Source: Endomicrobiia bacterium
GTDB lineage: Bacteria; Elusimicrobiota; Endomicrobiia; DTEH01
NCBI GenBank assembly: GCA_039630545.1
Contig: JBCNUU010000003.1
Coordinates: forward strand, 1 to 64,000
Direction of reading: 5' to 3'
Length of the DNA: 64,000 nucleotides
Position numbers and translations under genes: made by a program
Notes under the pieces: model-generated
What the model saw: the letters and a program-made list of their open reading frames with translations, nothing else
Databases searched by the model: none
Told to the model about the DNA's origin: nothing
In this document: positions 1 through 64,000 of the stretch, one piece after another
Numbering within the stretch: position 1 is the stretch's first letter
Layout of the letters: the number at the start of each line of letters is the position of its first letter

Positions 1-1585
1 TCATTATGAGTTCAAACTTTTCAAATATATTGAGTTTAAGTTCTTCTATTCCTTGCTCATTAGCGTTAGAATCAGTATTTTTAACCATATCTGTCTGCGA
101 TCTATTTTCATCTGAAAATAGCTTCGTTATCTTTTTTTCAACATTTATTGCTTCATCTATAATACGCTTAGCATTTTCATTCTGGTTAAGATATTCTTGA
201 TTAACAAAATGCTTCAAAACTATAGACAGAACGGAAGTATTGTTAGATAAATTTTTAAGTTTGTTAATTTTTAAGTACAACTTAGTAATACGATTTACTA
301 TCTTGTCGATTTCTTGATTGTATATGTTATTACTTTTATTTTTTCCTGCTTCATTTAATACCAGGTTCAATGTATTTTTAATATCTTGTTTTTTAAGGCG
401 AAATAAAGCAGTACATAACTTAAACCTGCTTAAAAAATAAGGTAACACAATTTCTTTGTATACTTCATTTTCAATCTTGAATTTTGAAAACTCCGAAGTG
501 AAGAGAATCTCAAAATCGCTTGTTGTAAAATATCCTCGTAAAAAGTTTGCCACAGCATTCAACGTCTGCCATAACAAATCTGCCTTAAAGTACAGCTCTT
601 TCCTTATTATGATTTTTTCGTCTTGAACAATATTATTATAAAGCCCAACCAGAAATTCTAAAGTGGATATAACCATATCATTGTCTGTTACAACACATAT
701 TTCAGTATTCCCCTGCTGACTGCAAAGTTCTCTTATTTTGCGGATTATCCATTGTATTTCATCAACTACCGTTATACCTGAAAAAAATTCTATTTTATTT
801 GTTTTTTTAATCTGTTTAATTAAGGAATAAATTTTCCTAAGATTTTTTTCGATAATATTAGAGTTATCATTGCTATTATGCGTGTATACAATAACACGTT
901 CAATAAAATTAACTTCTTTAAAGTTAGAACGGAAATGCTCTCGTATTTTCTTAACAAAACTGCCATACATTTGTGGTAAACAATTAAGGTTTTCACATAT
1001 ACAATGTGTGTAGTTTTCAAGATATTTTTCATAATCATCGAATTTATCTACAACTTCATGAAAACACTTTATACGGTCAACAGGCTGTTTTTCAAGATAA
1101 ATGTTAAGAACATCTTTAAAATCTTTATGATTCAGGTTCTCAATCTGGTAAGAAGCTTTCTCATTAAAATTATACTCAATATATTCATGCATAAGCCTTG
1201 CAATTTTTCTACCGGTAACATAGATTTTATTTCGTCTTCTATAATTGTCAAGCAAGCTGGAGATGCTGGATGTTTTCTGATCTTTATTCACTATATTGCT
1301 ATAAATGGAAATAATGTACATCTCCCACCAGTTCAACGGTAAATCTAAAATTTCACTAATACTAATATTTTCTTTATTTTCTTTATTTTCTTTGTTTTCT
1401 TTATTTCCGTACAACAGAATCACAAAATCTTCAATCTGTTTTATGTCAACTTTTTCCTTTTCATCTTCATTTAGTTTACTTCTTAATTGTTGAGCTCTAT
1501 AGCGCGAAGGAACAAGTACAAGAATTTTGCCGTTAGTTGTATTTCTTATAACTTCAACTGTATTAATACTTGTATTTTCGTCCAT
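1..1585 (-). CDS. Large protein, 3'-truncated by the window edge (>528 aa); RecC/AddB-like inactive-helicase N-terminal region
   Basis: Absent from the ORF track. Manual translation from ATG at 1585 (MDENTSINTVEV...) is stop-free to base 2. Segments KILVLVPSRYRAQQLRSKL and IEFFSGITVVDEIQWIIRKIREL...EICVVT resemble RecC/AddB motifs. The ORF is solid; the family call is tentative. Confidence 0.6.
   Translation of the reverse strand, partial: MDENTSINTVEVIRNTTNGKILVLVPSRYRAQQLRSKLNEDEKEKVDIKQIEDFVILLYGNKENKENKENKENISISEILDLPLNWWEMYIISIYSNIVNKDQKTSSISSLLDNYRRRNKIYVTGRKIARLMHEYIEYNFNEKASYQIENLNHKDFKDVLNIYLEKQPVDRIKCFHEVVDKFDDYEKYLENYTHCICENLNCLPQMYGSFVKKIREHFRSNFKEVNFIERVIVYTHNSNDNSNIIEKNLRKIYSLIKQIKKTNKIEFFSGITVVDEIQWIIRKIRELCSQQGNTEICVVTDNDMVISTLEFLVGLYNNIVQDEKIIIRKELYFKADLLWQTLNAVANFLRGYFTTSDFEILFTSEFSKFKIENEVYKEIVLPYFLSRFKLCTALFRLKKQDIKNTLNLVLNEAGKNKSNNIYNQEIDKIVNRITKLYLKINKLKNLSNNTSVLSIVLKHFVNQEYLNQNENAKRIIDEAINVEKKITKLFSDENRSQTDMVKNTDSNANEQGIEELKLNIFEKFELIM
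1367..1405. repeat. 9-bp tandem repeat (ATTTTCTTT x4, one variant unit) encoding NKE x4
   Basis: Read directly; in frame within the 1..1585 ORF. Confidence 0.85.
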
Positions 1586-1609
1586 GGTTGATATCTTATG
1601 GAAACCTTC

Positions 1610-2722
1610 TTACTGTTTAGTTAAAATGTTATTAAACAGATTCCCATCTATCTTTTTGATTTTCTCACAAAGTATTTTGCTGTTCTGTATCCTGTCCGCC
1701 ACCATTGTGTAAAGAGCTGGATTTAGGCGTTGAAGCACTTCCACTAATTTTTCTATATAATTGTCTTTGTTTCCATCGTTATTTTCTACCGCTGTGATCA
1801 CAAAATCAACAATTTCTTGAAGGACAGCTAGTTTTTCACTAATTTTCTGAACTATCTTCCCGGGATCCATATATATAATTTCTATAATCTCCCGGATACC
1901 AAAATAAGCTTTACAAAACTCATCAGCTATTCTTTTGCCAAGTATACTGCAAGACAAAATTGTTACCATATTTTCATCTACTTTACCATTTTGTTTTTTA
2001 CATTCTTCCTCTAACTTTATTAACATTTTTGAAAGTATCTCCCAGCCACGCGGTGTTGCGATCTGTTGTGCGTTTTCCTGCTGTAGTCCTTGGGTGTCAA
2101 GTAAGTGGTCAATACTATCTTTCTCTTCTAAAAACCTGATTATAGCTGGATGAATTTGATTGTTTTTAGCCCAGTCGAGCCATTGTTTCAAGCTAGGACT
2201 GAGCCTAACTTGCATAAACCTTGTCTTAACAGCTTTTGAAAGCTCTTCAACATAGGTCCCATCTTCCTTACCATAGTTTCCAGCCGCAACTATCATTGTA
2301 TCTTTAGGCAGTTCATATTCTTCTACTCGTTTGTTCAGTATTACATCAAGTGCTGAGTTTAACACCTGTGGTGATGCAGTGTTTATCTCATCAAAGAAAA
2401 AAAGTATACGTTTGCCGCTGGTTCTGCCTCTGAGGAACTGTGGCCGTACAAAGACAGTGTATTCCTCGTTGTTGTCAATTTTTGTTTTTGGAATTCCTAA
2501 CCAATCAGTAGGTTCTGTCCTTGAGAGAAATCTGATGCGTAAATCCATGTCTTTATCGTTAGCAAAAGTTGTCACTATCTGTGTCTTACCAATACCAGGG
2601 GGACCAAAAATAAGCAATGATGGCGGATTGTCCATGCTATAAAGTAGTTCTAAAACTTTTCTTAATGTCTCATAATCTACCTCTGGAATAGTATCCCACT
2701 TTTCTCCTAAAATCAGTGGCAT
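1610..2722 (-). CDS. MoxR-like / AAA_5 AAA+ ATPase
   Basis: Walker A GPPGIGKT, Walker B FFFDEIN, AAGN sensor, TRF arginine finger, TPRGW; GGAGG RBS. Confidence 0.9.
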   Translation of the reverse strand: MPLILGEKWDTIPEVDYETLRKVLELLYSMDNPPSLLIFGPPGIGKTQIVTTFANDKDMDLRIRFLSRTEPTDWLGIPKTKIDNNEEYTVFVRPQFLRGRTSGKRILFFFDEINTASPQVLNSALDVILNKRVEEYELPKDTMIVAAGNYGKEDGTYVEELSKAVKTRFMQVRLSPSLKQWLDWAKNNQIHPAIIRFLEEKDSIDHLLDTQGLQQENAQQIATPRGWEILSKMLIKLEEECKKQNGKVDENMVTILSCSILGKRIADEFCKAYFGIREIIEIIYMDPGKIVQKISEKLAVLQEIVDFVITAVENNDGNKDNYIEKLVEVLQRLNPALYTMVADRIQNSKILCEKIKKIDGNLFNNILTKQ

Positions 2723-2754
2723 TGTATTTTTACCCTCCTATTGTAAAAGTATTT

Positions 2755-4572
2755 TCATTCAGGATATACCTGTATTACCTCGCCACGAGGAACTTCAGGT
2801 TCTTTCATTTGCATCAAATAACTGCCACCAAGACGCAACCACAAAAGGCGACCTTCAAAAATACTGTATTTGTAATCTTTAAGAAAATCTAATTCCACAT
2901 CAAAATCTGTTATAAAAATAGTAAGATCAGGTATTCTTTTGCCAGGTTCTATTTTATACCATTCATTGAGTATCCGTGTAAACACATCTTTGTAGTCAGT
3001 GCCACCTCCGTGGCAAAATTCTTGATTCTTACGGAGTTCATCAATACTTTTAAATTTTCTAAACTCGCCTATCATTTTGTCATCCACTTCAGCTGCGTAG
3101 ATCTGTCCTTGAGACCTTCCTAAAAGATTGATTTTTGCAATTTCCATAAAGGTCACATATATGGTATTTACGATTTCACCTATAGTTCCGCGTTCGTAGT
3201 AGGAATGCATACTACCTGATACATCAAATACTATCAATACACTGCCTGGCTTTAATTTTCTTTTAACACCCGGAACCAAACCCGGCAGACGACGATTTAC
3301 CTTTTTCCATGTATATGTTACAAGATGAGAACTTATCATAGGTATGTAGCGTCTTAATTTATTTTTCCAGTCATAATACTTGTTCTGGTGGATAGACACA
3401 AGGAGTTTATCCAGTTTTGTTTGTCCACCACGACATCTGTTAAGTAAACTATCAATGAAACTGTTCGTAGCGGATTCTTGTGGTATTTGAGAAGTTTGAG
3501 TTTCTTCATCTCGTTGTGGTAACTCGTTTGTTTCAGTTCCTTCATATTCTTGTTGTTTTGTCTGTCCACTTTCATTACTAATGGAGCTTGAATCTAAATC
3601 GTGTTCCTGGTTGGCTTCCACTTCTGAGTCGCTACCATATTCCTGTGTTTCCTCCTTAGTAGCTTCCTGTGTACTTTTGTCCTGTTTATCACCACGAGTA
3701 GTTTGTCTATTTGAACCGTGTTGCTGTTCAGTTTCACCTTCTGATGTATCATCTTCTTCCTCTGAGTCACCACCACGTTTTCCTACTTCGTCCTTAGTAG
3801 CTTCCTGTGTGCCTCTCTGTTGTTTATCACCGTTAGAAGATTGTCTATTTGAGTCATATTGATGTTCAGTCTTACCTTTTAAGATATCACCTTTACCTTC
3901 TGCCCATATGTGATTATCAATCAATCTTGCAGACTGGATTATTTTTTCCTGTTCTTCTTGAGGCAACTCAAGCATTCTGTTGAGAATATAAATATCAGAA
4001 AAGTTTAACACATAATTTTGATTGTTATAATCTACGCTGAATTGTTGCCCATTTAATGTTTTCAGATTCTCTAAAGACAGTAATTCTTTCCAGTTACGCC
4101 AGGGGGCTACATCGTTGTCTGTATAAGCACTGATAAAGTTATCTATAATAATATCAGCAGCATAATTGTATAACTTATTTTCCATAGCTGTATTAAATCT
4201 ACGTCTGAAATGCTTAAGTACAATATGTAACATCTCGTGAAGCAAAATTTTAGCAAGGAAATGATAGCCAGTATCTTTATTTTCATTATTTTCATCAAAA
4301 TTCTTTCTATCCAGGAAATATGAAACCAGAGAGGGGTTAAGAAGTAATACTGGAATACCTGTTTTATGATTTATTGCCACGGCAGCTGTCGGAACATAGC
4401 TGTCTGAATGTTCACAATTTATAAAAAAATCGTATACTGATGGATATTCTCTCTTAAGAAATTTTAGAAAGTAACGGTCGTTTAAGATAAGGTCAAAAGC
4501 AGAGTTTCTACCTTCTCCTGTTTGGCTGTCCTCTATTTGCTTTATTCTCTGCAAATGTTCGTCTATGTTCAT
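2755..4572 (-). CDS. Metallopeptidase (HEXXH) + vWA domain protein (DUF2201-like)
   Basis: HEMLH...N.AAD..I zincin motif; acidic low-complexity linker; MIDAS DVSGS, GGGTD and FITD; adjacent to the AAA ATPase. Confidence 0.88.
   Translation of the reverse strand: MNIDEHLQRIKQIEDSQTGEGRNSAFDLILNDRYFLKFLKREYPSVYDFFINCEHSDSYVPTAAVAINHKTGIPVLLLNPSLVSYFLDRKNFDENNENKDTGYHFLAKILLHEMLHIVLKHFRRRFNTAMENKLYNYAADIIIDNFISAYTDNDVAPWRNWKELLSLENLKTLNGQQFSVDYNNQNYVLNFSDIYILNRMLELPQEEQEKIIQSARLIDNHIWAEGKGDILKGKTEHQYDSNRQSSNGDKQQRGTQEATKDEVGKRGGDSEEEDDTSEGETEQQHGSNRQTTRGDKQDKSTQEATKEETQEYGSDSEVEANQEHDLDSSSISNESGQTKQQEYEGTETNELPQRDEETQTSQIPQESATNSFIDSLLNRCRGGQTKLDKLLVSIHQNKYYDWKNKLRRYIPMISSHLVTYTWKKVNRRLPGLVPGVKRKLKPGSVLIVFDVSGSMHSYYERGTIGEIVNTIYVTFMEIAKINLLGRSQGQIYAAEVDDKMIGEFRKFKSIDELRKNQEFCHGGGTDYKDVFTRILNEWYKIEPGKRIPDLTIFITDFDVELDFLKDYKYSIFEGRLLWLRLGGSYLMQMKEPEVPRGEVIQVYPE
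3622..3878. repeat. Imperfect 138-bp (46-aa) tandem duplication in the peptidase-vWA linker
   Basis: TCCTTAGTAGCTTCCTGTGT occurs at 3653 and 3791. Peptide units are GKTEHQYDSNRQSSNGDKQQRGTQEATK and GETEQQHGSNRQTTRGDKQDKSTQEATK. Confidence 0.85.
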
Positions 4573-5837
4573 AAGTTTCGTCTTTGGTATAAATTACCAC
4601 ACCGTGACATAAATGTTTCTAACGCTACTTTAGTGTACGACTTCAGTAAAAACCAGCAAAAAACAAATTCTCTTGAACTAAACAAAGATTCATTATTATC
4701 TATATTTTGATTTTGTTGTAATCTTTCAATGGAAGTTTTGACTATATTGTTAAAGTTACCTCTGAATGTTTCATTTGAGTAGATCTTTCGTATCTCATCC
4801 ACAAATCTTTCCTCTATTATGTCTGGATGAACAGCATCCAGCCAGCCAGATATCATATTATAGCTTACTGTAATCACTGCAGGGCTAATATTGTTGTTGC
4901 TTAAACCTTCAAAAAATCTTTGAAGATGGTTAATATTCCCATTGTGCATCTGTTGAACAAAAACCGAAATTTCTTCATCTTCTTCACCTCTTTTAAGCTG
5001 CTGTACTACTTTTTCAACAATTTCATATAACTGTTGTTGAGTTAGTTTTCTTCTTAACAGACCGAGTACTCCGTCCAGGTAATATAACACTTCACGATTT
5101 CTTCCCAACGCAGTGTAAAGCCTGCAGTCAGTAAAAATTTGATAAAATTTTTCAATATCTTGCTGTCTATCTGACAAAAGCAGTAAATTAAAATATCCTC
5201 CTGAAAGTAGTGCTCTTCGTAAACGGTCAGGATGTAGTAAATTTTCTATGCTATCATAAAAAGATGAAACCTCATCCGCTGTCAGAGATATTTTACCTGA
5301 GGACAACATGTTTATCAAACGTTCAAATCTTTCTGCTTCAAAGAAGACACCGCCATCAAATTGATTCCACAAGTCATTTAGCCTTATTTCGCCTGAAGGT
5401 AGATTATAACTGTGTTCATTATGTTCTCTGGAATCAGTACGAAGATTCTCACTCCACAACCTACTGCAGCAAAATTCTTCCGCTATTTTATCATTTGCGT
5501 TGACTAAATCTCTCAAAGATTCAATTAATTGGTAGTAATACTGGTTCTTACCTGACGTTCTATCACTAAACATACCTATAGTTGAGCTAACAAGAATGTC
5601 AACAGCATCAATAAAATTTCTTATATCATACTGCCCACCAGTAAACCATCTGTAAACTCTTTCAAGCACAACAACATACCATAGAAACGCTGAAGTGAAA
5701 AACTCCTGTGGATGATTTAATATAACATCAGGAACTGGCATATTGTGGTCAACAATTGAATCTCTAAAATTTTCCCATCTCCGCCATAGGTTAGAAAATT
5801 GATTATAGTTATTCACATTCAAAGGTAGTTCTTTCAT
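4569..5837 (-). CDS. Hypothetical protein (422 aa, probably alpha-helical)
   Basis: Long ORF with ATGA overlaps to both neighbours; no recognised motif. Confidence 0.8.
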   Translation of the reverse strand: MKELPLNVNNYNQFSNLWRRWENFRDSIVDHNMPVPDVILNHPQEFFTSAFLWYVVVLERVYRWFTGGQYDIRNFIDAVDILVSSTIGMFSDRTSGKNQYYYQLIESLRDLVNANDKIAEEFCCSRLWSENLRTDSREHNEHSYNLPSGEIRLNDLWNQFDGGVFFEAERFERLINMLSSGKISLTADEVSSFYDSIENLLHPDRLRRALLSGGYFNLLLLSDRQQDIEKFYQIFTDCRLYTALGRNREVLYYLDGVLGLLRRKLTQQQLYEIVEKVVQQLKRGEEDEEISVFVQQMHNGNINHLQRFFEGLSNNNISPAVITVSYNMISGWLDAVHPDIIEERFVDEIRKIYSNETFRGNFNNIVKTSIERLQQNQNIDNNESLFSSREFVFCWFLLKSYTKVALETFMSRCGNLYQRRNL

Positions 5838-6510
5838 AAATTAAACTTATTGTTTTTCCATTTCTGATAATAAGCGCGTGAGGGATGTGAAATAATAACG
5901 ACTCTCGGATTTTGTAAATACAATACCTGATTTTGGTTAATCACCTTAATGTGTTTGAAATTCCCTATTTGACTAATCACAACTGCTTCCTCCACATCTA
6001 ATCCAGCTGCGATAATAGTTTTAGGTTTCAAATGGTCAATCTTTTTTACCAAAATATTTGATACAGAAACCTACCGCACTTTTAACAATTTTTTCATCAT
6101 TTTTCGCATAGCATTTAACAAGATGCGTCCAGTAAAAACCTGCTTACAGGATTTTGTCTGGTGTTTGCAAGATAAGTCATGAACTCTTTCCATAAATTAT
6201 TATCAACCAGAAAATCACAAAAAAAGTTACCTAAACACTGTCTTTTAGGTGGATTCCAAGAAAGCACTACTTTAGTTGCTGAATTGTGTTTTTGTATAAT
6301 CTCTTCACATTCTATGTTAGGGTCACGAGAAACAAACATATATTTCACTTGATTTTTGCTTTTCAAATGCAGTTTTTTTCTATAAAAACACAAAGAATAC
6401 TCAGAACCGACCAAGGAACAATTCCTGCATACTTCTAAAGTGTTTAAGTCAACCTTTACACCTTCTGACCGATTTGTTATCTCTTCAAGCTCTTTTAATA
6501 TTTTGTTCAT
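5834..6510 (-). pseudogene. Uracil-DNA glycosylase superfamily gene split by two +1 frameshifts
   Basis: Frame 1 CRNCSL...YMFVSRDP; frame 2 FYWTHLVKC...FCIKY; frame 3 IDHLKPKTIIAAG...ISHPS. The shifts lie in A runs at 6134-6138 and 6051-6054. Confidence 0.8.
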
Positions 6511-6535
6511 GTTTAACCTCTGTAGAGCTTAAATT

Positions 6536-7357
6536 TCACAACAACTCCTCCATAGATTTTACAACGATATCCAGATTACTTTCATAAGGAATAGCGACTA
6601 TGTATGCTGATTTTATACCAAACAGGCTGTTGTAGTGTTTAAACTCGTCAAGCTGTTGATTTATTTCTTCTTGCTTTTTATAGACAAAAATTTTTGCAAC
6701 TTCGCCTGTGTTAAACACAAAATCATAAGTATAATCTGCCACTTTTTGAGATTTATAAAGAACTGGGTAGCTTACAGAATAAAAATCTAAACCATTAAGT
6801 CTGAGTTCTACACCAATTGAGTTTATATAAATATCCATCGCATCTTTACCGGAATATAAAAATTCTAACCCAAGATAATCCAGCACTTCTTTTGTAGCAT
6901 ACTTCAACAGTTCTTCGGTTGAAACCTTGTCTCGTTTGGTTTCGGTCCGTGAGGTTTCTTTCTTTACTTCTCTGTCGGGCCTTTGTACCTCTTCAACTTC
7001 AGCAGTTTTCAACTTCTGGTTAAAATTCAGAACCACACCACTTTTTATATTCATTGAAGCAAGGTATATCTCCGCCTGTCTTAAATGGTGTTTTTCAATT
7101 TTTGAAACAGATTTCATTTCTACAAGAAATTCTTCCTTGCTGCCACTCCACAAAGGATAAAGAATACAATCAGGTCTGCGAAAACCTACAGAGAAGCCCT
7201 TATATATAATTTCTATATTTCTTTGTCTTTCATAAGGTATATTGCATAACCGCAATTCATGAGCAAAGGCTTCCTCATATGTAGTTTCTCTATAGTAAGG
7301 TCCTAATTCCTTCATTACTTCGTTACCGAGCCGTTTTATAGTTTCAATGTCTATCAT
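6536..7357 (-). CDS. GxxExxY (PD-(D/E)XK nuclease fold) protein with two tandem domains
   Basis: LGPYYRETTYEEAFAHEL...RPD...VEMK in the first domain; second degenerate copy LGLEF...YINSIGVEL...YDF. Start moved to ATG 7357, which follows AAGGAG. Confidence 0.85.
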   Translation of the reverse strand: MIDIETIKRLGNEVMKELGPYYRETTYEEAFAHELRLCNIPYERQRNIEIIYKGFSVGFRRPDCILYPLWSGSKEEFLVEMKSVSKIEKHHLRQAEIYLASMNIKSGVVLNFNQKLKTAEVEEVQRPDREVKKETSRTETKRDKVSTEELLKYATKEVLDYLGLEFLYSGKDAMDIYINSIGVELRLNGLDFYSVSYPVLYKSQKVADYTYDFVFNTGEVAKIFVYKKQEEINQQLDEFKHYNSLFGIKSAYIVAIPYESNLDIVVKSMEELL

Positions 7358-7740
7358 AAATTCAAAAACTCCTTCTCTTAATAGAAGTTTTTTGTTAAAC
7401 AACAATACAACTTAAAAACTATTGACGAATTTTGACTTCAAAAAACTACCTTTTGTAGAAATCTCACACATAAAAGATCTGTTTTCTTATTGACTTTAAC
7501 ATGTAGTATAAATTATACTTCATTTCTGCTTTATTTTTCAATAAATAAAAATAAATATCTTTTCTAAATAAAAACCTAATATTTTGTTAATATTGGTTTA
7601 TTTGCTAAAAGGCTTTCTAATATAATAATACCAAACAAGAAGGGTTTCTTTCATAGTAAAATTTTTTATTAAAAGCCGGTATTTTTCTAATAGGAAAGGT
7701 TGACAAAATTTACCGGATTTTGTAATTTACTCCTCAAGCT

Positions 7741-8316
7741 ATGGGGAGATATGTAGAAATAGTAATTAAACTCTGTAAAAATGAAATTGATGAAAAGTCA
7801 TTTAATTGTTTCCTTAAAGAAATAATAGCAATGTTTTGCAAATATGCAGAGATAAAAATCCTTGACAGCTATGCAGAAGCTTTATGTTGTAAAGCTTTAG
7901 ATACACTACTGTCAAAATTAGAAGAGTTTGCTTTAAAAGCCGAAAATGACACAAACTTTGATAGATGGTTTTTTATATGGCTTTCAAGAACTGTAAGAAA
8001 TTATGCATACAAGTACAAGAGAATAAAAAATCAAGAAGAAATACTGGAATCAGAACTATATAGATCTGATGCCGAAGATAATGCTGAAATAATATTTGTA
8101 GATAAAACTGATGATGTTTTTTCTAAAATTTCAAGTGAAGAATTTATACAAAAGTTTTATTCTTCACTTGATGAAACAGAAAAGCAAGTCGTCAAACTTA
8201 AGTTACAAGGGCTAAAGCAAAAAGAGATTGCAGAAAAAATCAACAAAAGTGAACCCACGGTGTGCAGAATAATAAAGTCAATAACTGAAAAGTTAAAAAA
8301 GCTACTTGAGAAATAA
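7741..8316 (+). CDS. ECF-type sigma-70 factor
   Basis: Region-2-like F..WL.R..RN and region-4 HTH (LQGLKQKEIAEKINKSEPTVCR). Confidence 0.75.
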   Translation: MGRYVEIVIKLCKNEIDEKSFNCFLKEIIAMFCKYAEIKILDSYAEALCCKALDTLLSKLEEFALKAENDTNFDRWFFIWLSRTVRNYAYKYKRIKNQEEILESELYRSDAEDNAEIIFVDKTDDVFSKISSEEFIQKFYSSLDETEKQVVKLKLQGLKQKEIAEKINKSEPTVCRIIKSITEKLKKLLEK

Positions 8317-8346
8317 AAAATTTATTTTGCAAAAAGGATTAAGTGA

Positions 8347-9084
8347 ATGAATAGAAATCAAAAAAGTGAAAAAAATAGTATTCACATTAACAATCTTCTT
8401 AAAATAATGTTTGATGAACATGACCTTAAAAAAACAAAAGATTGTCCTGAATTAGATGTTTTAATAGATTATTATCTGGATATATTACCACCTTATAAGA
8501 AAAATAAACTTACACAACATATCTCATCTTGTGATTACTGTAGAGAAGAAATTGAACTTATGAATGAAGATGAAAAATTTAAAAATTCTTTTACTGAACA
8601 GGAACTTGAGCAATATAACCAGATAGCACAGAAATTTACCATGGAAATACTACAAAGAAAAATAAAACACAAAATTAAAATATCCACAGGAAAAAATGTT
8701 ATTGAAGTGTTAAAAGAAAGCTTTTTATTTAAACCTATCTACGATATCAAATCTTTCATGAAATCTTTAAATAAAGCTTTACCAGCATTTGCTTTTATCT
8801 CCACCAAGCAGGAATACTTACTGCGCCAGACTGAAATTAAAGGGGTAAAGATGACATTAAAACTTACCTTAGATGAAAATCAAAACCTGCGTGTAGATCT
8901 TTTGTTTACAAAAGATCTTGTGCCAGTTGATGGTGTTGTAGTTACTATTAATAAAGAACAAAAGTTTCATTCACAGAACGGAGTGGTTACATTTACCCTG
9001 ACCCCGGCAAATGAGTATGATATTGAAATTTCTCTACCTGACAACACAAGTTTTGACTTTGTGCTGGATGTGGTTGAGCATTGA
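8347..9084 (+). CDS. Zinc-finger (zf-HC2) anti-sigma-like protein with C-terminal beta-rich domain
   Basis: CP...HISSCDYC (HxxxCxxC) motif; directly follows the ECF sigma; no obvious TM helix. Confidence 0.75.
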   Translation: MNRNQKSEKNSIHINNLLKIMFDEHDLKKTKDCPELDVLIDYYLDILPPYKKNKLTQHISSCDYCREEIELMNEDEKFKNSFTEQELEQYNQIAQKFTMEILQRKIKHKIKISTGKNVIEVLKESFLFKPIYDIKSFMKSLNKALPAFAFISTKQEYLLRQTEIKGVKMTLKLTLDENQNLRVDLLFTKDLVPVDGVVVTINKEQKFHSQNGVVTFTLTPANEYDIEISLPDNTSFDFVLDVVEH

Positions 9085-9096
9085 AAGTATAACTAT

Positions 9097-10509
9097 TCAC
9101 CACCAGTATTTGATGGAGTAGGTGATTGTTTCTTCTTTTTCTTTCTCAACAGGTACTATAAACTCTATTGTGTCAACATCTCTTTTGGTCCATTTGTGGC
9201 TGGAGTCAAGTATCTTCCAGTTGGATGCATAGTGGTGTTCTACCACGACTACTTCTATGTTTTCTTTTTTCCTGTTTTTAATTTTTATTTCTATTTTTAG
9301 CTCCTGTGTGTTAGAGGTTGCTTTCCTATCTAAAAGTTTTCTTTCGCCTACTATGTCAAAGGCGTTGCCTAGATATATTCTTATTGTTTCATCTTTTGGT
9401 GTGTGGTCTATCTGGTCTTCTCCAATAAATTGCAACATATCTTCCTCGTCTTTTTTATATACACGCATTTTGCCTTTTGGAAGTGGTATTCCTAAGTTGT
9501 TTTCTTTTGAGTTTTTAAACTCAAGCATAACCCAGACTTTTTTGTTGCATCTATCTCCATATAAATCATCCGATGTGGAAACTGCATCCCACCAGCTAAA
9601 TTTTGCTGCATCATATATGTATAACTTCTTTGTAGCAACTTCTGTTGCTTTCACAAATTCTATTTGCTTTTTTTCATTGTCTTTGATGGTTGTTTTTCTT
9701 TGGAGTGTGTAGATATGATATTCAAAGAATTCTTGTTGTTTAAACTGTGGTGCTTCTGCTTCAGCAGGAACTGCTTTTAAAAAAATCTCTCTTCTTATGC
9801 CTGCTTTAGTGTCAATTCTGTGGATATCTCCGGCTATTAGTTTAAGTTTTGCGTCTTTGTATGTGGCTCCACTTTGATTATCTATTGTTACCCAGCCTGT
9901 GATATCTAACATTTTGTCATGTTTGTCTACAACTAACACATAATCAGCCATCCAATTTATGCCGTTTGTTAAATAAGAAATTTCAATTAAGTGTTTTGCT
10001 TCTTTTTTGTTTGAAATCAACCAGCTTAAAGTTGGTTTTGTTATTAGTCCTTCTGGTAGCTCAGGAAGGACTATTATTCCTTGTGGGTTAAGGTAAATTT
10101 TGTCGCCAATTTTTATGACTTTCCCATCATGGATACTAAGAAGGATACCTTTTTTTGTTATTTCTTTTGTTGTGTCTTTTTCCTGTAGGTATTCTTTTAT
10201 TTCTATTTCTTTATCAATATATTTTTCAAGAAGTTTATACTGCGAGATTAAATCATAATCAAAACTTTGTTCTAATATAAAACAATCTTCTGGAAAACTA
10301 AGTGACTTAAAATGTACAGATGTTGGGTCTATCTGGCTTGCTACATCCTGGATTTTTATAAGTTGTGTTCCTTTTTTAAGTTCTATTTCTCTTTTTTCTT
10401 TAACAAGTGCTAAGTTCTGGTTGTATACGGTGAGTTCTACTTCTTTTTGTTGTTGAGTGAAAAGCCATGAATAAATTAATAATAAAAAAAATATTAATTT
10501 GTGTTTCAT
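9097..10509 (-). CDS. DUF4139 domain secreted protein
   Basis: Signal peptide, LTVYNQNLALVKE, SYLT.G..W.ADY, LGIPLPKGK.RVY, FIGEDQIDHTP. Confidence 0.85.
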   Translation of the reverse strand: MKHKLIFFLLLIYSWLFTQQQKEVELTVYNQNLALVKEKREIELKKGTQLIKIQDVASQIDPTSVHFKSLSFPEDCFILEQSFDYDLISQYKLLEKYIDKEIEIKEYLQEKDTTKEITKKGILLSIHDGKVIKIGDKIYLNPQGIIVLPELPEGLITKPTLSWLISNKKEAKHLIEISYLTNGINWMADYVLVVDKHDKMLDITGWVTIDNQSGATYKDAKLKLIAGDIHRIDTKAGIRREIFLKAVPAEAEAPQFKQQEFFEYHIYTLQRKTTIKDNEKKQIEFVKATEVATKKLYIYDAAKFSWWDAVSTSDDLYGDRCNKKVWVMLEFKNSKENNLGIPLPKGKMRVYKKDEEDMLQFIGEDQIDHTPKDETIRIYLGNAFDIVGERKLLDRKATSNTQELKIEIKIKNRKKENIEVVVVEHHYASNWKILDSSHKWTKRDVDTIEFIVPVEKEKEETITYSIKYWW

Positions 10510-10515
10510 TTTTCT

Positions 10516-12612
10516 CTATTTTAGCACTGTGATTTTGCTTTTTTTTACTTTTCCATTTTTATATTTTGCTTCGTATATGTAAAAACCTGTTTTAAGTATT
10601 TTTTGGTTAAATGTTTTCGGGTCACCTTCAAATATCAGTTTTCCCTTTGAATCATATATCTTTATTATTTCCAAATCATCTTCCCAGATTATTACATCAT
10701 TTTTGTTATCTGAATTGTTTGTAACTAAAATCAAATCTTTTTTATTATAGGACTCTGTTAGCTCAAAATTAGCAATAATTGTTTTATGCGAATCAAGATT
10801 TATCAGAAGTGGATTTTTAAAACTCTTAACATCTCCACTCCAACTCTTAAAACGCCATCCCTCTTTTGGTTTAGCGACAACCACAACCTTAGTAGATGCT
10901 ATGTATAATTCTTGATCAGGAATTTTTTCTACATCAGCTGCTTGGGGTGGATTAATTATAGTGTTTAACCTCACAATTTCTTCAGTAAATGAATAAACTC
11001 TTACATAGTCAATCTCCATCTTCTGAGGAAAAATGCTGTCATCTACTCCATAAAGTCCACCCCAGCTGCCACCTACGGCTATGTTCAGTATTAGATGAAA
11101 CTTCTGATTAAATGGCCATACTTTATAGTCATCACTTTCTTTATTAAAACTAAAAACTTTAAGCATATCTCCTGTGTCTCTTTTTACATAGAAATCAATT
11201 TTTTGAGGTGTCCATTCACATATGTAAGTATAAAAGACTTCCTGCGGTGGAGGATTTAAAACTAAAGAGCCTCCTTTTTGTGTGCCTAGAAGGTGGTTGT
11301 AGTTTGCTGTATGAACTGTCGAGTGAACTCTTGCAGGCTCAAAACCAACGCATTCCATAATATCTATTTCTCCACTATTAGGCCAAACTCCATAGATGTT
11401 ATCCGTAGGCAACATCCAAATAGCAGGCCAAACTCCTCTGCCTGTAGGAAGTTTTGCTCTTATCTCAAACCTACCATACAGCCAATCTCCTTTACCTCTA
11501 CTTACTAACCTTGCAGATGTGTAGTTGTTGCCTTCATAGGACTCCTTCTTTGCCTCTATTATGAGATGTCCATTATCTACTCTGACATTTTCTAACCTGT
11601 CTGTGTAATACTGTAACTCATTATTTCCCCAACCATGTCCACCTATGTCGTAATCCCATTTGTAGCTGTCAGGAGAACCTTCATAGTTAAACTCATCATT
11701 CCATATTAACTTTGGGACCACAGTTATTCTATCTAAAGCTCTGTTTGATACGTAAGGAATATAGCCTTTCTTCAAAGCTTTACTATAAAAATCATCAATT
11801 AAATCTTGTCGTGTGATGTAGTCAATTACAAGAACCAATTTGCCTGCTTTCTGGAATCTGTCTAGATGCTGAATTGACCAGTCTGCCCAGTTTGTTGGAG
11901 TGTTATCATTGTACCACAAATCCTCTTTTCCTATGCCATTTACTGTTTCAACATAGTCCTGATGGACAGATAAACCTTCTGCATTTTGAGGAAATACGCC
12001 AAAATTTTGTTTTCCTTTAGTTATTCTTGCGTACTGCGCTATAGATTTTACAAACTCCACCATCTCTCTTTCAGCAGTAGATCTATTTAAACCACTTTCT
12101 CCTCCTGGACCCCAGTATTCATAAGCATCAACTATATCAAGATAAACTCCATCAAATCCAGCCTCGATTATCTTGTCTAAGTATTCAAAAATAATCTGCT
12201 GCCACTGAGGATACCAGTATTTCACTTTATAGTTATCAAGCCATTGAGGATTAGCAGGACCTAACCATTCAGGTGCATCTGAATCTGGAATACCATCGTT
12301 GTTTTTATCCCAGTTGGGATTCCAGTACCATCTATATGTTTCTGCTTCACCTATACTCAAATAACTTAAAACTAACTTTCTACCATATGGGCTATTTTTA
12401 AGATTTTCTATTTCCTGTTTTGTGTATCTGTTTTCATCTGTGCCATCTTTTGAGTAATCCATAATTATTAAATCAAACTTTGTGTTTCTTACTTCCTCTA
12501 TGTTCAGGTTTTGAAGTTGATAAAGGAAATCACAAACATTGTTCCAACTATTACAGAAAATGTTCTGGAGAGCTAAAAAAATAGAAAGCTTCAGATAAAA
12601 TTTTTTAATCAT
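10516..12612 (-). CDS. Secreted bifunctional glycoside hydrolase: GH114/MJ1477-like + GH16 beta-1,3-glucanase + InlB-B-like repeat + C-terminal sorting-like domain
   Basis: SYLSIGEAE and GFDGVYLD (GH114-like); WPAIW and GEIDIME (GH16 catalytic motif); GWRFKSWSGD repeat; IKIYDSKGKLI...TGFYIY tail. Confidence 0.85.
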   Translation of the reverse strand: MIKKFYLKLSIFLALQNIFCNSWNNVCDFLYQLQNLNIEEVRNTKFDLIIMDYSKDGTDENRYTKQEIENLKNSPYGRKLVLSYLSIGEAETYRWYWNPNWDKNNDGIPDSDAPEWLGPANPQWLDNYKVKYWYPQWQQIIFEYLDKIIEAGFDGVYLDIVDAYEYWGPGGESGLNRSTAEREMVEFVKSIAQYARITKGKQNFGVFPQNAEGLSVHQDYVETVNGIGKEDLWYNDNTPTNWADWSIQHLDRFQKAGKLVLVIDYITRQDLIDDFYSKALKKGYIPYVSNRALDRITVVPKLIWNDEFNYEGSPDSYKWDYDIGGHGWGNNELQYYTDRLENVRVDNGHLIIEAKKESYEGNNYTSARLVSRGKGDWLYGRFEIRAKLPTGRGVWPAIWMLPTDNIYGVWPNSGEIDIMECVGFEPARVHSTVHTANYNHLLGTQKGGSLVLNPPPQEVFYTYICEWTPQKIDFYVKRDTGDMLKVFSFNKESDDYKVWPFNQKFHLILNIAVGGSWGGLYGVDDSIFPQKMEIDYVRVYSFTEEIVRLNTIINPPQAADVEKIPDQELYIASTKVVVVAKPKEGWRFKSWSGDVKSFKNPLLINLDSHKTIIANFELTESYNKKDLILVTNNSDNKNDVIIWEDDLEIIKIYDSKGKLIFEGDPKTFNQKILKTGFYIYEAKYKNGKVKKSKITVLK

Positions 12613-12758
12613 CAGATCTTTTTTGACAATTATTCAAGTTGTAATAATTTTCTATATAAAATAACTCACAGAATTTCAACATAAAATTTTTTGAGAAACT
12701 ATTGAAAGTTATAATATAATTTTATTTTTATAGCAAAAACAAAATAATGGAGGAGGAT

Positions 12759-14354
12759 ATGAAAACAAAAGTATTAATTTTTTGTTGGTTTTTTGCAATG
12801 TTTAGTTTGCTGTTAGAAGCTTCAGATGCTGTTGTAGCTAACTACACAGGGAAGGTTCTTGTTTGGCAGGATAACAAATGGAAAAACATTACTAAAAAAG
12901 GTCTTATCTTAAAAGAAAAAGACAAAATTAAAACTTTAAATAAATCAAAAGTAATCTTACTCTTCAAAAATGGCTCAACAATAATAATAGGAGAAAATTC
13001 TCAAGTAACCATATACGAACTATTAAACAATATCTCTTTAATTTTGGACGAAGGGGAAATAAGGAGTCAAGTTATAGGTTTACAACAAAATCAAACATTT
13101 GAAGTAAAAACTCCAATCTCGGTTGCATCTGTTAGAGGAACTGAATTTATACTAAGCCATATTGGAAATCAAACCGAACTTATAGTAGTTGAAGGAAAAG
13201 TTACACTCTATGATAATTCAGGAAATTCTTATAGTAAATCAACTTGAAGTTGTAGTGGTAGACAACAAAGGACTTGTCAAAAAAAAGAAATGATTGAAGC
13301 AGACAAAATAAAAATCTTTCTTATGAACTTAAAGAATTTGGAGGATTAAAAGAGATATTAGATGAAGAAATTGAAAAACCAAAAATTTCAGAAAAGCAAA
13401 AATTAGCTTTCTCAAAATAATTCATTGGTGAGGTTAGAAAAGAAAAATTTTACTTAACAGAAATATTTGAACAAACAAAGGATGTTGATTCAACAAGGCA
13501 ACAGAACCCTTAATAAGATGTACATGGAAATCTTACAAGAGATAGAAAAACAGGCTATATCAAGAGAAAAACCCAATTCCATAGAATTCATAAACCTGAC
13601 AAAAAGAAACGATTATAAATATAATGGTTATTTTAAAGATTACGCCTCAGAAGTAATTTCAAAAAAACCAAGGATAGACATCTTAAAACTTGGGATAGAG
13701 TTTAGTCAACCCCTTCCTCAGAGGCTAACACAACTTCACTCATATATACTTAAGGAAAACAGAGATTCTTTGAATTTTTATATAAAAAGAGTATATCTTG
13801 AACTTAGCAATAAATCTTTTAACTCTTCTGACAAACTGCTTCAGGAGGTAGTTTTTGAAAAAGTTAAAGAAAATAACGAAGAAAAGCTGGAAGTGAAGTT
13901 CAATATGTTAATATCTAACGGATATCAAACATACGAAATAGATACTGATTATGATGAAGAACTTAAAGGTGAACTTCCTCAGCCTTTAAACAAAGAAATT
14001 TTAGATGGGAAATTATGGACCTGGAGTAAGATACCTTTACCTCTTAAACAAGATATAAACTCAGATGGCACAGTAAACAACCAGGATATCGTCTGGATGG
14101 TCACTGAAAATTATCTGATACAAAACAGTGGAGAAGTTTTAACTCCTAAATTTTTTATATCAAACAACTTTAAAGATCCATTTTCTCTAATTAAAGAGGT
14201 TGCAATTGAGAGTATTGTTTTTATTAGAAAAAACGACAATACCAACTTTTTTAAAAGAAACATAGATGTTGTTGGAACTTTTGATATCATTTTAAACTTA
14301 ACAAAACAAGTGGCTCTCTCTATTAGCGGAGTTTTAAGTGGTTCAGAAAATTAG
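12759..14354 (+). pseudogene. FecR-domain protein gene, disrupted
   Basis: FecR motif FEVKTPISVASVRGTEF in the 5' ORF. Coding-like sequence continues through 13247-13540 with several frameshifts and an in-frame TAA, then joins ORF 13467..14354. Confidence 0.65.
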
Positions 14355-14406
14355 TCTTGTATTGTGGTGTACTGACAAAAACCTCCATTAACAAAAGGAG
14401 ATTTTT

Positions 14407-15135
14407 ATGAAAAAAGCTATTTTATTTATTTTTTTAACTATTTTTTTTAATAAAGTAGCTATAGGAATAGAAGAGGAACTTATAGATGCTGGTTTTAGAT
14501 TTTTAGAAAATCCAGCAGATTTATTTTTTAATTTAGGACAAAACATAGAAGATACCTCTCCAGTTTTAGCAAAAGATTTTAAAGGAATAAAGAATAAATA
14601 TATTACAATAAGGACAACCATCCTGCCTGTGTTTCTTCCTGTAACTTTAGGAAACTTAGCTGTAAAGATAAGAATAAATAGTGAAAAGGACTATATTCCT
14701 CAGGTTGGTTTTTCTTTTGGTTTTGGAAGAGTTTTAATATTTGATTTTATACCAACCGAAGATATTCCTAAACCACAAAATATGGCATACTACTACAGTT
14801 TAGTTATTTCAAAAACTTTTGAGGATACTATAATTTATCTTGGAACAAAATATTCGGAATTTAGCATAAAACTAAAACTATCAGAACAACTTGAATTTTA
14901 TGGAGAAAAAATAGATGAGTTCAACTTTAATGCTAATGATATATTTTTATTCTCAGGAATAATGTTACCAAAAAGAAACAAAGTAGTTTTTGCGCAGATG
15001 GGGTATGGTTTTAAATACAGAAAAATAGTTGCAAGGTTAGCTGCTGAATATAACTCAGTTCAGCTGGGTCTTGATATATTTCCAGAAGGTCTTTTAGTTC
15101 TTCATCCATATTTTGCTTTGAGTATAAAATTTTAA
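14407..15135 (+). CDS. Hypothetical exported protein, probable outer-membrane beta-barrel
   Basis: Signal peptide, alternating beta-strand pattern, C-terminal Phe; AAGGAG RBS. Confidence 0.6.
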   Translation: MKKAILFIFLTIFFNKVAIGIEEELIDAGFRFLENPADLFFNLGQNIEDTSPVLAKDFKGIKNKYITIRTTILPVFLPVTLGNLAVKIRINSEKDYIPQVGFSFGFGRVLIFDFIPTEDIPKPQNMAYYYSLVISKTFEDTIIYLGTKYSEFSIKLKLSEQLEFYGEKIDEFNFNANDIFLFSGIMLPKRNKVVFAQMGYGFKYRKIVARLAAEYNSVQLGLDIFPEGLLVLHPYFALSIKF

Positions 15136-15154
15136 TTCTACAGGAGAAATTTTT

Positions 15155-16345
15155 ATGAAAGAAAGAAATATATTTTTTGTAAATACTTTTATTTTATTAT
15201 GTTTTTGTTATGCTTTTTCCAGATGGTTACCTTATTATTCATTTAATTTTTCTGAAGGAATATACATCCCATCAACAGGTAGATACGGCTTTACAACTGT
15301 GTTATCAAATGATGTTGGTTTTACTGTTAAAATTAAAGAAGAACATAACAGTTTCTTTTATTACAGATTAAACTATGAAGGCCCTGGTTTTAAACGTCAA
15401 GAAGGAGAAAAATTTGAACAAAGGACGATAGGACACATTTTAGTTCTACAACATAACTACCAATATAAAAATTTCTTATTTAAAACAAAATTCAATTACT
15501 TATATGACTTCTGGCGAACAGGAACAAACGAAGCATGGGGGTTCGGACTTTATGATAATGAAGTTATAGGAATTTCAGAAGAGCTAGAGTTTAAAGTTAA
15601 TAACGAACTAAACATTAAAACAAAGTTTGGGTATAATTTTGTAAAATTTCCTAACTATACAAGTATTATAGAAGAATATCTCTTTGGTTCTGAAGAAACT
15701 GCAGCAGGAAAGCAAGACAACAATATGTTCATAATTAACTTAAACTGTAAATATAAACTTCACAACTTTACTTTAAACACAATCATACAAAACTACATAG
15801 AGCAAAAAGTTTTAACCCAAAGTGGGGTTTTTTCTAACGAAAAACAAAAAGATACTACATTAGAGTTCAGTTATTATCCTGATAAGATTAAAATATCTAA
15901 TTTTATATTTTTCTCACCAGATTTAACTATAAAACATAAAGATTCAAACCAGAGCTTTTTATACATTAAATCTTATGATGTTTTTGTTTCTACACCTGAA
16001 GTGGTAGAGAATTACTTTGACTATGTAAAATTTTCTTTTTCATTACCTTTTGATTTCAGAATTAAGAAAACAAAAACTCTATCTTTTGTTCCAGAGTTTG
16101 AACTCACTTCGTATCTTTCCAGATCTCCAAGAGACGAAAACAACAACTTTATTTCTAACAAAAAACAACAAAACCAAAAAGTCATAGCTTCATTAGTTTA
16201 TAACTCTTACTCACAAAACGAAAGAAGTGTTTTTAGTATTTTTTATTCTTACTTTTATCAAACCTCAAATATGAAATTTGAAAAGTACTACCCTTATAAT
16301 TATTCTGGCCATTATTTTGGAATAAAGGTTAGCTACACTTATTAA
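15155..16345 (+). CDS. Hypothetical exported protein, probable outer-membrane beta-barrel
   Basis: Signal peptide, aromatic-rich, ends FGIKVSYTY (beta-signal-like). Confidence 0.65.
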   Translation: MKERNIFFVNTFILLCFCYAFSRWLPYYSFNFSEGIYIPSTGRYGFTTVLSNDVGFTVKIKEEHNSFFYYRLNYEGPGFKRQEGEKFEQRTIGHILVLQHNYQYKNFLFKTKFNYLYDFWRTGTNEAWGFGLYDNEVIGISEELEFKVNNELNIKTKFGYNFVKFPNYTSIIEEYLFGSEETAAGKQDNNMFIINLNCKYKLHNFTLNTIIQNYIEQKVLTQSGVFSNEKQKDTTLEFSYYPDKIKISNFIFFSPDLTIKHKDSNQSFLYIKSYDVFVSTPEVVENYFDYVKFSFSLPFDFRIKKTKTLSFVPEFELTSYLSRSPRDENNNFISNKKQQNQKVIASLVYNSYSQNERSVFSIFYSYFYQTSNMKFEKYYPYNYSGHYFGIKVSYTY

Positions 16346-16421
16346 ACTTATTAAAAAATTAATAAACTCTGAATAGTTTTATAGTAAAATTAATTAAAGC
16401 TTCTAAGGCATTTCATTATGA

Positions 16422-16937
16422 TTAATTTCTAAGCCAGGTTTCAATATAGTTTTTTATAGAATCATAGTTCTGTCTTGTAAGTTCCAAAATCTCTGTGTTT
16501 TGCAATGATTTAATTTTATCTGTGAAGCTGTCTGAAGTAAACTTCAAAGTAGCAAGGACTTTTTTAGATGAAACAAGACATCTTAAAACTATTTCTTTAA
16601 ACTTTTCTGAAAAAAGCTCCATTTTGCCTATTTCATCTATCAGAATAATTTCTTTTGTTTCCAGCGCCTCAATTAAAGATTTCACACCAATGGTTTCTAA
16701 AACTTCTAAGTTTACTCCGTATGAACCCACTTTGTATTTTGACTTAAAATCTTTTGAGGCAAAAACTTCTTTTTTACCATCGGTTGTGCATATTAAAAAT
16801 CCTTTTCTTACACCACCTTCACGAAACTCTTTTGTGTAAAACCCACCAAATTTCTCTGGATATTTGTTAAATATCTCTATAACAAGCGTTGTTTTGCCAA
16901 CACCTGGCTTTCCTGAGATAAACAAATTTTTAGCCAT
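16422..16937 (-). CDS. Nucleoside-triphosphatase THEP1/NTPase_1 family
   Basis: GKPGVGKTT, GGFYT.E.R, IDEIGKMEL. Confidence 0.92.
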   Translation of the reverse strand: MAKNLFISGKPGVGKTTLVIEIFNKYPEKFGGFYTKEFREGGVRKGFLICTTDGKKEVFASKDFKSKYKVGSYGVNLEVLETIGVKSLIEALETKEIILIDEIGKMELFSEKFKEIVLRCLVSSKKVLATLKFTSDSFTDKIKSLQNTEILELTRQNYDSIKNYIETWLRN

Positions 16938-16938
16938 T

Positions 16939-17706
16939 TTATATCAGATTTATTCTTGTAACCTCAAGCGATTCATTTACTTTCAAAAATTCTCCATCTT
17001 GCAATTGAAGCCAGTTTTCATCAGTAGTAACTTTTTCAGAAGCTACTAAAACTGCTTTTTCTTTAGCAAGACGCTTTGACTCTATTAAAGCAAGTGTTTG
17101 TTTAGATTTTGCATGAAAAGGCAACTGCGGGTTGCGTTCAAGATACCATAAAGAATACTTCCAACAAAAAGCATATAACTTTTTGCCATCAGACATTACA
17201 AAATTTGCACCATCGTCATCTTTTGTAACTTCAAGAAGAGCTTTTTTTAGACCTTTAAAAAAATCGCTTTCTTCTTCAACACATTGAAGGATATATCTAA
17301 AATAAACCTCTGAATCAATTGGTTCACTTGTGAAGTTTAAGTTGTAGGGAGCATTTAGCAACTCTTTAATTCTTTGTTTGTTTATAGTTCCGTTATGCGC
17401 AAAAATCCAGTTTTTGTAAACAAAAGGATGGGAATTTTCTTTAACAGCGGGTCTTCCATTTGAAGCCAGACGCACATGAGCAACTATAATTTTTGACTTT
17501 AATTCTTTTACAACCTCATCAAATTTAGAAGATAAAAACGCACTTTCTGGATATTTCTCAACTTTTGCTTCAGCATTTTCATACCAACCAACACCCCAAC
17601 CATCAGGATTTCCTTTAGCTTTGCTTTTAAAATTATTCTCTGCTTCAAACATAGAAAACTTAACATCCACCTCTTTGTTTGCTATTAATCCAAATAATCT
17701 ACACAT
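16939..17706 (-). CDS. Class II glutamine amidotransferase (YafJ/EgtC-like)
   Basis: N-terminal MCR, DGWG, AHVR.AS, NSHPF, FAHNG, DSE. Start moved to 17706 so that Cys is residue 2. Confidence 0.9.
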   Translation of the reverse strand: MCRLFGLIANKEVDVKFSMFEAENNFKSKAKGNPDGWGVGWYENAEAKVEKYPESAFLSSKFDEVVKELKSKIIVAHVRLASNGRPAVKENSHPFVYKNWIFAHNGTINKQRIKELLNAPYNLNFTSEPIDSEVYFRYILQCVEEESDFFKGLKKALLEVTKDDDGANFVMSDGKKLYAFCWKYSLWYLERNPQLPFHAKSKQTLALIESKRLAKEKAVLVASEKVTTDENWLQLQDGEFLKVNESLEVTRINLI

Positions 17707-17983
17707 AGTTTTTTTATTAAAATAAATTTTACATAATAAACTTTTGTCTACTAACAGAGCTAACAAATTTTTTAAAATTTTGTTAATCTAAAGTTGACAA
17801 TTTTGTACATAAGTATAATTTTTGAAACAAAATTAATCCTACAAAAACTTCCTTATGTAGCAATCAATAGTCTTTTGGTCCCACCCTGTAGTTTCTTTAA
17901 GGCCTTGTTTTATAATTTCAAGGTATTTTTAAAGAGCACGCTTTAGCTTTAAAATTTTAATTGCTATTTGTTACCAAACTAAA

Positions 17984-20707
17984 TTAATTTTTAAAAATAT
18001 ATTTATAAATTTCATCGTAAAGATTTATCAATTTTTCTATTTTCTGAGGTGATATTTTTACTTTATAAAATTTTGTTTGTAAAATCGATTTTTTGTTTTT
18101 AATTTTAGGATAGCCACTTTTGCCAGTGGAAGATAAATCTTCTAATTTCCTTATATTTGCATCATGAATTAAAGATAAAAATAAAAAAAATGACTCTTTT
18201 AAATTTTTATTTTTTCTTCTTAATACAATAAAATCTTTAGAAAACAAAAATTTTGTTGCCGATTTAGTAACTACAGCAATTTTTTTCTGATATATTCTAA
18301 CTGGAGCAATGATTATATCCCCCTCTTTCAGAGTTCCAAACTTACCTGAGGCTATTTTTCTTTTTATTCTTTCAATATTAGAGGCAGTTGTATGAATTAA
18401 ATTTTTAGGTGTAATTATTCCAGCTCCACCAGGAACTATGTCTCCTGTTTCACATATTAGTAAACTCAAATTGTTTATATCAATACCATTTATTCTTTCT
18501 ACCTCAACAATTTCCCATTCTTGACTAATAGTTAATGCTTTCGATGAACTTATTTTACGATTATCAACCTCTGAAAATGTTGGAGTTAAGATAAATTTCC
18601 TTTTTGTATAGATCTCTTCCAATGTTTTAATTGTGATTCCTAAACACTCTCGATACTTGCCATCAAAAGCACTGGAAATTATCTCTGCTAATTCATCAGT
18701 TAAGTCGTTCTTCTTTATTTGTATAGTGTTTACTGTCTTTTTCTTTTTCGTTCTTACATATCCAATATTTTTGGCATCATAAAAAATTATCTTTTCATTT
18801 TTAATAATGTCTATAAACTCATCTATTTTGTTAATTTTGTAAAATAATTGATTACTCTCTTCTAAAGATCTCCTTTCAGCAAAAACTAATAATGTTCTTT
18901 GTTGAGCATGAGGTGCAAAAGCATGTTCTGGTAATCCTATAATAGCTATTATTTTAAAATAAGATAAGAAGAGTAATTTTGCCTTAAAGTATTCATTGCT
19001 ATCAAAAATTGAAAATGGTAAAACGGCCCCTAATTTCCCTTTTGGATTTAAAAGTTGATACCATCTTTCTGCGAAAATACATTCGGAGGCATTAGTAATA
19101 CCTCTCTTAAAGCTTAAAAATTCTTTCATTCTAAAGTTGCTATATCCATCTTGTCTTATTTCAAGACTAAATGGGGGATTGGTGATAATGAAATCTACAC
19201 CATGATTTTCTTTTATACTTTCAGGTGTACATTCTCCGTTTCTAAGAATATAAGTTTCTTTTATAAAAGGAAGCGGAAGACTATCTAAAGGTAAAAGAGC
19301 ATCCCTTGTGTATATGTTAGCTGAACCATCCCCATGGATAACCATATTTACTTTACATAAAGATGTGGCTCGTTGCTCGTTATCTATACCAAAAATGATT
19401 TTTAGAGCATTTTCTTTTATATCTTCAATCTGATAATCTTTAAAAATTAATCGTAAAGCTTCAATTAAGAATGTTCCAGAGCCACATGAGGGGTCTAGAA
19501 TATATTTATAATTTTTCTTTTTAATTTCCTCTCCTAATTTCTGAATGTTTAGAGCTTTGCAAACAAACCTACAAATATTTGGATGAGTGAAAAATAAAGC
19601 TCTGCTTTGTCTAAAAATTGAATGCATAAAATCCAAAAATACATCACCTACTGAGTCTTCTCCTACAAATCTCAAACTTCTGAGTTTCATTCTTTGGAGA
19701 TATAGGACAACATCTAATAAGATTTTTTCTTTATCTTCATGATCTATAAGTTCTTTATCTCTGGCTTCTTTAGGGTCTTCACCTAAAAGCTGAATCAAAG
19801 CGTTTTCAAGTAAAGATTTAATTCTATTATAGAAAGCTGTTTTATTTAGATAATCTTCCGGTCTTACTTGAAAACAAGGTTCTTCATTCCCTTTTTTTAA
19901 GAGTTCAATTTCGTCAAAAGTTTTTGCTAAAAGTAAATTAATAATTGTTTCAAAAGCTTTTTCCTCTACAATACCATAATTTCTTAGTCCTTGATGTAAT
20001 TTTTCTTTTAACATATTTTTAAATTCATTTGGATTTTTAATATCTATTAAATCATTCTTTGTCAGTGGCATTTTGTGGAAATAAACTTTATTATCTGAAA
20101 CTTTTGGAGGAATTTTATAAGCAAACGATGAATTTTTTGAAATTATCTCCTCTAATGAAATCTGTCCAGTTTCTATAGTTTTTTCTATTTCAGGATAAGA
20201 AAACCACCTGTAAAAAATATCGATTTTTTCGCTATTATTTAAAGATATTTCATACATAATTAAGGTTAATGGATATGGTTGTTTTGTATTTTTTGCATAG
20301 GAGTGAGCTATATTATAGAGTTGTCTTATAAAATAGTTGGTAAATTCTTTATCAGAAATTTTGTAAATAGATGTTTTACATTCTACTAAAGCTATACACG
20401 ATCTTTCATTATAATTATCAGCGGTTTCTATTTTAATATCTACTCTTTTTGATGGAGAACCAACAAGAGACGTTTCTTCTAAACAAATCAGGTTAGGAGG
20501 AACTTTTTGCTCTGTGACCAAATGAAGAATTGCTCTAGCTCTGCCTAATTCACCTAATACGTTTTGGTTGCAAGAAGAAATATTGCGATAATACTGATTT
20601 TTCAAAAAATAAGACAATCTATTATTTTCTATTTTTACAACTTTATTATTTAGATGTGAAATTTCTTTAATCAATAAATTCTTAAATTTTTCAATATTTT
20701 TATTCAT
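17984..20707 (-). CDS. Fused restriction-modification protein (putative nuclease + N6-adenine MTase + specificity-like tail), Type IIG-like
   Basis: MTase motif I LDPSCGSGTF and motif IV NPPF; N-terminal RVDI...LVECK (PD-(D/E)XK-like); C-terminal L..GDII and STG..GYPKI (TRD-like). Confidence 0.8.
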   Translation of the reverse strand: MNKNIEKFKNLLIKEISHLNNKVVKIENNRLSYFLKNQYYRNISSCNQNVLGELGRARAILHLVTEQKVPPNLICLEETSLVGSPSKRVDIKIETADNYNERSCIALVECKTSIYKISDKEFTNYFIRQLYNIAHSYAKNTKQPYPLTLIMYEISLNNSEKIDIFYRWFSYPEIEKTIETGQISLEEIISKNSSFAYKIPPKVSDNKVYFHKMPLTKNDLIDIKNPNEFKNMLKEKLHQGLRNYGIVEEKAFETIINLLLAKTFDEIELLKKGNEEPCFQVRPEDYLNKTAFYNRIKSLLENALIQLLGEDPKEARDKELIDHEDKEKILLDVVLYLQRMKLRSLRFVGEDSVGDVFLDFMHSIFRQSRALFFTHPNICRFVCKALNIQKLGEEIKKKNYKYILDPSCGSGTFLIEALRLIFKDYQIEDIKENALKIIFGIDNEQRATSLCKVNMVIHGDGSANIYTRDALLPLDSLPLPFIKETYILRNGECTPESIKENHGVDFIITNPPFSLEIRQDGYSNFRMKEFLSFKRGITNASECIFAERWYQLLNPKGKLGAVLPFSIFDSNEYFKAKLLFLSYFKIIAIIGLPEHAFAPHAQQRTLLVFAERRSLEESNQLFYKINKIDEFIDIIKNEKIIFYDAKNIGYVRTKKKKTVNTIQIKKNDLTDELAEIISSAFDGKYRECLGITIKTLEEIYTKRKFILTPTFSEVDNRKISSSKALTISQEWEIVEVERINGIDINNLSLLICETGDIVPGGAGIITPKNLIHTTASNIERIKRKIASGKFGTLKEGDIIIAPVRIYQKKIAVVTKSATKFLFSKDFIVLRRKNKNLKESFFLFLSLIHDANIRKLEDLSSTGKSGYPKIKNKKSILQTKFYKVKISPQKIEKLINLYDEIYKYIFKN

Positions 20708-20774
20708 AAAGTACTCCTACAAATGAACTTGCTTCTTATACCTGCTTTACTTATCATTTCGTTATATAAAATAT

Positions 20775-21062
20775 TTAAGTTAAAATTATCTTCCCAATGT
20801 ATGGTTTAAGAGAGGGTTTCATTACCAGGTCAACTTTGATCTTTAACTTTTCAGATATAAAATTTTCAATTTCTATAAAAGTAAACAAATCCGGGGGATC
20901 ATAAACGTCAACAAGGATATCAAAATCACTTTTTTTGTTTTGACTTCCTTTTAAGTATGAGCCAAAAATTCCTATGCTTTTAACTTTGTATTTATCTTTA
21001 AGATATTTAAGATATAGTTTTAGTTTTCTGAGTTTTTTCTTCAGAATTTCTAACATTTTCAT
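20775..21062 (-). CDS. Minimal nucleotidyltransferase (MNT antitoxin family), no HEPN partner
   Basis: IGIFGSY...[13 protein letters not shown]; the C-terminus appears slightly short. Confidence 0.85.
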
Positions 21063-21106
21063 TTAATTTTATATATGAAAAATTAAAGCTAATTCCAATG
21101 TTCAAC

Positions 21107-22369
21107 TTAAGGTATCGCTGTAATACCCATATATGGTACAAGCACATCCGGGATTTTAAGGGTGCCGTCTGGTTGCTGATAGGTTTCAAGGATACAGGCA
21201 AAGGTGCGTCCTACTGCTAAACCTGAGCCGTTCAGTGTGTGGATGTATTCTTTTTTGCCGTTTTTGTATTTTACTTTGATGTTCAGGCGTCTTGCCTGGA
21301 AGTCCTTGCAGTTTGAGCAGGAGGATATCTCGCGCCAGCGTTTCTCTCCTGGCATCCATACTTCTAAATCATAGGTTTTGGCTGAAGCAAAACCAAGGTC
21401 TGCTGTGCAAAGCAGGACCACTCTGTATGTAAGTCCCAGTTTTTCAAGTATTCTTGCTGCGTCTTTTACTAACAGTTCTAACTCATCGTTTGAGGTTTCT
21501 GCTGTGGTAAATTTTACGAGCTCTATTTTGTTAAACTGGTGGAGTCGTATAAGTCCTTTTATGTCTTTGCCGTAGGAGCCAGCTTCTCTTCTAAAGCAGG
21601 CTGAGTAAGACACATACTTTTTTGGCAGTTCTTCTTCTGGGATAAACTCGTCTTTGTGGAGGTTTACAAGGGTAACTTCTGCTGTGGGGATTAAATAAAG
21701 TTCGTCATCTTTGCATTTGTAGAGTTCTTCTTCAAATTTTGGAAGTTGTCCTGAGCCTGTGATGCTTTGTTTTGAAACTAAGTAAGGAAGCCACACTTCC
21801 TGGTAGCCAGCTTTTATGTGTTCGTCTATCATAAAGTTAATAAGTGCCCGTTCAAGTTTTGAACCTAGGCCTTTTAGCATTGCAAATCTTGAACCAGAAA
21901 TTTTTGCTGCAACATCAAAGTCAAGTATGTCTAAATTTTTGCCTACTTCCCAGTGTGGAAGCGGTTCAAATGAGTATTCTTTTGGTTGTGAAGATTGATA
22001 AACAATCTGGTTGTCTTTTTCTGAGGTTCCTTTGGGGACTGTTTCATCTGGTATGTTTGGTAGGTATAGAAGTTCTGCCTGAAGTTGTGTTTCTTTTTGC
22101 TGGAGTTCTTTTTCTAAGTGGTCGAGTTTTGTTTTTATTTCTTCTACTTCTTTTATAAGATGATCTGCTGGGTTGTTTTGTTTTTTTAGTTTTCCTATTT
22201 CTTCGGATAAAACTTTGCGGCGGTTTCTTAAGTTGTCTATCTGTTGCTGGAGTTGTCTTTTTTCTTCGTCAAGTTGTAATATGGATGAAAGGTCAAACTT
22301 TGTGCCTCTCAGTGAGAGTTTTTCTTCAAGCCATTGTCTGTGGTTGCGAATGAGGTTTATGTCTATCAT
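21107..22369 (-). CDS. serS: Serine--tRNA ligase
   Basis: N-terminal coiled coil, [36 protein letters not shown]. Confidence 0.98.
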
Positions 22370-22475
22370 AGGTTTAAGCTAAGAAGTTTTTCTTTATGGT
22401 TTTAATTATTAAAATAATTGTTAAAAATCAACTTATGTTGAAAGAGCCTTTTGTTATTTTGTAAAACTAATTTCT

Positions 22476-25400
22476 ATGAAAAGTTTAAAGTTTATATTTT
22501 TAGGAATGATTTTTTTAGCTTTAAGTGCTGGTTTTTGTCAGGAGGCAAGTTTATCTACTGGATGTTTTATGTTGAGTTGTGTTGTTGTAAAACCTAAGGA
22601 TTATATTTCTTTAAGCAGTGAAACTGTAAAGCTAAATATAGAAAGAATTATTAAAGAAATCTACAGTAAAAATTACAATAGTGTCGCTTTTGTGGTTAAA
22701 GAAAATGGCTTTGTGGTTTACAAAACAACTTTTGCTCCTCAGTTGAGATTAAAAGATAAAGATTTTTCTTATTTTGATATTTTATCTTTTGCGTATGGTG
22801 AGGCAAAAAAGTATGGGCTTGGTTTTTTTGTTGTGTTTGAGGTGTTTAAAACTACTTCTCCTTTAGAGGTTGAATGGTTGTGTAGAACTAAAGACAACAA
22901 GATTTTTTCTCCTTATTATCTTTCCTGTGGAAATCCAGAAGTTCAACTTTATTTACGAAATTTTTTAGAGGAGTTTTTAAAAAATTATAGTTTTGTTGAC
23001 GGCGTTTTTCTGGATGAGGTTAAGTATCCTTCTAAAAATACAAGTTATGATGTGGCTTCTTTAGAAAGGTTTTACGGGCGAGGTAATCCAAAGCTTCTTG
23101 AGTGGGAGGATTTTCAGAGAGACCAGCTTAATAAATTTGTGTGTGACTGTTACTGTTTGATAAAGAGTATAAAAAAAGATTGTTTGGTTGGTGTTGTTAC
23201 TGATGAGGTTTATAAGGATTCTTTTAGTTTATGTGGTGTTTTTTATGAAAACTATCAGGATCCACTTTTCTGGGCACAGAATAAGTTTTGTGATGTTGTG
23301 GTGGCTAAGTTTAGTGGAAATAATTTTGAAAGTGCTTTTAAAAAGTTTAACTATTGGTTTTCTAAAGAAAAAGTTTTTGTATATGTTAACAACAAGGTTT
23401 CTTTTAATTTTTTAAAAAACTCAAAGAATATTTATGGTTTTGTGTGTGACTATGGTTTAAATCTGTCAAGTTTTCCTTTTAGGAGTTCTGTTCCTGTTTT
23501 TGGTTTTGAAAATAGAGTTGTCTGTGGAAGAGTTTTAGATGAAAAAAACTCGCCTCTTTTAGATGCCTGGGTTAGTTTGAATTTATCTGATAGAAAGAAT
23601 TTTTTTACTTTTAGTTCAATCGATGGGTTTTTTTCTTTTTGTAATGTTTTAGAGAATAAGGTTAGTTTAAGGATAAATTATCCTTATTGTGATGAGGTTT
23701 TTTTTGAAAAAGAAATAAATGAGGATATAAACTTATTTGAGCCTGTTAGTGTAAGCAGTGCTTCTTTTGAAAAAGATAAGCTGTTTGTTTATATTTTGAA
23801 ACCAAAAAGTTTTAAAGAGGTCAGTTCTAACCTAATTCATATCTTAGCAAGAACTCATCCCAAAAACTATGTTGAGTTTCATGCTGAAAACTTTTCAATA
23901 GCTCCAAAGGTTTTCAGAAGTGGTATTTTTGCTGTGGATAATGTTAAGTTAAAACCCGGAATAAACGAGTTAAAGTTCAAAATATCGGATGCTAAAAAAA
24001 CATCAACTTATGATTTTACTGTTTTATATTCAACAACACCTACTTATAAAGAAACTGGTGCTGAGATGATTGGTTTTTCATCGGTAAGTTTTAAAAATGG
24101 TGATGTTTTGTGGCTTTTGGATGAAAAGGACTTTTTGCTTTTCAGCGGTGATTTTTTAGAGCTTAAAATAAAGACAACTCCTGAAAGAGAAGTTTTTGCT
24201 GTTTGTTTTGAGGATTCTTCTTTAAAAATAAAACTTGAGGAAATTGATAGTGGTGTTTATTATTCAATTTTTAAAATTCCTGAAAATTTTTCTTCAAAGA
24301 AAACAAAAGTAAAATTTGAGATAGTGGAAAAAAAGATAAAAAAATTTCTTTTTTATAAAAAAGAGAAAATAAAAATAAATCATTTTGAGTCAGATGTTTT
24401 TGTTGAAGTGTGGAATTCAGCATATCCTCTGCTTGGAGTTACTAGTTCAAAAAATACTCCTGTATCTTATAGTATCTACAGACAGCGTTTAGGCGGTCCT
24501 TACGCTGCTGAGCTTCCTAAAGGAGTAAAACTTCAAATTGTCGGTAAAAAACAAAATAACTACAGAGTTAAACTTTCAAATTATTTAAGTGGCTGGGTGG
24601 AAACAAAAAATATTGAACTTTTAAGAGAAGAAAAAAAACCTGTAGAAAATTCAGTTTTAAGCTGTGTTGTAAGTTCTTATGGGAATAAAACAGATAAAAT
24701 AACTGTTTCTATGCTTCAACCTGTGGCTTTTTCTGTGCAGGCAGTAGCTGAAGAAAAAAACTATTTAGTAGTTGACATCTTTAACAGTTCTTTAGCTGCT
24801 AACTGGATTCAAAATCTGGCAGAGTCAGATGTTATTGAGAAAATAAAGACAGAGCAGTTTGAAGATGGTTGGGTTAAAATTTATATATTTTTAAAGACAA
24901 AACAAAACTGGGGTTTCTGGTATGAGATGGTTGGCTCAAATTTAGTTTTGTATATTAATCATCCACCAAAAATTAGCAAAAAAAATCCTCTCTACAACTT
25001 CAAGGTTGCAATTGAAGCAGGACACGGTGGAGAAGGTAACACAGGAGCTGTGGGACTGTCCGGCACTAAAGAAAAAAATCTTAATTTAAAAGCAACTTAT
25101 ATCTTAAAAGAAGTTTTTGAGAAAGAAAAAGCAAAAGTTATTCTTTTAAGACAGGGAGACACTAACCCCAACTTTGAACAAAGGTTAAACGAAGCTTATG
25201 AGAATGAAGCAAGTTTGATAATTTCTATTCATGCGAATGCCGCTAACACAGATAAAGGTTTTTTAAGTTCAGCTGAAGGGCCAAGTGTCTATTACAAACA
25301 CGACAATTGCAAGAAGCTTGCTGAGCTGGTTCATGAAAAACTTAAAACTATATGGAAAAAAGATTATGGTATTGTCAGTAACTTTAACTATGCTGTTGTA

Positions 25401-25553
25401 AGGCAGTCAAGAGTGCCTGCTATTCTGGTTGAGATGGGATTTCTTACGCATCCTGAAGATGAAGCTTTTTTGATTGATGAAGGTTTTCTTTATAAACAAG
25501 CCTATGCCATTGTGGAAGCTGTAAATAGTTTTTTAAGAATGTTTTCAGAGTAA
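22476..25553 (+). CDS. N-acetylmuramoyl-L-alanine amidase (Amidase_3) with N-terminal GHL10/DUF187-like and SH3-like domains
   Basis: C-terminal IEAGHGG, EK..NL, ISIHAN, AILVEMGF; N-terminal NPEV...VDGVFLD..YP...W..F.R; signal peptide. Confidence 0.85.
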   Translation: MKSLKFIFLGMIFLALSAGFCQEASLSTGCFMLSCVVVKPKDYISLSSETVKLNIERIIKEIYSKNYNSVAFVVKENGFVVYKTTFAPQLRLKDKDFSYFDILSFAYGEAKKYGLGFFVVFEVFKTTSPLEVEWLCRTKDNKIFSPYYLSCGNPEVQLYLRNFLEEFLKNYSFVDGVFLDEVKYPSKNTSYDVASLERFYGRGNPKLLEWEDFQRDQLNKFVCDCYCLIKSIKKDCLVGVVTDEVYKDSFSLCGVFYENYQDPLFWAQNKFCDVVVAKFSGNNFESAFKKFNYWFSKEKVFVYVNNKVSFNFLKNSKNIYGFVCDYGLNLSSFPFRSSVPVFGFENRVVCGRVLDEKNSPLLDAWVSLNLSDRKNFFTFSSIDGFFSFCNVLENKVSLRINYPYCDEVFFEKEINEDINLFEPVSVSSASFEKDKLFVYILKPKSFKEVSSNLIHILARTHPKNYVEFHAENFSIAPKVFRSGIFAVDNVKLKPGINELKFKISDAKKTSTYDFTVLYSTTPTYKETGAEMIGFSSVSFKNGDVLWLLDEKDFLLFSGDFLELKIKTTPEREVFAVCFEDSSLKIKLEEIDSGVYYSIFKIPENFSSKKTKVKFEIVEKKIKKFLFYKKEKIKINHFESDVFVEVWNSAYPLLGVTSSKNTPVSYSIYRQRLGGPYAAELPKGVKLQIVGKKQNNYRVKLSNYLSGWVETKNIELLREEKKPVENSVLSCVVSSYGNKTDKITVSMLQPVAFSVQAVAEEKNYLVVDIFNSSLAANWIQNLAESDVIEKIKTEQFEDGWVKIYIFLKTKQNWGFWYEMVGSNLVLYINHPPKISKKNPLYNFKVAIEAGHGGEGNTGAVGLSGTKEKNLNLKATYILKEVFEKEKAKVILLRQGDTNPNFEQRLNEAYENEASLIISIHANAANTDKGFLSSAEGPSVYYKHDNCKKLAELVHEKLKTIWKKDYGIVSNFNYAVVRQSRVPAILVEMGFLTHPEDEAFLIDEGFLYKQAYAIVEAVNSFLRMFSE

Positions 25554-25554
25554 A

Positions 25555-26769
25555 TTAAAGATGATTAAAAATTTTTGTTGTTCTTTCTAAACCACCTTTA
25601 AGGTATGCTATAGCTATGCCATAGTTTGTAATTGGAACATTTTGTGCTTTGGCTTTATAAACTCTTGAAAGTATTTCTTTTCTGTTCATCATACAACCAC
25701 CACATTGAATTATCAGTTTATATTCTTTTAAGTTATCAGGAAAATCCTTACCTGAATAAACATCTACCAATATTTCTTTTTTTGTTCTTTCTTTTATCCA
25801 GCGTGGTATTTTGTGTCTTCCTATGTCATCTCCAATAGGGTGGTGCGTACAGGATTCTGCTATTAGAATTTTGTCGTTATCTTGAAGTTTATCAATAGTG
25901 TAAACACTTTCTATAAACTCTTTTATATCTCCCTTATTAGCTGCAAAAAGTATTGAAAAACTCGTAAGGTAAACATCCTCAGGAACTGTTTTTAAAACTT
26001 CTTCAAATGCTTGTGAATCTGTAATTACTATTTTTGGTTTTACTTTCAAAGTATCTATAGCTATTTTAAGATTCTTTTCATTTGTAACTAGTGCGTTAGC
26101 ATTTAGGTCTAAAATTTCTCTTAAAACTTGTTGTTGGGGTAAAATTATTCGCCCCTTTGGAGCTTCTTTATCTATAGGTATTACTAAAATAGCAAAGTCC
26201 TCTTTTTTTAATATGCCATTTGGGATAAGAGGTGGCGGTGTGATAAAATCTTGTGGCAGTATTTCAATAAGTTTTGATTTTACTATAGAGGTTGTCTCAA
26301 AATTTTTTGTCTTGCTAGATACTTCTACATAAGGAATTTTTCTTTTTTCCAGATCTTCTTTTATATTTTTATCTGGCTTTAATATGTCTGTTTTGTTTAG
26401 TACGACTAAAACTGGCGTGTTGTGATGTTGTGCTTTGGAAATGACAAAATCTTCGTATTCTGTCCATTTGTTGGCTTCTGTCACAAGAATCACAAGATCT
26501 GCTCTTTCAAAGACTTTTAGTGTTTTTTCTATTCTTAAGTTGCCAATTGTGCTTATATCATCAAGTCCTGCTGTGTCAATAAACAAAACAGGTCCTATAG
26601 GCAAAAGTTCCATTGGTTTTTCTACTGGATCTGTGGTTGTGCCAGGAAGATCGGAAACTATTGAAACTTCCTGTTGAGTAAGACAGTTAAGAAAAGAAGA
26701 TTTTCCAACATTTGTTCTTCCAAAAATTGCTATGTGTAATCTTAAACCTTTTGGAGTTGCAAGTTGCAT
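25555..26769 (-). CDS. hydF: [FeFe] hydrogenase maturation GTPase
   Basis: GRTNVGKSS, GTTTDPV, DTAG, APKGR.ILPQ, CTHH, CGGCM. Confidence 0.97.
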   Translation of the reverse strand: MQLATPKGLRLHIAIFGRTNVGKSSFLNCLTQQEVSIVSDLPGTTTDPVEKPMELLPIGPVLFIDTAGLDDISTIGNLRIEKTLKVFERADLVILVTEANKWTEYEDFVISKAQHHNTPVLVVLNKTDILKPDKNIKEDLEKRKIPYVEVSSKTKNFETTSIVKSKLIEILPQDFITPPPLIPNGILKKEDFAILVIPIDKEAPKGRIILPQQQVLREILDLNANALVTNEKNLKIAIDTLKVKPKIVITDSQAFEEVLKTVPEDVYLTSFSILFAANKGDIKEFIESVYTIDKLQDNDKILIAESCTHHPIGDDIGRHKIPRWIKERTKKEILVDVYSGKDFPDNLKEYKLIIQCGGCMMNRKEILSRVYKAKAQNVPITNYGIAIAYLKGGLERTTKIFNHL

Positions 26770-27776
26770 TTTTTGTTTAAAGAATCCCCTCTTTCAAATT
26801 TTAAAGTTTTACCTATCTTTTTTACTCTGTTTTCTAAACACTTAAAACATTCAAAACCGTTTTCGTAAATACATATTTTGTTTGGATAAAGTAAGTAGTA
26901 TTTTCTTACTTCTGTTGGAGTAATTATTGGCATTAAAACATTTGCTCCTGCTTGAAGGGCTTTTTCTCTACCAAAGGGGTCAACAGTCCCCATTGCAGTG
27001 GTTGCTGGAATGTTAGAATAAGGTAGCATAATTCTAAGTATGGCAACTGCACGAAGTGTCTTTTCAAAAGGTGCTAACTTTGCTTCAGCTAAGGGTGTAT
27101 CTGGGTGAGGAATAAATGGACCTATCCCTACCATATCTAAATTTAGTTCTTTACAAAGTAGTAAGTTTTTTACTGCAACTTCGTCTGTTTCGTTAGGTAA
27201 TCCTACCATAAAGCCAGAACCAACTTCAAATCCTATATCTCTTAAGTTATGAAGCATCTCTATTCTTTTTGATAACGGTTCGCCATTTTTAAGAAAGCTA
27301 TATAGATCTTCGTCTGCAGTCTCAAATCTTAAAAGGTATCTGTCTGCTCCAGAGTTTCTTATGTCTATTAGTTCTTTTTTTGTAAAATAACCACAACTTA
27401 AAGTAACAGCTACTTCTGAATCTAATTTTTTAATTTTTTCTACTAACCTACAGATTCTTGTAGCTGAGCTATAGAAAGAAGATTCTCCACTTTGTAACAC
27501 TATTGTTTTAACTCCGTAATCAATTGCTTGTTTTGCTGTTTTGAGTATCAACTCATCATCTAAAGAATACCTTTTGATTTTTTTGTTTGATGCTCTGATT
27601 CCACAATATAAACAGTTGTTCTCGCAATAGTTTGAAAATTCTATTATTGCTCTTATCCATATTTTGTTTGAAAAAATTTTTTCAGTGATAAAATTCGATT
27701 CTTTTGAAAGTTCTTCAAGCGACACATTTTTATAAAGATATTCTATTTTTTCAAAAGTAAATATCTCTTTCTCCAT
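26742..27776 (-). CDS. hydE: [FeFe] hydrogenase maturation radical SAM protein
   Basis: CENNCLYC, YLLRFET, GIGPFIPHPDTP, PATTA, Y.LYPNK. Confidence 0.95.
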   Translation of the reverse strand: MEKEIFTFEKIEYLYKNVSLEELSKESNFITEKIFSNKIWIRAIIEFSNYCENNCLYCGIRASNKKIKRYSLDDELILKTAKQAIDYGVKTIVLQSGESSFYSSATRICRLVEKIKKLDSEVAVTLSCGYFTKKELIDIRNSGADRYLLRFETADEDLYSFLKNGEPLSKRIEMLHNLRDIGFEVGSGFMVGLPNETDEVAVKNLLLCKELNLDMVGIGPFIPHPDTPLAEAKLAPFEKTLRAVAILRIMLPYSNIPATTAMGTVDPFGREKALQAGANVLMPIITPTEVRKYYLLYPNKICIYENGFECFKCLENRVKKIGKTLKFERGDSLNKKCNLQLQKV

Positions 27777-29190
27777 TTTTTATTCTATTATAAAACTCAA
27801 CTAAATGCGGGAACCACTTTGGCAGTTTTTGTTCAACTTCTTTTAGTTCTTTTTCAATTATAGGTTCTACTTCTTTTTTAACTTCTTCTGTTGCAAAGTC
27901 ATCAATCCACTCTCTAAAAGTTAAAATAGCATTTAATTTACAAAAAACAGCTTCTTTACCACATTTTATTAAATTCATTATCCTGTCACCAGTCCTACCA
28001 CATCTGTAGCCTGCGGTACAAAACGAAGTAATAAATCCCATTTTTGCAAGGTCTAAAATTAACTCTTGCAGTGTTCTTGTATCTCCAAGAATAAACTGTT
28101 GGAGATTAGGTTGTTGCCGTTGTTGGGATTGACTGTATGATCCTACTCCAATTTTGGATGATGCATCTGTTTGTGTGATACCTAATTTAAAAACCTCATC
28201 CCTAAATTCCTTTGACTCTCTCGCAGTTATTATCATGCCTGTGTAAGGGATAGCTAAACGAATTATTGTTATTATTTTTTTTAATTCTTCATCTTTTACT
28301 TTATATGGTGTTTTTTCAACAAATGGAGTGTTAATTGCTGGTTCTAATCTCGGGAAAGATACAGTATGTGGCCCAATTCCATATTTTTCTTCAAGCTCTC
28401 TAGCGTGATACACCAAGGCTAAAACTTCAAATCTCCAATCATAAAGTCCATAAAGTACTCCTATACCAACATCTTCTATTCCTGCTTCTAAAGCTCTATG
28501 CATACAGTAGAGTCTCCATTCATAGTTACTCTTTGGAGTATTTTTAGGATGGAGTCGTTTGTAGACTTCTGGGTGATAAGTTTCTTGAAATACCTGGTAT
28601 GTCCCTATACCAGCTTGTTTAAGTAATTTTAATTCCTCAACACTTAAAGGCGCACAGTTTACATTGACTCTTCTTATAGAAGCAAAACTACCTGATTTGG
28701 TTTTGATTTTTACTGAGTAGATAGTTTGAATTGCTCTTGTTATATAGTCAACATTTGAGTAGTCTGGATGTTCTCCAAAAACAGCAATGACTCTTTTGTG
28801 TCCAATATTGCCAGAAAGTACCTCTACTTCTTTTTTTATTTCTTCAAAATTTAAATGTTTTCTTATTACCTCTTTATTAGACTTTCTAAATCCACAATAT
28901 ACACAGTTATTTATACAGTAGTTAGTTAAGTAAAGAGGTGCAAATACTACAATTCTGTTATCGTATACTTTTTTTTTAATTTCTAAAGCCACTTTAAAAA
29001 GTTCTTGCCATATGTCTTTATCTTCTATTTTTATTAAGCAAGCTACTTCTTGCGGAGTAAGAGTTTGAATTGATTTTGATTTTTCTATTATCTCAGTAAT
29101 CTGAGTTATAGATGGAGTTTTTGTTTTATTTATTATTTGCCAGATCTCCTGTGGATTTATAAATATTCTTTTTTCTAATAATGTGTTCAT
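27751..29190 (-). CDS. hydG: [FeFe] hydrogenase maturation radical SAM protein
   Basis: FAPLY..NYCINNCVYC, FQETYH, GPHTVSFPR, SFCTAGYR. Confidence 0.96.
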   Translation of the reverse strand: MNTLLEKRIFINPQEIWQIINKTKTPSITQITEIIEKSKSIQTLTPQEVACLIKIEDKDIWQELFKVALEIKKKVYDNRIVVFAPLYLTNYCINNCVYCGFRKSNKEVIRKHLNFEEIKKEVEVLSGNIGHKRVIAVFGEHPDYSNVDYITRAIQTIYSVKIKTKSGSFASIRRVNVNCAPLSVEELKLLKQAGIGTYQVFQETYHPEVYKRLHPKNTPKSNYEWRLYCMHRALEAGIEDVGIGVLYGLYDWRFEVLALVYHARELEEKYGIGPHTVSFPRLEPAINTPFVEKTPYKVKDEELKKIITIIRLAIPYTGMIITARESKEFRDEVFKLGITQTDASSKIGVGSYSQSQQRQQPNLQQFILGDTRTLQELILDLAKMGFITSFCTAGYRCGRTGDRIMNLIKCGKEAVFCKLNAILTFREWIDDFATEEVKKEVEPIIEKELKEVEQKLPKWFPHLVEFYNRIKNGERDIYF

Positions 29191-29699
29191 TTTTGCTCCT
29201 TATATTTTCTTTTAAACTCTTTTATTACTTGAATAACACTTTGAGGGGTTAAGTTTCCGTAGACTTTATTATCTATCATTATTACTGGCGCAAGACTGCA
29301 AGCTCCAAGACATCTCGCTTCCTCTAAACTAAAAAATCCATCAGGACTTACATCTCCAATATCTGTATTTAATTCTTCTTTAAGTTTTCTTAAAATTTCT
29401 TCTGCACCTTTTATATAACAAGCCGTACCTAAACATACAGAAATTATATGTTTTCCTGGTTTTTTAAGCTTAAAGTAATGATAAAAAGTTGCTACTCCCC
29501 ATATATGAGAAGTAGGTACAGAAATAGTGGTAGCTACCTCCTCTATAGCGGTTTTATCTAAATATCCATAAATTTCCTGGATTTTGTGGAGAATAGTGAT
29601 TAAGTTTGACTCAGCCCTTGGTACATCTTTGAAATTTTTTAAGAACTCTCTTAGAGATTTTAAATTTAAATCGTCATTTTGTAGATTTTCTTTTTGCAT
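29187..29699 (-). CDS. NuoE-like [2Fe-2S] subunit of the hydrogenase complex (HydC/HndA)
   Basis: VATFY, VCLGTAC, RCLGAC.LAP. Confidence 0.93.
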   Translation of the reverse strand: MQKENLQNDDLNLKSLREFLKNFKDVPRAESNLITILHKIQEIYGYLDKTAIEEVATTISVPTSHIWGVATFYHYFKLKKPGKHIISVCLGTACYIKGAEEILRKLKEELNTDIGDVSPDGFFSLEEARCLGACSLAPVIMIDNKVYGNLTPQSVIQVIKEFKRKYKEQK

Positions 29700-29721
29700 T
29701 TTAAACCCCCTTGTTATATTC

Positions 29722-31497
29722 TTATCTTAAAGTCATCTCCTTTGGAATTATGCCTTTTGGATACTTCTGTTGATAGTGAGTATGCAGGATTTTATGAGCT
29801 TTTTCACTTAAAGGTTCTCCTAAAAATTCTTTATATACTCTTTTTACAACTGGATTTTCATGAGCTCGCCTTATGGTTTTTTTTCTGTCAATTCCATATA
29901 GAGCTTCTGCTCTTTTCATAAGAATATCTTCGTCAAGTGGTATGGAGTTTATACCAGCATAGGGTTGCCCACCTCCTCCTATACAACCACCCGGACAACC
30001 CATAATTTCTATAAAATGATATTTCTCTGGGTGCTTTTTTATTAACTCCAAAATTTTGGAAGCATTACCCAACCCATGTACAACAGCAACATTAATTCTC
30101 ATATCCCCAAAATCAACGCTGCCTTCTTTTATTCCTTTCATTCCTCTTATACTATTTATTTCTATGTTCAAAAGAGTCTCACCTGTATAAAGTTCATAAG
30201 CAGTCCTTATAGCTGACTCCATCACACCACCTGTTGCACCAAATATAGCTCCACCACCGCTTGAAATTCCAAGAGGATCGTCAAACTCTTCTGGTTCTAT
30301 ATTGAAAAAATCAATTCCTGCTGATTTTATCATCCAAGCAAGTTCTCTTGTAGTTATTACTATATCAACTGCCCTCATCCCTTCCAGCATAAGCTCTGGT
30401 CTTGCTGCTTCATATTTTTTAGCTGTACAACACATAACTGCTACACTTAATATCTTTTTTGGATCAACATTTATTTTCTGTGCAAAATATGTTTTGATTA
30501 AAGAACCTAACATAGACATTGGTGACTTACATGTGGAAACATTAGGAATAAGCTCAGGGTAAAACTGTTCCATAAACTTCATCCAAGCAGCTGAGCAAGA
30601 TGTTATCATAGGAAGTTTTCCATTGTTTTTTAATCTGTACAAAAGCTCACTTGCTTCTTCCATAATTGTAAAGTCAGCTCCAAGCTGTGTATCAAAAACA
30701 TAATCAAAACCTAACTTTCTTAAAGCAGCAACTGTTTCTTTTTCTTTTGGAGTTCCTGCTGGAAAACCAAACGCTTCACCAATTGCTGCTCTAACCGACG
30801 GAGCAAACTGTACAACTTTAACTAAGTTAGGATCCCTTAACTTCTCAAAAAGTTCTTGTGTGTTATTCTTTTCTAAAAATGCTGCTGTAGGGCAAACATT
30901 TACGCACTGCCCACATGCACTGCAGACACTTTCTGCCATGGGCATATCAAAAGCAGTTGTGACTACTGTTTTAAATCCTCGATATGCATAAGTTAAATTA
31001 AAAACTCCTTGTATCTCCGAACAGACCCTTACACATCTTCCACATAATATACATTTTTCTGGGTCTCTTATTACAGAAACAAAAGAAACATCTTTCTCAT
31101 AGCGCTTTCTTTCTCCAACAAAATGGCGATTTTTTATTCCCATAGAGTAGGTTAGTCTCTGTAGTTCACAAGTCCCGTTTCTGTCGCATGTATGACAATC
31201 CATGGGATGGTTGTCTACTATTAGTTCCACTATGTCTCTTCTTGCCCTTCTTAAATCAGCTGAGTTGGTATATATCTTCATTCCGTCGTAGACAGGATAA
31301 GCACAACTTGCTACATAGTTTTTTTGCCCTTCAACTTCTACTATGCAAACCCTGCAGGCTCCTTCTATAGACAATTTTGGATGAAAGCACAACCTTGGTA
31401 TGTGGTATCCAATTTTGTCAAGAGCCTGCATTATTGTTTGGTTGTCTTCTACTTGATAAGGTTTGTTATCAACATATATAGTTATTGTCTTTCCCAT
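29722..31497 (-). CDS. hydA: [FeFe] hydrogenase catalytic subunit, NADH-dependent group A3 type
   Basis: N-terminal 2Fe-2S, His-ligated and 2x4Fe-4S motifs; H-cluster motifs TSCSAAW, MCCTAKKYE, EIMGCPGGCIGGGGQP. Confidence 0.95.
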   Translation of the reverse strand: MGKTITIYVDNKPYQVEDNQTIMQALDKIGYHIPRLCFHPKLSIEGACRVCIVEVEGQKNYVASCAYPVYDGMKIYTNSADLRRARRDIVELIVDNHPMDCHTCDRNGTCELQRLTYSMGIKNRHFVGERKRYEKDVSFVSVIRDPEKCILCGRCVRVCSEIQGVFNLTYAYRGFKTVVTTAFDMPMAESVCSACGQCVNVCPTAAFLEKNNTQELFEKLRDPNLVKVVQFAPSVRAAIGEAFGFPAGTPKEKETVAALRKLGFDYVFDTQLGADFTIMEEASELLYRLKNNGKLPMITSCSAAWMKFMEQFYPELIPNVSTCKSPMSMLGSLIKTYFAQKINVDPKKILSVAVMCCTAKKYEAARPELMLEGMRAVDIVITTRELAWMIKSAGIDFFNIEPEEFDDPLGISSGGGAIFGATGGVMESAIRTAYELYTGETLLNIEINSIRGMKGIKEGSVDFGDMRINVAVVHGLGNASKILELIKKHPEKYHFIEIMGCPGGCIGGGGQPYAGINSIPLDEDILMKRAEALYGIDRKKTIRRAHENPVVKRVYKEFLGEPLSEKAHKILHTHYQQKYPKGIIPKEMTLR

Positions 31498-31521
31498 ACA
31501 ATTCTCCTTTCTTTAAGCCTG

Positions 31522-33663
31522 CTATAATCTAGATATTGCTTCAAATTTACAAACACGCCAACAAGCACCGCACTTAATACAAACTTTTTGGTTAATAGTG
31601 TGTCTTTGTTTAGCAGAACCAGATATTGCTTCAACAGGGCATACTTTTTTACAAGCACTACAACCTACACATTTTTCATTAATTTCATATGTTAAAAGGT
31701 TTGTGCAAAAATGCGCTCTACATTTCTTTTCTTTTATATGTTCTTCATACTCTTCTCTAAAATTTTTTATTGTACTTAAAACAGGATTTGGCGCAGACTG
31801 CCCTAGTCCACACAAAGATGCCTTTTTAATCATATTCCCCAATCTTTCTAATTTTTCAATATCACCTTCTTTGCCTTCACCATTTACTATTCTTGTAAGA
31901 ATTTCTAACATTCTTTTTGTTCCTTCTCTACAAGGTGTACATTTACCACAAGACTCGTTTTGAGTAAACTCTAAAAAGAATTTAGAAACTGCAACCATAC
32001 AAGAATGTTCATCAATAACAATCATTCCACCAGATCCCATTATAGACCCAGCAGATGTCAAGGATTCATAATCTACTGGTGTGTCTAGATGTATCTCAGC
32101 CAAACATCCCCCAGACGGACCTCCTGTTTGAACTGCTTTGAATTTTTTATTTTCTGGAATCCCACCACCTATCTCGTATACTATTTCTCTTAAAGTAACT
32201 CCCATCGGCACTTCTATTAAACCTGTATTGTTTATTTTTCCTGCCAAGGCAAAAACCTTTGTGCCTTTACTTTTTTGTGTACCCATACTACTAAACCACT
32301 CTCCGCCTAATATAATTATCGGAGGTATATTTGCCCAAGTTTCAACGTTATTTATTAATGTTGGCTTATCAAATAAACCACTTACTGATGGATATGGTGG
32401 CCGCGGACGAGGCATTCCTCTGTGTCCTTCTATTGAATGAATAAGAGCTGTCTCTTCTCCACATACAAAGGCTCCAGCACCAAGTCTTATTTCTATGTCA
32501 AAACTAAAACCACTTCCTAAGATGTTTTCTCCTAAAAATCCCTCATTGCGTGCTTGTTCAATTGCAATTTTTAATCTTTCAACAGCTAGGGGATACTCAG
32601 CACGAATATAGATGATTCCTTTGTTGCTTCCTATAGCGTATCCTCCAATTATCATTCCTTCTATTATACTATGAGGATCTCCTTCAATCGTGCTTCTGTC
32701 CATAAAAGCTCCTGGATCACCTTCATCTGCATTACATATTACAAATTTTTCATCAGATTGTTGCTGTGCCGTCAACTCCCACTTTAAACCTGTAGGAAAA
32801 CCTGCACCACCTCTACCTCTAAGACCGGATTTTTTTATCTCTTCTATTACTTGTTTAGGAGTCATAAAAGTAAGAACTTTTGCTAAAGCTTCATATCCTC
32901 TCATAAGCAGATATTCATCGATATTTTCTGGATCAATTACCCCACAGTTTCTTAAAACTATCTTTTTTTGTTTTTTTAAACTCTCAAAAGTTCCATAAAC
33001 TCTTACTAACTTTACAAGATTATTGTTTTTTACAAGCAAATCCTCTATTACTTTTCCATCTATTAATGTTTCTTTAACAATTCTTACAACATCTTCTTGA
33101 GAGATTTTTGAATATACAATAAAGTCAGGATAGATTATCATAATTGGTCCTTCTTCACAAAATCCTAAACAACTAGAAAAACATACTTCAACTTTGTCCT
33201 CCAGGTTTTCATTTTTTATTTCTTTAATTAATCTATCTACCACCTGTTGATTTTTATTGTTTAAACAAAAAGTTCCTTTGCATATCACAATACTTTTTTG
33301 TTTTGTACCAAAAAGTGCATTTTCTTTTACAATCTGGTTCTTCTTTATGTGTTCTTCTACTATTTTTTTTGCGACATCTTTTGTAACTTTAATGTATCTT
33401 ACAGGCATTTTACCTTTTTCTAATATATCCACCGTAGGTTCTAAACTACACATCCCGACACATCCCTTCTGTGATATATAAGTAGTTATGAGGCCTTTTT
33501 TAGCATATTCTTTAAAAATTTCCATAACTTCCTTAGAACCAGCAGCAATTTCACAACTAGCCATTCCTACATAAATCAACTTATCAGAGAAATGTGTTTT
33601 ATTGTAGAGTCTATCTATTGCTTCTTGCTTCTTTTGTGATAGAATTTCTATTGGTTTAACCAT
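31522..33663 (-). CDS. NuoF-like FMN/NADH-binding subunit (HydB/HndC) with an extra N-terminal thioredoxin-like ferredoxin domain
   Basis: SGLRGRGGAGFPTG, CNADEGDPGAFMDR, GAFVCGEETAL, ESCGKCTPCREG, C-terminal 2x4Fe-4S. Confidence 0.94.
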   Translation of the reverse strand: MVKPIEILSQKKQEAIDRLYNKTHFSDKLIYVGMASCEIAAGSKEVMEIFKEYAKKGLITTYISQKGCVGMCSLEPTVDILEKGKMPVRYIKVTKDVAKKIVEEHIKKNQIVKENALFGTKQKSIVICKGTFCLNNKNQQVVDRLIKEIKNENLEDKVEVCFSSCLGFCEEGPIMIIYPDFIVYSKISQEDVVRIVKETLIDGKVIEDLLVKNNNLVKLVRVYGTFESLKKQKKIVLRNCGVIDPENIDEYLLMRGYEALAKVLTFMTPKQVIEEIKKSGLRGRGGAGFPTGLKWELTAQQQSDEKFVICNADEGDPGAFMDRSTIEGDPHSIIEGMIIGGYAIGSNKGIIYIRAEYPLAVERLKIAIEQARNEGFLGENILGSGFSFDIEIRLGAGAFVCGEETALIHSIEGHRGMPRPRPPYPSVSGLFDKPTLINNVETWANIPPIIILGGEWFSSMGTQKSKGTKVFALAGKINNTGLIEVPMGVTLREIVYEIGGGIPENKKFKAVQTGGPSGGCLAEIHLDTPVDYESLTSAGSIMGSGGMIVIDEHSCMVAVSKFFLEFTQNESCGKCTPCREGTKRMLEILTRIVNGEGKEGDIEKLERLGNMIKKASLCGLGQSAPNPVLSTIKNFREEYEEHIKEKKCRAHFCTNLLTYEINEKCVGCSACKKVCPVEAISGSAKQRHTINQKVCIKCGACWRVCKFEAISRL

Positions 33664-33675
33664 TTCTTTCTCCTT

Positions 33676-34296
33676 CTATTTAATATTTTTTTCTTCCAGT
33701 TTAACAGAATAAATTAAATTCTCAAGTTCAGTTTCAATGTGAACATCATTTACTACACAATTTTTTAACTTTAATTTAACAGGAGCAAAATTTAAAATTC
33801 CTTTAATTCCATAACTTACAAGCATCTCAGCAACTCTCTGTGCAGCAACTTCAGGAACAGCAAGTATTGCGATTTTTATATTTTCTTTTGCGATAAAATT
33901 TTTAGCTTCATCTAAATGAAAAACAGGAATGGGTAAATTCTTATTAAGTTTTTTAGGATCTATATCAAACCCAGCCACTATTTTTAGTCCTACATTTTCA
34001 AATCCTCTAAAATTAATAAGAGCAGAACCTATATTCCCAACTCCTATAATAATCACTTTCTCAATTTCATTTTTGCCCAGAATTTCATCTATTTTTTTGA
34101 TTAAATAATCAATTTCATACCCTCCCTTATACCTACCTTTAACTCCAACCAAGGAAAAATCTTTCCTAACTTTTATAGGACTAACTCCAACAGCATCAGC
34201 AAGATTTACAGAAAAAACTCTCAAAAAACCTAATTCTTTCATCTTCATTGCAACTTTTTTGTAACTAATCAACCTATTTAATAATTCTTTATTCAT
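33676..34296 (-). CDS. rex: Redox-sensing transcriptional repressor Rex
   Basis: VRKDFS..G..G....GY, GVGNIG.AL, GILNFAP. Confidence 0.95.
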   Translation of the reverse strand: MNKELLNRLISYKKVAMKMKELGFLRVFSVNLADAVGVSPIKVRKDFSLVGVKGRYKGGYEIDYLIKKIDEILGKNEIEKVIIIGVGNIGSALINFRGFENVGLKIVAGFDIDPKKLNKNLPIPVFHLDEAKNFIAKENIKIAILAVPEVAAQRVAEMLVSYGIKGILNFAPVKLKLKNCVVNDVHIETELENLIYSVKLEEKNIK

Positions 34297-34453
34297 AATA
34301 ATCGAAAAATATATAATTTTTTATTCCAATATGGAACAATTATTTTTATTTTATGTTTTTAAAAAATAATAATCTTTATTTTTTGATCCTTTGTTTGTAT
34401 TAATTACAAAAATTATATTAACAAGTCAATAGTTTGAAATAAAGTTTTATTTA

Positions 34454-35110
34454 TTAAACAATCTCGCCCATAAGAATTTTCTTTAACTCTTTGTGGGTAG
34501 AAATTACTATATCGGCGAGTTTTAATTTTTCCTTAGGAAGTGTAGTAGTAATCGCTATGCATTTTAGTCCTGCTGTCTTTGCAGATAAAACTCCCGTGGG
34601 AGAATTCTCAACTGCAACGCTTTTTTCTATTTCTGCTTTTAATAACTCAATTGCTTTAAGATATGGCTCAGGGTGAGGTTTTCTTTTTTTTATTTTGTCT
34701 GCTGTGATTATGACATCAAAATTTACTTTTATATCTTCTGGTAAGTCTTTTTCTATTATCTCCTTATCTGAACTTGTAACTAAAGCTAACTTCTTGTTTG
34801 ATTTTTTTAAATCTTTTATTAACTGCGGTACTTCCTTAAAAGGTTTTATAAATTTTATATATTTTTTTAAAAAGATATTTTTTTGATCTGAAAGAATTTT
34901 TTTAAATGTTTCTTCATCAATGGATAAGTTTTTGTTTTCAAATAATTTCTTTATTACTTCAAACTCTATAGAACCTTCATTTAGATAAACTTCTTCTTTT
35001 GTAAAATAAACATTATATAAAGAAAATGCTTCAATCCATGCTTGAGCATGATATGGCATACTGTCAAGTATAACTCCATCTAAATCAAAAAATATGTACC
35101 TGTAGCACAT
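34454..35110 (-). CDS. HAD-superfamily phosphatase (beta-phosphoglucomutase-like)
   Basis: FDLDGV, VTSS, KPHPEPY, ENSPTG. Confidence 0.9.
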   Translation of the reverse strand: MCYRYIFFDLDGVILDSMPYHAQAWIEAFSLYNVYFTKEEVYLNEGSIEFEVIKKLFENKNLSIDEETFKKILSDQKNIFLKKYIKFIKPFKEVPQLIKDLKKSNKKLALVTSSDKEIIEKDLPEDIKVNFDVIITADKIKKRKPHPEPYLKAIELLKAEIEKSVAVENSPTGVLSAKTAGLKCIAITTTLPKEKLKLADIVISTHKELKKILMGEIV

Positions 35111-35158
35111 AAGAACAGGCGGTTTTAAAAATTACCTTTTGGATGAGAATTTTATGCT

Positions 35159-36580
35159 TTAAAATCTATAAACTAAGCTTAACGAAGAGTTTAGGGTTTC
35201 AGGAACTCCGCTTATTAAATATGTCCCTGTAAATAAAACCTCCTGCCTAACAAAAGCATCAAGAGATAATGAATTTGTGATGTTTAACCCCAAACCTAAT
35301 GAAACATCTACAACATCCTCTGCTGAAGAAACAGTAACATTGCTTTTTGTTTCTCTTGCAGGATTTCCAGCTGTGAAGTCATCTGGATCTTTTATTTCAT
35401 AAGAATCTATTGATATGATATTATATCTTACTCCCAATCTTCCAGTTAAAACTTTTAAAAAATTACTTTCAAAAGCTACATTGACCGGAATATAAATAAA
35501 CTGCCTTGAAACTTCATATTCTTCTTCTTTCCGATTAGCAGAAAACTGACTAGCTTTAGCGTATGTGTTTATGTTAAAAACACTTAATGCTAGAATCATT
35601 TTTGTTTTTTGGTTAAGGTCAGTATTAAGGGCTGCTGTAAATAAGATGTTGCTGTATTTTTCGTCTCTTTCTTGTTTTAAAGTTTCGGCTAGATCATAGG
35701 TTCCATTTCTGTTTGAATCAACTTTTGAGACAAAACTATTAGGTAAACTTGAAAGATAATAGGTTAGAAAAAGAAGCATTTTAGATGAACCAGAAACTTT
35801 ATATATTCCCCTTAAATTCATATCTAAGTTAAAACCAGTATTTGTCTTTAAAGAATGTTCTTCATTTTCAATGGTAGGAGAAATAGTTTCTACTTCTTCT
35901 ATTATGGAATTTCCTACATAAGGAAAACCAACTCCTACTGAAGCATCAATTTCGGAAAAAGGTCCTACATTTTCAAAAACTTTACCAGCATATATATTAA
36001 ACTCTACAGAAGCTCTTGTAGTTTTTACTGTTCCACTGGTAGCTTGTCCTTCGTATTTATGAATTCTTTCTTCAATGTTATTTGCATAGTTAAACCATAA
36101 AGTAACCGCTGGCATATGATAAATCAAATCAAACTTTTTTTGTGGCTCTAAAACACCAACTGAAACAGTTCCAGTAGCTGTTACATCTATACTTGTTCTT
36201 CCCAGATCCGAAGGAAAATGTACATCTCCAATTACACCACCTATTTGAGAAATAAAACTAAACTGAGGTCTTCCTATAAAAACACCTAAAACCGAATTTT
36301 TAGATATTAAGTCTAAAGGATAAACTAAACCACCCCAGCTGTCAGAAATACTGAGGTTTTTATTCAGCACAGGTTGAGCTGCAACACTTTCAACCTCTCC
36401 AAGTTCACAAATAAAACTTCTCTTATAATCAACTATCCTTGCAGGATTTACCCAGATAAATGTATCATCTTTCTCTATCATCCAGCTGTCAATGTTTAAA
36501 CTTTGAATTCTTGAGTTAGTGGCAAAACCTAAACAGATAAAAGCATTTACACACAATAACACTGTCAAAAATTTTTTCAT
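35159..36580 (-). CDS. Hypothetical outer-membrane beta-barrel protein
   Basis: Signal peptide, early NPA motif, ends SLSLVYRF; AAGGAGG RBS. Confidence 0.65.
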   Translation of the reverse strand: MKKFLTVLLCVNAFICLGFATNSRIQSLNIDSWMIEKDDTFIWVNPARIVDYKRSFICELGEVESVAAQPVLNKNLSISDSWGGLVYPLDLISKNSVLGVFIGRPQFSFISQIGGVIGDVHFPSDLGRTSIDVTATGTVSVGVLEPQKKFDLIYHMPAVTLWFNYANNIEERIHKYEGQATSGTVKTTRASVEFNIYAGKVFENVGPFSEIDASVGVGFPYVGNSIIEEVETISPTIENEEHSLKTNTGFNLDMNLRGIYKVSGSSKMLLFLTYYLSSLPNSFVSKVDSNRNGTYDLAETLKQERDEKYSNILFTAALNTDLNQKTKMILALSVFNINTYAKASQFSANRKEEEYEVSRQFIYIPVNVAFESNFLKVLTGRLGVRYNIISIDSYEIKDPDDFTAGNPARETKSNVTVSSAEDVVDVSLGLGLNITNSLSLDAFVRQEVLFTGTYLISGVPETLNSSLSLVYRF

Positions 36581-36672
36581 GATTTTTACCTCCTTGAATT
36601 AGAGTTATAAAAGAGTTTAGGATAAGATTTTATTATAATTTTTTACTATTTATTTCTTTCTTTTTCAATATC

Positions 36673-37968
36673 TCAAATCAATTTTCCATATACATCATAA
36701 ATGTCTGCTTTTTCTATTTTTATATTCTCTACAAGATCATCTGATTTGCCCGAAAAGTAAACTCTACCATCTATCTCCGGACATTGGAACTCTGTATGAC
36801 CGAAAGTATCACTGTCGCATAAAACTTTATATATTTTGTTTACCCTTGATAAATTTTTTTTATAAGTAATCTTTTGCTGGGTTGACATAATTGTTGTGTA
36901 TCTTTCTTTTTTTATTCTGTAGGGAATTTTAGGATATAAATCCTGAGCTTTTGTATTTTTTTGTAAAGAAAACATGAATGTTCCCAACCAGTCAAACTCA
37001 AGCTGTTTTATATCCTCAAGCAAAACTTCAAAGTCTCTGTCTGTTTCCTGTGGAAAACCAACTATCACTGTTGTTCTTAACGCAATATTTTTTACTTTCT
37101 TTTTTAATCTCTCTACAAGTTTTAAAATATCTGCTCTTGTTGTGTTTCTTCCCATGAGAGACAAAATTTTATCTGATGTATGTTGTATCGGCATATCAAT
37201 GTATTTACAAACTTTTTCATTGTTTGCAATTTCATAAATTAACTCATCATAAAAATGTCCAGGATGAGTGTAAAGAATTCTTATCCATAAAAGCTCTTTT
37301 ATTTTAGACAACTTAGAAACAAGAACATGAAGCATTTTTTTCTTATAAATTTTAGTTCCATACCTTGTTGTATCATTAGACACAAGAATTATTTCTTTTG
37401 TTCCTCCTGAAACTAACTTTTGAGCTTCTTTAACCACATCTTCAACTTCTCTTTCCCTGTAGGGACCTCTAATTGCAGGAATTAAACAATAAGAACATCT
37501 GTTGTCACAGCCGTCTGCTATTTTTATGTAGGCATAACTTTTAGGCGTAGTTACAATTCTAGGCATTGAAGATTTATACATAAAAACTGGTAAACTTGAA
37601 ACGCTTATTATTTTTTTAGATGGATTTTCTATAAACTCAGAAATTTTACATATATCGGAAACTCCAAAAATTCCGTCTATCTCAGGATATTTTTTCAATA
37701 AGTTTTCTTTTTCAACCTGAGGAAGACATCCTATTATCAACAACTTAAAAGCTTTTATTTTTTTGTATTTTATAAGATTGTTTATATAGTGTTTTGCTTC
37801 CTTTCTTGCTTCTCCTATAAAACTACATGTATTGAGTATAACTATATCAGCAAAAATAGGCTTTTCTACAAATTCACAATTTTTTTCTTTAAGCAACCCT
37901 GATAAAACTTCGCTATCAACTAAATTTTTTGCACAGCCTAAAGAAATAATATGAACTTTTTTAGGCAT
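36673..37968 (-). CDS. rimO: Ribosomal protein S12 methylthiotransferase
   Basis: SLGCAKNLVDSE, NTCSFI, KIADGCDNRCSYC, PEIDG. Confidence 0.95.
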   Translation of the reverse strand: MPKKVHIISLGCAKNLVDSEVLSGLLKEKNCEFVEKPIFADIVILNTCSFIGEARKEAKHYINNLIKYKKIKAFKLLIIGCLPQVEKENLLKKYPEIDGIFGVSDICKISEFIENPSKKIISVSSLPVFMYKSSMPRIVTTPKSYAYIKIADGCDNRCSYCLIPAIRGPYREREVEDVVKEAQKLVSGGTKEIILVSNDTTRYGTKIYKKKMLHVLVSKLSKIKELLWIRILYTHPGHFYDELIYEIANNEKVCKYIDMPIQHTSDKILSLMGRNTTRADILKLVERLKKKVKNIALRTTVIVGFPQETDRDFEVLLEDIKQLEFDWLGTFMFSLQKNTKAQDLYPKIPYRIKKERYTTIMSTQQKITYKKNLSRVNKIYKVLCDSDTFGHTEFQCPEIDGRVYFSGKSDDLVENIKIEKADIYDVYGKLI

Positions 37969-38043
37969 GGGATTAATTTATAATAAATAACTTCGGATTA
38001 AAAATCAACAAAAGGCTTTCTTTTTAAAATGAAAAAAACAATT

Positions 38044-39624
38044 TTACCAAGGAATTCCACTTGGTGGGATAGTCTGCCAGAGTTTTCTAACTAACACTAT
38101 ATTTAAACTTGGCAGATTTAAATTTTCATCAAAAAAAACTATTGAGTACTCAGAAACTCCTGTTCCGCGCTGAACATTACCTACAACCCAGACAGCACCA
38201 TATATATCCATTGGTCCTTCCATATTGTAGTTTCCTCCTACATAAAGAAACCCGGCTAAACCAACATCTGTATTTTTAGCCACAGGCCCACCAGACCAGG
38301 TTTCTAACCCAAATCTAAAAACATTTCTTACCTGTTTTAAACCATTATCAGCAGGATATTGATTAAGAGAAGCAGTGTCTATTTTCTGGTATTCCATATA
38401 AGCTTCGGGTGGTACTTTACATTCAGCATCAGTTAATCCTGTATTAGGATTTCCTGTCCACTTTAAGTTATCTCCTGTATAATTTGTAAAATTACCACGA
38501 ATAATAAGCTGTCCTTTAATTCCACACCCATTTTCTGCTGTACCTCCTGTCATTATCAAATCCCCATCATAATACCAAACACGCCCGGCTAACTTAGCTG
38601 GGTGTCTCCATGGATTCTGCAGATGCGGCCTGCCATCATGGTTTTGTCCTGGATTTAAATTACAGGAAGATAAATTCTCATATGAAACTTGATTGTTGTC
38701 TGTCCTGACTGAAACTCTTTGCCAGTATTTAGGACCCCTGTAACTATTCATAGAAGAACACGCATAAAAATTTAGAGTATTTATTGTAGCTGAACTCATC
38801 ACATTAAGAGTTGGATAATAATTTTTAAACCAACCAGCAGGAGGAGGAGCATTTGTGTTGTAAACTTTAAGCCACATAAACCGTCTATAAGTTCTGCCGC
38901 CTGAAGTTATTGTATCAACATATTCCAGATAAGTGGCAACATTTACAGCAGCAGAAGAACTCAAAGCAGCAAAGTCTAAAATTGGCAAATCAGGCACAGG
39001 ATAGTCAGACCACCACTCAACATTATCTGTGTTAGGAGAATCAAGACCGTTGGTATCTCTTGGATAAGAAGGAACAGAAGAAACCACTCCCCTTGCAAAT
39101 TTTCTTGGGTAGTATTTTCTTGCAATGTTAGCGTCTGTAATTTCTATGTTGCCGTGTGCCATTACAGGTCCCCAGTGACATTCAAAAGCATTACCAAGAT
39201 AAACATGTCCTCTTGAAATTATTGAGCCTGGAATTGTTAAATTTTTAAAAATTGCTTTTATAGCACGAACTTCAGAGGTAGTATTGTCCTTCCCTTCCGC
39301 AATAATCACAACGGATTTAGGCTCAGGACCACTTGAAAATTTTATTCTATACACACCTCCGGGAATATCATCGTACAATACATCAAAGTTATATCCTTCA
39401 ACAGGAACGCCCGAAGCTATTCTGTTCCATGTATCTGTTGAACTTTTTATCTTCCATAAACCACGGTTTATACCTGCTTCAGCTAAGTTTGTGGCAAGAC
39501 TTCTTCCTTCTTGTTTTTTTGCCATTTTTGTTTGATGTCTAACCCAATCTACTATCGTAGGAATAGCAATAACTAAAAACAAAGCTATTGCTATTACCAT
39601 GGGTAAGACCTGTCCTTTTTTCAT
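38044..39624 (-). CDS. PilX-like minor pilin with large C-terminal domain
   Basis: MKKG|QVLPMV prepilin-like leader lacking E5; A..LAEAG motif; start at 39624 after GGAGG. Confidence 0.75.
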   Translation of the reverse strand: MKKGQVLPMVIAIALFLVIAIPTIVDWVRHQTKMAKKQEGRSLATNLAEAGINRGLWKIKSSTDTWNRIASGVPVEGYNFDVLYDDIPGGVYRIKFSSGPEPKSVVIIAEGKDNTTSEVRAIKAIFKNLTIPGSIISRGHVYLGNAFECHWGPVMAHGNIEITDANIARKYYPRKFARGVVSSVPSYPRDTNGLDSPNTDNVEWWSDYPVPDLPILDFAALSSSAAVNVATYLEYVDTITSGGRTYRRFMWLKVYNTNAPPPAGWFKNYYPTLNVMSSATINTLNFYACSSMNSYRGPKYWQRVSVRTDNNQVSYENLSSCNLNPGQNHDGRPHLQNPWRHPAKLAGRVWYYDGDLIMTGGTAENGCGIKGQLIIRGNFTNYTGDNLKWTGNPNTGLTDAECKVPPEAYMEYQKIDTASLNQYPADNGLKQVRNVFRFGLETWSGGPVAKNTDVGLAGFLYVGGNYNMEGPMDIYGAVWVVGNVQRGTGVSEYSIVFFDENLNLPSLNIVLVRKLWQTIPPSGIPW

Positions 39625-39664
39625 CCTTATTACCTCCACAATCTACCTTCTACTTAAACTGCAG

Positions 39665-40159
39665 CTAATTCATAACCATTACCTTTTCTGAAGCCATATG
39701 TAGAGCTTTTTTTCTTATTTCATAAAGATCTTTTTCAAGAGTAAGTGCTATAGAAACTATATTCATTTCATAAGATCGGGGAAAAGTTACAGCAAAGTAA
39801 GTTATACTCTTAGAAAGCATCTTTGGCTGCATATTACCAATTTTTTCATAAAGTGTTCTTCCAACTTGATAGTAGGAAACAAAGAGACCGTCAACCGTGT
39901 AGAAGTCAATTTTTGAATAAGGAGGCTGTTGAGAGTTATACCTACTTATAACAATTGTGTTACTTCTACCATTTCTTAGGTTTCTCATTATAAGTTCAAG
40001 AATTGTTCTTGCTTCTTCTTGAAGTTCTTTCTGAACTAGAGTAATTCTATAAAAACGCCATATTTGTAAAAACAAAGAAGACACACTCAAAGACAAAATT
40101 CCAAACATTGTCACTATTATCATTAACTCAACAAGGGTCCAACCTTTTTTATTATTCAT
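39665..40159 (-). CDS. Prepilin-type (PilW/GspJ-like) minor pilin
   Basis: KKG|WTLVEL N-terminal methylation motif. Confidence 0.85.
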   Translation of the reverse strand: MNNKKGWTLVELMIIVTMFGILSLSVSSLFLQIWRFYRITLVQKELQEEARTILELIMRNLRNGRSNTIVISRYNSQQPPYSKIDFYTVDGLFVSYYQVGRTLYEKIGNMQPKMLSKSITYFAVTFPRSYEMNIVSIALTLEKDLYEIRKKALHMASEKVMVMN

Positions 40160-40168
40160 AAACTTTAA

Positions 40169-42697
40169 TTACCAGCTAAAATTTCTATTTGTTACCTCGC
40201 TTCCTGGAGGTACAAGTATATTTAGTATTTCTCTCCTTGAAACATTAGGATTTCCGTTAGCATCATAGGTTGTGTAATAACCATAAAGGTTATACCTTGT
40301 CACAGTAGAACCTATAACTTCTAATACATAAGTTCCGTCTTCGTAGCTGCTTGTTAAAAAATATGCTGCTGAAGTCAAAGTAGCAGTTGACAAAACAGGT
40401 GGTGTTATAATTGTAGCTGTAGAAGCAATTATTAGCACTCCTGTTGAGATTGGTTTTCCAGAAGCTGTAACTTTACCAGAGATTTTTCCCATAGTACCTG
40501 TGATAGTAAAAGTTCCTGCAAAGACATTAACTCCTGCTGTAACAGTAACTGTGGAAACTGCTGGGATTGAGGTTTCTTTGGCACTAAGAATTGGTTTTAT
40601 ATAATATGTTCCTGAAGAAAGATTTGAGATGTAAAATCTTCCGTTGTTGTCTGAGACATCTTCACCAACTACAAATCCTTCTATGGTAGTTGCAACTATT
40701 GGAATTCCTTCCAGAGGATTAATTCTATCTATAGTAACAAACCCTGTGACTTTACCACCCTGAGACAAAATAAAATTCACACCTGAGGTAATTTGAGCTC
40801 TTTTTACCTCAACATTTTCTCTTCTTAAAGAAACATAAAGTGGGTTAAGATTGTGGGGATTACAGGTTACAGTATAAATTCCAGTTGAAGAGGCTAAAAA
40901 ATAAAATCCTAAAGAGTTCGTATAAGTAAAACCTCCTGGAGTTTCAACTTTTATACCACCTAATGGTTGGCCTAATAAATTAAGGACTCTTCCGGAAATA
41001 AATCCAAGCTCTGTAGAAGAAGAAAGTTGAGTATAAAAATAAGGTGCATACCAAGCTGGCGAAGTAAAAGCGTTTGGTATGCCCAAAGCCGTAGTACCAC
41101 CTACATTTACATTGTTTATTTCTGTATGCCGTTCATTACTTGAAATCATTACACTCCAGCTACCTGTAGCAACATTTAAGAGAAAAAACAAAGCAACCGG
41201 TGGATCTCCGTAAGGCACTGCAGAAGTAACCTCAGAAACTCCATCATTACAAGAAATAATACTTCCAAAACCTGGACGTCCTGTTAGTGGAGGAAAACTA
41301 TCCTGAGAATTTTTTGGAGCAATTTGAATAGGACGCTGAGCACCTGCAAAATCTTTGTTGTTGTTATCTGAATCATAACAGTTTCCCCAGCCAGAAATAA
41401 AAACATTAAATGTGGAAACTTTTCTTATATATTGCTCGTCTTCTTCAAGACCAAAATTTTGATCTATACCGTCTGTTTCATATAGAGGTGCTGTTCTTTT
41501 TGCATTTATGTTATCATTCAACAAAGCATCCCATCCTACTATATCTATAGGAGTATCTGAAGGTATATGGTATAACACTATACTTCCTCCGGCGTAACGA
41601 ATGTTGTTTTCATCATAAGTTTTTATTATGTTCGGATACTCTGGATCTGTATTAGAGAAAACAGCATCTGCTGTTTTTGTTACTCCTGCAACTCTAACAG
41701 TAGTTGTGTTTGCTATAAGATAGTAACTAAAGGGAGGTAGTATTAATGTATTATAAACAAGCGGAATTTTTCGTAAAGTATCTCCTACAAATGTGGACTG
41801 ATATTTTATACCTATGATACCAGAAGACACAGAAACAGCCATCTGCCAGTAAAAAGTAGTTGGATTATAAAGCTCTATATATTCCTGAACAAACCCATTA
41901 GGCGCTCTTGTAGAACCCACAATTTGGGAAATTACGATTCTATCGTTAATCCATACATATCCATACACGGTACCTGTAGATATAGGCTGTAAATCAAAGT
42001 TTAATGTTTGAGGATTTGCTCCTACTGTAATCTGTTTTATTGAAGGATAAAATCCTCTAAGAGTGGCCATAACATTATATGTTCCAAAAGGTACTCTTAT
42101 ACTATAATCTCCTGCAGCGTTAGTATAGTCCCTGCATCCAATATTCTCTGCTACAACAACTAAAGCATCTTTTAGGCCTTGCAAATTAGCTGCATTTCTT
42201 ACTTTCCCCATTATCTGACCTCTAAAAGCCTCCATAGATGGGTTTGCTTCTATACTCTTAAGTGTAACATACTTCTTTCCAAAAGGAGAATCATACACAA
42301 CTGATACCTGAATAGACTTCATTCCTTGATCAGGAGATCCTGGAGGAAGGGGATGAATTTTTCCGTCAATCTCCTGAACAGAACAGACATAAGTAAATCT
42401 TTTAAAATTGATTCCTCCTTCAAGAATATTTTCTGGTGGAAAATACTCTGTATCATATGGGATAGGCGGAGTTACTTCTGTATAATAAGAAGGAGCTGGA
42501 GTTACTAATATTCTATGATAAGGTTTTTGACGCAAAATTTGAATTTTTTCTTGAGCAAGATTTGTTGCTAAAGTTTTAGCTTTTGAAGATATTATACTTT
42601 TTGAAATATTTGTAAAACTTCCAACAAATACTAAAACTGTGACACTCAATATAACTAATGCAGCAACAAGCTCTACTAAAGTTACACCTTTTTTCAT
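40169..42697 (-). CDS. Large prepilin-type (PilV-like) protein with carboxypeptidase-regulatory-like repeats and a lamin-tail-like domain
   Basis: KKG|VTLVEL; repeated G.I.GKV...T...G.Y units; IVISQI...EYIELYNPT (LTD-like). Confidence 0.8.
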   Translation of the reverse strand: MKKGVTLVELVAALVILSVTVLVFVGSFTNISKSIISSKAKTLATNLAQEKIQILRQKPYHRILVTPAPSYYTEVTPPIPYDTEYFPPENILEGGINFKRFTYVCSVQEIDGKIHPLPPGSPDQGMKSIQVSVVYDSPFGKKYVTLKSIEANPSMEAFRGQIMGKVRNAANLQGLKDALVVVAENIGCRDYTNAAGDYSIRVPFGTYNVMATLRGFYPSIKQITVGANPQTLNFDLQPISTGTVYGYVWINDRIVISQIVGSTRAPNGFVQEYIELYNPTTFYWQMAVSVSSGIIGIKYQSTFVGDTLRKIPLVYNTLILPPFSYYLIANTTTVRVAGVTKTADAVFSNTDPEYPNIIKTYDENNIRYAGGSIVLYHIPSDTPIDIVGWDALLNDNINAKRTAPLYETDGIDQNFGLEEDEQYIRKVSTFNVFISGWGNCYDSDNNNKDFAGAQRPIQIAPKNSQDSFPPLTGRPGFGSIISCNDGVSEVTSAVPYGDPPVALFFLLNVATGSWSVMISSNERHTEINNVNVGGTTALGIPNAFTSPAWYAPYFYTQLSSSTELGFISGRVLNLLGQPLGGIKVETPGGFTYTNSLGFYFLASSTGIYTVTCNPHNLNPLYVSLRRENVEVKRAQITSGVNFILSQGGKVTGFVTIDRINPLEGIPIVATTIEGFVVGEDVSDNNGRFYISNLSSGTYYIKPILSAKETSIPAVSTVTVTAGVNVFAGTFTITGTMGKISGKVTASGKPISTGVLIIASTATIITPPVLSTATLTSAAYFLTSSYEDGTYVLEVIGSTVTRYNLYGYYTTYDANGNPNVSRREILNILVPPGSEVTNRNFSW

Positions 42698-42882
42698 TTC
42701 CTATATATATTTATATACACAAAAATAAAAAAAGACAACTTTTATTTCAAAATTTTTTATTAAATTTTAAAATGTCTTTACATATCTTAAAATTTTTTAA
42801 AAAATAGGTTTAAATTACACTTACATAATTTTTACAAAGAACAAATAGACGAAAACATTTACTTCCTGAAAGCATAAAATTT

Positions 42883-43137
42883 CTATATAAAAAACTTTTT
42901 CTCGGAAAATTTACTAATCATTAAGGTTTGAATTTTCTTTAATCCATCATTTAAAAGATCTTTAAGAATTTTCTGAAGTTTTGCTATATCTAAACCTGGA
43001 TTTAGCACTATCTCTTCAACTTCCATCTTACCGTTTATCTTAACCTTCACTCCTTCTTTCTCAACCACTATACTTTCTTTAGATAAAGTTTCATTTAACT
43101 CTTTAAGCATCTTTATATTTTTAAAAAATTCAAACAT
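42883..43137 (-). CDS. YbaB/EbfC family nucleoid-associated protein
   Basis: Size and VKVKINGKMEV..I.LNP pattern. Confidence 0.75.
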   Translation of the reverse strand: MFEFFKNIKMLKELNETLSKESIVVEKEGVKVKINGKMEVEEIVLNPGLDIAKLQKILKDLLNDGLKKIQTLMISKFSEKKFFI

Positions 43138-43171
43138 ACATCTCACTCCTTTCTGATAGATAAAACAATTT

Positions 43172-43879
43172 TTAATTTTTTGCTTTAATTTTCAATCCAA
43201 TCCCTTCAGCATATACTATGTTCTTGTTATCATCCAGATAAACAAAAAATGTCACCAAATATGGTAAAACCAATTTTATCTTATGAAGGTGGTTGCTTTT
43301 TTCTCTTCCCAGGTAATATAATTTTATTTTTTCTATTTTCATCTTTTCTTTATCTATAAAATTGAATTCGCATTCATTTATTTTTTCAAAATCCCAGAGA
43401 GTAGATACTAATGGAATAGCATTTCCTGCGGTCAAAATTGGGTATTTAAATTCAAATTTTTTTTCTTTTGTTTTTTTCTCTTTTTTAGTAATTTTACATT
43501 CATATACATCATTTTTTATAAGTTTATTTTCCATCACAGTAATGATTTCTTTTTTTCCTTCTATTATTGTAAGCATCATAGAATTCAATGGAGTTAAATC
43601 ATTAAAGTTATATTCTTCAATCTCATAATTTTTGGTTTTCCCCATGAAAAACAGAATTGGTATGTCAGCATAGCTATCTATCTCACTATATATCTTCACA
43701 TTTTCAGAACTTACAAAGGATGAAATAGAAACATTTATAAATCCAACTTCTTTTTCTCCACTAAAAATCACAAAACTATAAGTCTTAAAAAACTTTTCAA
43801 AATTTTCCCCATATATAAAATAAAAAAACATCTGAAAAATAAATAACTTTATAGTTTGTTTCACATGAAACATTTTCAT
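43172..43879 (-). CDS. Hypothetical exported protein
   Basis: 235-aa ORF with hydrophobic N-terminus; its start overlaps the parS site. Confidence 0.65.
   Translation of the reverse strand: MKMFHVKQTIKLFIFQMFFYFIYGENFEKFFKTYSFVIFSGEKEVGFINVSISSFVSSENVKIYSEIDSYADIPILFFMGKTKNYEIEEYNFNDLTPLNSMMLTIIEGKKEIITVMENKLIKNDVYECKITKKEKKTKEKKFEFKYPILTAGNAIPLVSTLWDFEKINECEFNFIDKEKMKIEKIKLYYLGREKSNHLHKIKLVLPYLVTFFVYLDDNKNIVYAEGIGLKIKAKN
43857..43872. promoter_or_regulatory. parS centromere-like site
   Basis: TGTTTCACATGAAACA, 15/16 match to consensus TGTTTCACGTGAAACA, under 1 kb from the DnaA boxes. Confidence 0.8.
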
Positions 43880-43911
43880 ATTAATTCAACCTCTACAAGC
43901 ATAATTTCAAA

Positions 43912-44328
43912 TTATTCTCCAATAATTTTAACGAGTACTTTTTTTGGCCTTTGGCCATCAAATTCTCCATAAAAAATCTGTTCCCATGGACCCAAGTCAA
44001 GCTTTCCATTTGTAACTGCAATAACTACTTCTCTTCCCATAATTGTTCTTTTCAAGTGGGCGTGTCCATTGTCTTCTCCAGTAAGGTTATGTCTATATAG
44101 ACTTTCATCAGATGGAGCCAACTTCTCAAGCCAATTTTTAAAATCCCATTTTAAACCTTCTTCTTCATCATTTATAAACACAGATGCTGTAATATGCATA
44201 GCATTTACAAGACATAAGCCTTCTTTTATTCCACTTTTTTTGACAATTTCTTCTACTTTTTTAGTGATGTTTATAAACTCAATTTTATTTTTTGTGTTAA
44301 ATAACAAGTATTCTGTAAAAAATTTCAT
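43912..44328 (-). CDS. yjbQ: YjbQ / UPF0047 family protein
   Basis: [42 protein letters not shown]. Confidence 0.93.
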
Positions 44329-44901
44329 ATTTTATGTCCTCTTTCTATTTTGGAAATCTCATCACTTCTACTATAAAGCTTTCTTAAGATTAAAGTAAAT
44401 TGTTAAATTTTTCTATAAGCTGTCTTTTTGGATTTTTTTTTGAATGTTTCAAATTCGAGAAATATTAATTTTCTAATTTTTTAAGCACATTAATATCGTT
44501 TCTTCATTTTTTCTCATACATTTCTTTAGACTTTCTATAAGATTGTAAAATCTGATGTTCTTTATTTAGATCTTTATATTCAATTTCTTTTTAAGCAAGC
44601 TTTCTATGTTTCTCAGGTTATTTACTTTTATTTATCTGGTTTTTAAGTGTTTAAGTTGTAGATGTAATTCTATCAATTATTTTGATTTTTTGTTTATAAA
44701 TTAAAATTATCATTGTCTTTTAATCTGTGGAAAATGTGGATAAAAATTTTTTTTGTAAAAAACTTCTCGTAAATTCGTAAAAAATAAAAATTTTCAAAAG
44801 TAAAACTTAAAGTGGAAAAATAATAACATATAACACAAAAACTTTTTCTTTTAAAGAATTTATAAGTTTTATCCACAGCTTTCAAAAATTATTCACAAGT
44901 T
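44329..44901. other. Probable chromosomal replication origin (oriC)
   Basis: AT-rich intergenic region with DnaA boxes TGTGGAAAA (44726), TGTGGATAA (44735), TTATCCACA (44869) and TTATTCACA (44889); nearby parS; predominant gene strand flips from - to + within about 0.5 kb. Confidence 0.75.
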
Positions 44902-45333
44902 CTAAATATCAAATATCACATCTACAGAATATCCATTTTTGTTTTTTTTAATTTTTAAATTATGAAAAGTTGCTGATTTTAATTCAAACAAAGCACCGTG
45001 TTTTTGTTTGTCATATTTTTCACCAAAACATGTGTATGAAATTTTCCAACTTTTATCTTCGTTAGTAATTTTTTCTACTTTAAATTTACAAAAAAGAATT
45101 TTATTTACAGATGTTTGATACAAAAGATCATTAAGAAAACTGATAAGTAAACCTTCAACATCTTGATCTTCAGTAGAAGAGGAATATTTTTCTTTTTCTT
45201 CTATATTGTGAAAATTTTCACAAATTATATTATACATTCCATAAGCACAGTTACAGAAAAGTTCTTCTAATGAAGTAGCAGAGGTTCTTATGCCAATGTC
45301 TGCTGTATGGTCAATTAATTTAAACTTATACAT
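44902..45333 (-). CDS. Archease
   Basis: DHTADIG, LKSATFH, C-terminal IFDI. Confidence 0.93.
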   Translation of the reverse strand: MYKFKLIDHTADIGIRTSATSLEELFCNCAYGMYNIICENFHNIEEKEKYSSSTEDQDVEGLLISFLNDLLYQTSVNKILFCKFKVEKITNEDKSWKISYTCFGEKYDKQKHGALFELKSATFHNLKIKKNKNGYSVDVIFDI

Positions 45334-45422
45334 AATTTTTATTATACAAAATTTTAAGATTGAAATAAATAGAAGTTGTATGTTGAAAAATACAGCAACA
45401 TTTTAGTATAAAAATCAAAAGT

Positions 45423-46106
45423 ATGGAAAAAAAAATAGTAGCAGTTGTTGATGATGAAGAGGATATCCTGGAGTTAATTAAGGTTAATCTAACAAAGGAA
45501 GGGTTTGAAGTTCATTGTTTTGATACTCCAAAAAAATTTTTTAACTTCATACAGCAAAGAATACCTGATTTAGTAATATTAGATATAATGCTTCCAGGTA
45601 TAGATGGTTTTGAAATTTGTAAAAAAATAAAATCCGACGCAAAACTAAACAATGTTCCTGTAATATTTCTTTCAGCAAAATCAGATGAAGTAGATAAAGT
45701 TGTGGGTTTAGAGTTAGGTGCAGACGATTATATCACAAAGCCGTTTTCTGTAAGGGAGCTAATTGCTCGTGTAAAAACAGTTTTAAGAAGACAGCAGACA
45801 AAACAAAAAGAGAAGTTGATAAAAATTGGCAATATTTTAGTTATTAATCCAGATACATACGAAGTCTTTGTTGAAGGAGAAAAAGTTGAACTTACCACAA
45901 CAGAATTTAAGTTACTCCTAGTTCTTGCAGAAAATAAAAATAAAGTTTTCACAAGGGACCAACTTCTTGATTACCTCTGGGGCACTCAAAAAGCAGTTTT
46001 GGACAGAACAATAGATGTACATATCACACACCTACGAGAAAAACTTAAAAAAGCAGCCAGTTTTATAAAAAATGTTCGTGGAGTTGGATACAAAATTTCA
46101 GAATAG
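45423..46106 (+). CDS. OmpR/PhoB-family response regulator (PhoP/PhoB-like)
   Basis: VDDE, LDIMLP, GADDYITKPF, RTIDVHI..LR, VRGVGY; pst operon nearby. Confidence 0.92.
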   Translation: MEKKIVAVVDDEEDILELIKVNLTKEGFEVHCFDTPKKFFNFIQQRIPDLVILDIMLPGIDGFEICKKIKSDAKLNNVPVIFLSAKSDEVDKVVGLELGADDYITKPFSVRELIARVKTVLRRQQTKQKEKLIKIGNILVINPDTYEVFVEGEKVELTTTEFKLLLVLAENKNKVFTRDQLLDYLWGTQKAVLDRTIDVHITHLREKLKKAASFIKNVRGVGYKISE

Positions 46107-46124
46107 AACTTTTATTTTTAATCA

Positions 46125-47372
46125 ATGAATTTTGTTGAGGATACTTTAAAGTTGTTAATTTTTGGAATTTTAGCGATTGGTTTAGTTGTGGTTTTTTTGA
46201 TTTTTAAACTTTACTCTATAAAAAAATTTCTAAAAAAGCTTATCTTAGCAATCCAAAAAGTAGCAAAAAAAAATTTTGATATAAACTTGCCTTCTCAAGG
46301 TGACTCAGAAATAAAAAGTTTGATTGAAAATTTTAATTTTATGGTTTCTGAAATAAAAAATGCAATGGAGGAAATTTCTTATGAAAAAGATCGACTTAAA
46401 AAAATATTTTCTTCAATACAAGAAGCAGTAGTTTTACTTGATACTGAAGGACGTATTCTATTATACAACGATAAGTTCAAGAAGCTCTGTAAAGTTTCTC
46501 CTGAGAATAGACACTATTTAGAGGTTTTGATTTCTTCTGAGTTTAATGAGTTAATTAAAAAAGTTCTTACCACACAAAAAAATATAATTCAAGAAATAGA
46601 AATTTCTTTTGATACTTATCTTTGTAGTGTTAGTTTCGTTTCAGAAAAAGAGTTAGTGGTTTTATTTTATAATATCACACAGCACAAAGCCCTTCAGAGT
46701 ATAAAAAAAGAGTTAGTTTTAAACATAATTCACGAACTAAAAACGCCACTAACAAGCATTAAAGGATTTTCAGAAACCCTATATGAGGAGATAAAAGATA
46801 AAACTTATAGAAATTACTTAGAGATTATACTTTCTAACACAGACAGATTAATTCGTATAATAAACGAGCTTACTTTACTTTCTCAAATAGAGCACAAAGA
46901 AGTAAATCTTGAACTTGAAGATGTAAATCTTCCAGAAGTTTTAAATACAATAAAAAATCTTTTTGAACACAAAATAAAACAAAAAAATTTAAACTTTTAT
47001 TTAGAAATAAAAAAAGATATGAAACCAATCAAAGCCGATAAATTTTTACTTGAGCAGGTTTTAATAAACCTTATAGATAACTCTATAAGATATACAGAAA
47101 AAGGATACATAAAAGTGTCTGTAACACAAGATCACTCAAATACATTCATACAAGTAGAAGATACAGGAATAGGAATACCTAAAGAGTATCACCAGAGAGT
47201 TTTTGAGAGGTTTTTCGTAGTAGACAAAGCCCGTTCAAGACAGACAGGTGGAACTGGTCTGGGACTTTCTATAGTAAAACACATAGTAGAGATTCACAAA
47301 GGAGAAATTTTTTTGGAAAGCCAGGTAGGTGTAGGTACAAAGTTTACGGTGGTACTGAATAATAAAATATAA
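46125..47372 (+). CDS. Sensor histidine kinase (PhoR-like; TM-HAMP-PAS-HisKA-HATPase)
   Basis: HELKTPLT, NLIDN, DTGIGI, FERFF.VDKARSR..GGTGLGLSIVKH. Confidence 0.92.
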   Translation: MNFVEDTLKLLIFGILAIGLVVVFLIFKLYSIKKFLKKLILAIQKVAKKNFDINLPSQGDSEIKSLIENFNFMVSEIKNAMEEISYEKDRLKKIFSSIQEAVVLLDTEGRILLYNDKFKKLCKVSPENRHYLEVLISSEFNELIKKVLTTQKNIIQEIEISFDTYLCSVSFVSEKELVVLFYNITQHKALQSIKKELVLNIIHELKTPLTSIKGFSETLYEEIKDKTYRNYLEIILSNTDRLIRIINELTLLSQIEHKEVNLELEDVNLPEVLNTIKNLFEHKIKQKNLNFYLEIKKDMKPIKADKFLLEQVLINLIDNSIRYTEKGYIKVSVTQDHSNTFIQVEDTGIGIPKEYHQRVFERFFVVDKARSRQTGGTGLGLSIVKHIVEIHKGEIFLESQVGVGTKFTVVLNNKI

Positions 47373-47398
47373 ATAATATAAATTTAAAGTTTATTTTT

Positions 47399-47893
47399 AT
47401 GCCTTGTTTTATCCTTGATGGTTATAATATAATAAAAGGTTCAGAAAAATTTTATGCGAAAGACATTTCTTTGCGTATAGAAAAACTTATAAGATTTTTA
47501 ATTGAGCAGAAACCTCAGGGTTCCTATAAAAATAAAGTTGTAGTTGTTTTTGATGGTTCGCCACAGATTTCATATTCAAACTACATAAATCTTAAAAGTT
47601 ACAATATACAAATAATTTTTTCTTACTCTCAAACAGCTGATGAAAAGATAAAGAAAATTGCAGAAACTACAAAAAATCCAAAAGATTTCATTGTAGTTTC
47701 AGATGATAAAGAGATTGTATATTATGTTAAATATTGTGGTTTAAGAGTATTATCTGTAAAGGAATTTATAAAAGAACACAAACAGTCAAAAAAATTCTCA
47801 TATAGAAAGCTTAAAGGTGAAGATAAATTTAACTGTCCTGTTGAAGAACTTAATGATATAACAAAGGAACTCAAAGAAAAGTTTAAAATTTAG
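47399..47893 (+). CDS. NYN-domain (YacP/Rae1-like) ribonuclease
   Basis: ILDGYNI, VVFDG, TAD..I, VVSDD. Confidence 0.85.
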   Translation: MPCFILDGYNIIKGSEKFYAKDISLRIEKLIRFLIEQKPQGSYKNKVVVVFDGSPQISYSNYINLKSYNIQIIFSYSQTADEKIKKIAETTKNPKDFIVVSDDKEIVYYVKYCGLRVLSVKEFIKEHKQSKKFSYRKLKGEDKFNCPVEELNDITKELKEKFKI

Positions 47894-47943
47894 TTATTCT
47901 GTTAATTTATCAATATCAAGAAAGATATTTTAGGAGGACGAAA

Positions 47944-48525
47944 ATGATAAAAAAAATAATTTTAATAGTATTGTGTTTTGCTATCGTTTTTAAAAGTTTT
48001 CGTTTAGATCTTTATGCTTCGGATATAAAAAATAAGGCAACAATTGATGCTATAAGAGATGCGGAGTCAGATGTTAAAAAACCTTTGTGGTTGCTAGTAG
48101 GAGCTATCGGAGGACCTGTGGGTGTGGCTTTTTCTTATTTTCACAAAGATTATCCTTCAGCAACTAGACTTATAGGTAAACCACCAGAGTATGTTTTAAC
48201 TTATCTTGAAGTCTATAGGAAAACTACAAAAAAATTAAAGCTAAAAGCAGCTGTGGCAGGAAGTATTATTGCTTTGATAACTTATTTTTATTTGAATAAT
48301 ATCAGTGCCTTAAACACTGGTTGTTTTAATACTTCTCCAGAATGTTCATCTACATGTGCAGGATGTTCTTCTTCATCTATAGATACTGGATGCAGTTCAG
48401 TTGAAGGATGGTCTAATACAGGATGTTCTTCAGGTAGTAGTGGGTGTTCTTCTGGGACCTCGGGAGGTTCAGGAGGTTGTGCAAGTAGCGGTGGCAGTAG
48501 TGGATGTGCTTACATTGGATTTTAA
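47944..48525 (+). CDS. Membrane/exported protein with Cys/Ser/Gly-rich C-terminal tail
   Basis: Signal peptide, two hydrophobic segments, tail with 9 Cys mostly in xGCS-type units; AGGAGG RBS. Confidence 0.75.
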   Translation: MIKKIILIVLCFAIVFKSFRLDLYASDIKNKATIDAIRDAESDVKKPLWLLVGAIGGPVGVAFSYFHKDYPSATRLIGKPPEYVLTYLEVYRKTTKKLKLKAAVAGSIIALITYFYLNNISALNTGCFNTSPECSSTCAGCSSSSIDTGCSSVEGWSNTGCSSGSSGCSSGTSGGSGGCASSGGSSGCAYIGF

Positions 48526-48538
48526 GTTTTTGTAAATT

Positions 48539-49225
48539 ATGAAAGTTGTCTTTATTAATTTTTTTCTACTTTTTTTGATAAGTTCTTTATATTCTGAAAA
48601 ATTTAGTATTTTTGCCAACTTTGAAAGAGTTGTGGTGAGAGCTAATAATAAAGAGAGTATTTTAGGTAGTTTATGGTATTGGGGTTCTGATGAGTATTTT
48701 GTGGATATTTTTTTTCCGTTGAAACAAAAAATTAAATATAACAGCAAGAATTTTTACTTGTACTATCCAGATAACAACATAGCCTTTAAATTTTCTTTAA
48801 ACTCAATAAAAGATTTAATTTATTTTAATCCATTTTCTGCGCAGGAGATTGAAAAACTAGTAGAAAAATTAGGTTATAAGAAAAATGAAAAAAAATCTCA
48901 AAATAATTACTCTGAATATAAGAAAAAAAGTAGTTCATATATATTAGTAATTTTAAAAGATGAAAAAGGAAGAATAACTTCTCTAAAAATTAAAGACAAA
49001 AAAAATTTTGTTTTTGCACATGTGGTTTATGAGGAATATTATGAAGTAGATAATAGAAGCTTTCCTACAAGGCTGTCAGGAGTATTCTATGACGATATAA
49101 GAAAAGACTACTATTCAGAAAAAATAGAATACAAAGATATAAAAATAAATGAAAAAGTTCCAGATGAAATTGCAAATTTTTCTTTACCTCAGAATGTTTT
49201 AATAAAAGAGTTTGATTTTAAATAG
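48539..49225 (+). CDS. LolA-fold-like exported protein
   Basis: Signal peptide; A.F.R...G.L.Y, P..Q, Y.YYP and C-terminal IN..VPD..F.LP patterns. Confidence 0.6.
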   Translation: MKVVFINFFLLFLISSLYSEKFSIFANFERVVVRANNKESILGSLWYWGSDEYFVDIFFPLKQKIKYNSKNFYLYYPDNNIAFKFSLNSIKDLIYFNPFSAQEIEKLVEKLGYKKNEKKSQNNYSEYKKKSSSYILVILKDEKGRITSLKIKDKKNFVFAHVVYEEYYEVDNRSFPTRLSGVFYDDIRKDYYSEKIEYKDIKINEKVPDEIANFSLPQNVLIKEFDFK

Positions 49226-50405
49226 AATGAAAATAATAACTTTTTTATTTTTAGTATCTTTAGCTATTGCAGAAGAAGACTTTTTAAGTAAAGATATTTT
49301 TCAAAGTTTTACAATTACTGCAATAAAGTTTTATCAAAAAAATATCTCGCCTCTTAAAGTTTCTAGTTGTAGATATACTCCGAGTTGTTCTAATTATTCA
49401 CTACAAGCTATAAGAAACTATGGGACAACTATTGGGATATTGATGACAGCAGATAGGCTTCTTAGGTGCAATAGATGGGGTGAGTGGGGCTATGATCCTC
49501 CACAGAAACATTATATATTTGCATCATACAGAGAGGACAAAATATATGAGGGGCTGTTTTATGAAGATGTAAAAAGTGAATCTAGTGTTTTTTCTTTCGC
49601 AGATAAACTTTTTGAAGAAAAACTTTATGAGGAAGCATTAATTGAATATAAAAGAGTTCTTTTTGAAAATAAAAACTTATCTTATGATGAGAAATTATTT
49701 GGTGAATGGATGGTTGCAATTTGTTACTATAAACTTAAAAAGTATCAAAAAGCTTTAGATATATTTGAAAGTTTATATTCTAAAATAGAAAATGGACACA
49801 ACTTAAAACCTAAACTTCTTTTTATTAGAGCTAAAATCTACTATCAACTAAATTCTTTTAGCTTAGCCAGAGAATCATTAGATGAAATAGTTAAAATTAG
49901 TAAAGACAAAATGGGTGTAATAAAAGCATATATTTTGATAGCTATCTGTTGGCTTGAAGAAGAAAATTTTATTAAAGCTTTTGAAGTGTTTTCAAATATA
50001 GTGGATAAATTCCCAGATATAAAAGAAATACAAAAAATAAGACTTATCAAAGAAGAAATTGCAGAGTTTGAGAAAAAATTTAATAAGAAATCTAAAGTAG
50101 CTGCTGGTATTTTGTCGATTATACCTGGTTTAGGCAAGATTTATGCTGGAAAACCTAAAGACGGTATTTTTACTTTTGGTTTTATTTCAGCTCTTGGATA
50201 TCTTTCTTATGAAGGTATAAAAAATGAATTTTATCTTTTTGGTGGGCTTCTTAGTATTTTGACTTTTAATTTTTATTTAGGTAATATATACGGCGGGATA
50301 GATGCTGCTGTTGATTATAATAGAAAAAATGTTTTAGCGTTTAAAGAATATATAAAAAACGAGTTAAAAATTTTTTTTGAAGATATCTTTTTAGAAAAAT
50401 TATGA
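49212..50405 (+). CDS. YidD-domain / TPR / TM2-like fusion protein
   Basis: YQKNISP....CRYTPSCSNY...RLLRCN...GYDP (YidD); TPR helices; KSK..AGILSIIPGLG.IY (TM2-like). Confidence 0.8.
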   Translation: MILNRMKIITFLFLVSLAIAEEDFLSKDIFQSFTITAIKFYQKNISPLKVSSCRYTPSCSNYSLQAIRNYGTTIGILMTADRLLRCNRWGEWGYDPPQKHYIFASYREDKIYEGLFYEDVKSESSVFSFADKLFEEKLYEEALIEYKRVLFENKNLSYDEKLFGEWMVAICYYKLKKYQKALDIFESLYSKIENGHNLKPKLLFIRAKIYYQLNSFSLARESLDEIVKISKDKMGVIKAYILIAICWLEEENFIKAFEVFSNIVDKFPDIKEIQKIRLIKEEIAEFEKKFNKKSKVAAGILSIIPGLGKIYAGKPKDGIFTFGFISALGYLSYEGIKNEFYLFGGLLSILTFNFYLGNIYGGIDAAVDYNRKNVLAFKEYIKNELKIFFEDIFLEKL

Positions 50406-51412
50406 CAAAAATAATCTGTACGATAGGACCAGCTTCTGAAGACAAAAAAGTTTTGAAAGAAATGATAAAAGCAGGAATGAGTATGGCAAGAATTAACTTT
50501 TCTCACGGGAGTTATGAAGAAATTAAAAGAAGAGTCAACAACATCAAAAAAGTTTCAAAAGTTCTAAAAAAGAAAATCCCTATTTTTGCTGACTTACAAG
50601 GTCCTAAAATTAGAATTGGTAAAATAAAAAATGATAAGTTATTATTAAATATTGGAGATGAGTTTGTTATTACTACAAAAGAAATCCAAAAAGATTATAA
50701 AGTTAGTGTTGATTACAAGCTGTTGCCAAAATTTGTTAAACCCAAAGATAAAATTTTTATTGATGATGGAAAAATAGAATTAGAAGTTATTAGAGTAAAA
50801 AATGAGGAGATAATATGCAAAGTTGTTGTTGGTGGTGTTGTTTCTTCAAGAAAAGGAATAACTGTGAGGAATAAATTTTTACCATTAGATGCAGTTACAC
50901 AAGAAGATAAAAAAGATATAGAATTTGCTTTGTCTTTAGGTATAACATGGTTTGCTCAGTCGTTTGTAAGAGAAGCTAAAAATGTTGAAGAGTTAAAAGA
51001 GTATCTTAAAAGCTTAGATAAAACAAAAAAGTTTTTTATCATAGCAAAAATTGAAGATATGTATGGTTACAAAAACATAGATGAAATAATAAAAGTTGCT
51101 GATGGTGTGATGGTTGCAAGAGGAGATTTGGGTGTGTCTGTTGAACGTGCATTGGTCCCTATACTGCAGAAAGAAATTATAGAAAAAACCAACAAAGCAA
51201 AAAAGTTAGATATAGTTGCTACTCAGATGTTAGAAACAATGGTTGAAAATCCCTATCCTACAAGAGCAGAAGTAAACGATGTTGCAGTTGCTGTTATGCA
51301 GAAAGCTGACTATGTGATGCTTTCAGCAGAAACAGCCGTTGGTAGGTATCCTGTTTTAGCTGTTAAAGAAATGAAAAGAATAATAGATGTTGTTGAAAAT
51401 TATAAAAAATAA
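50402..51412 (+). CDS. pyk: Pyruvate kinase (short form, no C domain)
   Basis: TKIICTIGP, RINFSHG, DLQGPKIR, MVARGDLG, ATQMLE, PTRAE. Confidence 0.95.
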   Translation: MTKIICTIGPASEDKKVLKEMIKAGMSMARINFSHGSYEEIKRRVNNIKKVSKVLKKKIPIFADLQGPKIRIGKIKNDKLLLNIGDEFVITTKEIQKDYKVSVDYKLLPKFVKPKDKIFIDDGKIELEVIRVKNEEIICKVVVGGVVSSRKGITVRNKFLPLDAVTQEDKKDIEFALSLGITWFAQSFVREAKNVEELKEYLKSLDKTKKFFIIAKIEDMYGYKNIDEIIKVADGVMVARGDLGVSVERALVPILQKEIIEKTNKAKKLDIVATQMLETMVENPYPTRAEVNDVAVAVMQKADYVMLSAETAVGRYPVLAVKEMKRIIDVVENYKK

Positions 51413-51455
51413 AACTCCTTCTAAGTTCCTTGTCTAAACTTAAACTTTCCTTTTC

Positions 51456-51494
51456 TTAACAGAAAATTAATTTTTCGTTTATATTTAATTAATA
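51456..51494 (+). promoter_or_regulatory. Pho-box-like array (4 hexamers, 11-bp period) upstream of the sigma factor
   Basis: TTAACA 51456, TTAATT 51467, TTTATA 51478, TTAATA 51489; resembles the TT(A/T/C)ACA-N5 PhoP repeat. Confidence 0.6.
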
Positions 51495-51518
51495 CTCCTA
51501 TTGTATATTTTTTAAAAT

Positions 51519-52040
51519 ATGAAAAATGATCTAAAAAATAACAAATTCGATAAAAAATTTTTTGGTTTAGTTTATGCTATTGCGTCTAAATATAAAAACA
51601 ATTTCATAGATTTCGATGATATTCTTCAAGAAGGTTTTTTGGGTCTTTACAAAGCTTGGAAGAAATTTGATAGCTCAAAAGGAATTCTTTTTTCTACCTA
51701 TGCTGCTTATTGGATAAAAAAACAAATACTACAATATATAAATATGAATAAAAAACAAAATTTAATTTGTTTTGATGAAGTTGAACCTCATAAACTATCA
51801 TATCAAGAAAGTTATTTTATAGAAAATGAAGATAGTACTGTTAATTTTGAGCAAGAGGATTTTTCTGACTTAGAGAAAAAAATATTAGATTTAACTTTTA
51901 ATAAGAAAATAACATTAAAGTTGATTGCTGAAAAAACTAATTTAACAACAGAAAGAGTAAGACAGATTCTCTCCAGAGCATTAAGGAAAATAAAAATTAA
52001 CAAAAAATTAACAGAAAATTTATTAAAAGTTAATCTTTAA
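51519..52040 (+). CDS. Small sigma-70-family factor (regions 2 and 4 only)
   Basis: DILQEGFLGL.KA..KFD..KG..FSTYA.YWI; TL..IA...NLT.ERVRQI..RALRK. Confidence 0.88.
   Translation: MKNDLKNNKFDKKFFGLVYAIASKYKNNFIDFDDILQEGFLGLYKAWKKFDSSKGILFSTYAAYWIKKQILQYINMNKKQNLICFDEVEPHKLSYQESYFIENEDSTVNFEQEDFSDLEKKILDLTFNKKITLKLIAEKTNLTTERVRQILSRALRKIKINKKLTENLLKVNL
51997..52035 (+). promoter_or_regulatory. Pho-box-like array upstream of the porin-pst operon, inside the 3' end of the sigma gene
   Basis: TTAACA 51997, TTAACA 52008, TTTATT 52019, TTAATC 52030 (11-bp period); shares TTAACAGAAAATT with the upstream array. Confidence 0.7.
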
Positions 52041-52142
52041 ATTGTAAAAATCAAAAATGCGGGTGAGCAAAGACATACTTGGTTTTTTTTGATAATTTTT
52101 TTATTGCGAAAACTTCAAAAATTTTTAAAAAGGAGGTACAAA

Positions 52143-53408
52143 ATGAAAAAAAATATCAAAAAAATCCTAATTCTCATATTTTTGTATCTATTTAGTCTGT
52201 TTAATAATATAGTTGCACAGAACATTGCAGATCCACTTATAAATAAACTTATAGAAAAAGGAGTAATAGAATCATATGAAGCCCAGGAGGTAAGAAATGA
52301 GATAAGTAAAGTAGAGAAAAAAAAGATTGATGAAGAAAAAGCAAAAGAAGAGGAGCAGAAAAAACAAGATAAGTATAAACTTAAAACAAGTGGTTATTTA
52401 CAGTTAGTTTATACTTTAGATGAGTCAACTTCAGCTACAGCACATCCTGGTAAATACAGAGATCCACTCTATATAAGAAGAGCAAGAATTTCATTTAGAC
52501 AGCAGATTAATGACTGGGTTGGTTTTAATATAACACCTGAATTTGCAAGAAGTGGAGATCCTTTAGAGACAGAAGACATCTCAGTTGTTAGAACAACTTC
52601 TCCTCATACAACGGCCACTGTAACAAGGGTAAGGAGGGTTCCTGTTATAGAGTTTAAAGGAGCTTATGTGGATTTGACCTTTAATGATTTTTTGAATTTT
52701 AGAATAGGCCAGTTTAATCAGCCTTTTGGTTTTGAAAATGTGTTTTCCTCTAGCAAGAAAATATTTCCAATAGATACTTTACAGTTTATGAGAAATGTAT
52801 TGCCTTCTGATTATGATTTTGGTATACAATACTCTTTAAATTATAAAAAAATGCTTTCTTTGCAAGTAGCAGCCTTGAATGGAACTACCCATCAGAGAGA
52901 GACAAATAACAGAAAAGATATTTCTACCAAAATATCATTTGAACCAAGAATGTTTTTTGAATTCTTAAAAGGTTTTGAGTTATCCTTTTCATATTATGAT
53001 AGATATTATGGAGAGATTGTTACTACTACTGTAACTCCTAAAAATGGTCAACATTACAATGTTTATCTGAAACTTGAAAGAGAAGTTCTTTTTCCAGTAT
53101 TTTTAACTGCTGAGTATGTCTGGGGGAAGAATTACACTCTTACTAATGATGTAAAAAGTTTAATTTGTACATTGGAAATAAAACCCTTAGAAAAAACCTT
53201 TCTTAAAGGATTAGCTCCAGCTTTTAGATATGAAAGTTGGGATCCTAACATCAACAAATCAGATGATGAGGTTGAAATATATACAGCTGGTATAAATTAC
53301 TATCCTAATAAGAATGTTAGATTTCTTGTAGACTACAGAATTTCTAATGAAAAACCAAAAGACTTAACAAACAACAAATTAAACATAATGGCTCAAGTTT
53401 CTTTTTGA
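52143..53408 (+). CDS. Phosphate-selective porin (OprO/OprP-like)
   Basis: Signal peptide, L..KGVI, IRRAR, GQF.QPFG.E, C-terminal QVSF; heads the pst operon; start at ATG after AGGAGG. Confidence 0.8.
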   Translation: MKKNIKKILILIFLYLFSLFNNIVAQNIADPLINKLIEKGVIESYEAQEVRNEISKVEKKKIDEEKAKEEEQKKQDKYKLKTSGYLQLVYTLDESTSATAHPGKYRDPLYIRRARISFRQQINDWVGFNITPEFARSGDPLETEDISVVRTTSPHTTATVTRVRRVPVIEFKGAYVDLTFNDFLNFRIGQFNQPFGFENVFSSSKKIFPIDTLQFMRNVLPSDYDFGIQYSLNYKKMLSLQVAALNGTTHQRETNNRKDISTKISFEPRMFFEFLKGFELSFSYYDRYYGEIVTTTVTPKNGQHYNVYLKLEREVLFPVFLTAEYVWGKNYTLTNDVKSLICTLEIKPLEKTFLKGLAPAFRYESWDPNINKSDDEVEIYTAGINYYPNKNVRFLVDYRISNEKPKDLTNNKLNIMAQVSF

Positions 53409-53433
53409 AACTTAATAAAAGGAGGTATTAACT

Positions 53434-54462
53434 ATGAAAAAATTATTAACAAAATTTCTTGTATCTATATTATCTCTTAATCTCTCACTACCTGCTTTTT
53501 CACAAAAAATAATTTTAATAAATGGCGCTGGTGCAACTTTCCCATATCCACTTTACTCAAAATGGTTTTATGAATATGCAAAGATAGATAAAACAGTAAA
53601 CTTTAATTATCAATCAATAGGTTCAGGTGGTGGTATAAGACAGATTATAGCAAAAACAGTTGATTTTGGTGCTACAGATGCTGTAATGACAAAAGAACAA
53701 GAAAAACAGGCAGGAGAGGAAATACTTCATATACCTATGACTGCAGGAGCTGTTGTTTTAATATATAATGTACCAGAACTAAAACAGCAGCTAAATCTTT
53801 CTGCTGAACTTATATCAGGAATTTTTCTTGGCAAAATCACAAGATGGAATGACAAAAAAATACAGCAAGAAAACCCAGGAGTAAACTTACCAAATAAAAA
53901 AATTATAGTAGCAAGAAGGTCAGATGGTTCAGGAACCACTTTTATATTTACAGATTATCTTTGTGAAGTTTCAAACGAGTGGAAGTCAAAAGTCGGCAAA
54001 GGAACTTCTGTGAACTGGCCTGTTGGTCTTGGTGGTAAGGGTAACGAGGGTGTTGCGGGTATAGTTAAAAACACACCTTATTCAATTGGATATGTAGAGA
54101 TATCTTATGCAATCCAGAATAACTTAAGCTATGCAAAAGTAAAAAATAAAGCAGGCAAATATATAAGTCCATCTGTTGAAGCAATAACAGCTGCTATAGA
54201 AGAGAAGGCAAAAAATATGCCTGCTGACTATAAAGTTTCAATAGTAAATCCAGATGGAGAAAAGGCATATCCTATATGTGGTTTTACCTGGTTATTAGTA
54301 TATAAGAAACAACAAGACAAACAAAAAGGAGAAAAATTAGTAAACTTCTTAAAATGGGCTGTCACCGATGGTCAAAAATACTGTGCAGATTTAATATATG
54401 CTCCACTTCCTGATAATCTTGTAAAAATGGTGCTTGAAACTATAAAAAAAATAGAGTATTAA
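53434..54462 (+). CDS. pstS: Phosphate ABC transporter substrate-binding protein
   Basis: GAGATFPYP, NYQSIGSGGG, RSDGSGTT, GKGNEGV. Confidence 0.97.
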   Translation: MKKLLTKFLVSILSLNLSLPAFSQKIILINGAGATFPYPLYSKWFYEYAKIDKTVNFNYQSIGSGGGIRQIIAKTVDFGATDAVMTKEQEKQAGEEILHIPMTAGAVVLIYNVPELKQQLNLSAELISGIFLGKITRWNDKKIQQENPGVNLPNKKIIVARRSDGSGTTFIFTDYLCEVSNEWKSKVGKGTSVNWPVGLGGKGNEGVAGIVKNTPYSIGYVEISYAIQNNLSYAKVKNKAGKYISPSVEAITAAIEEKAKNMPADYKVSIVNPDGEKAYPICGFTWLLVYKKQQDKQKGEKLVNFLKWAVTDGQKYCADLIYAPLPDNLVKMVLETIKKIEY

Positions 54463-54499
54463 TAAAGTACTAAAATTTTTACTTGTTCTTTTTATTTGG

Positions 54500-54537
54500 G
54501 GGTAGCCAGTAAAAGATTGCTGGCTACCCAATTTTTT
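54500..54537 (+). terminator. Stem-loop between pstS and pstC (terminator or mRNA stabiliser)
   Basis: GGGTAGCCAGTAA-AAGA-TTGCTGGCTACCC followed by AATTTTTT. Confidence 0.8.
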
Positions 54538-54540
54538 AAT

Positions 54541-55464
54541 ATGAAAAATAAGAATTTTGCAGATAAAACTTTTTTTAGCATTACAAGAATAGCATCTATT
54601 TTTTGTTTAGTTTTGATAATTCTTTTATTTTTGATGTTAATAAAAGAGTCATTGTTGGCTTTTAATAAATTTGGTTTTAAGTTTTTTATCAGTAAAGTTT
54701 GGGATCCAGTCTTTGAAGAATATGGAGCCTTGCCTTTTATTTATGGCACTGTAGTATCATCTATTTTAGCTATAATTATTTCTTTCCCATTGTCTTTAGG
54801 TATAGCTTTATTTCTTTCAGAATTTGCTGGAAGTAAACTAAAAGAATTTTTAAGCGTTATAATTTCGTTGTTAGCAGGGATCCCAAGTGTTATTTATGGA
54901 TTATGGGGCATATTTGTTTTAGCACCAATTTTAAGAGGTTATGTAGAACCATTTTTACAAAAAATTTTTGGATTTTTACCGATTTTTTCAGGTGAACCGT
55001 ACGGTCTTGATATGTTAGCAGCAGGGATAATTTTAAGTATAATGATAACACCAACAATTTCTTCTATTTCTAAAGATGTTTTTGAAGCAGTCCCAAGAAG
55101 TCTAAGAGAAGCAGCATTAAGTCTAGGCGCTACAAAGTGGGAAATGATAAAAATTTCGGTTTTAAAACCAGCTAAACAGGGCATAATTGGTGCTGTGATT
55201 TTAGGTTTAGGTAGAGCCGTCGGCGAGACTATGGCTGTAACAATGGTGATAGGAAATGTTCATGAGATATCTTTATCTCTTTTTCATCCTTCAGCAACTT
55301 TAGCATCTGTTATAGCAAATGAGTTTGCTGAAGCGACGACTGACTTATATATGTCAAGTTTGTTCACAATAGGTTTAACTTTGTTTGTTGTTACTATAAT
55401 GCTAAATATAATAGCAAAGTTTTTAGTGTATTCAACCACTAGAAAATATAAAAAATTGTTATGA
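54541..55464 (+). CDS. pstC: Phosphate ABC transporter permease
   Basis: LAGIPSVIYGLWG, EAA..LGAT.WE, GRA.GETMAV; start moved to ATG 54541, past the hairpin. Confidence 0.95.
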   Translation: MKNKNFADKTFFSITRIASIFCLVLIILLFLMLIKESLLAFNKFGFKFFISKVWDPVFEEYGALPFIYGTVVSSILAIIISFPLSLGIALFLSEFAGSKLKEFLSVIISLLAGIPSVIYGLWGIFVLAPILRGYVEPFLQKIFGFLPIFSGEPYGLDMLAAGIILSIMITPTISSISKDVFEAVPRSLREAALSLGATKWEMIKISVLKPAKQGIIGAVILGLGRAVGETMAVTMVIGNVHEISLSLFHPSATLASVIANEFAEATTDLYMSSLFTIGLTLFVVTIMLNIIAKFLVYSTTRKYKKLL

Positions 55465-56294
55465 AGAGAAAAATAGTAGATAAATTTATGCAATTTCTTA
55501 TATATTCTTCTGGTGTAATAATTTGTGGAATTTTACTTTTTATTTTTAGTTATATAGTGATTAAAGGTATAGCTTCTTTGAATATAGATTTTTTTATTAG
55601 GTTACCAAAACCTGTTGGGGAAAAGGGCGGAGGTATGGTAAATGCTATTGTAGGTAGTTTTATTCTTGTTGGTTTAGCAAGTTTATGGGCTGTTCCAATA
55701 AGTGTGCTTACAGGAATATATCTTGCTGAATTTTCTGATAATAAGAAAGAATCAAAATTTATTTATGTTTTAAGGTTTCTTTTAGATGTGCTTTCAGGCG
55801 TTCCTTCAATAGTTATCGGTATATTTGCTTATAGTTTAATAGTAGTTCCTATGAAGAAGTTTTCTGCTATAGCTGGTGCATTTTCGTTAGGTATTATTAT
55901 GTTACCAGTTATCACAAGGACTACTGAAGAAATGATGAAAATGGTTCCCAGAACCATAAGGGAGGCATCTTTAGGCTTAGGAATTAGTAATTGGAAAACA
56001 GTAGTTTTTGTTATACTAGCCACAGCAAAACCTGGAATAATTACAGGTATACTTTTAGCAGTGGCAAGGATTTTTGGTGAGACAGCACCTCTTCTTTTTA
56101 CCGCTTTTGGTAACAGGTTCTGGCACAGAAGCTTGACGGACCCAATTGCTTCTTTGCCACTTCAGATTTTTGCTTATGCAATTTCACCTTATGAAGACTG
56201 GCATAGACAGGCATGGGCTGGTGCTTTGGTTTTAATTTTAATAGTTTATTTTATAATTTTAATCAGTAGAAAAATTCTACTTAAATATAAATAG
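55461..56294 (+). CDS. pstA: Phosphate ABC transporter permease
   Basis: GIYLAEF, GVPSIV.G, AR..GETAPLL. Confidence 0.95.
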
Positions 56295-56320
56295 CTCTTT
56301 TGTCTTATCATGGAGGATAT

Positions 56321-57082
56321 ATGGAAGAAGTTAAAGTTGAAATTAAAAACTTGTATGCTTGGTATGGACCACAGGAAGTGTTAAAAAATATTTCTTTATC
56401 AATATACAAAAACAAAGTTACTGCAATTATAGGGCCATCTGGTTGTGGTAAATCGACATTGATAAGGTGTATAAATCGTCTTCATGAGGTAGTTCCGAAT
56501 GCAAAGGTTAAAGGAGAGATAATTTTAGATGGCAAAAACATATATGATGCAGATGTCGATCCGATGGATGTAAGGAGAAAAGTTGGTATGGTTTTTCAAC
56601 AGCCAAATCCTTTCCCAACGATGACAATTTTTGACAATGTTGCAATAGGACTTAAGTTAAATGGTATAAGAAATAAATCTGTTATTGCAGAAACAGTAAA
56701 AACTGCTTTAGAAGAAGCTGGTCTTTATGCCGAGGTTGCACATAAGCTTTATAGCTATGGCACACATCTTTCTGGTGGGCAGCAGCAAAGGCTGTGCATT
56801 GCAAGAACACTGGCTTTGAAACCAGAGGTGATTTTGTTTGATGAACCATGTTCTGCGTTAGATCCTATATCTACAGCAAAAATAGAAGAACTAATAGTAG
56901 AGCTTAAAAAAAATCATACAATAATAATAGTAACTCATAATCTTCAACAAGCAGCAAGAGTTTCTGACTATACAGCATTTCTTTACTTAGGAGAACTTAT
57001 AGAATATGGACCTACTCATTCAATTTTTACTGCACCAAAAATGAAGAAAACAGAAGAGTATATAATGGGAAGATTTGGATAA
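56321..57082 (+). CDS. pstB: Phosphate ABC transporter ATPase
   Basis: [45 protein letters not shown]. Confidence 0.97.
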
Positions 57083-57087
57083 TTATT

Positions 57088-57501
57088 ATGAGAAAAAAAG
57101 TTTTATTTATATGTACACATAATTCTAACAGATCTCAGATTGCAGAAGCATTGCTTAATCATTTATATCCAGAAAAATACGAGGCATATAGTGCTGGAAC
57201 CCAACCATCAAAAGTAAATGAATACGCAGTAACGGTCTTGAAAGAAATAGGTATTGATATAAGCAAAAGTAGATCAAAACATATAGACGAATTTAAAAAT
57301 GAAGTTTTTGATTATGTAGTAACAGTTTGTGATTCAGCAAAAGAAACCTGTCCTTTTTTTCCAAATGCAAAGGAGTTCATACATAAAAGTTTTTGCGATC
57401 CGACAGAATATGTTGGTCCAAACGATGAAAAGTTAGAAAAATTTAGAACCTTAAGGGAAGAAATTAAAAAATTTATAATTGAAAAATTTGGGAGGGAATA
57501 A
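57088..57501 (+). CDS. arsC: Arsenate reductase, thioredoxin-coupled LMW-PTP family
   Basis: CTHNSNRSQIAE P-loop, SAGT, VVTVCDSAKETCP. Confidence 0.88.
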   Translation: MRKKVLFICTHNSNRSQIAEALLNHLYPEKYEAYSAGTQPSKVNEYAVTVLKEIGIDISKSRSKHIDEFKNEVFDYVVTVCDSAKETCPFFPNAKEFIHKSFCDPTEYVGPNDEKLEKFRTLREEIKKFIIEKFGRE

Positions 57502-58170
57502 ATGCTTGAAGAAAAAATTTCAAAATTAAAAAATCAAATTATTGAATACTCAAATCTAATAATTGATATGTTTAGTGATTCTTTGAGATCTATTTTTTCT
57601 ACCAATAAAGAAAATCTACAAGAGATAATAAAGGAAAAAGAAGTTAAAGCAAATGAATACGAGATTGAGTTAGAGGAGAAGTGTATATATGTAATTGCTC
57701 AATATGAGCCAAAAGCTTTTGATTTAAGATTTATTCTTTCAGTTTTGAAAATGACAAATGATTTAGAAAGGATGGGAGATCATATTGTGAATATTTCACA
57801 GAGTGGTGTTTTTCTTATGGAACATAACAAAGCTTTAATTTCAGAATATAAAATAGATATTGAGAAAATTTTTAATTTGACTCATAATATGTTTACAGAA
57901 AGTATAACTTCGTTTATAGAAGAAAATCCTATAGCAGCAAAAAAACTCTGCGAGTTAGATCAACAAGTAGATGATCTAAAAAAACAAATTTATAGAAAGA
58001 TAATAGAAGACATCAAAACAAATCCTAAAGATATTGAAGATTATATTCATCTTGAGCGCATAATAAATAATATAGAACGCATAGCAGACCTTACTACGAA
58101 TATCTGTGAAGATATTATTTTTCTTTACGAGGCAAGAATTATTAAACACCACAGAGATGAAAAACTTTAA
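57502..58170 (+). CDS. phoU: Phosphate signalling complex protein
   Basis: P.A.DLR, DLERMGDH, D..VD, ERIAD..TNI.E. Confidence 0.95.
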   Translation: MLEEKISKLKNQIIEYSNLIIDMFSDSLRSIFSTNKENLQEIIKEKEVKANEYEIELEEKCIYVIAQYEPKAFDLRFILSVLKMTNDLERMGDHIVNISQSGVFLMEHNKALISEYKIDIEKIFNLTHNMFTESITSFIEENPIAAKKLCELDQQVDDLKKQIYRKIIEDIKTNPKDIEDYIHLERIINNIERIADLTTNICEDIIFLYEARIIKHHRDEKL

Positions 58171-58173
58171 CAT

Positions 58174-58407
58174 TTAAGCATTTCTATTGTTTTTTTTCTT
58201 CTTTGAACTATATGTGATAAGTAAACCTACAAGGACTAAAAAAACAGAAATTATCAATGGTATAGGCAAAGCTAGACCTTTTATGATATAGCTTAAATCT
58301 AAATAAACTACAGCATTATAGCCAAAATTTATTATATCCAGTGTGGTTTTTATAGCATATAAAACACCAGAAAGAAAAATAATAATACCTATTATATTTC
58401 GCAGCAT
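58174..58407 (-). CDS. Small hypothetical membrane protein
   Basis: Two hydrophobic segments, basic tail, in operon position. Confidence 0.6.
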   Translation of the reverse strand: MLRNIIGIIIFLSGVLYAIKTTLDIINFGYNAVVYLDLSYIIKGLALPIPLIISVFLVLVGLLITYSSKKKKNNRNA

Positions 58408-58411
58408 TTAT

Positions 58412-59017
58412 TTAAATCTTTAAGGCAATAAAAATTCCTACACCTATAGGAATAAAGAAACTTTTAAATAACCTGCTCCATATAGGGTAGTTAAAATCAT
58501 AAATTTTCAAGTTTATACTTGTAATTAAAATAAACCCGGCAGGTATAAAAAACAGAAAACTACCAACATCTCGCCATAGATTTTGTTTTAAAAACAACCA
58601 GCTACCAAGTGATAAAAACGACACTATAACAATAAAAGTTTCACCGGCTGAAAATCCAAATAAATTGATTATTTTCACAATAAAAGAAATTTTGCTTTTA
58701 TATAAAAAAACAGTAGAAATTACTGATATAGCCACAAACACACAGGATACTATGAAAAAAAATTTTTTATATTTTAAAAGTTGTTCTATAAAAATTTCAT
58801 ATATCTGGATGAAGTTGTATCTAATAGATTCTTTAATGTCATGTAATGTATACATTTTGATATAGTCTTGTTTGTTTTTATCTACACCAAGAAAAGATTT
58901 TATCTTTGTATTTTTACCTAACCTATATTTTTTATATACAATTTCTTTTTGTGAAGAGGTGAGATAAAGCAAAGAATAAGTTAAAAAAAGCAATAGAATA
59001 ATGATTGCTGTTCTCAT
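58412..59017 (-). CDS. Hypothetical membrane protein
   Basis: Multiple TM segments; ATGA overlap with the P-II gene. Confidence 0.7.
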   Translation of the reverse strand: MRTAIIILLLFLTYSLLYLTSSQKEIVYKKYRLGKNTKIKSFLGVDKNKQDYIKMYTLHDIKESIRYNFIQIYEIFIEQLLKYKKFFFIVSCVFVAISVISTVFLYKSKISFIVKIINLFGFSAGETFIVIVSFLSLGSWLFLKQNLWRDVGSFLFFIPAGFILITSINLKIYDFNYPIWSRLFKSFFIPIGVGIFIALKI

Positions 59018-59340
59018 TGTTTATTTCTGTTTACTTCTACATATCCAACTACCTTGCTTACAGGCTGTACAAAAGCAATGCCCTGGCCTGGTTTATCAAG
59101 ATTAGCTGCTTTTACAATAACATCTAAAATTTTTTGTGTTTCTTCTTTTTTTGTTATAATAAAAGCTACTTCTTTTTCTGGTTGAATTATAGTCCCTAAA
59201 AGTTTTAGACGTTCTCTTACACCAGTTCCTCTTGCAAAAAACATTGTGGCACCTGCTGCACCTGCATTTAGTACTTCTTTTATTACTTTATCCATTTTAC
59301 CTCGTTGAACCACGAAAGTTATTATTTCAAATTCATTCAT
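59014..59340 (-). CDS. P-II family signal transduction protein
   Basis: AGA.GAT...ARGTG, PEKE, L.KPG.GIAF. Confidence 0.9.
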   Translation of the reverse strand: MNEFEIITFVVQRGKMDKVIKEVLNAGAAGATMFFARGTGVRERLKLLGTIIQPEKEVAFIITKKEETQKILDVIVKAANLDKPGQGIAFVQPVSKVVGYVEVNRNKQ

Positions 59341-59445
59341 ATTGCCCTCCCTAGGTCTAAACTAAAAATCCGTTTAACTTTCTTTTTATTAAAATATAAA
59401 AATATAAGCTATTTTACAATAACTTAATTTTTGGATTGTAACCTC

Positions 59446-59474
59446 TTGACATACTAAATGGAGTTTTATAAAAT
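59446..59474 (+). promoter_or_regulatory. Sigma-70 promoter of the riboswitch-led operon
   Basis: TTGACA (59446-59451), 17-bp spacer, TAAAAT (59469-59474); predicted start near 59481 coincides with the aptamer 5' end. Confidence 0.8.
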
Positions 59475-59480
59475 TTTTAA

Positions 59481-59583
59481 TACCACACTGGTGGGGGAAG
59501 TGAAGGTGAGATTCCTTCCACTGCCCACGCAACGGTAATCTCTGTTGTAAAAAACAGAGGAGTCCGGTCTATCACCAGTGGTA
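59481..59583 (+). ncRNA. Cobalamin riboswitch aptamer (short class-II / AdoCbl-variant-like)
   Basis: GGGAA, GGTGAGATTCC T-loop hairpin, CTGCCCACGCAACGGTAA, GAGTCCG; closing helix TACCAC..TGGTG/CACCA.GTGGTA; B12-independent isoenzyme genes lie downstream. Confidence 0.85.
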
Positions 59584-59669
59584 GGAAGTACCTACGTTGG
59601 GTGGGGAAAAATAATGAAAAAGATAACCCTATCTGTTCACTCATCGTATGTACTTCCTTTGATTTTTTT
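59583..59669 (+). terminator. Riboswitch expression platform: long hairpin plus U tract
   Basis: AGGAAGTAC (59583) pairs with GTACTTCCT (59650), with inner TACG/CGTA and TGGGTGG/TCACTCA pairing, then TTGATTTTTTT. Confidence 0.7.
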
Positions 59670-59687
59670 ATCTCTTTCAAAGTATTT

Positions 59688-60407
59688 ATGGTTAATAAAC
59701 TAGAAGTAAAACTTTTAAGTTTTACTAAAAATGCTTTATATGTGATTTATTCTTCATTTAGACAGTGCTATTCTGCCCTTACTGCAGAAGAGATTTTTAA
59801 GAAGTGTTTAAAAGAAAAAGAAGACAAAAAGTACGAAGATTTTATTAGAAAACTTATAGATTCTGGTCATGAAAGTCCTCTTGAACATGTAAGTTTTACT
59901 TTTTCAATAAGTGGAGTATCAAGAGCCCTTACTCATCAGTTAGTAAGACACAGAATTGCTTCATATTCCCAGCAGAGTCAAAGATATGTTAAAATGGAAA
60001 ATTTTGAATACATTGTTCCCCCATTAATAAGTTCTAATGAAAATCTTAAAAAGGAATTTGATAATTTTATGAAAGAGGTTCAAAAAAAATATGATTTTTT
60101 TGTTAGGGAGTTAGAGAAATTAGGTAAAAAAGGAGAGGAAGTTTACCAGGATGCTAGATATATTTTGCCACAAGCTACAGAAACAAAGATAGTAGTAACT
60201 ATGAATTGTAGGGAACTTTTACATTTTTTTAGAGAAAGATGTTGTAGTCGTGCTCAATGGGAAATAAGAGAGCTTGCAAACAAGATGTTAGAAATTTGTA
60301 GGAAAAAACTTAGAGTCGTTTTTGAAAAAGCAGGAGCAAAATGTGTCAGTCTTGGTTATTGTCCAGAAAACGAAAAATTTAGTTGCGGCAGATATAAATT
60401 AAAATAA
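59688..60407 (+). CDS. thyX: FAD-dependent thymidylate synthase
   Basis: GHESPLEH, SRALTHQLVRHRIASYSQQSQRY, DARYILP, AQWEIR; start moved to ATG 59688. Confidence 0.96.
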   Translation: MVNKLEVKLLSFTKNALYVIYSSFRQCYSALTAEEIFKKCLKEKEDKKYEDFIRKLIDSGHESPLEHVSFTFSISGVSRALTHQLVRHRIASYSQQSQRYVKMENFEYIVPPLISSNENLKKEFDNFMKEVQKKYDFFVRELEKLGKKGEEVYQDARYILPQATETKIVVTMNCRELLHFFRERCCSRAQWEIRELANKMLEICRKKLRVVFEKAGAKCVSLGYCPENEKFSCGRYKLK

Positions 60408-60421
60408 AAAAAATTTTATCA

Positions 60422-60796
60422 ATGGAGGTTAAGTATATGGTTAAATTTGTTTTGTATCTTTTAAGATGGCAGTTGAGTACACCTATTTTGTGGCTTGTAG
60501 TGAAAAATTTAGGTACAGGTATTGGCGCTACAATTCTTGCTAATTTGATTGGTGGTAGTATATTTTTCTGGGTTGATAAGTTTATATTTACATCAAAAGC
60601 AGTTGAAATGTGGCACTTTAAGGAAAAAGGTATTTGTGACAATTGTGGTAAAGAAACTTCATTATGGAGATTGGTTTTAGCACCAGGTTATGATAGAAGA
60701 AATGCAGAGCCAAAATATTTCTGTTTGGAATGTTCAAAGAAAAAAACAGATGAGTTGAGGAAAAGAGGCATACCTATAAGAGGAAGAAGTTATTGA
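60422..60796 (+). CDS. Hypothetical protein: GtrA-like hydrophobic N-terminus + CxxC...CxxC zinc ribbon
   Basis: RWQLSTP, ANLIG..IFFWVD.FIF; CDNC and CLEC; GGAGG RBS. Confidence 0.7.
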   Translation: MEVKYMVKFVLYLLRWQLSTPILWLVVKNLGTGIGATILANLIGGSIFFWVDKFIFTSKAVEMWHFKEKGICDNCGKETSLWRLVLAPGYDRRNAEPKYFCLECSKKKTDELRKRGIPIRGRSY

Positions 60797-60827
60797 GTTT
60801 TTATATAAAAGGGAGGAAAAGTAAAAT

Positions 60828-62963
60828 ATGGAAAAAACAATTTTTGAAGAAACAATACTGTTACAGCCCAGGTTTAGGCATATAATAAAAAGAGATGGCA
60901 GAGTTGTAAAATTTGATTCATCTAAAATCACAAATGCCATATATAAAGCTGGAAAAGCGACAGGAGAGTTTGGTGAAGAAATTGCTAGAAATTTAACCAT
61001 TAAGGTTTTAAATTTAGCAGATTTGTCTGGACTACCGGACACACCAACAGTAGAACAAATTCAAGACATAGTTGAAGAAGTTTTGTTGTCTTCTCCTTTT
61101 AAGAAAACAGCTAAAGCTTATATTCTTTATAGACAGCAACATAAAGAAATAAGAGAAATTTCTTCTAAATTTAGTGTAGAACTTATAGAAAAGTATTTAA
61201 CTAAAAAAGACTGGCAAGTAAAAGAAAACAGCAACATGAGTTTTTCTCTACAGGGTCTTAATAACTATATTTCTCAGGAACTAACAAAAATTTATTGGTT
61301 GAATAAAATCTATACTGAAGATATTAAGTTTGCTCATTTAGAGGGAGATTTTCATATTCATGATTTAGGTGTATTAAGTGTTTATTGTGTTGGGTGGGAT
61401 TTACAGGACTTATTAACTGTTGGGTTTAAAGGAGCAAAAGATAAAGTTGAATCAAAACCACCAAAGCATTTTCGTTCAGCATTAGGACAAATCGTTAACT
61501 TTTTTTATACTTTACAAGGAGAAGCTGCAGGAGCTCAAGCATTTTCTAACTTTGATACACTACTTGCTCCCTTCATAAGATATGATGGGTTATCATACAA
61601 GGCAGTAAAACAATCAATTCAAGAATTTGTTTTTAACCTGAATGTACCTACCAGAGTTGGTTTCCAGACACCTTTTACAAACTTAACATTTGATATCGTT
61701 GCTCCTGAACATCTTAGATATCAAAATGTAATAGTAGCTGGAGAATTAAAAGAAGAAAAATATGGAGATTTTCAGGATGAAATGAATATGATAAACAAAG
61801 CATTTTTAGAAGTGATGTTCGAGGGTGATGCGAAAGGGAGAGTTTTTACATTTCCTATTCCTACCTACAACATAACTAAAAATTTCGACTATGAAAATGA
61901 AAGTCTGGATTTGCTTTGGAAAATTACAGGTAAATATGGAGTGCCATATTTTGCTAATTTTGTAAATTCTGATATGAAACCAGAAGATACAAGAAGTATG
62001 TGTTGTAGACTAAGGCTAGATAACAGAGAATTAAACAAAAGGTTAGGAGGAATTTTTAGTTCTTCTCCTTTGACTGGTTCTATTGGCGTTGTAACGATAA
62101 ACATGCCAAGGATAGGTTATCTTTCTAAAACAGAAAAAGAATTCTTTGATAGGTTGGCCTCTGTTATGGATTTAGCAAAAAATAGTCTAGAAACTAAAAG
62201 AAAAGTTTTAGAAAAACTAACCGAAAATGATCTTTATCCTTATTCTAAATTTTATTTAAGAGAAATTAAAAAACGTTTTGGAGAGTACTGGAAAAATCAT
62301 TTTTCTACAATAGGATTAGTTGGTATGAATGAGGCCTTAATTAACTTTCTTGGAGTTGATATTGGACATCCAGACGGTATAGAGTTTACTAAGAAGGTGT
62401 TAGACTTTATGTTGCTAAAATTAAGAGAATATCAGCAAGAAACAACAAACCTATACAATCTTGAAGCAACTCCAGCAGAAAGCACTTCCTACAGGTTAGC
62501 TTTGCTTGATAAAAAGAAATATCCAGACCTTTTGATAACCCATAACAGAAAAATAAGTGATGTAGATTATCCCATTTATACAAACTCAACGCAGCTTCCA
62601 GTAAATTACACAGATGATATTTTTGAGGTATTAGAACTTCAAAATGATATTCAAAAAAAATATACAGGAGGAACAGTTGTCCACATATTTGTAGGAGAAG
62701 AAATAGAAGATATTCAATCAATTAAGAAATTAGTAAAAAAAATTACTCAAAATTTTGAGATTCCATATTTTACAATAACCCCAACATTTAGCGTATGTCC
62801 TAACTGTGGGTATATAAGAGGAGAAAAACAAATATGTTCTAAATGTGGTGAATTATGTGAAATTTATTCAAGGGTTGTTGGATACTTAAGGCCTGTAAGT
62901 AGATGGAATGAAGGTAAACAATCAGAGTTTAAACAGAGGATGACCTTTAATTTAAATATATGA
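60828..62963 (+). CDS. nrdD: Anaerobic (class III) ribonucleoside-triphosphate reductase with ATP cone
   Basis: IIKRDG...FD..KI, HIHDL, SMCCRL, CPNC...CSKC, glycyl-radical motif YSRVVGYL. Confidence 0.96.
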   Translation: MEKTIFEETILLQPRFRHIIKRDGRVVKFDSSKITNAIYKAGKATGEFGEEIARNLTIKVLNLADLSGLPDTPTVEQIQDIVEEVLLSSPFKKTAKAYILYRQQHKEIREISSKFSVELIEKYLTKKDWQVKENSNMSFSLQGLNNYISQELTKIYWLNKIYTEDIKFAHLEGDFHIHDLGVLSVYCVGWDLQDLLTVGFKGAKDKVESKPPKHFRSALGQIVNFFYTLQGEAAGAQAFSNFDTLLAPFIRYDGLSYKAVKQSIQEFVFNLNVPTRVGFQTPFTNLTFDIVAPEHLRYQNVIVAGELKEEKYGDFQDEMNMINKAFLEVMFEGDAKGRVFTFPIPTYNITKNFDYENESLDLLWKITGKYGVPYFANFVNSDMKPEDTRSMCCRLRLDNRELNKRLGGIFSSSPLTGSIGVVTINMPRIGYLSKTEKEFFDRLASVMDLAKNSLETKRKVLEKLTENDLYPYSKFYLREIKKRFGEYWKNHFSTIGLVGMNEALINFLGVDIGHPDGIEFTKKVLDFMLLKLREYQQETTNLYNLEATPAESTSYRLALLDKKKYPDLLITHNRKISDVDYPIYTNSTQLPVNYTDDIFEVLELQNDIQKKYTGGTVVHIFVGEEIEDIQSIKKLVKKITQNFEIPYFTITPTFSVCPNCGYIRGEKQICSKCGELCEIYSRVVGYLRPVSRWNEGKQSEFKQRMTFNLNI

Positions 62964-63571
62964 GAATAGGTGGTTTTCAAAAAATTTCTTTTATAGATTA
63001 TCCCGGGCATATAAGTTGTGTGGTTTTTACTCAAGGATGCAACTTCAGGTGTTATTATTGTCACAATCCACAGTTAGTTTATCCAGAGTTGTTTCGGGAA
63101 CCTATAGACGAAGAAATTGTTTTCAACTATATAACTAAAAGAAAAAATTATTTAGATGCTGTTGTAATCTGTGGAGGAGAGCCAACAATTCAAGAAGGTA
63201 TAGTTGAATTTGTTAAACATATAAAGAGGTTAGGACTGAAAGTAAAATTAGATACTAATGGTTCAAAACCGGAAATTCTAAATGAAATTATAGGATATAT
63301 AGATTTTATATCAATGGATATAAAATCAAAAATTGAAAAATCCAAATACTCAAAAGTATGTAGAGTAGATGTCGATATTGATAAAATAAAAGATTCTATT
63401 AGAATAATTCTTAACTCTTCAGTTGAACATGAATTTAGGACTACAATAGATAATAATATTGTTGATGCTGAGGATATAAAGGAGATAAATAATTTTTTTT
63501 CTAATTTTTCTTATGTTGTAAAACATAAAATTCAGCATCTAAATAGATGGTTTTCTCCAAATTTTGTATAA
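62960..63571 (+). CDS. nrdG: Anaerobic RNR activating radical SAM protein
   Basis: DYPG, GCNFRCYYCHN, GGEPT, KLDTNGS, EFRTT. Confidence 0.94.
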   Translation: MRIGGFQKISFIDYPGHISCVVFTQGCNFRCYYCHNPQLVYPELFREPIDEEIVFNYITKRKNYLDAVVICGGEPTIQEGIVEFVKHIKRLGLKVKLDTNGSKPEILNEIIGYIDFISMDIKSKIEKSKYSKVCRVDVDIDKIKDSIRIILNSSVEHEFRTTIDNNIVDAEDIKEINNFFSNFSYVVKHKIQHLNRWFSPNFV

Positions 63572-63601
63572 GAAGGTATTTGTATAAGGGGGTAACATTT
63601 A

Positions 63602-64000
63602 ATGATAACATATGTATATGGATACCCAAGATTAGGAGAGAATAGAGAATACAAATTTTCAATAGAAAAATTTTGGAAAAATAACTTATCTCAAAAAGAA
63701 CTAATAGATGAAATTTCTTCTTTAGAACAAAAGAATAGAAATGAGTGTCTTCAATTTATAGATAAAGTTGTAGAAGGCGAGATGACTTTTTACAATGAAA
63801 TTTTAGATACAGCAATTTTATTCGGTATATTAAACCCTAAAAATTTAAATGAATACTACGAGTTTTGTAGAGGAAAAAATGCTTTAGAGATGAAAAAGTG
63901 GTTTAATACAAACTATCATTATTTAGTTGTTGACTTTAGTAAGTTAGATAAGTTTGAGCTAAAAAATAACTTAGATAATATTGCTTTGATTTTTAAAAAT
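63602..64000 (+). CDS. metE: Cobalamin-independent methionine synthase, 5' part (runs off the window)
   Basis: Absent from the ORF track; MITYVYGYPRLGENREYK...W and EMKKWFNTNYHY motifs. Confidence 0.92.
   Translation, partial: MITYVYGYPRLGENREYKFSIEKFWKNNLSQKELIDEISSLEQKNRNECLQFIDKVVEGEMTFYNEILDTAILFGILNPKNLNEYYEFCRGKNALEMKKWFNTNYHYLVVDFSKLDKFELKNNLDNIALIFKN

Follow-up and report, generated by a model that had tools for sequence, protein, structure and literature searches.

A five-gene cassette of MoxR ATPase, peptidase-vWA and second AddAB-like genes in Elusimicrobiota and Goldbacteria, a candidate system against foreign DNA, and its rearranged copy in an Endomicrobiia bacterium

Layout of the locus

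The left end of contig JBCNUU010000003.1, from which the 64,000-nucleotide stretch analyzed here (the window) was taken, carries a tight array of genes for nuclease-like, ATPase and AddB-like proteins. Does this array form an operon of biological conflict, as a preliminary description proposed, and which of its genes belong together? Six units lie on the minus strand in the same orientation, with gaps of 25, −4, −4, 32, and 24 bp, and both of the ATGA overlaps described earlier (5834-5837 and 4569-4572) were recovered with the short gaps (Table 1). The same-strand array is thus real, but it does not consist of six intact genes, as the UDG-like unit is not an open reading frame. Neighborhood conservation, suggested as a check, holds across two phyla, but the conserved unit is a different, rare five-gene cassette of uncultured bacteria. 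Judged from sequence comparison, the window locus is a rearranged copy from a sister variant of this cassette. A search to the left for UvrD, RecB, or RecD genes, also suggested, came to nothing: the contig starts at window base 1, truncating the left gene, no contig of the assembly overlaps it, and both the AddB-like C terminus and the AddA-like partner of the window locus are absent from the assembly.

TABLE 1 Features at the left end of the window, with the evidence for each
Feature	Position	Strand	Basis
AddB-like protein, first 528 aa (the half with the inactive helicase), truncated by contig end	2..1585	-	ESM Atlas, hhalign, G006 identity
MoxR-type AAA+ ATPase, 370 aa, cassette-specific subfamily related to phage ATPases	1610..2722	-	Motifs, PHROG 1297, tree
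HExxH metallopeptidase, acidic linker, vWA (MIDAS), DUF2201 type, 605 aa	2755..4572	-	PF13203, motifs
All-helical "orphan," 422 aa, probable relocated ORF5 homologue	4569..5837	-	G006 identity, hhalign
UDG-superfamily (family-4-like) pseudogene, two frameshifts, passenger	5834..6510	-	Three-frame tblastn
Tandem GxxExxY (PD-(D/E)XK) protein, 273 aa	6536..7357	-	PF13366, TIGR04256, motifs
Divergent intergenic region with A/T-rich block	7358..7740	.	Alignment with L013, L043
ECF sigma factor	7741..8316	+	TIGR02937 above cutoff
Zinc-finger anti-sigma-like gene	8347..9084	+	Distribution among 41 genomes

Conservation and distribution of the cassette

The canonical gene order is peptidase-vWA, MoxR, AddB-like, AddA-like, and ORF5. 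Among 30 loci of the MoxR subfamily from Elusimicrobiota and Goldbacteria (21 clusters at 90% identity), the peptidase-vWA gene is upstream of MoxR in all 25 informative loci, and AddB-like, AddA-like, and ORF5 genes follow downstream in 27/27, 18/18, and 16/17 loci, respectively. The profiles behind this tally were trained on some of the same loci, but scores of 115 to 854 bits were also obtained for eight loci that the AddB training set did not include. The order occurs in 0 of 59 + 11 generic MoxR control loci, many of them short. The cassette is present in 3 of 41 relatives, 6 of 401 genomes of the phylum (four candidates scored per genome), and 2 of 99 genomes of the second phylum; MoxR matches in G009, G160, and G280 were set aside as generic (116 to 155 bits, no Add genes). 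GC3 of the five intact genes lies in the 98th to 100th percentile among 704 long ORFs, and these genes are under purifying selection (pN of 0.20 to 0.34 versus a saturated pS of 0.67 to 0.75).

Neighbors of defense type include AbiE (L014), type III-B CRISPR (L020), AbiD (L034), Mokosh-like (L025), NERD-helicase (L041), NsnB/NsnC-like (L036), and LeoA-like (L031) genes; these PADLOC matches are to single proteins, some to generic kinases or helicases. Other surroundings are of housekeeping type (L028, L027 with ftsH/hpt-like genes, and L022 with riboflavin/uvrB-like genes, named from sequence, with an M16 peptidase by Pfam). No integrase or virion gene was recognized among the flanking proteins scanned, a part of the flanking ORFs, and the L014 AddB-like protein had no plasmid match.

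MoxR ATPase and peptidase-vWA partner

The identities first given to this pair, MoxR AAA+ and peptidase/vWA, agree with the motifs and with Pfam (AAA_3/AAA_5 and PF13203, the latter at 27 bits against a cutoff of 23.2). The ATPase carries Walker A (GPPGIGKT) at residue 40 and Walker B (FFDE) at 109, followed by AGN at 147, KTRF at 166, and TPRG at 223; the Walker and sensor motifs are invariant in the subfamily alignment. The subfamily, 62 clusters set off by a score gap (194 versus 140 bits), is specific to the cassette and has a tree support of 94/98. The peptidase-vWA protein has HEMLH at 112 and the MIDAS motif DVSGS at 450. The HExxH histidines are kept in 16/16 peptidases and the glutamate in 15/16 (L025 is the copy without it), and the MIDAS D-x-S-x-S is invariant; sequence comparison did not connect the peptidase with SprT-like structures.

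The window MoxR also matches PHROG 1297 (E = 8.9e-56), and generic relatives of the ATPase occur in 724 phage records and in 141 from plasmids; no member of the subfamily was found in IMG/VR. As phages and plasmids carry the nearest relatives of the pair, the MoxR/peptidase module need not be defensive.

AddB-like and AddA-like genes

AddAB consists of AddA, with an SF1 motor and a C-terminal RecB-type nuclease, and AddB, with an inactive helicase, a nuclease, and four Fe-S cysteines. The left ORF, first described as RecC/AddB-like, has an AddB-N/UvrD-like fold (TM of 0.53 to 0.61 for the best ESM Atlas look-alikes), is ∼52% identical to its orthologue in the relative G006, and aligns with the canonical cassette AddB-like family (hhalign, 97.2%, E = 3.8e-11). 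That it might be the housekeeping AddB is ruled out, because a separate pair is encoded elsewhere (C23:212941-218868) and is near universal, with its AddA in 39/41 genomes, including the cassette carriers G000, G006, and G035. The housekeeping AddA shares ∼20% identity with the cassette copy of G006. A further long UvrD-family gene is present in G079, G220, and G401 and a partial one in G145. The AddA-like partner suggested beyond the window edge follows the AddB-like gene in all relatives of sufficient length.

In canonical copies of the cassette, the SF1 motifs are intact, as are the two RecB-family nuclease sites and all four Fe-S cysteines. The Add pair shares these features with AddAB/RecBCD. 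The AddA-like proteins have SF1 helicase motifs (ASAGTGKT and DEAQD in 11/11) and, in 10/11, a RecB-type nuclease tail of 232 to 258 aa with catalytic motifs. Walker A is missing from 11/11 AddB-like proteins, while D-R-x-D, YK, Q-x3-Y, and the four Fe-S cysteines are invariant in 11/11 of the canonical clade; their N termini diverge fast (21 to 41% between most pairs). The cassette pair differs from AddAB/RecBCD as a second, patchily distributed paralogue far from the housekeeping pair, with no RecD (the 17 long loci have no third helicase in the interval from MoxR to ORF5) and with the nucleases lost in G006. There, the AddB-like protein of the window clade (914 aa) has a degenerate nuclease domain, with no PDDEXK_1 match and no D/E-x-K or Q-x3-Y by inspection, and the AddA-like protein stops 8 residues past motif VI. 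The pair thus keeps the motor and structural cysteines and lacks both nuclease sites, a loss known in the window's variant from one genome, G006, its one complete copy.

ORF5 and the window orphan

The fifth cassette gene, ORF5, encodes a new all-helical family. Neither ORF5 nor the orphan of the window matched Pfam or NCBIfam, and Foldseek gave 0 matches for them in PDB and BFVD at an E of ≤0.001. The ORF5 model (pLDDT of 79.6) consists almost wholly of helices and lacks both a P-loop alpha/beta core and a propeller, and VIA-align of the two proteins returned generic helical repeats (best Z of 7.2 with an rmsd of 5.2 over 105 aligned residues and 8.0 with an rmsd of 3.7 over 129). A weak PriL match (E = 0.079) also appeared.

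A complex of ORF5 and the peptidase, modeled with the L014 proteins, scored 0.61 versus 0.04 for the best control; the mark for such scores is reached by 116/157 solved pairs and 2/215 mismatched pairs. Runs share at least 52% of contacts, and the partner pLDDT is at least 78. The model supports docking of ORF5 on the peptidase domain beside the HExxH site and is equally compatible with inhibitor, substrate, and adaptor roles.

The orphan is 46% identical to its G006 orthologue, and moderate evidence suggests that it is probably an ORF5 homologue shifted upstream of the peptidase gene. Its hhalign score against the ORF5 family (30.2 over 316 collinear columns) is reached by 0/60 block shuffles, but the probability is only 9.5%. 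With the ORF5 HMM it scores 1.6 bits, equalled by 26/437 scored shuffles, and is not in the top 6 of 4,425 ranked ORFs of the genome; pairwise z values exceed 3.3 in only 3/20 comparisons, all with the G006 copy. The orphan model is not independent evidence of kinship, because its alignment included ORF5 rows, and a search with a joint orphan and ORF5 profile gained only two ORF5-type proteins.

Genes specific to the window variant

The UDG-like gene carries two frameshifts and is a passenger. It spans three frames (131 aa, ∼32 aa, and 72 aa), which jointly correspond to an intact homologue of 266 aa in G006 (tblastn; P0125, PF03167, E = 1.4e-11). The truncated 131-aa product is recorded on three contigs (NCBI and Logan), and the second frameshift is seen in the assembly only. 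All 29 other locus entries lack the gene in the cassette; in G006 it lies ∼8 kb away, and it is present in the cassette-free G003. The proposal that it senses modified bases is rejected because the gene is broken and is not in the cassette elsewhere.

The GxxExxY protein had been read as a tandem and as part of the operon. Two stretches match PF13366 (92.6 bits, above cutoff) and one matches TIGR04256 (80 bits; cutoff, 35), so the duplication stands, but the PD/ExK/QxxxY nuclease motifs are found in the first copy only (PD at 62, EMK at 80, and QAEIY at 94); the second is degenerate, and the literal GxxExxY pattern is unmatched. It is not a core component, since only 2/401 phylum genomes have the protein, both adjoining the window-type variant; it comes first in the G006 cluster. 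From these sequences, it is a candidate replacement nuclease of the variant and may cut in trans.

Comparison with known systems

With PADLOC 2.0, no complete system was recovered and the matches of the cassette proteins were confined to generic ATPases, helicases of the GajB-like kind, and weak Cas4-like ones, consistent with the initial view that the combination is not a named system. The GajB matches of the UvrD-family helicase (50 to 63 bits) recall Gabija but reflect generic helicase motifs, and no GajA or other partner was matched. A literature search found no description of the cassette, which supplementary neighborhood tables (PMC7159879 or similar) might list.

The main text of Kaur, Burroughs, Iyer, and Aravind (2020; PMC7159879) describes MoxR-vWA-centric ternary conflict systems and proposes remodeling of bound clients. 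The cassette shares with them, as described there, the MoxR AAA+, a MIDAS-bearing vWA partner (this core is present in 25/25 informative loci), a further conserved protein, and patchy distribution. It differs in its third component, a new helical family instead of iSTAND, FtsH, or a beta-propeller, in the fusion of the vWA domain to an N-terminal peptidase with intact HExxH where those systems have variable effectors, and in a separate AddAB-like pair as a constant part of the operon; that main text contains none of the terms "AddA," "RecB," and "UvrD." No propeller was found on the cassette vWA protein, and bpMoxR scored 22.5 bits, under the cutoff of 27. On whether the third component is a VMAP, ORF5 and the orphan returned no Pfam or NCBIfam match and only generic helical matches in the fold searches.

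The two-gene core and its domain architecture are the same as in a phage MoxR/peptidase-vWA pair (PHROG 1297/1314; DUF2201), for which, in the jumbo phage group 2.2 account, a role as a virion-assembly aid is proposed (PMC7824862). Unlike the phage pair, that of the cassette is cellular, forms its own clade, and is tied to AddB, AddA, and ORF5 genes, which 70 generic loci lack.

Possible functions

By analogy with its parts, the cassette may be an accessory system that has moved horizontally and acts against foreign DNA, additional to housekeeping AddAB; we hold this reading with about even confidence. It is supported by fixed order, patchy distribution, GC3, purifying selection, catalytic motifs, defense-type neighbors, and the complex score and is weakened by the housekeeping-type neighbors at several loci, the phage and plasmid relatives, and a nuclease loss seen in G006 only. 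Judging from AddAB, the paralogue would load on free double-stranded DNA ends, unwind, and cut. As in other MoxR-vWA pairs, the MoxR ring would pull via the vWA MIDAS to assemble or unlock this machine; alternatively, it might strip capping or inhibiting proteins, e.g., phage end-protecting or DNA-mimic proteins, and an ORF5-gated peptidase might cleave them. In the window's variant, with ORF5 probably moved ahead of the peptidase gene, the Add pair, judged from G006, would be a motor without nucleases, for which the GxxExxY protein may cut. A bolder and distinctly tentative form of the proposal is a new anti-phage class, in which a dedicated AddAB paralogue works with a metalloprotease, driven by MoxR and gated by ORF5, that would clear away the protein caps and DNA mimics used by phages against RecBCD/AddAB, the window lineage having a nuclease-dead motor or decoy and a separate GxxExxY nuclease.

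Retrons guard RecBCD, and the Add pair could likewise act as guard or decoy, sensing phage anti-RecBCD/AddAB proteins or DNA ends, with MoxR freeing the peptidase from ORF5 and the peptidase or the GxxExxY protein killing or arresting the cell. The G006 pair, which keeps its motor and cysteines under purifying selection after losing its nucleases, the fast-diverging AddB-like N termini, and the modeled position of ORF5 next to the peptidase active site would fit, but canonical copies keep both nucleases, as befits direct DNA destruction, L025 has lost the HExxH glutamate, and the complex model is blind to the role of ORF5; we regard this as unlikely.

Wss1/SPRTN-Cdc48 offers an analogy for removal of DNA-bound protein by a peptidase and an AAA+ protein, and the cassette could similarly serve host repair of protein-blocked double-strand breaks, the peptidase and ATPase clearing the ends and the second AddAB resecting them. 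The parts match the needs of such a pathway, housekeeping genes surround some loci, and a UDG-like gene lies in or near the variant cassette. This account is nevertheless doubtful: the cassette is in <2% of sampled phylum genomes, which already have housekeeping AddAB, its codon usage is foreign, and the peptidase has no SprT-like link by sequence. A mobile-element function (its own recombination, or counterdefense by the phage-type pair) or, in this genome, a decaying island is improbable, as the many phage and plasmid relatives of the ATPase, the broken UDG gene, and an AddA split in L040 and L115 are set against the absence of IMG/VR members, of plasmid matches for the L014 AddB-like protein, and of recognized integrase or virion genes among scanned flanking proteins and against purifying selection on five genes.

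Pairs of MoxR and a DUF2201 peptidase-vWA protein are common, on chromosomes as well as on phages and plasmids, and we found no paper with a tested client. In the cassette, the AddAB paralogue and the new helical protein, the latter with a modeled interface, are fixed candidate clients within a compact 11-kb unit. If it is defensive, bacteria would have repurposed a duplicate DNA repair resection machine under AAA+/protease control, and the window variant is a natural test of GxxExxY proteins as plug-in nucleases. The anti-phage reading, if true, would give a first function to DUF2201 and GxxExxY, both of them very common families.

Upstream region and sigma/anti-sigma pair

In the region upstream of the GxxExxY gene, a sigma-70-like site (11/12; minus strand, 7541-7512) was found, such sites being no commoner there than in shuffles, and counts of promoters and terminators were also not above shuffles. 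The A/T-rich block is conserved in L013 and L043 by alignment. The divergent ECF sigma/anti-sigma pair beyond it co-occurs with the cassette in this genus: the anti-sigma gene is present in 2/41 genomes (G000 and G006), and L043 has the same divergent pair.

Conservation of a five-gene cassette

The MoxR protein of the window falls within a separate subfamily, whose 62 clusters are set off by a gap in scores, with members assigned by their sources to Endomicrobia/Elusimicrobiota, Goldbacteria, and WOR-3. Among 30 locus entries from genomes and metagenomes (numbered L; 21 clusters at 90% MoxR identity), a peptidase-vWA gene immediately precedes the MoxR gene in all 25 loci that leave at least 250 bp on that side, an AddB-like gene immediately follows it in all 27 with at least 300 bp, and an AddA-like gene comes next in all 18 with at least 5 kb. 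The last gene, encoding ORF5 (360 to 400 aa), is present in 16 of 17 loci with at least 7 kb, i.e., 11 of 12 clusters, the match in L037 reaching only 20 bits. Of these 17 loci, the only one without a downstream ORF5 is that of G006, the closest relative of the window genome (G000), which instead carries an orphan gene upstream. The synteny profiles were trained partly on the same loci; eight loci outside the training set gave AddB scores of 115 to 854 bits. Add or ORF5 genes were found at none of 59 plus 11 generic MoxR loci, many of them short. The five-gene system is real; it is rare and restricted to phyla that are poorly cultured. As the preliminary description had proposed to check, the order of peptidase-vWA, MoxR, and AddB-like genes is kept across two phyla, and the AddA-like partner that it considered possible beyond the window edge is present in relatives. 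The AddA-like genes of L040 (5894-8883) and L115 (1906-5054) are split in their assemblies.

Distribution and origin

The window genome has a normal addA-addB pair (C23:212941-218868), which disposes of the alternative that the left ORF is the housekeeping AddB. Housekeeping AddA is present in 39 of 41 genomes and the cassette in 3 of the same 41; the AddAB-like pair of the cassette is a paralogue and not the housekeeping enzyme. The cassette occurs in 6 of 401 genomes of the phylum (two generic matches dropped) and in 2 of 99 genomes of a second phylum. The GC3 of all five intact window genes falls in the 98th to 100th percentile of 704 long ORFs, which fits horizontal acquisition; compared with G006, these genes have a pN of 0.20 to 0.34 and a saturated pS of 0.67 to 0.75. 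Generic relatives of the ATPase/peptidase pair are frequent on both phages and plasmids. IMG/VR yielded no member of the subfamily, and nothing on plasmids matched the L014 AddB-like protein. In generic MoxR-DUF2201 operons of plasmids, an unknown 300- to 330-aa gene often lies between the two genes (L163, 10063-10989; L164, 3941-4933), with no detectable relation to ORF5.

The window variant

Features of the window and of compared loci
Feature	Locus	Coordinates	Strand	Remark
GxxExxY gene	Window	7357-6536	Minus	
UDG-like stretch	Window	6510-5834	Minus	
Orphan	Window	5837-4569	Minus	422 aa
Peptidase-vWA	Window	4572-2755	Minus	605 aa
MoxR	Window	2722-1610	Minus	370 aa
Leftmost ORF	Window		Minus	528 aa; runs off contig end
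ECF sigma/zinc-finger anti-sigma pair	Window	7741-9084		Divergent from cassette
ECF sigma/zinc-finger anti-sigma pair	L013	3360-4677		Divergent from cassette
ECF sigma/zinc-finger anti-sigma pair	L043	6493-7805		Divergent from cassette
Second MoxR operon	L013	1-2327		
Second MoxR operon	L120	1963-4200		
Second MoxR operon	L043	1547-5784		

The gene order of the proposed six-gene operon stands, with spacings of 25, -4, -4, 32, and 24 bp from the GxxExxY gene to the left ORF, but its UDG-like member is a predicted pseudogene: three frames jointly match an intact 266-aa G006 protein, which itself matches PF03167. At least the first frameshift is reproducible, since the truncated first piece is recorded on 3 contigs from two sources. 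Base 1 of the window is base 1 of contig C23, and extension of the contig, as suggested, recovered neither the remainder of the left gene nor its downstream partner in the 95%-complete assembly; the AddA-like gene is seen only in the loci of relatives.

G000 and G006 group with two Logan proteins in a clade (support 100/99) that is sister to the canonical group, and the AddB-like proteins of the variant and canonical forms are homologous (hhalign, 97.2%). The all-helical orphan is probably ORF5. It aligns with ORF5 over 316 collinear columns (hhalign score 30.2; maximum of 60 block shuffles, 25.8), the ORF5 HMM gives the G006 copy 12 bits (a value that none of 497 scored shuffles attained), the orphan stands in for ORF5 in gene content, and its gene overlaps the start of that for ORF5's predicted partner; however, the hhalign probability is just 9.5%, and the window copy by itself is not significant.

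The G006 AddA-like protein ends 8 residues past motif VI with no remnant behind, and catalytic motifs are gone from the tail of the AddB-like protein. The tandem GxxExxY gene, which in G006 lies 655 bp from the orphan, is confined to G000 and G006 among 401 genomes, which suggests, from one complete example, that GxxExxY may supply the nuclease in trans.

Protein anatomy and modeling

Canonical AddB-like proteins carry nuclease motifs and four cysteines (11 of 11) and lack Walker A; among AddA-like proteins, all 11 have the SF1 motifs and 10 of 11 a nuclease tail. The HExxH and MIDAS motifs of the peptidase-vWA are conserved, except that L025 (411-1961) lacks the HExxH Glu. The acidic linker that joins peptidase and vWA in the window protein (about residues 225 to 365) is about 100 residues longer than that of G006 and appears internally duplicated; its length varies widely across the family.

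ORF5 is predicted with confidence to be almost all helical (pLDDT 79.6), and structure searches with the model gave no convincing match. A modeled complex of the L014 peptidase-vWA and ORF5 scored 0.61 (best control, 0.04), a mark that 116 of 157 solved pairs attained but only 2 of 215 mismatched ones, counts only roughly valid for this task. Runs agreed in at least 52% of contacts, with a partner pLDDT of at least 78. The modeled interface joins the N-terminal helices of ORF5 to the loop directly after HExxH (114-124) and to residues 65-70, 165-170, and 186-197, and it supports binding of ORF5 near HExxH.

Proposed function

AddAB acts by loading onto free DNA ends, and phages counter AddAB-type enzymes with end caps and DNA mimics. 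The simplest joint reading, with about an even chance of being correct, is a defense machine that would destroy DNA ends and depend on the ATPase and an ORF5-gated protease, these being needed for its assembly or for access to protected ends. Defense-type neighbors occur at seven loci (a raw count), but some other cassette loci have housekeeping-type surroundings. A guard or decoy switch is an unlikely function for the cassette, and accessory repair of protein-blocked breaks is a doubtful one. Least probable is a module that serves an element or is decaying.

According to PMC7159879 (section 8), vWA captures a peptide, which is subsequently remodeled by MoxR. The cassette is organized like the MoxR-vWA ternary systems described there but lacks the defining third component of three of the four subtypes (ORF5 might still be of the fourth, VMAP) and additionally carries the non-housekeeping AddAB paralogue. 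Its proteins matched no PADLOC 2.0 system, in line with the earlier statement that the combination is not a named one. No earlier description of the five-gene cassette was found in the literature searched, including main-text passages of PMC7159879, PMC7824862, PMC10910872, PMC12839542, and 10.64898/2026.10.19.760177.

Neighboring genes

Among 41 genomes, only G000 and G006 have the divergent ECF sigma/anti-sigma pair, which also lies beside the canonical cassette of L043; in each of the three such loci it is divergent from the cassette, and it may regulate the cassette or mark the island. An A/T-rich stretch between genes, which contains a short inverted repeat, is conserved in the alignment of the three loci (window, about 7670-7620; L013, about 4750-4800; L043, about 7900-7960) and is a possible operator or promoter. 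Beyond the sigma pair, G006 and L043 have an operon that combines another, distinct MoxR of bpMoxR-like type (about 528 aa) with two unknown proteins; similar operon starts are seen in L016 and L168.

No gap separates the cassette from a type III-B CRISPR CARF gene, Cas6, and Cas10/Cmr2 in L020 (8165-10947), L039, and L040. After the cassette, loci from two different phyla encode a zinc-ribbon/DnaJ-CXXCXGXG protein (L013, 15724-18039; L019, 12895-14103), and L013, L025, and L044 encode Ser/Thr kinases. Elsewhere in the window are a 907-aa N6-methyltransferase/Eco57I-like protein (17984-20707), probably a fused restriction-modification enzyme, and an [FeFe]-hydrogenase cluster (25555-33663) with HydF, a catalytic subunit, and a NuoF-like subunit.
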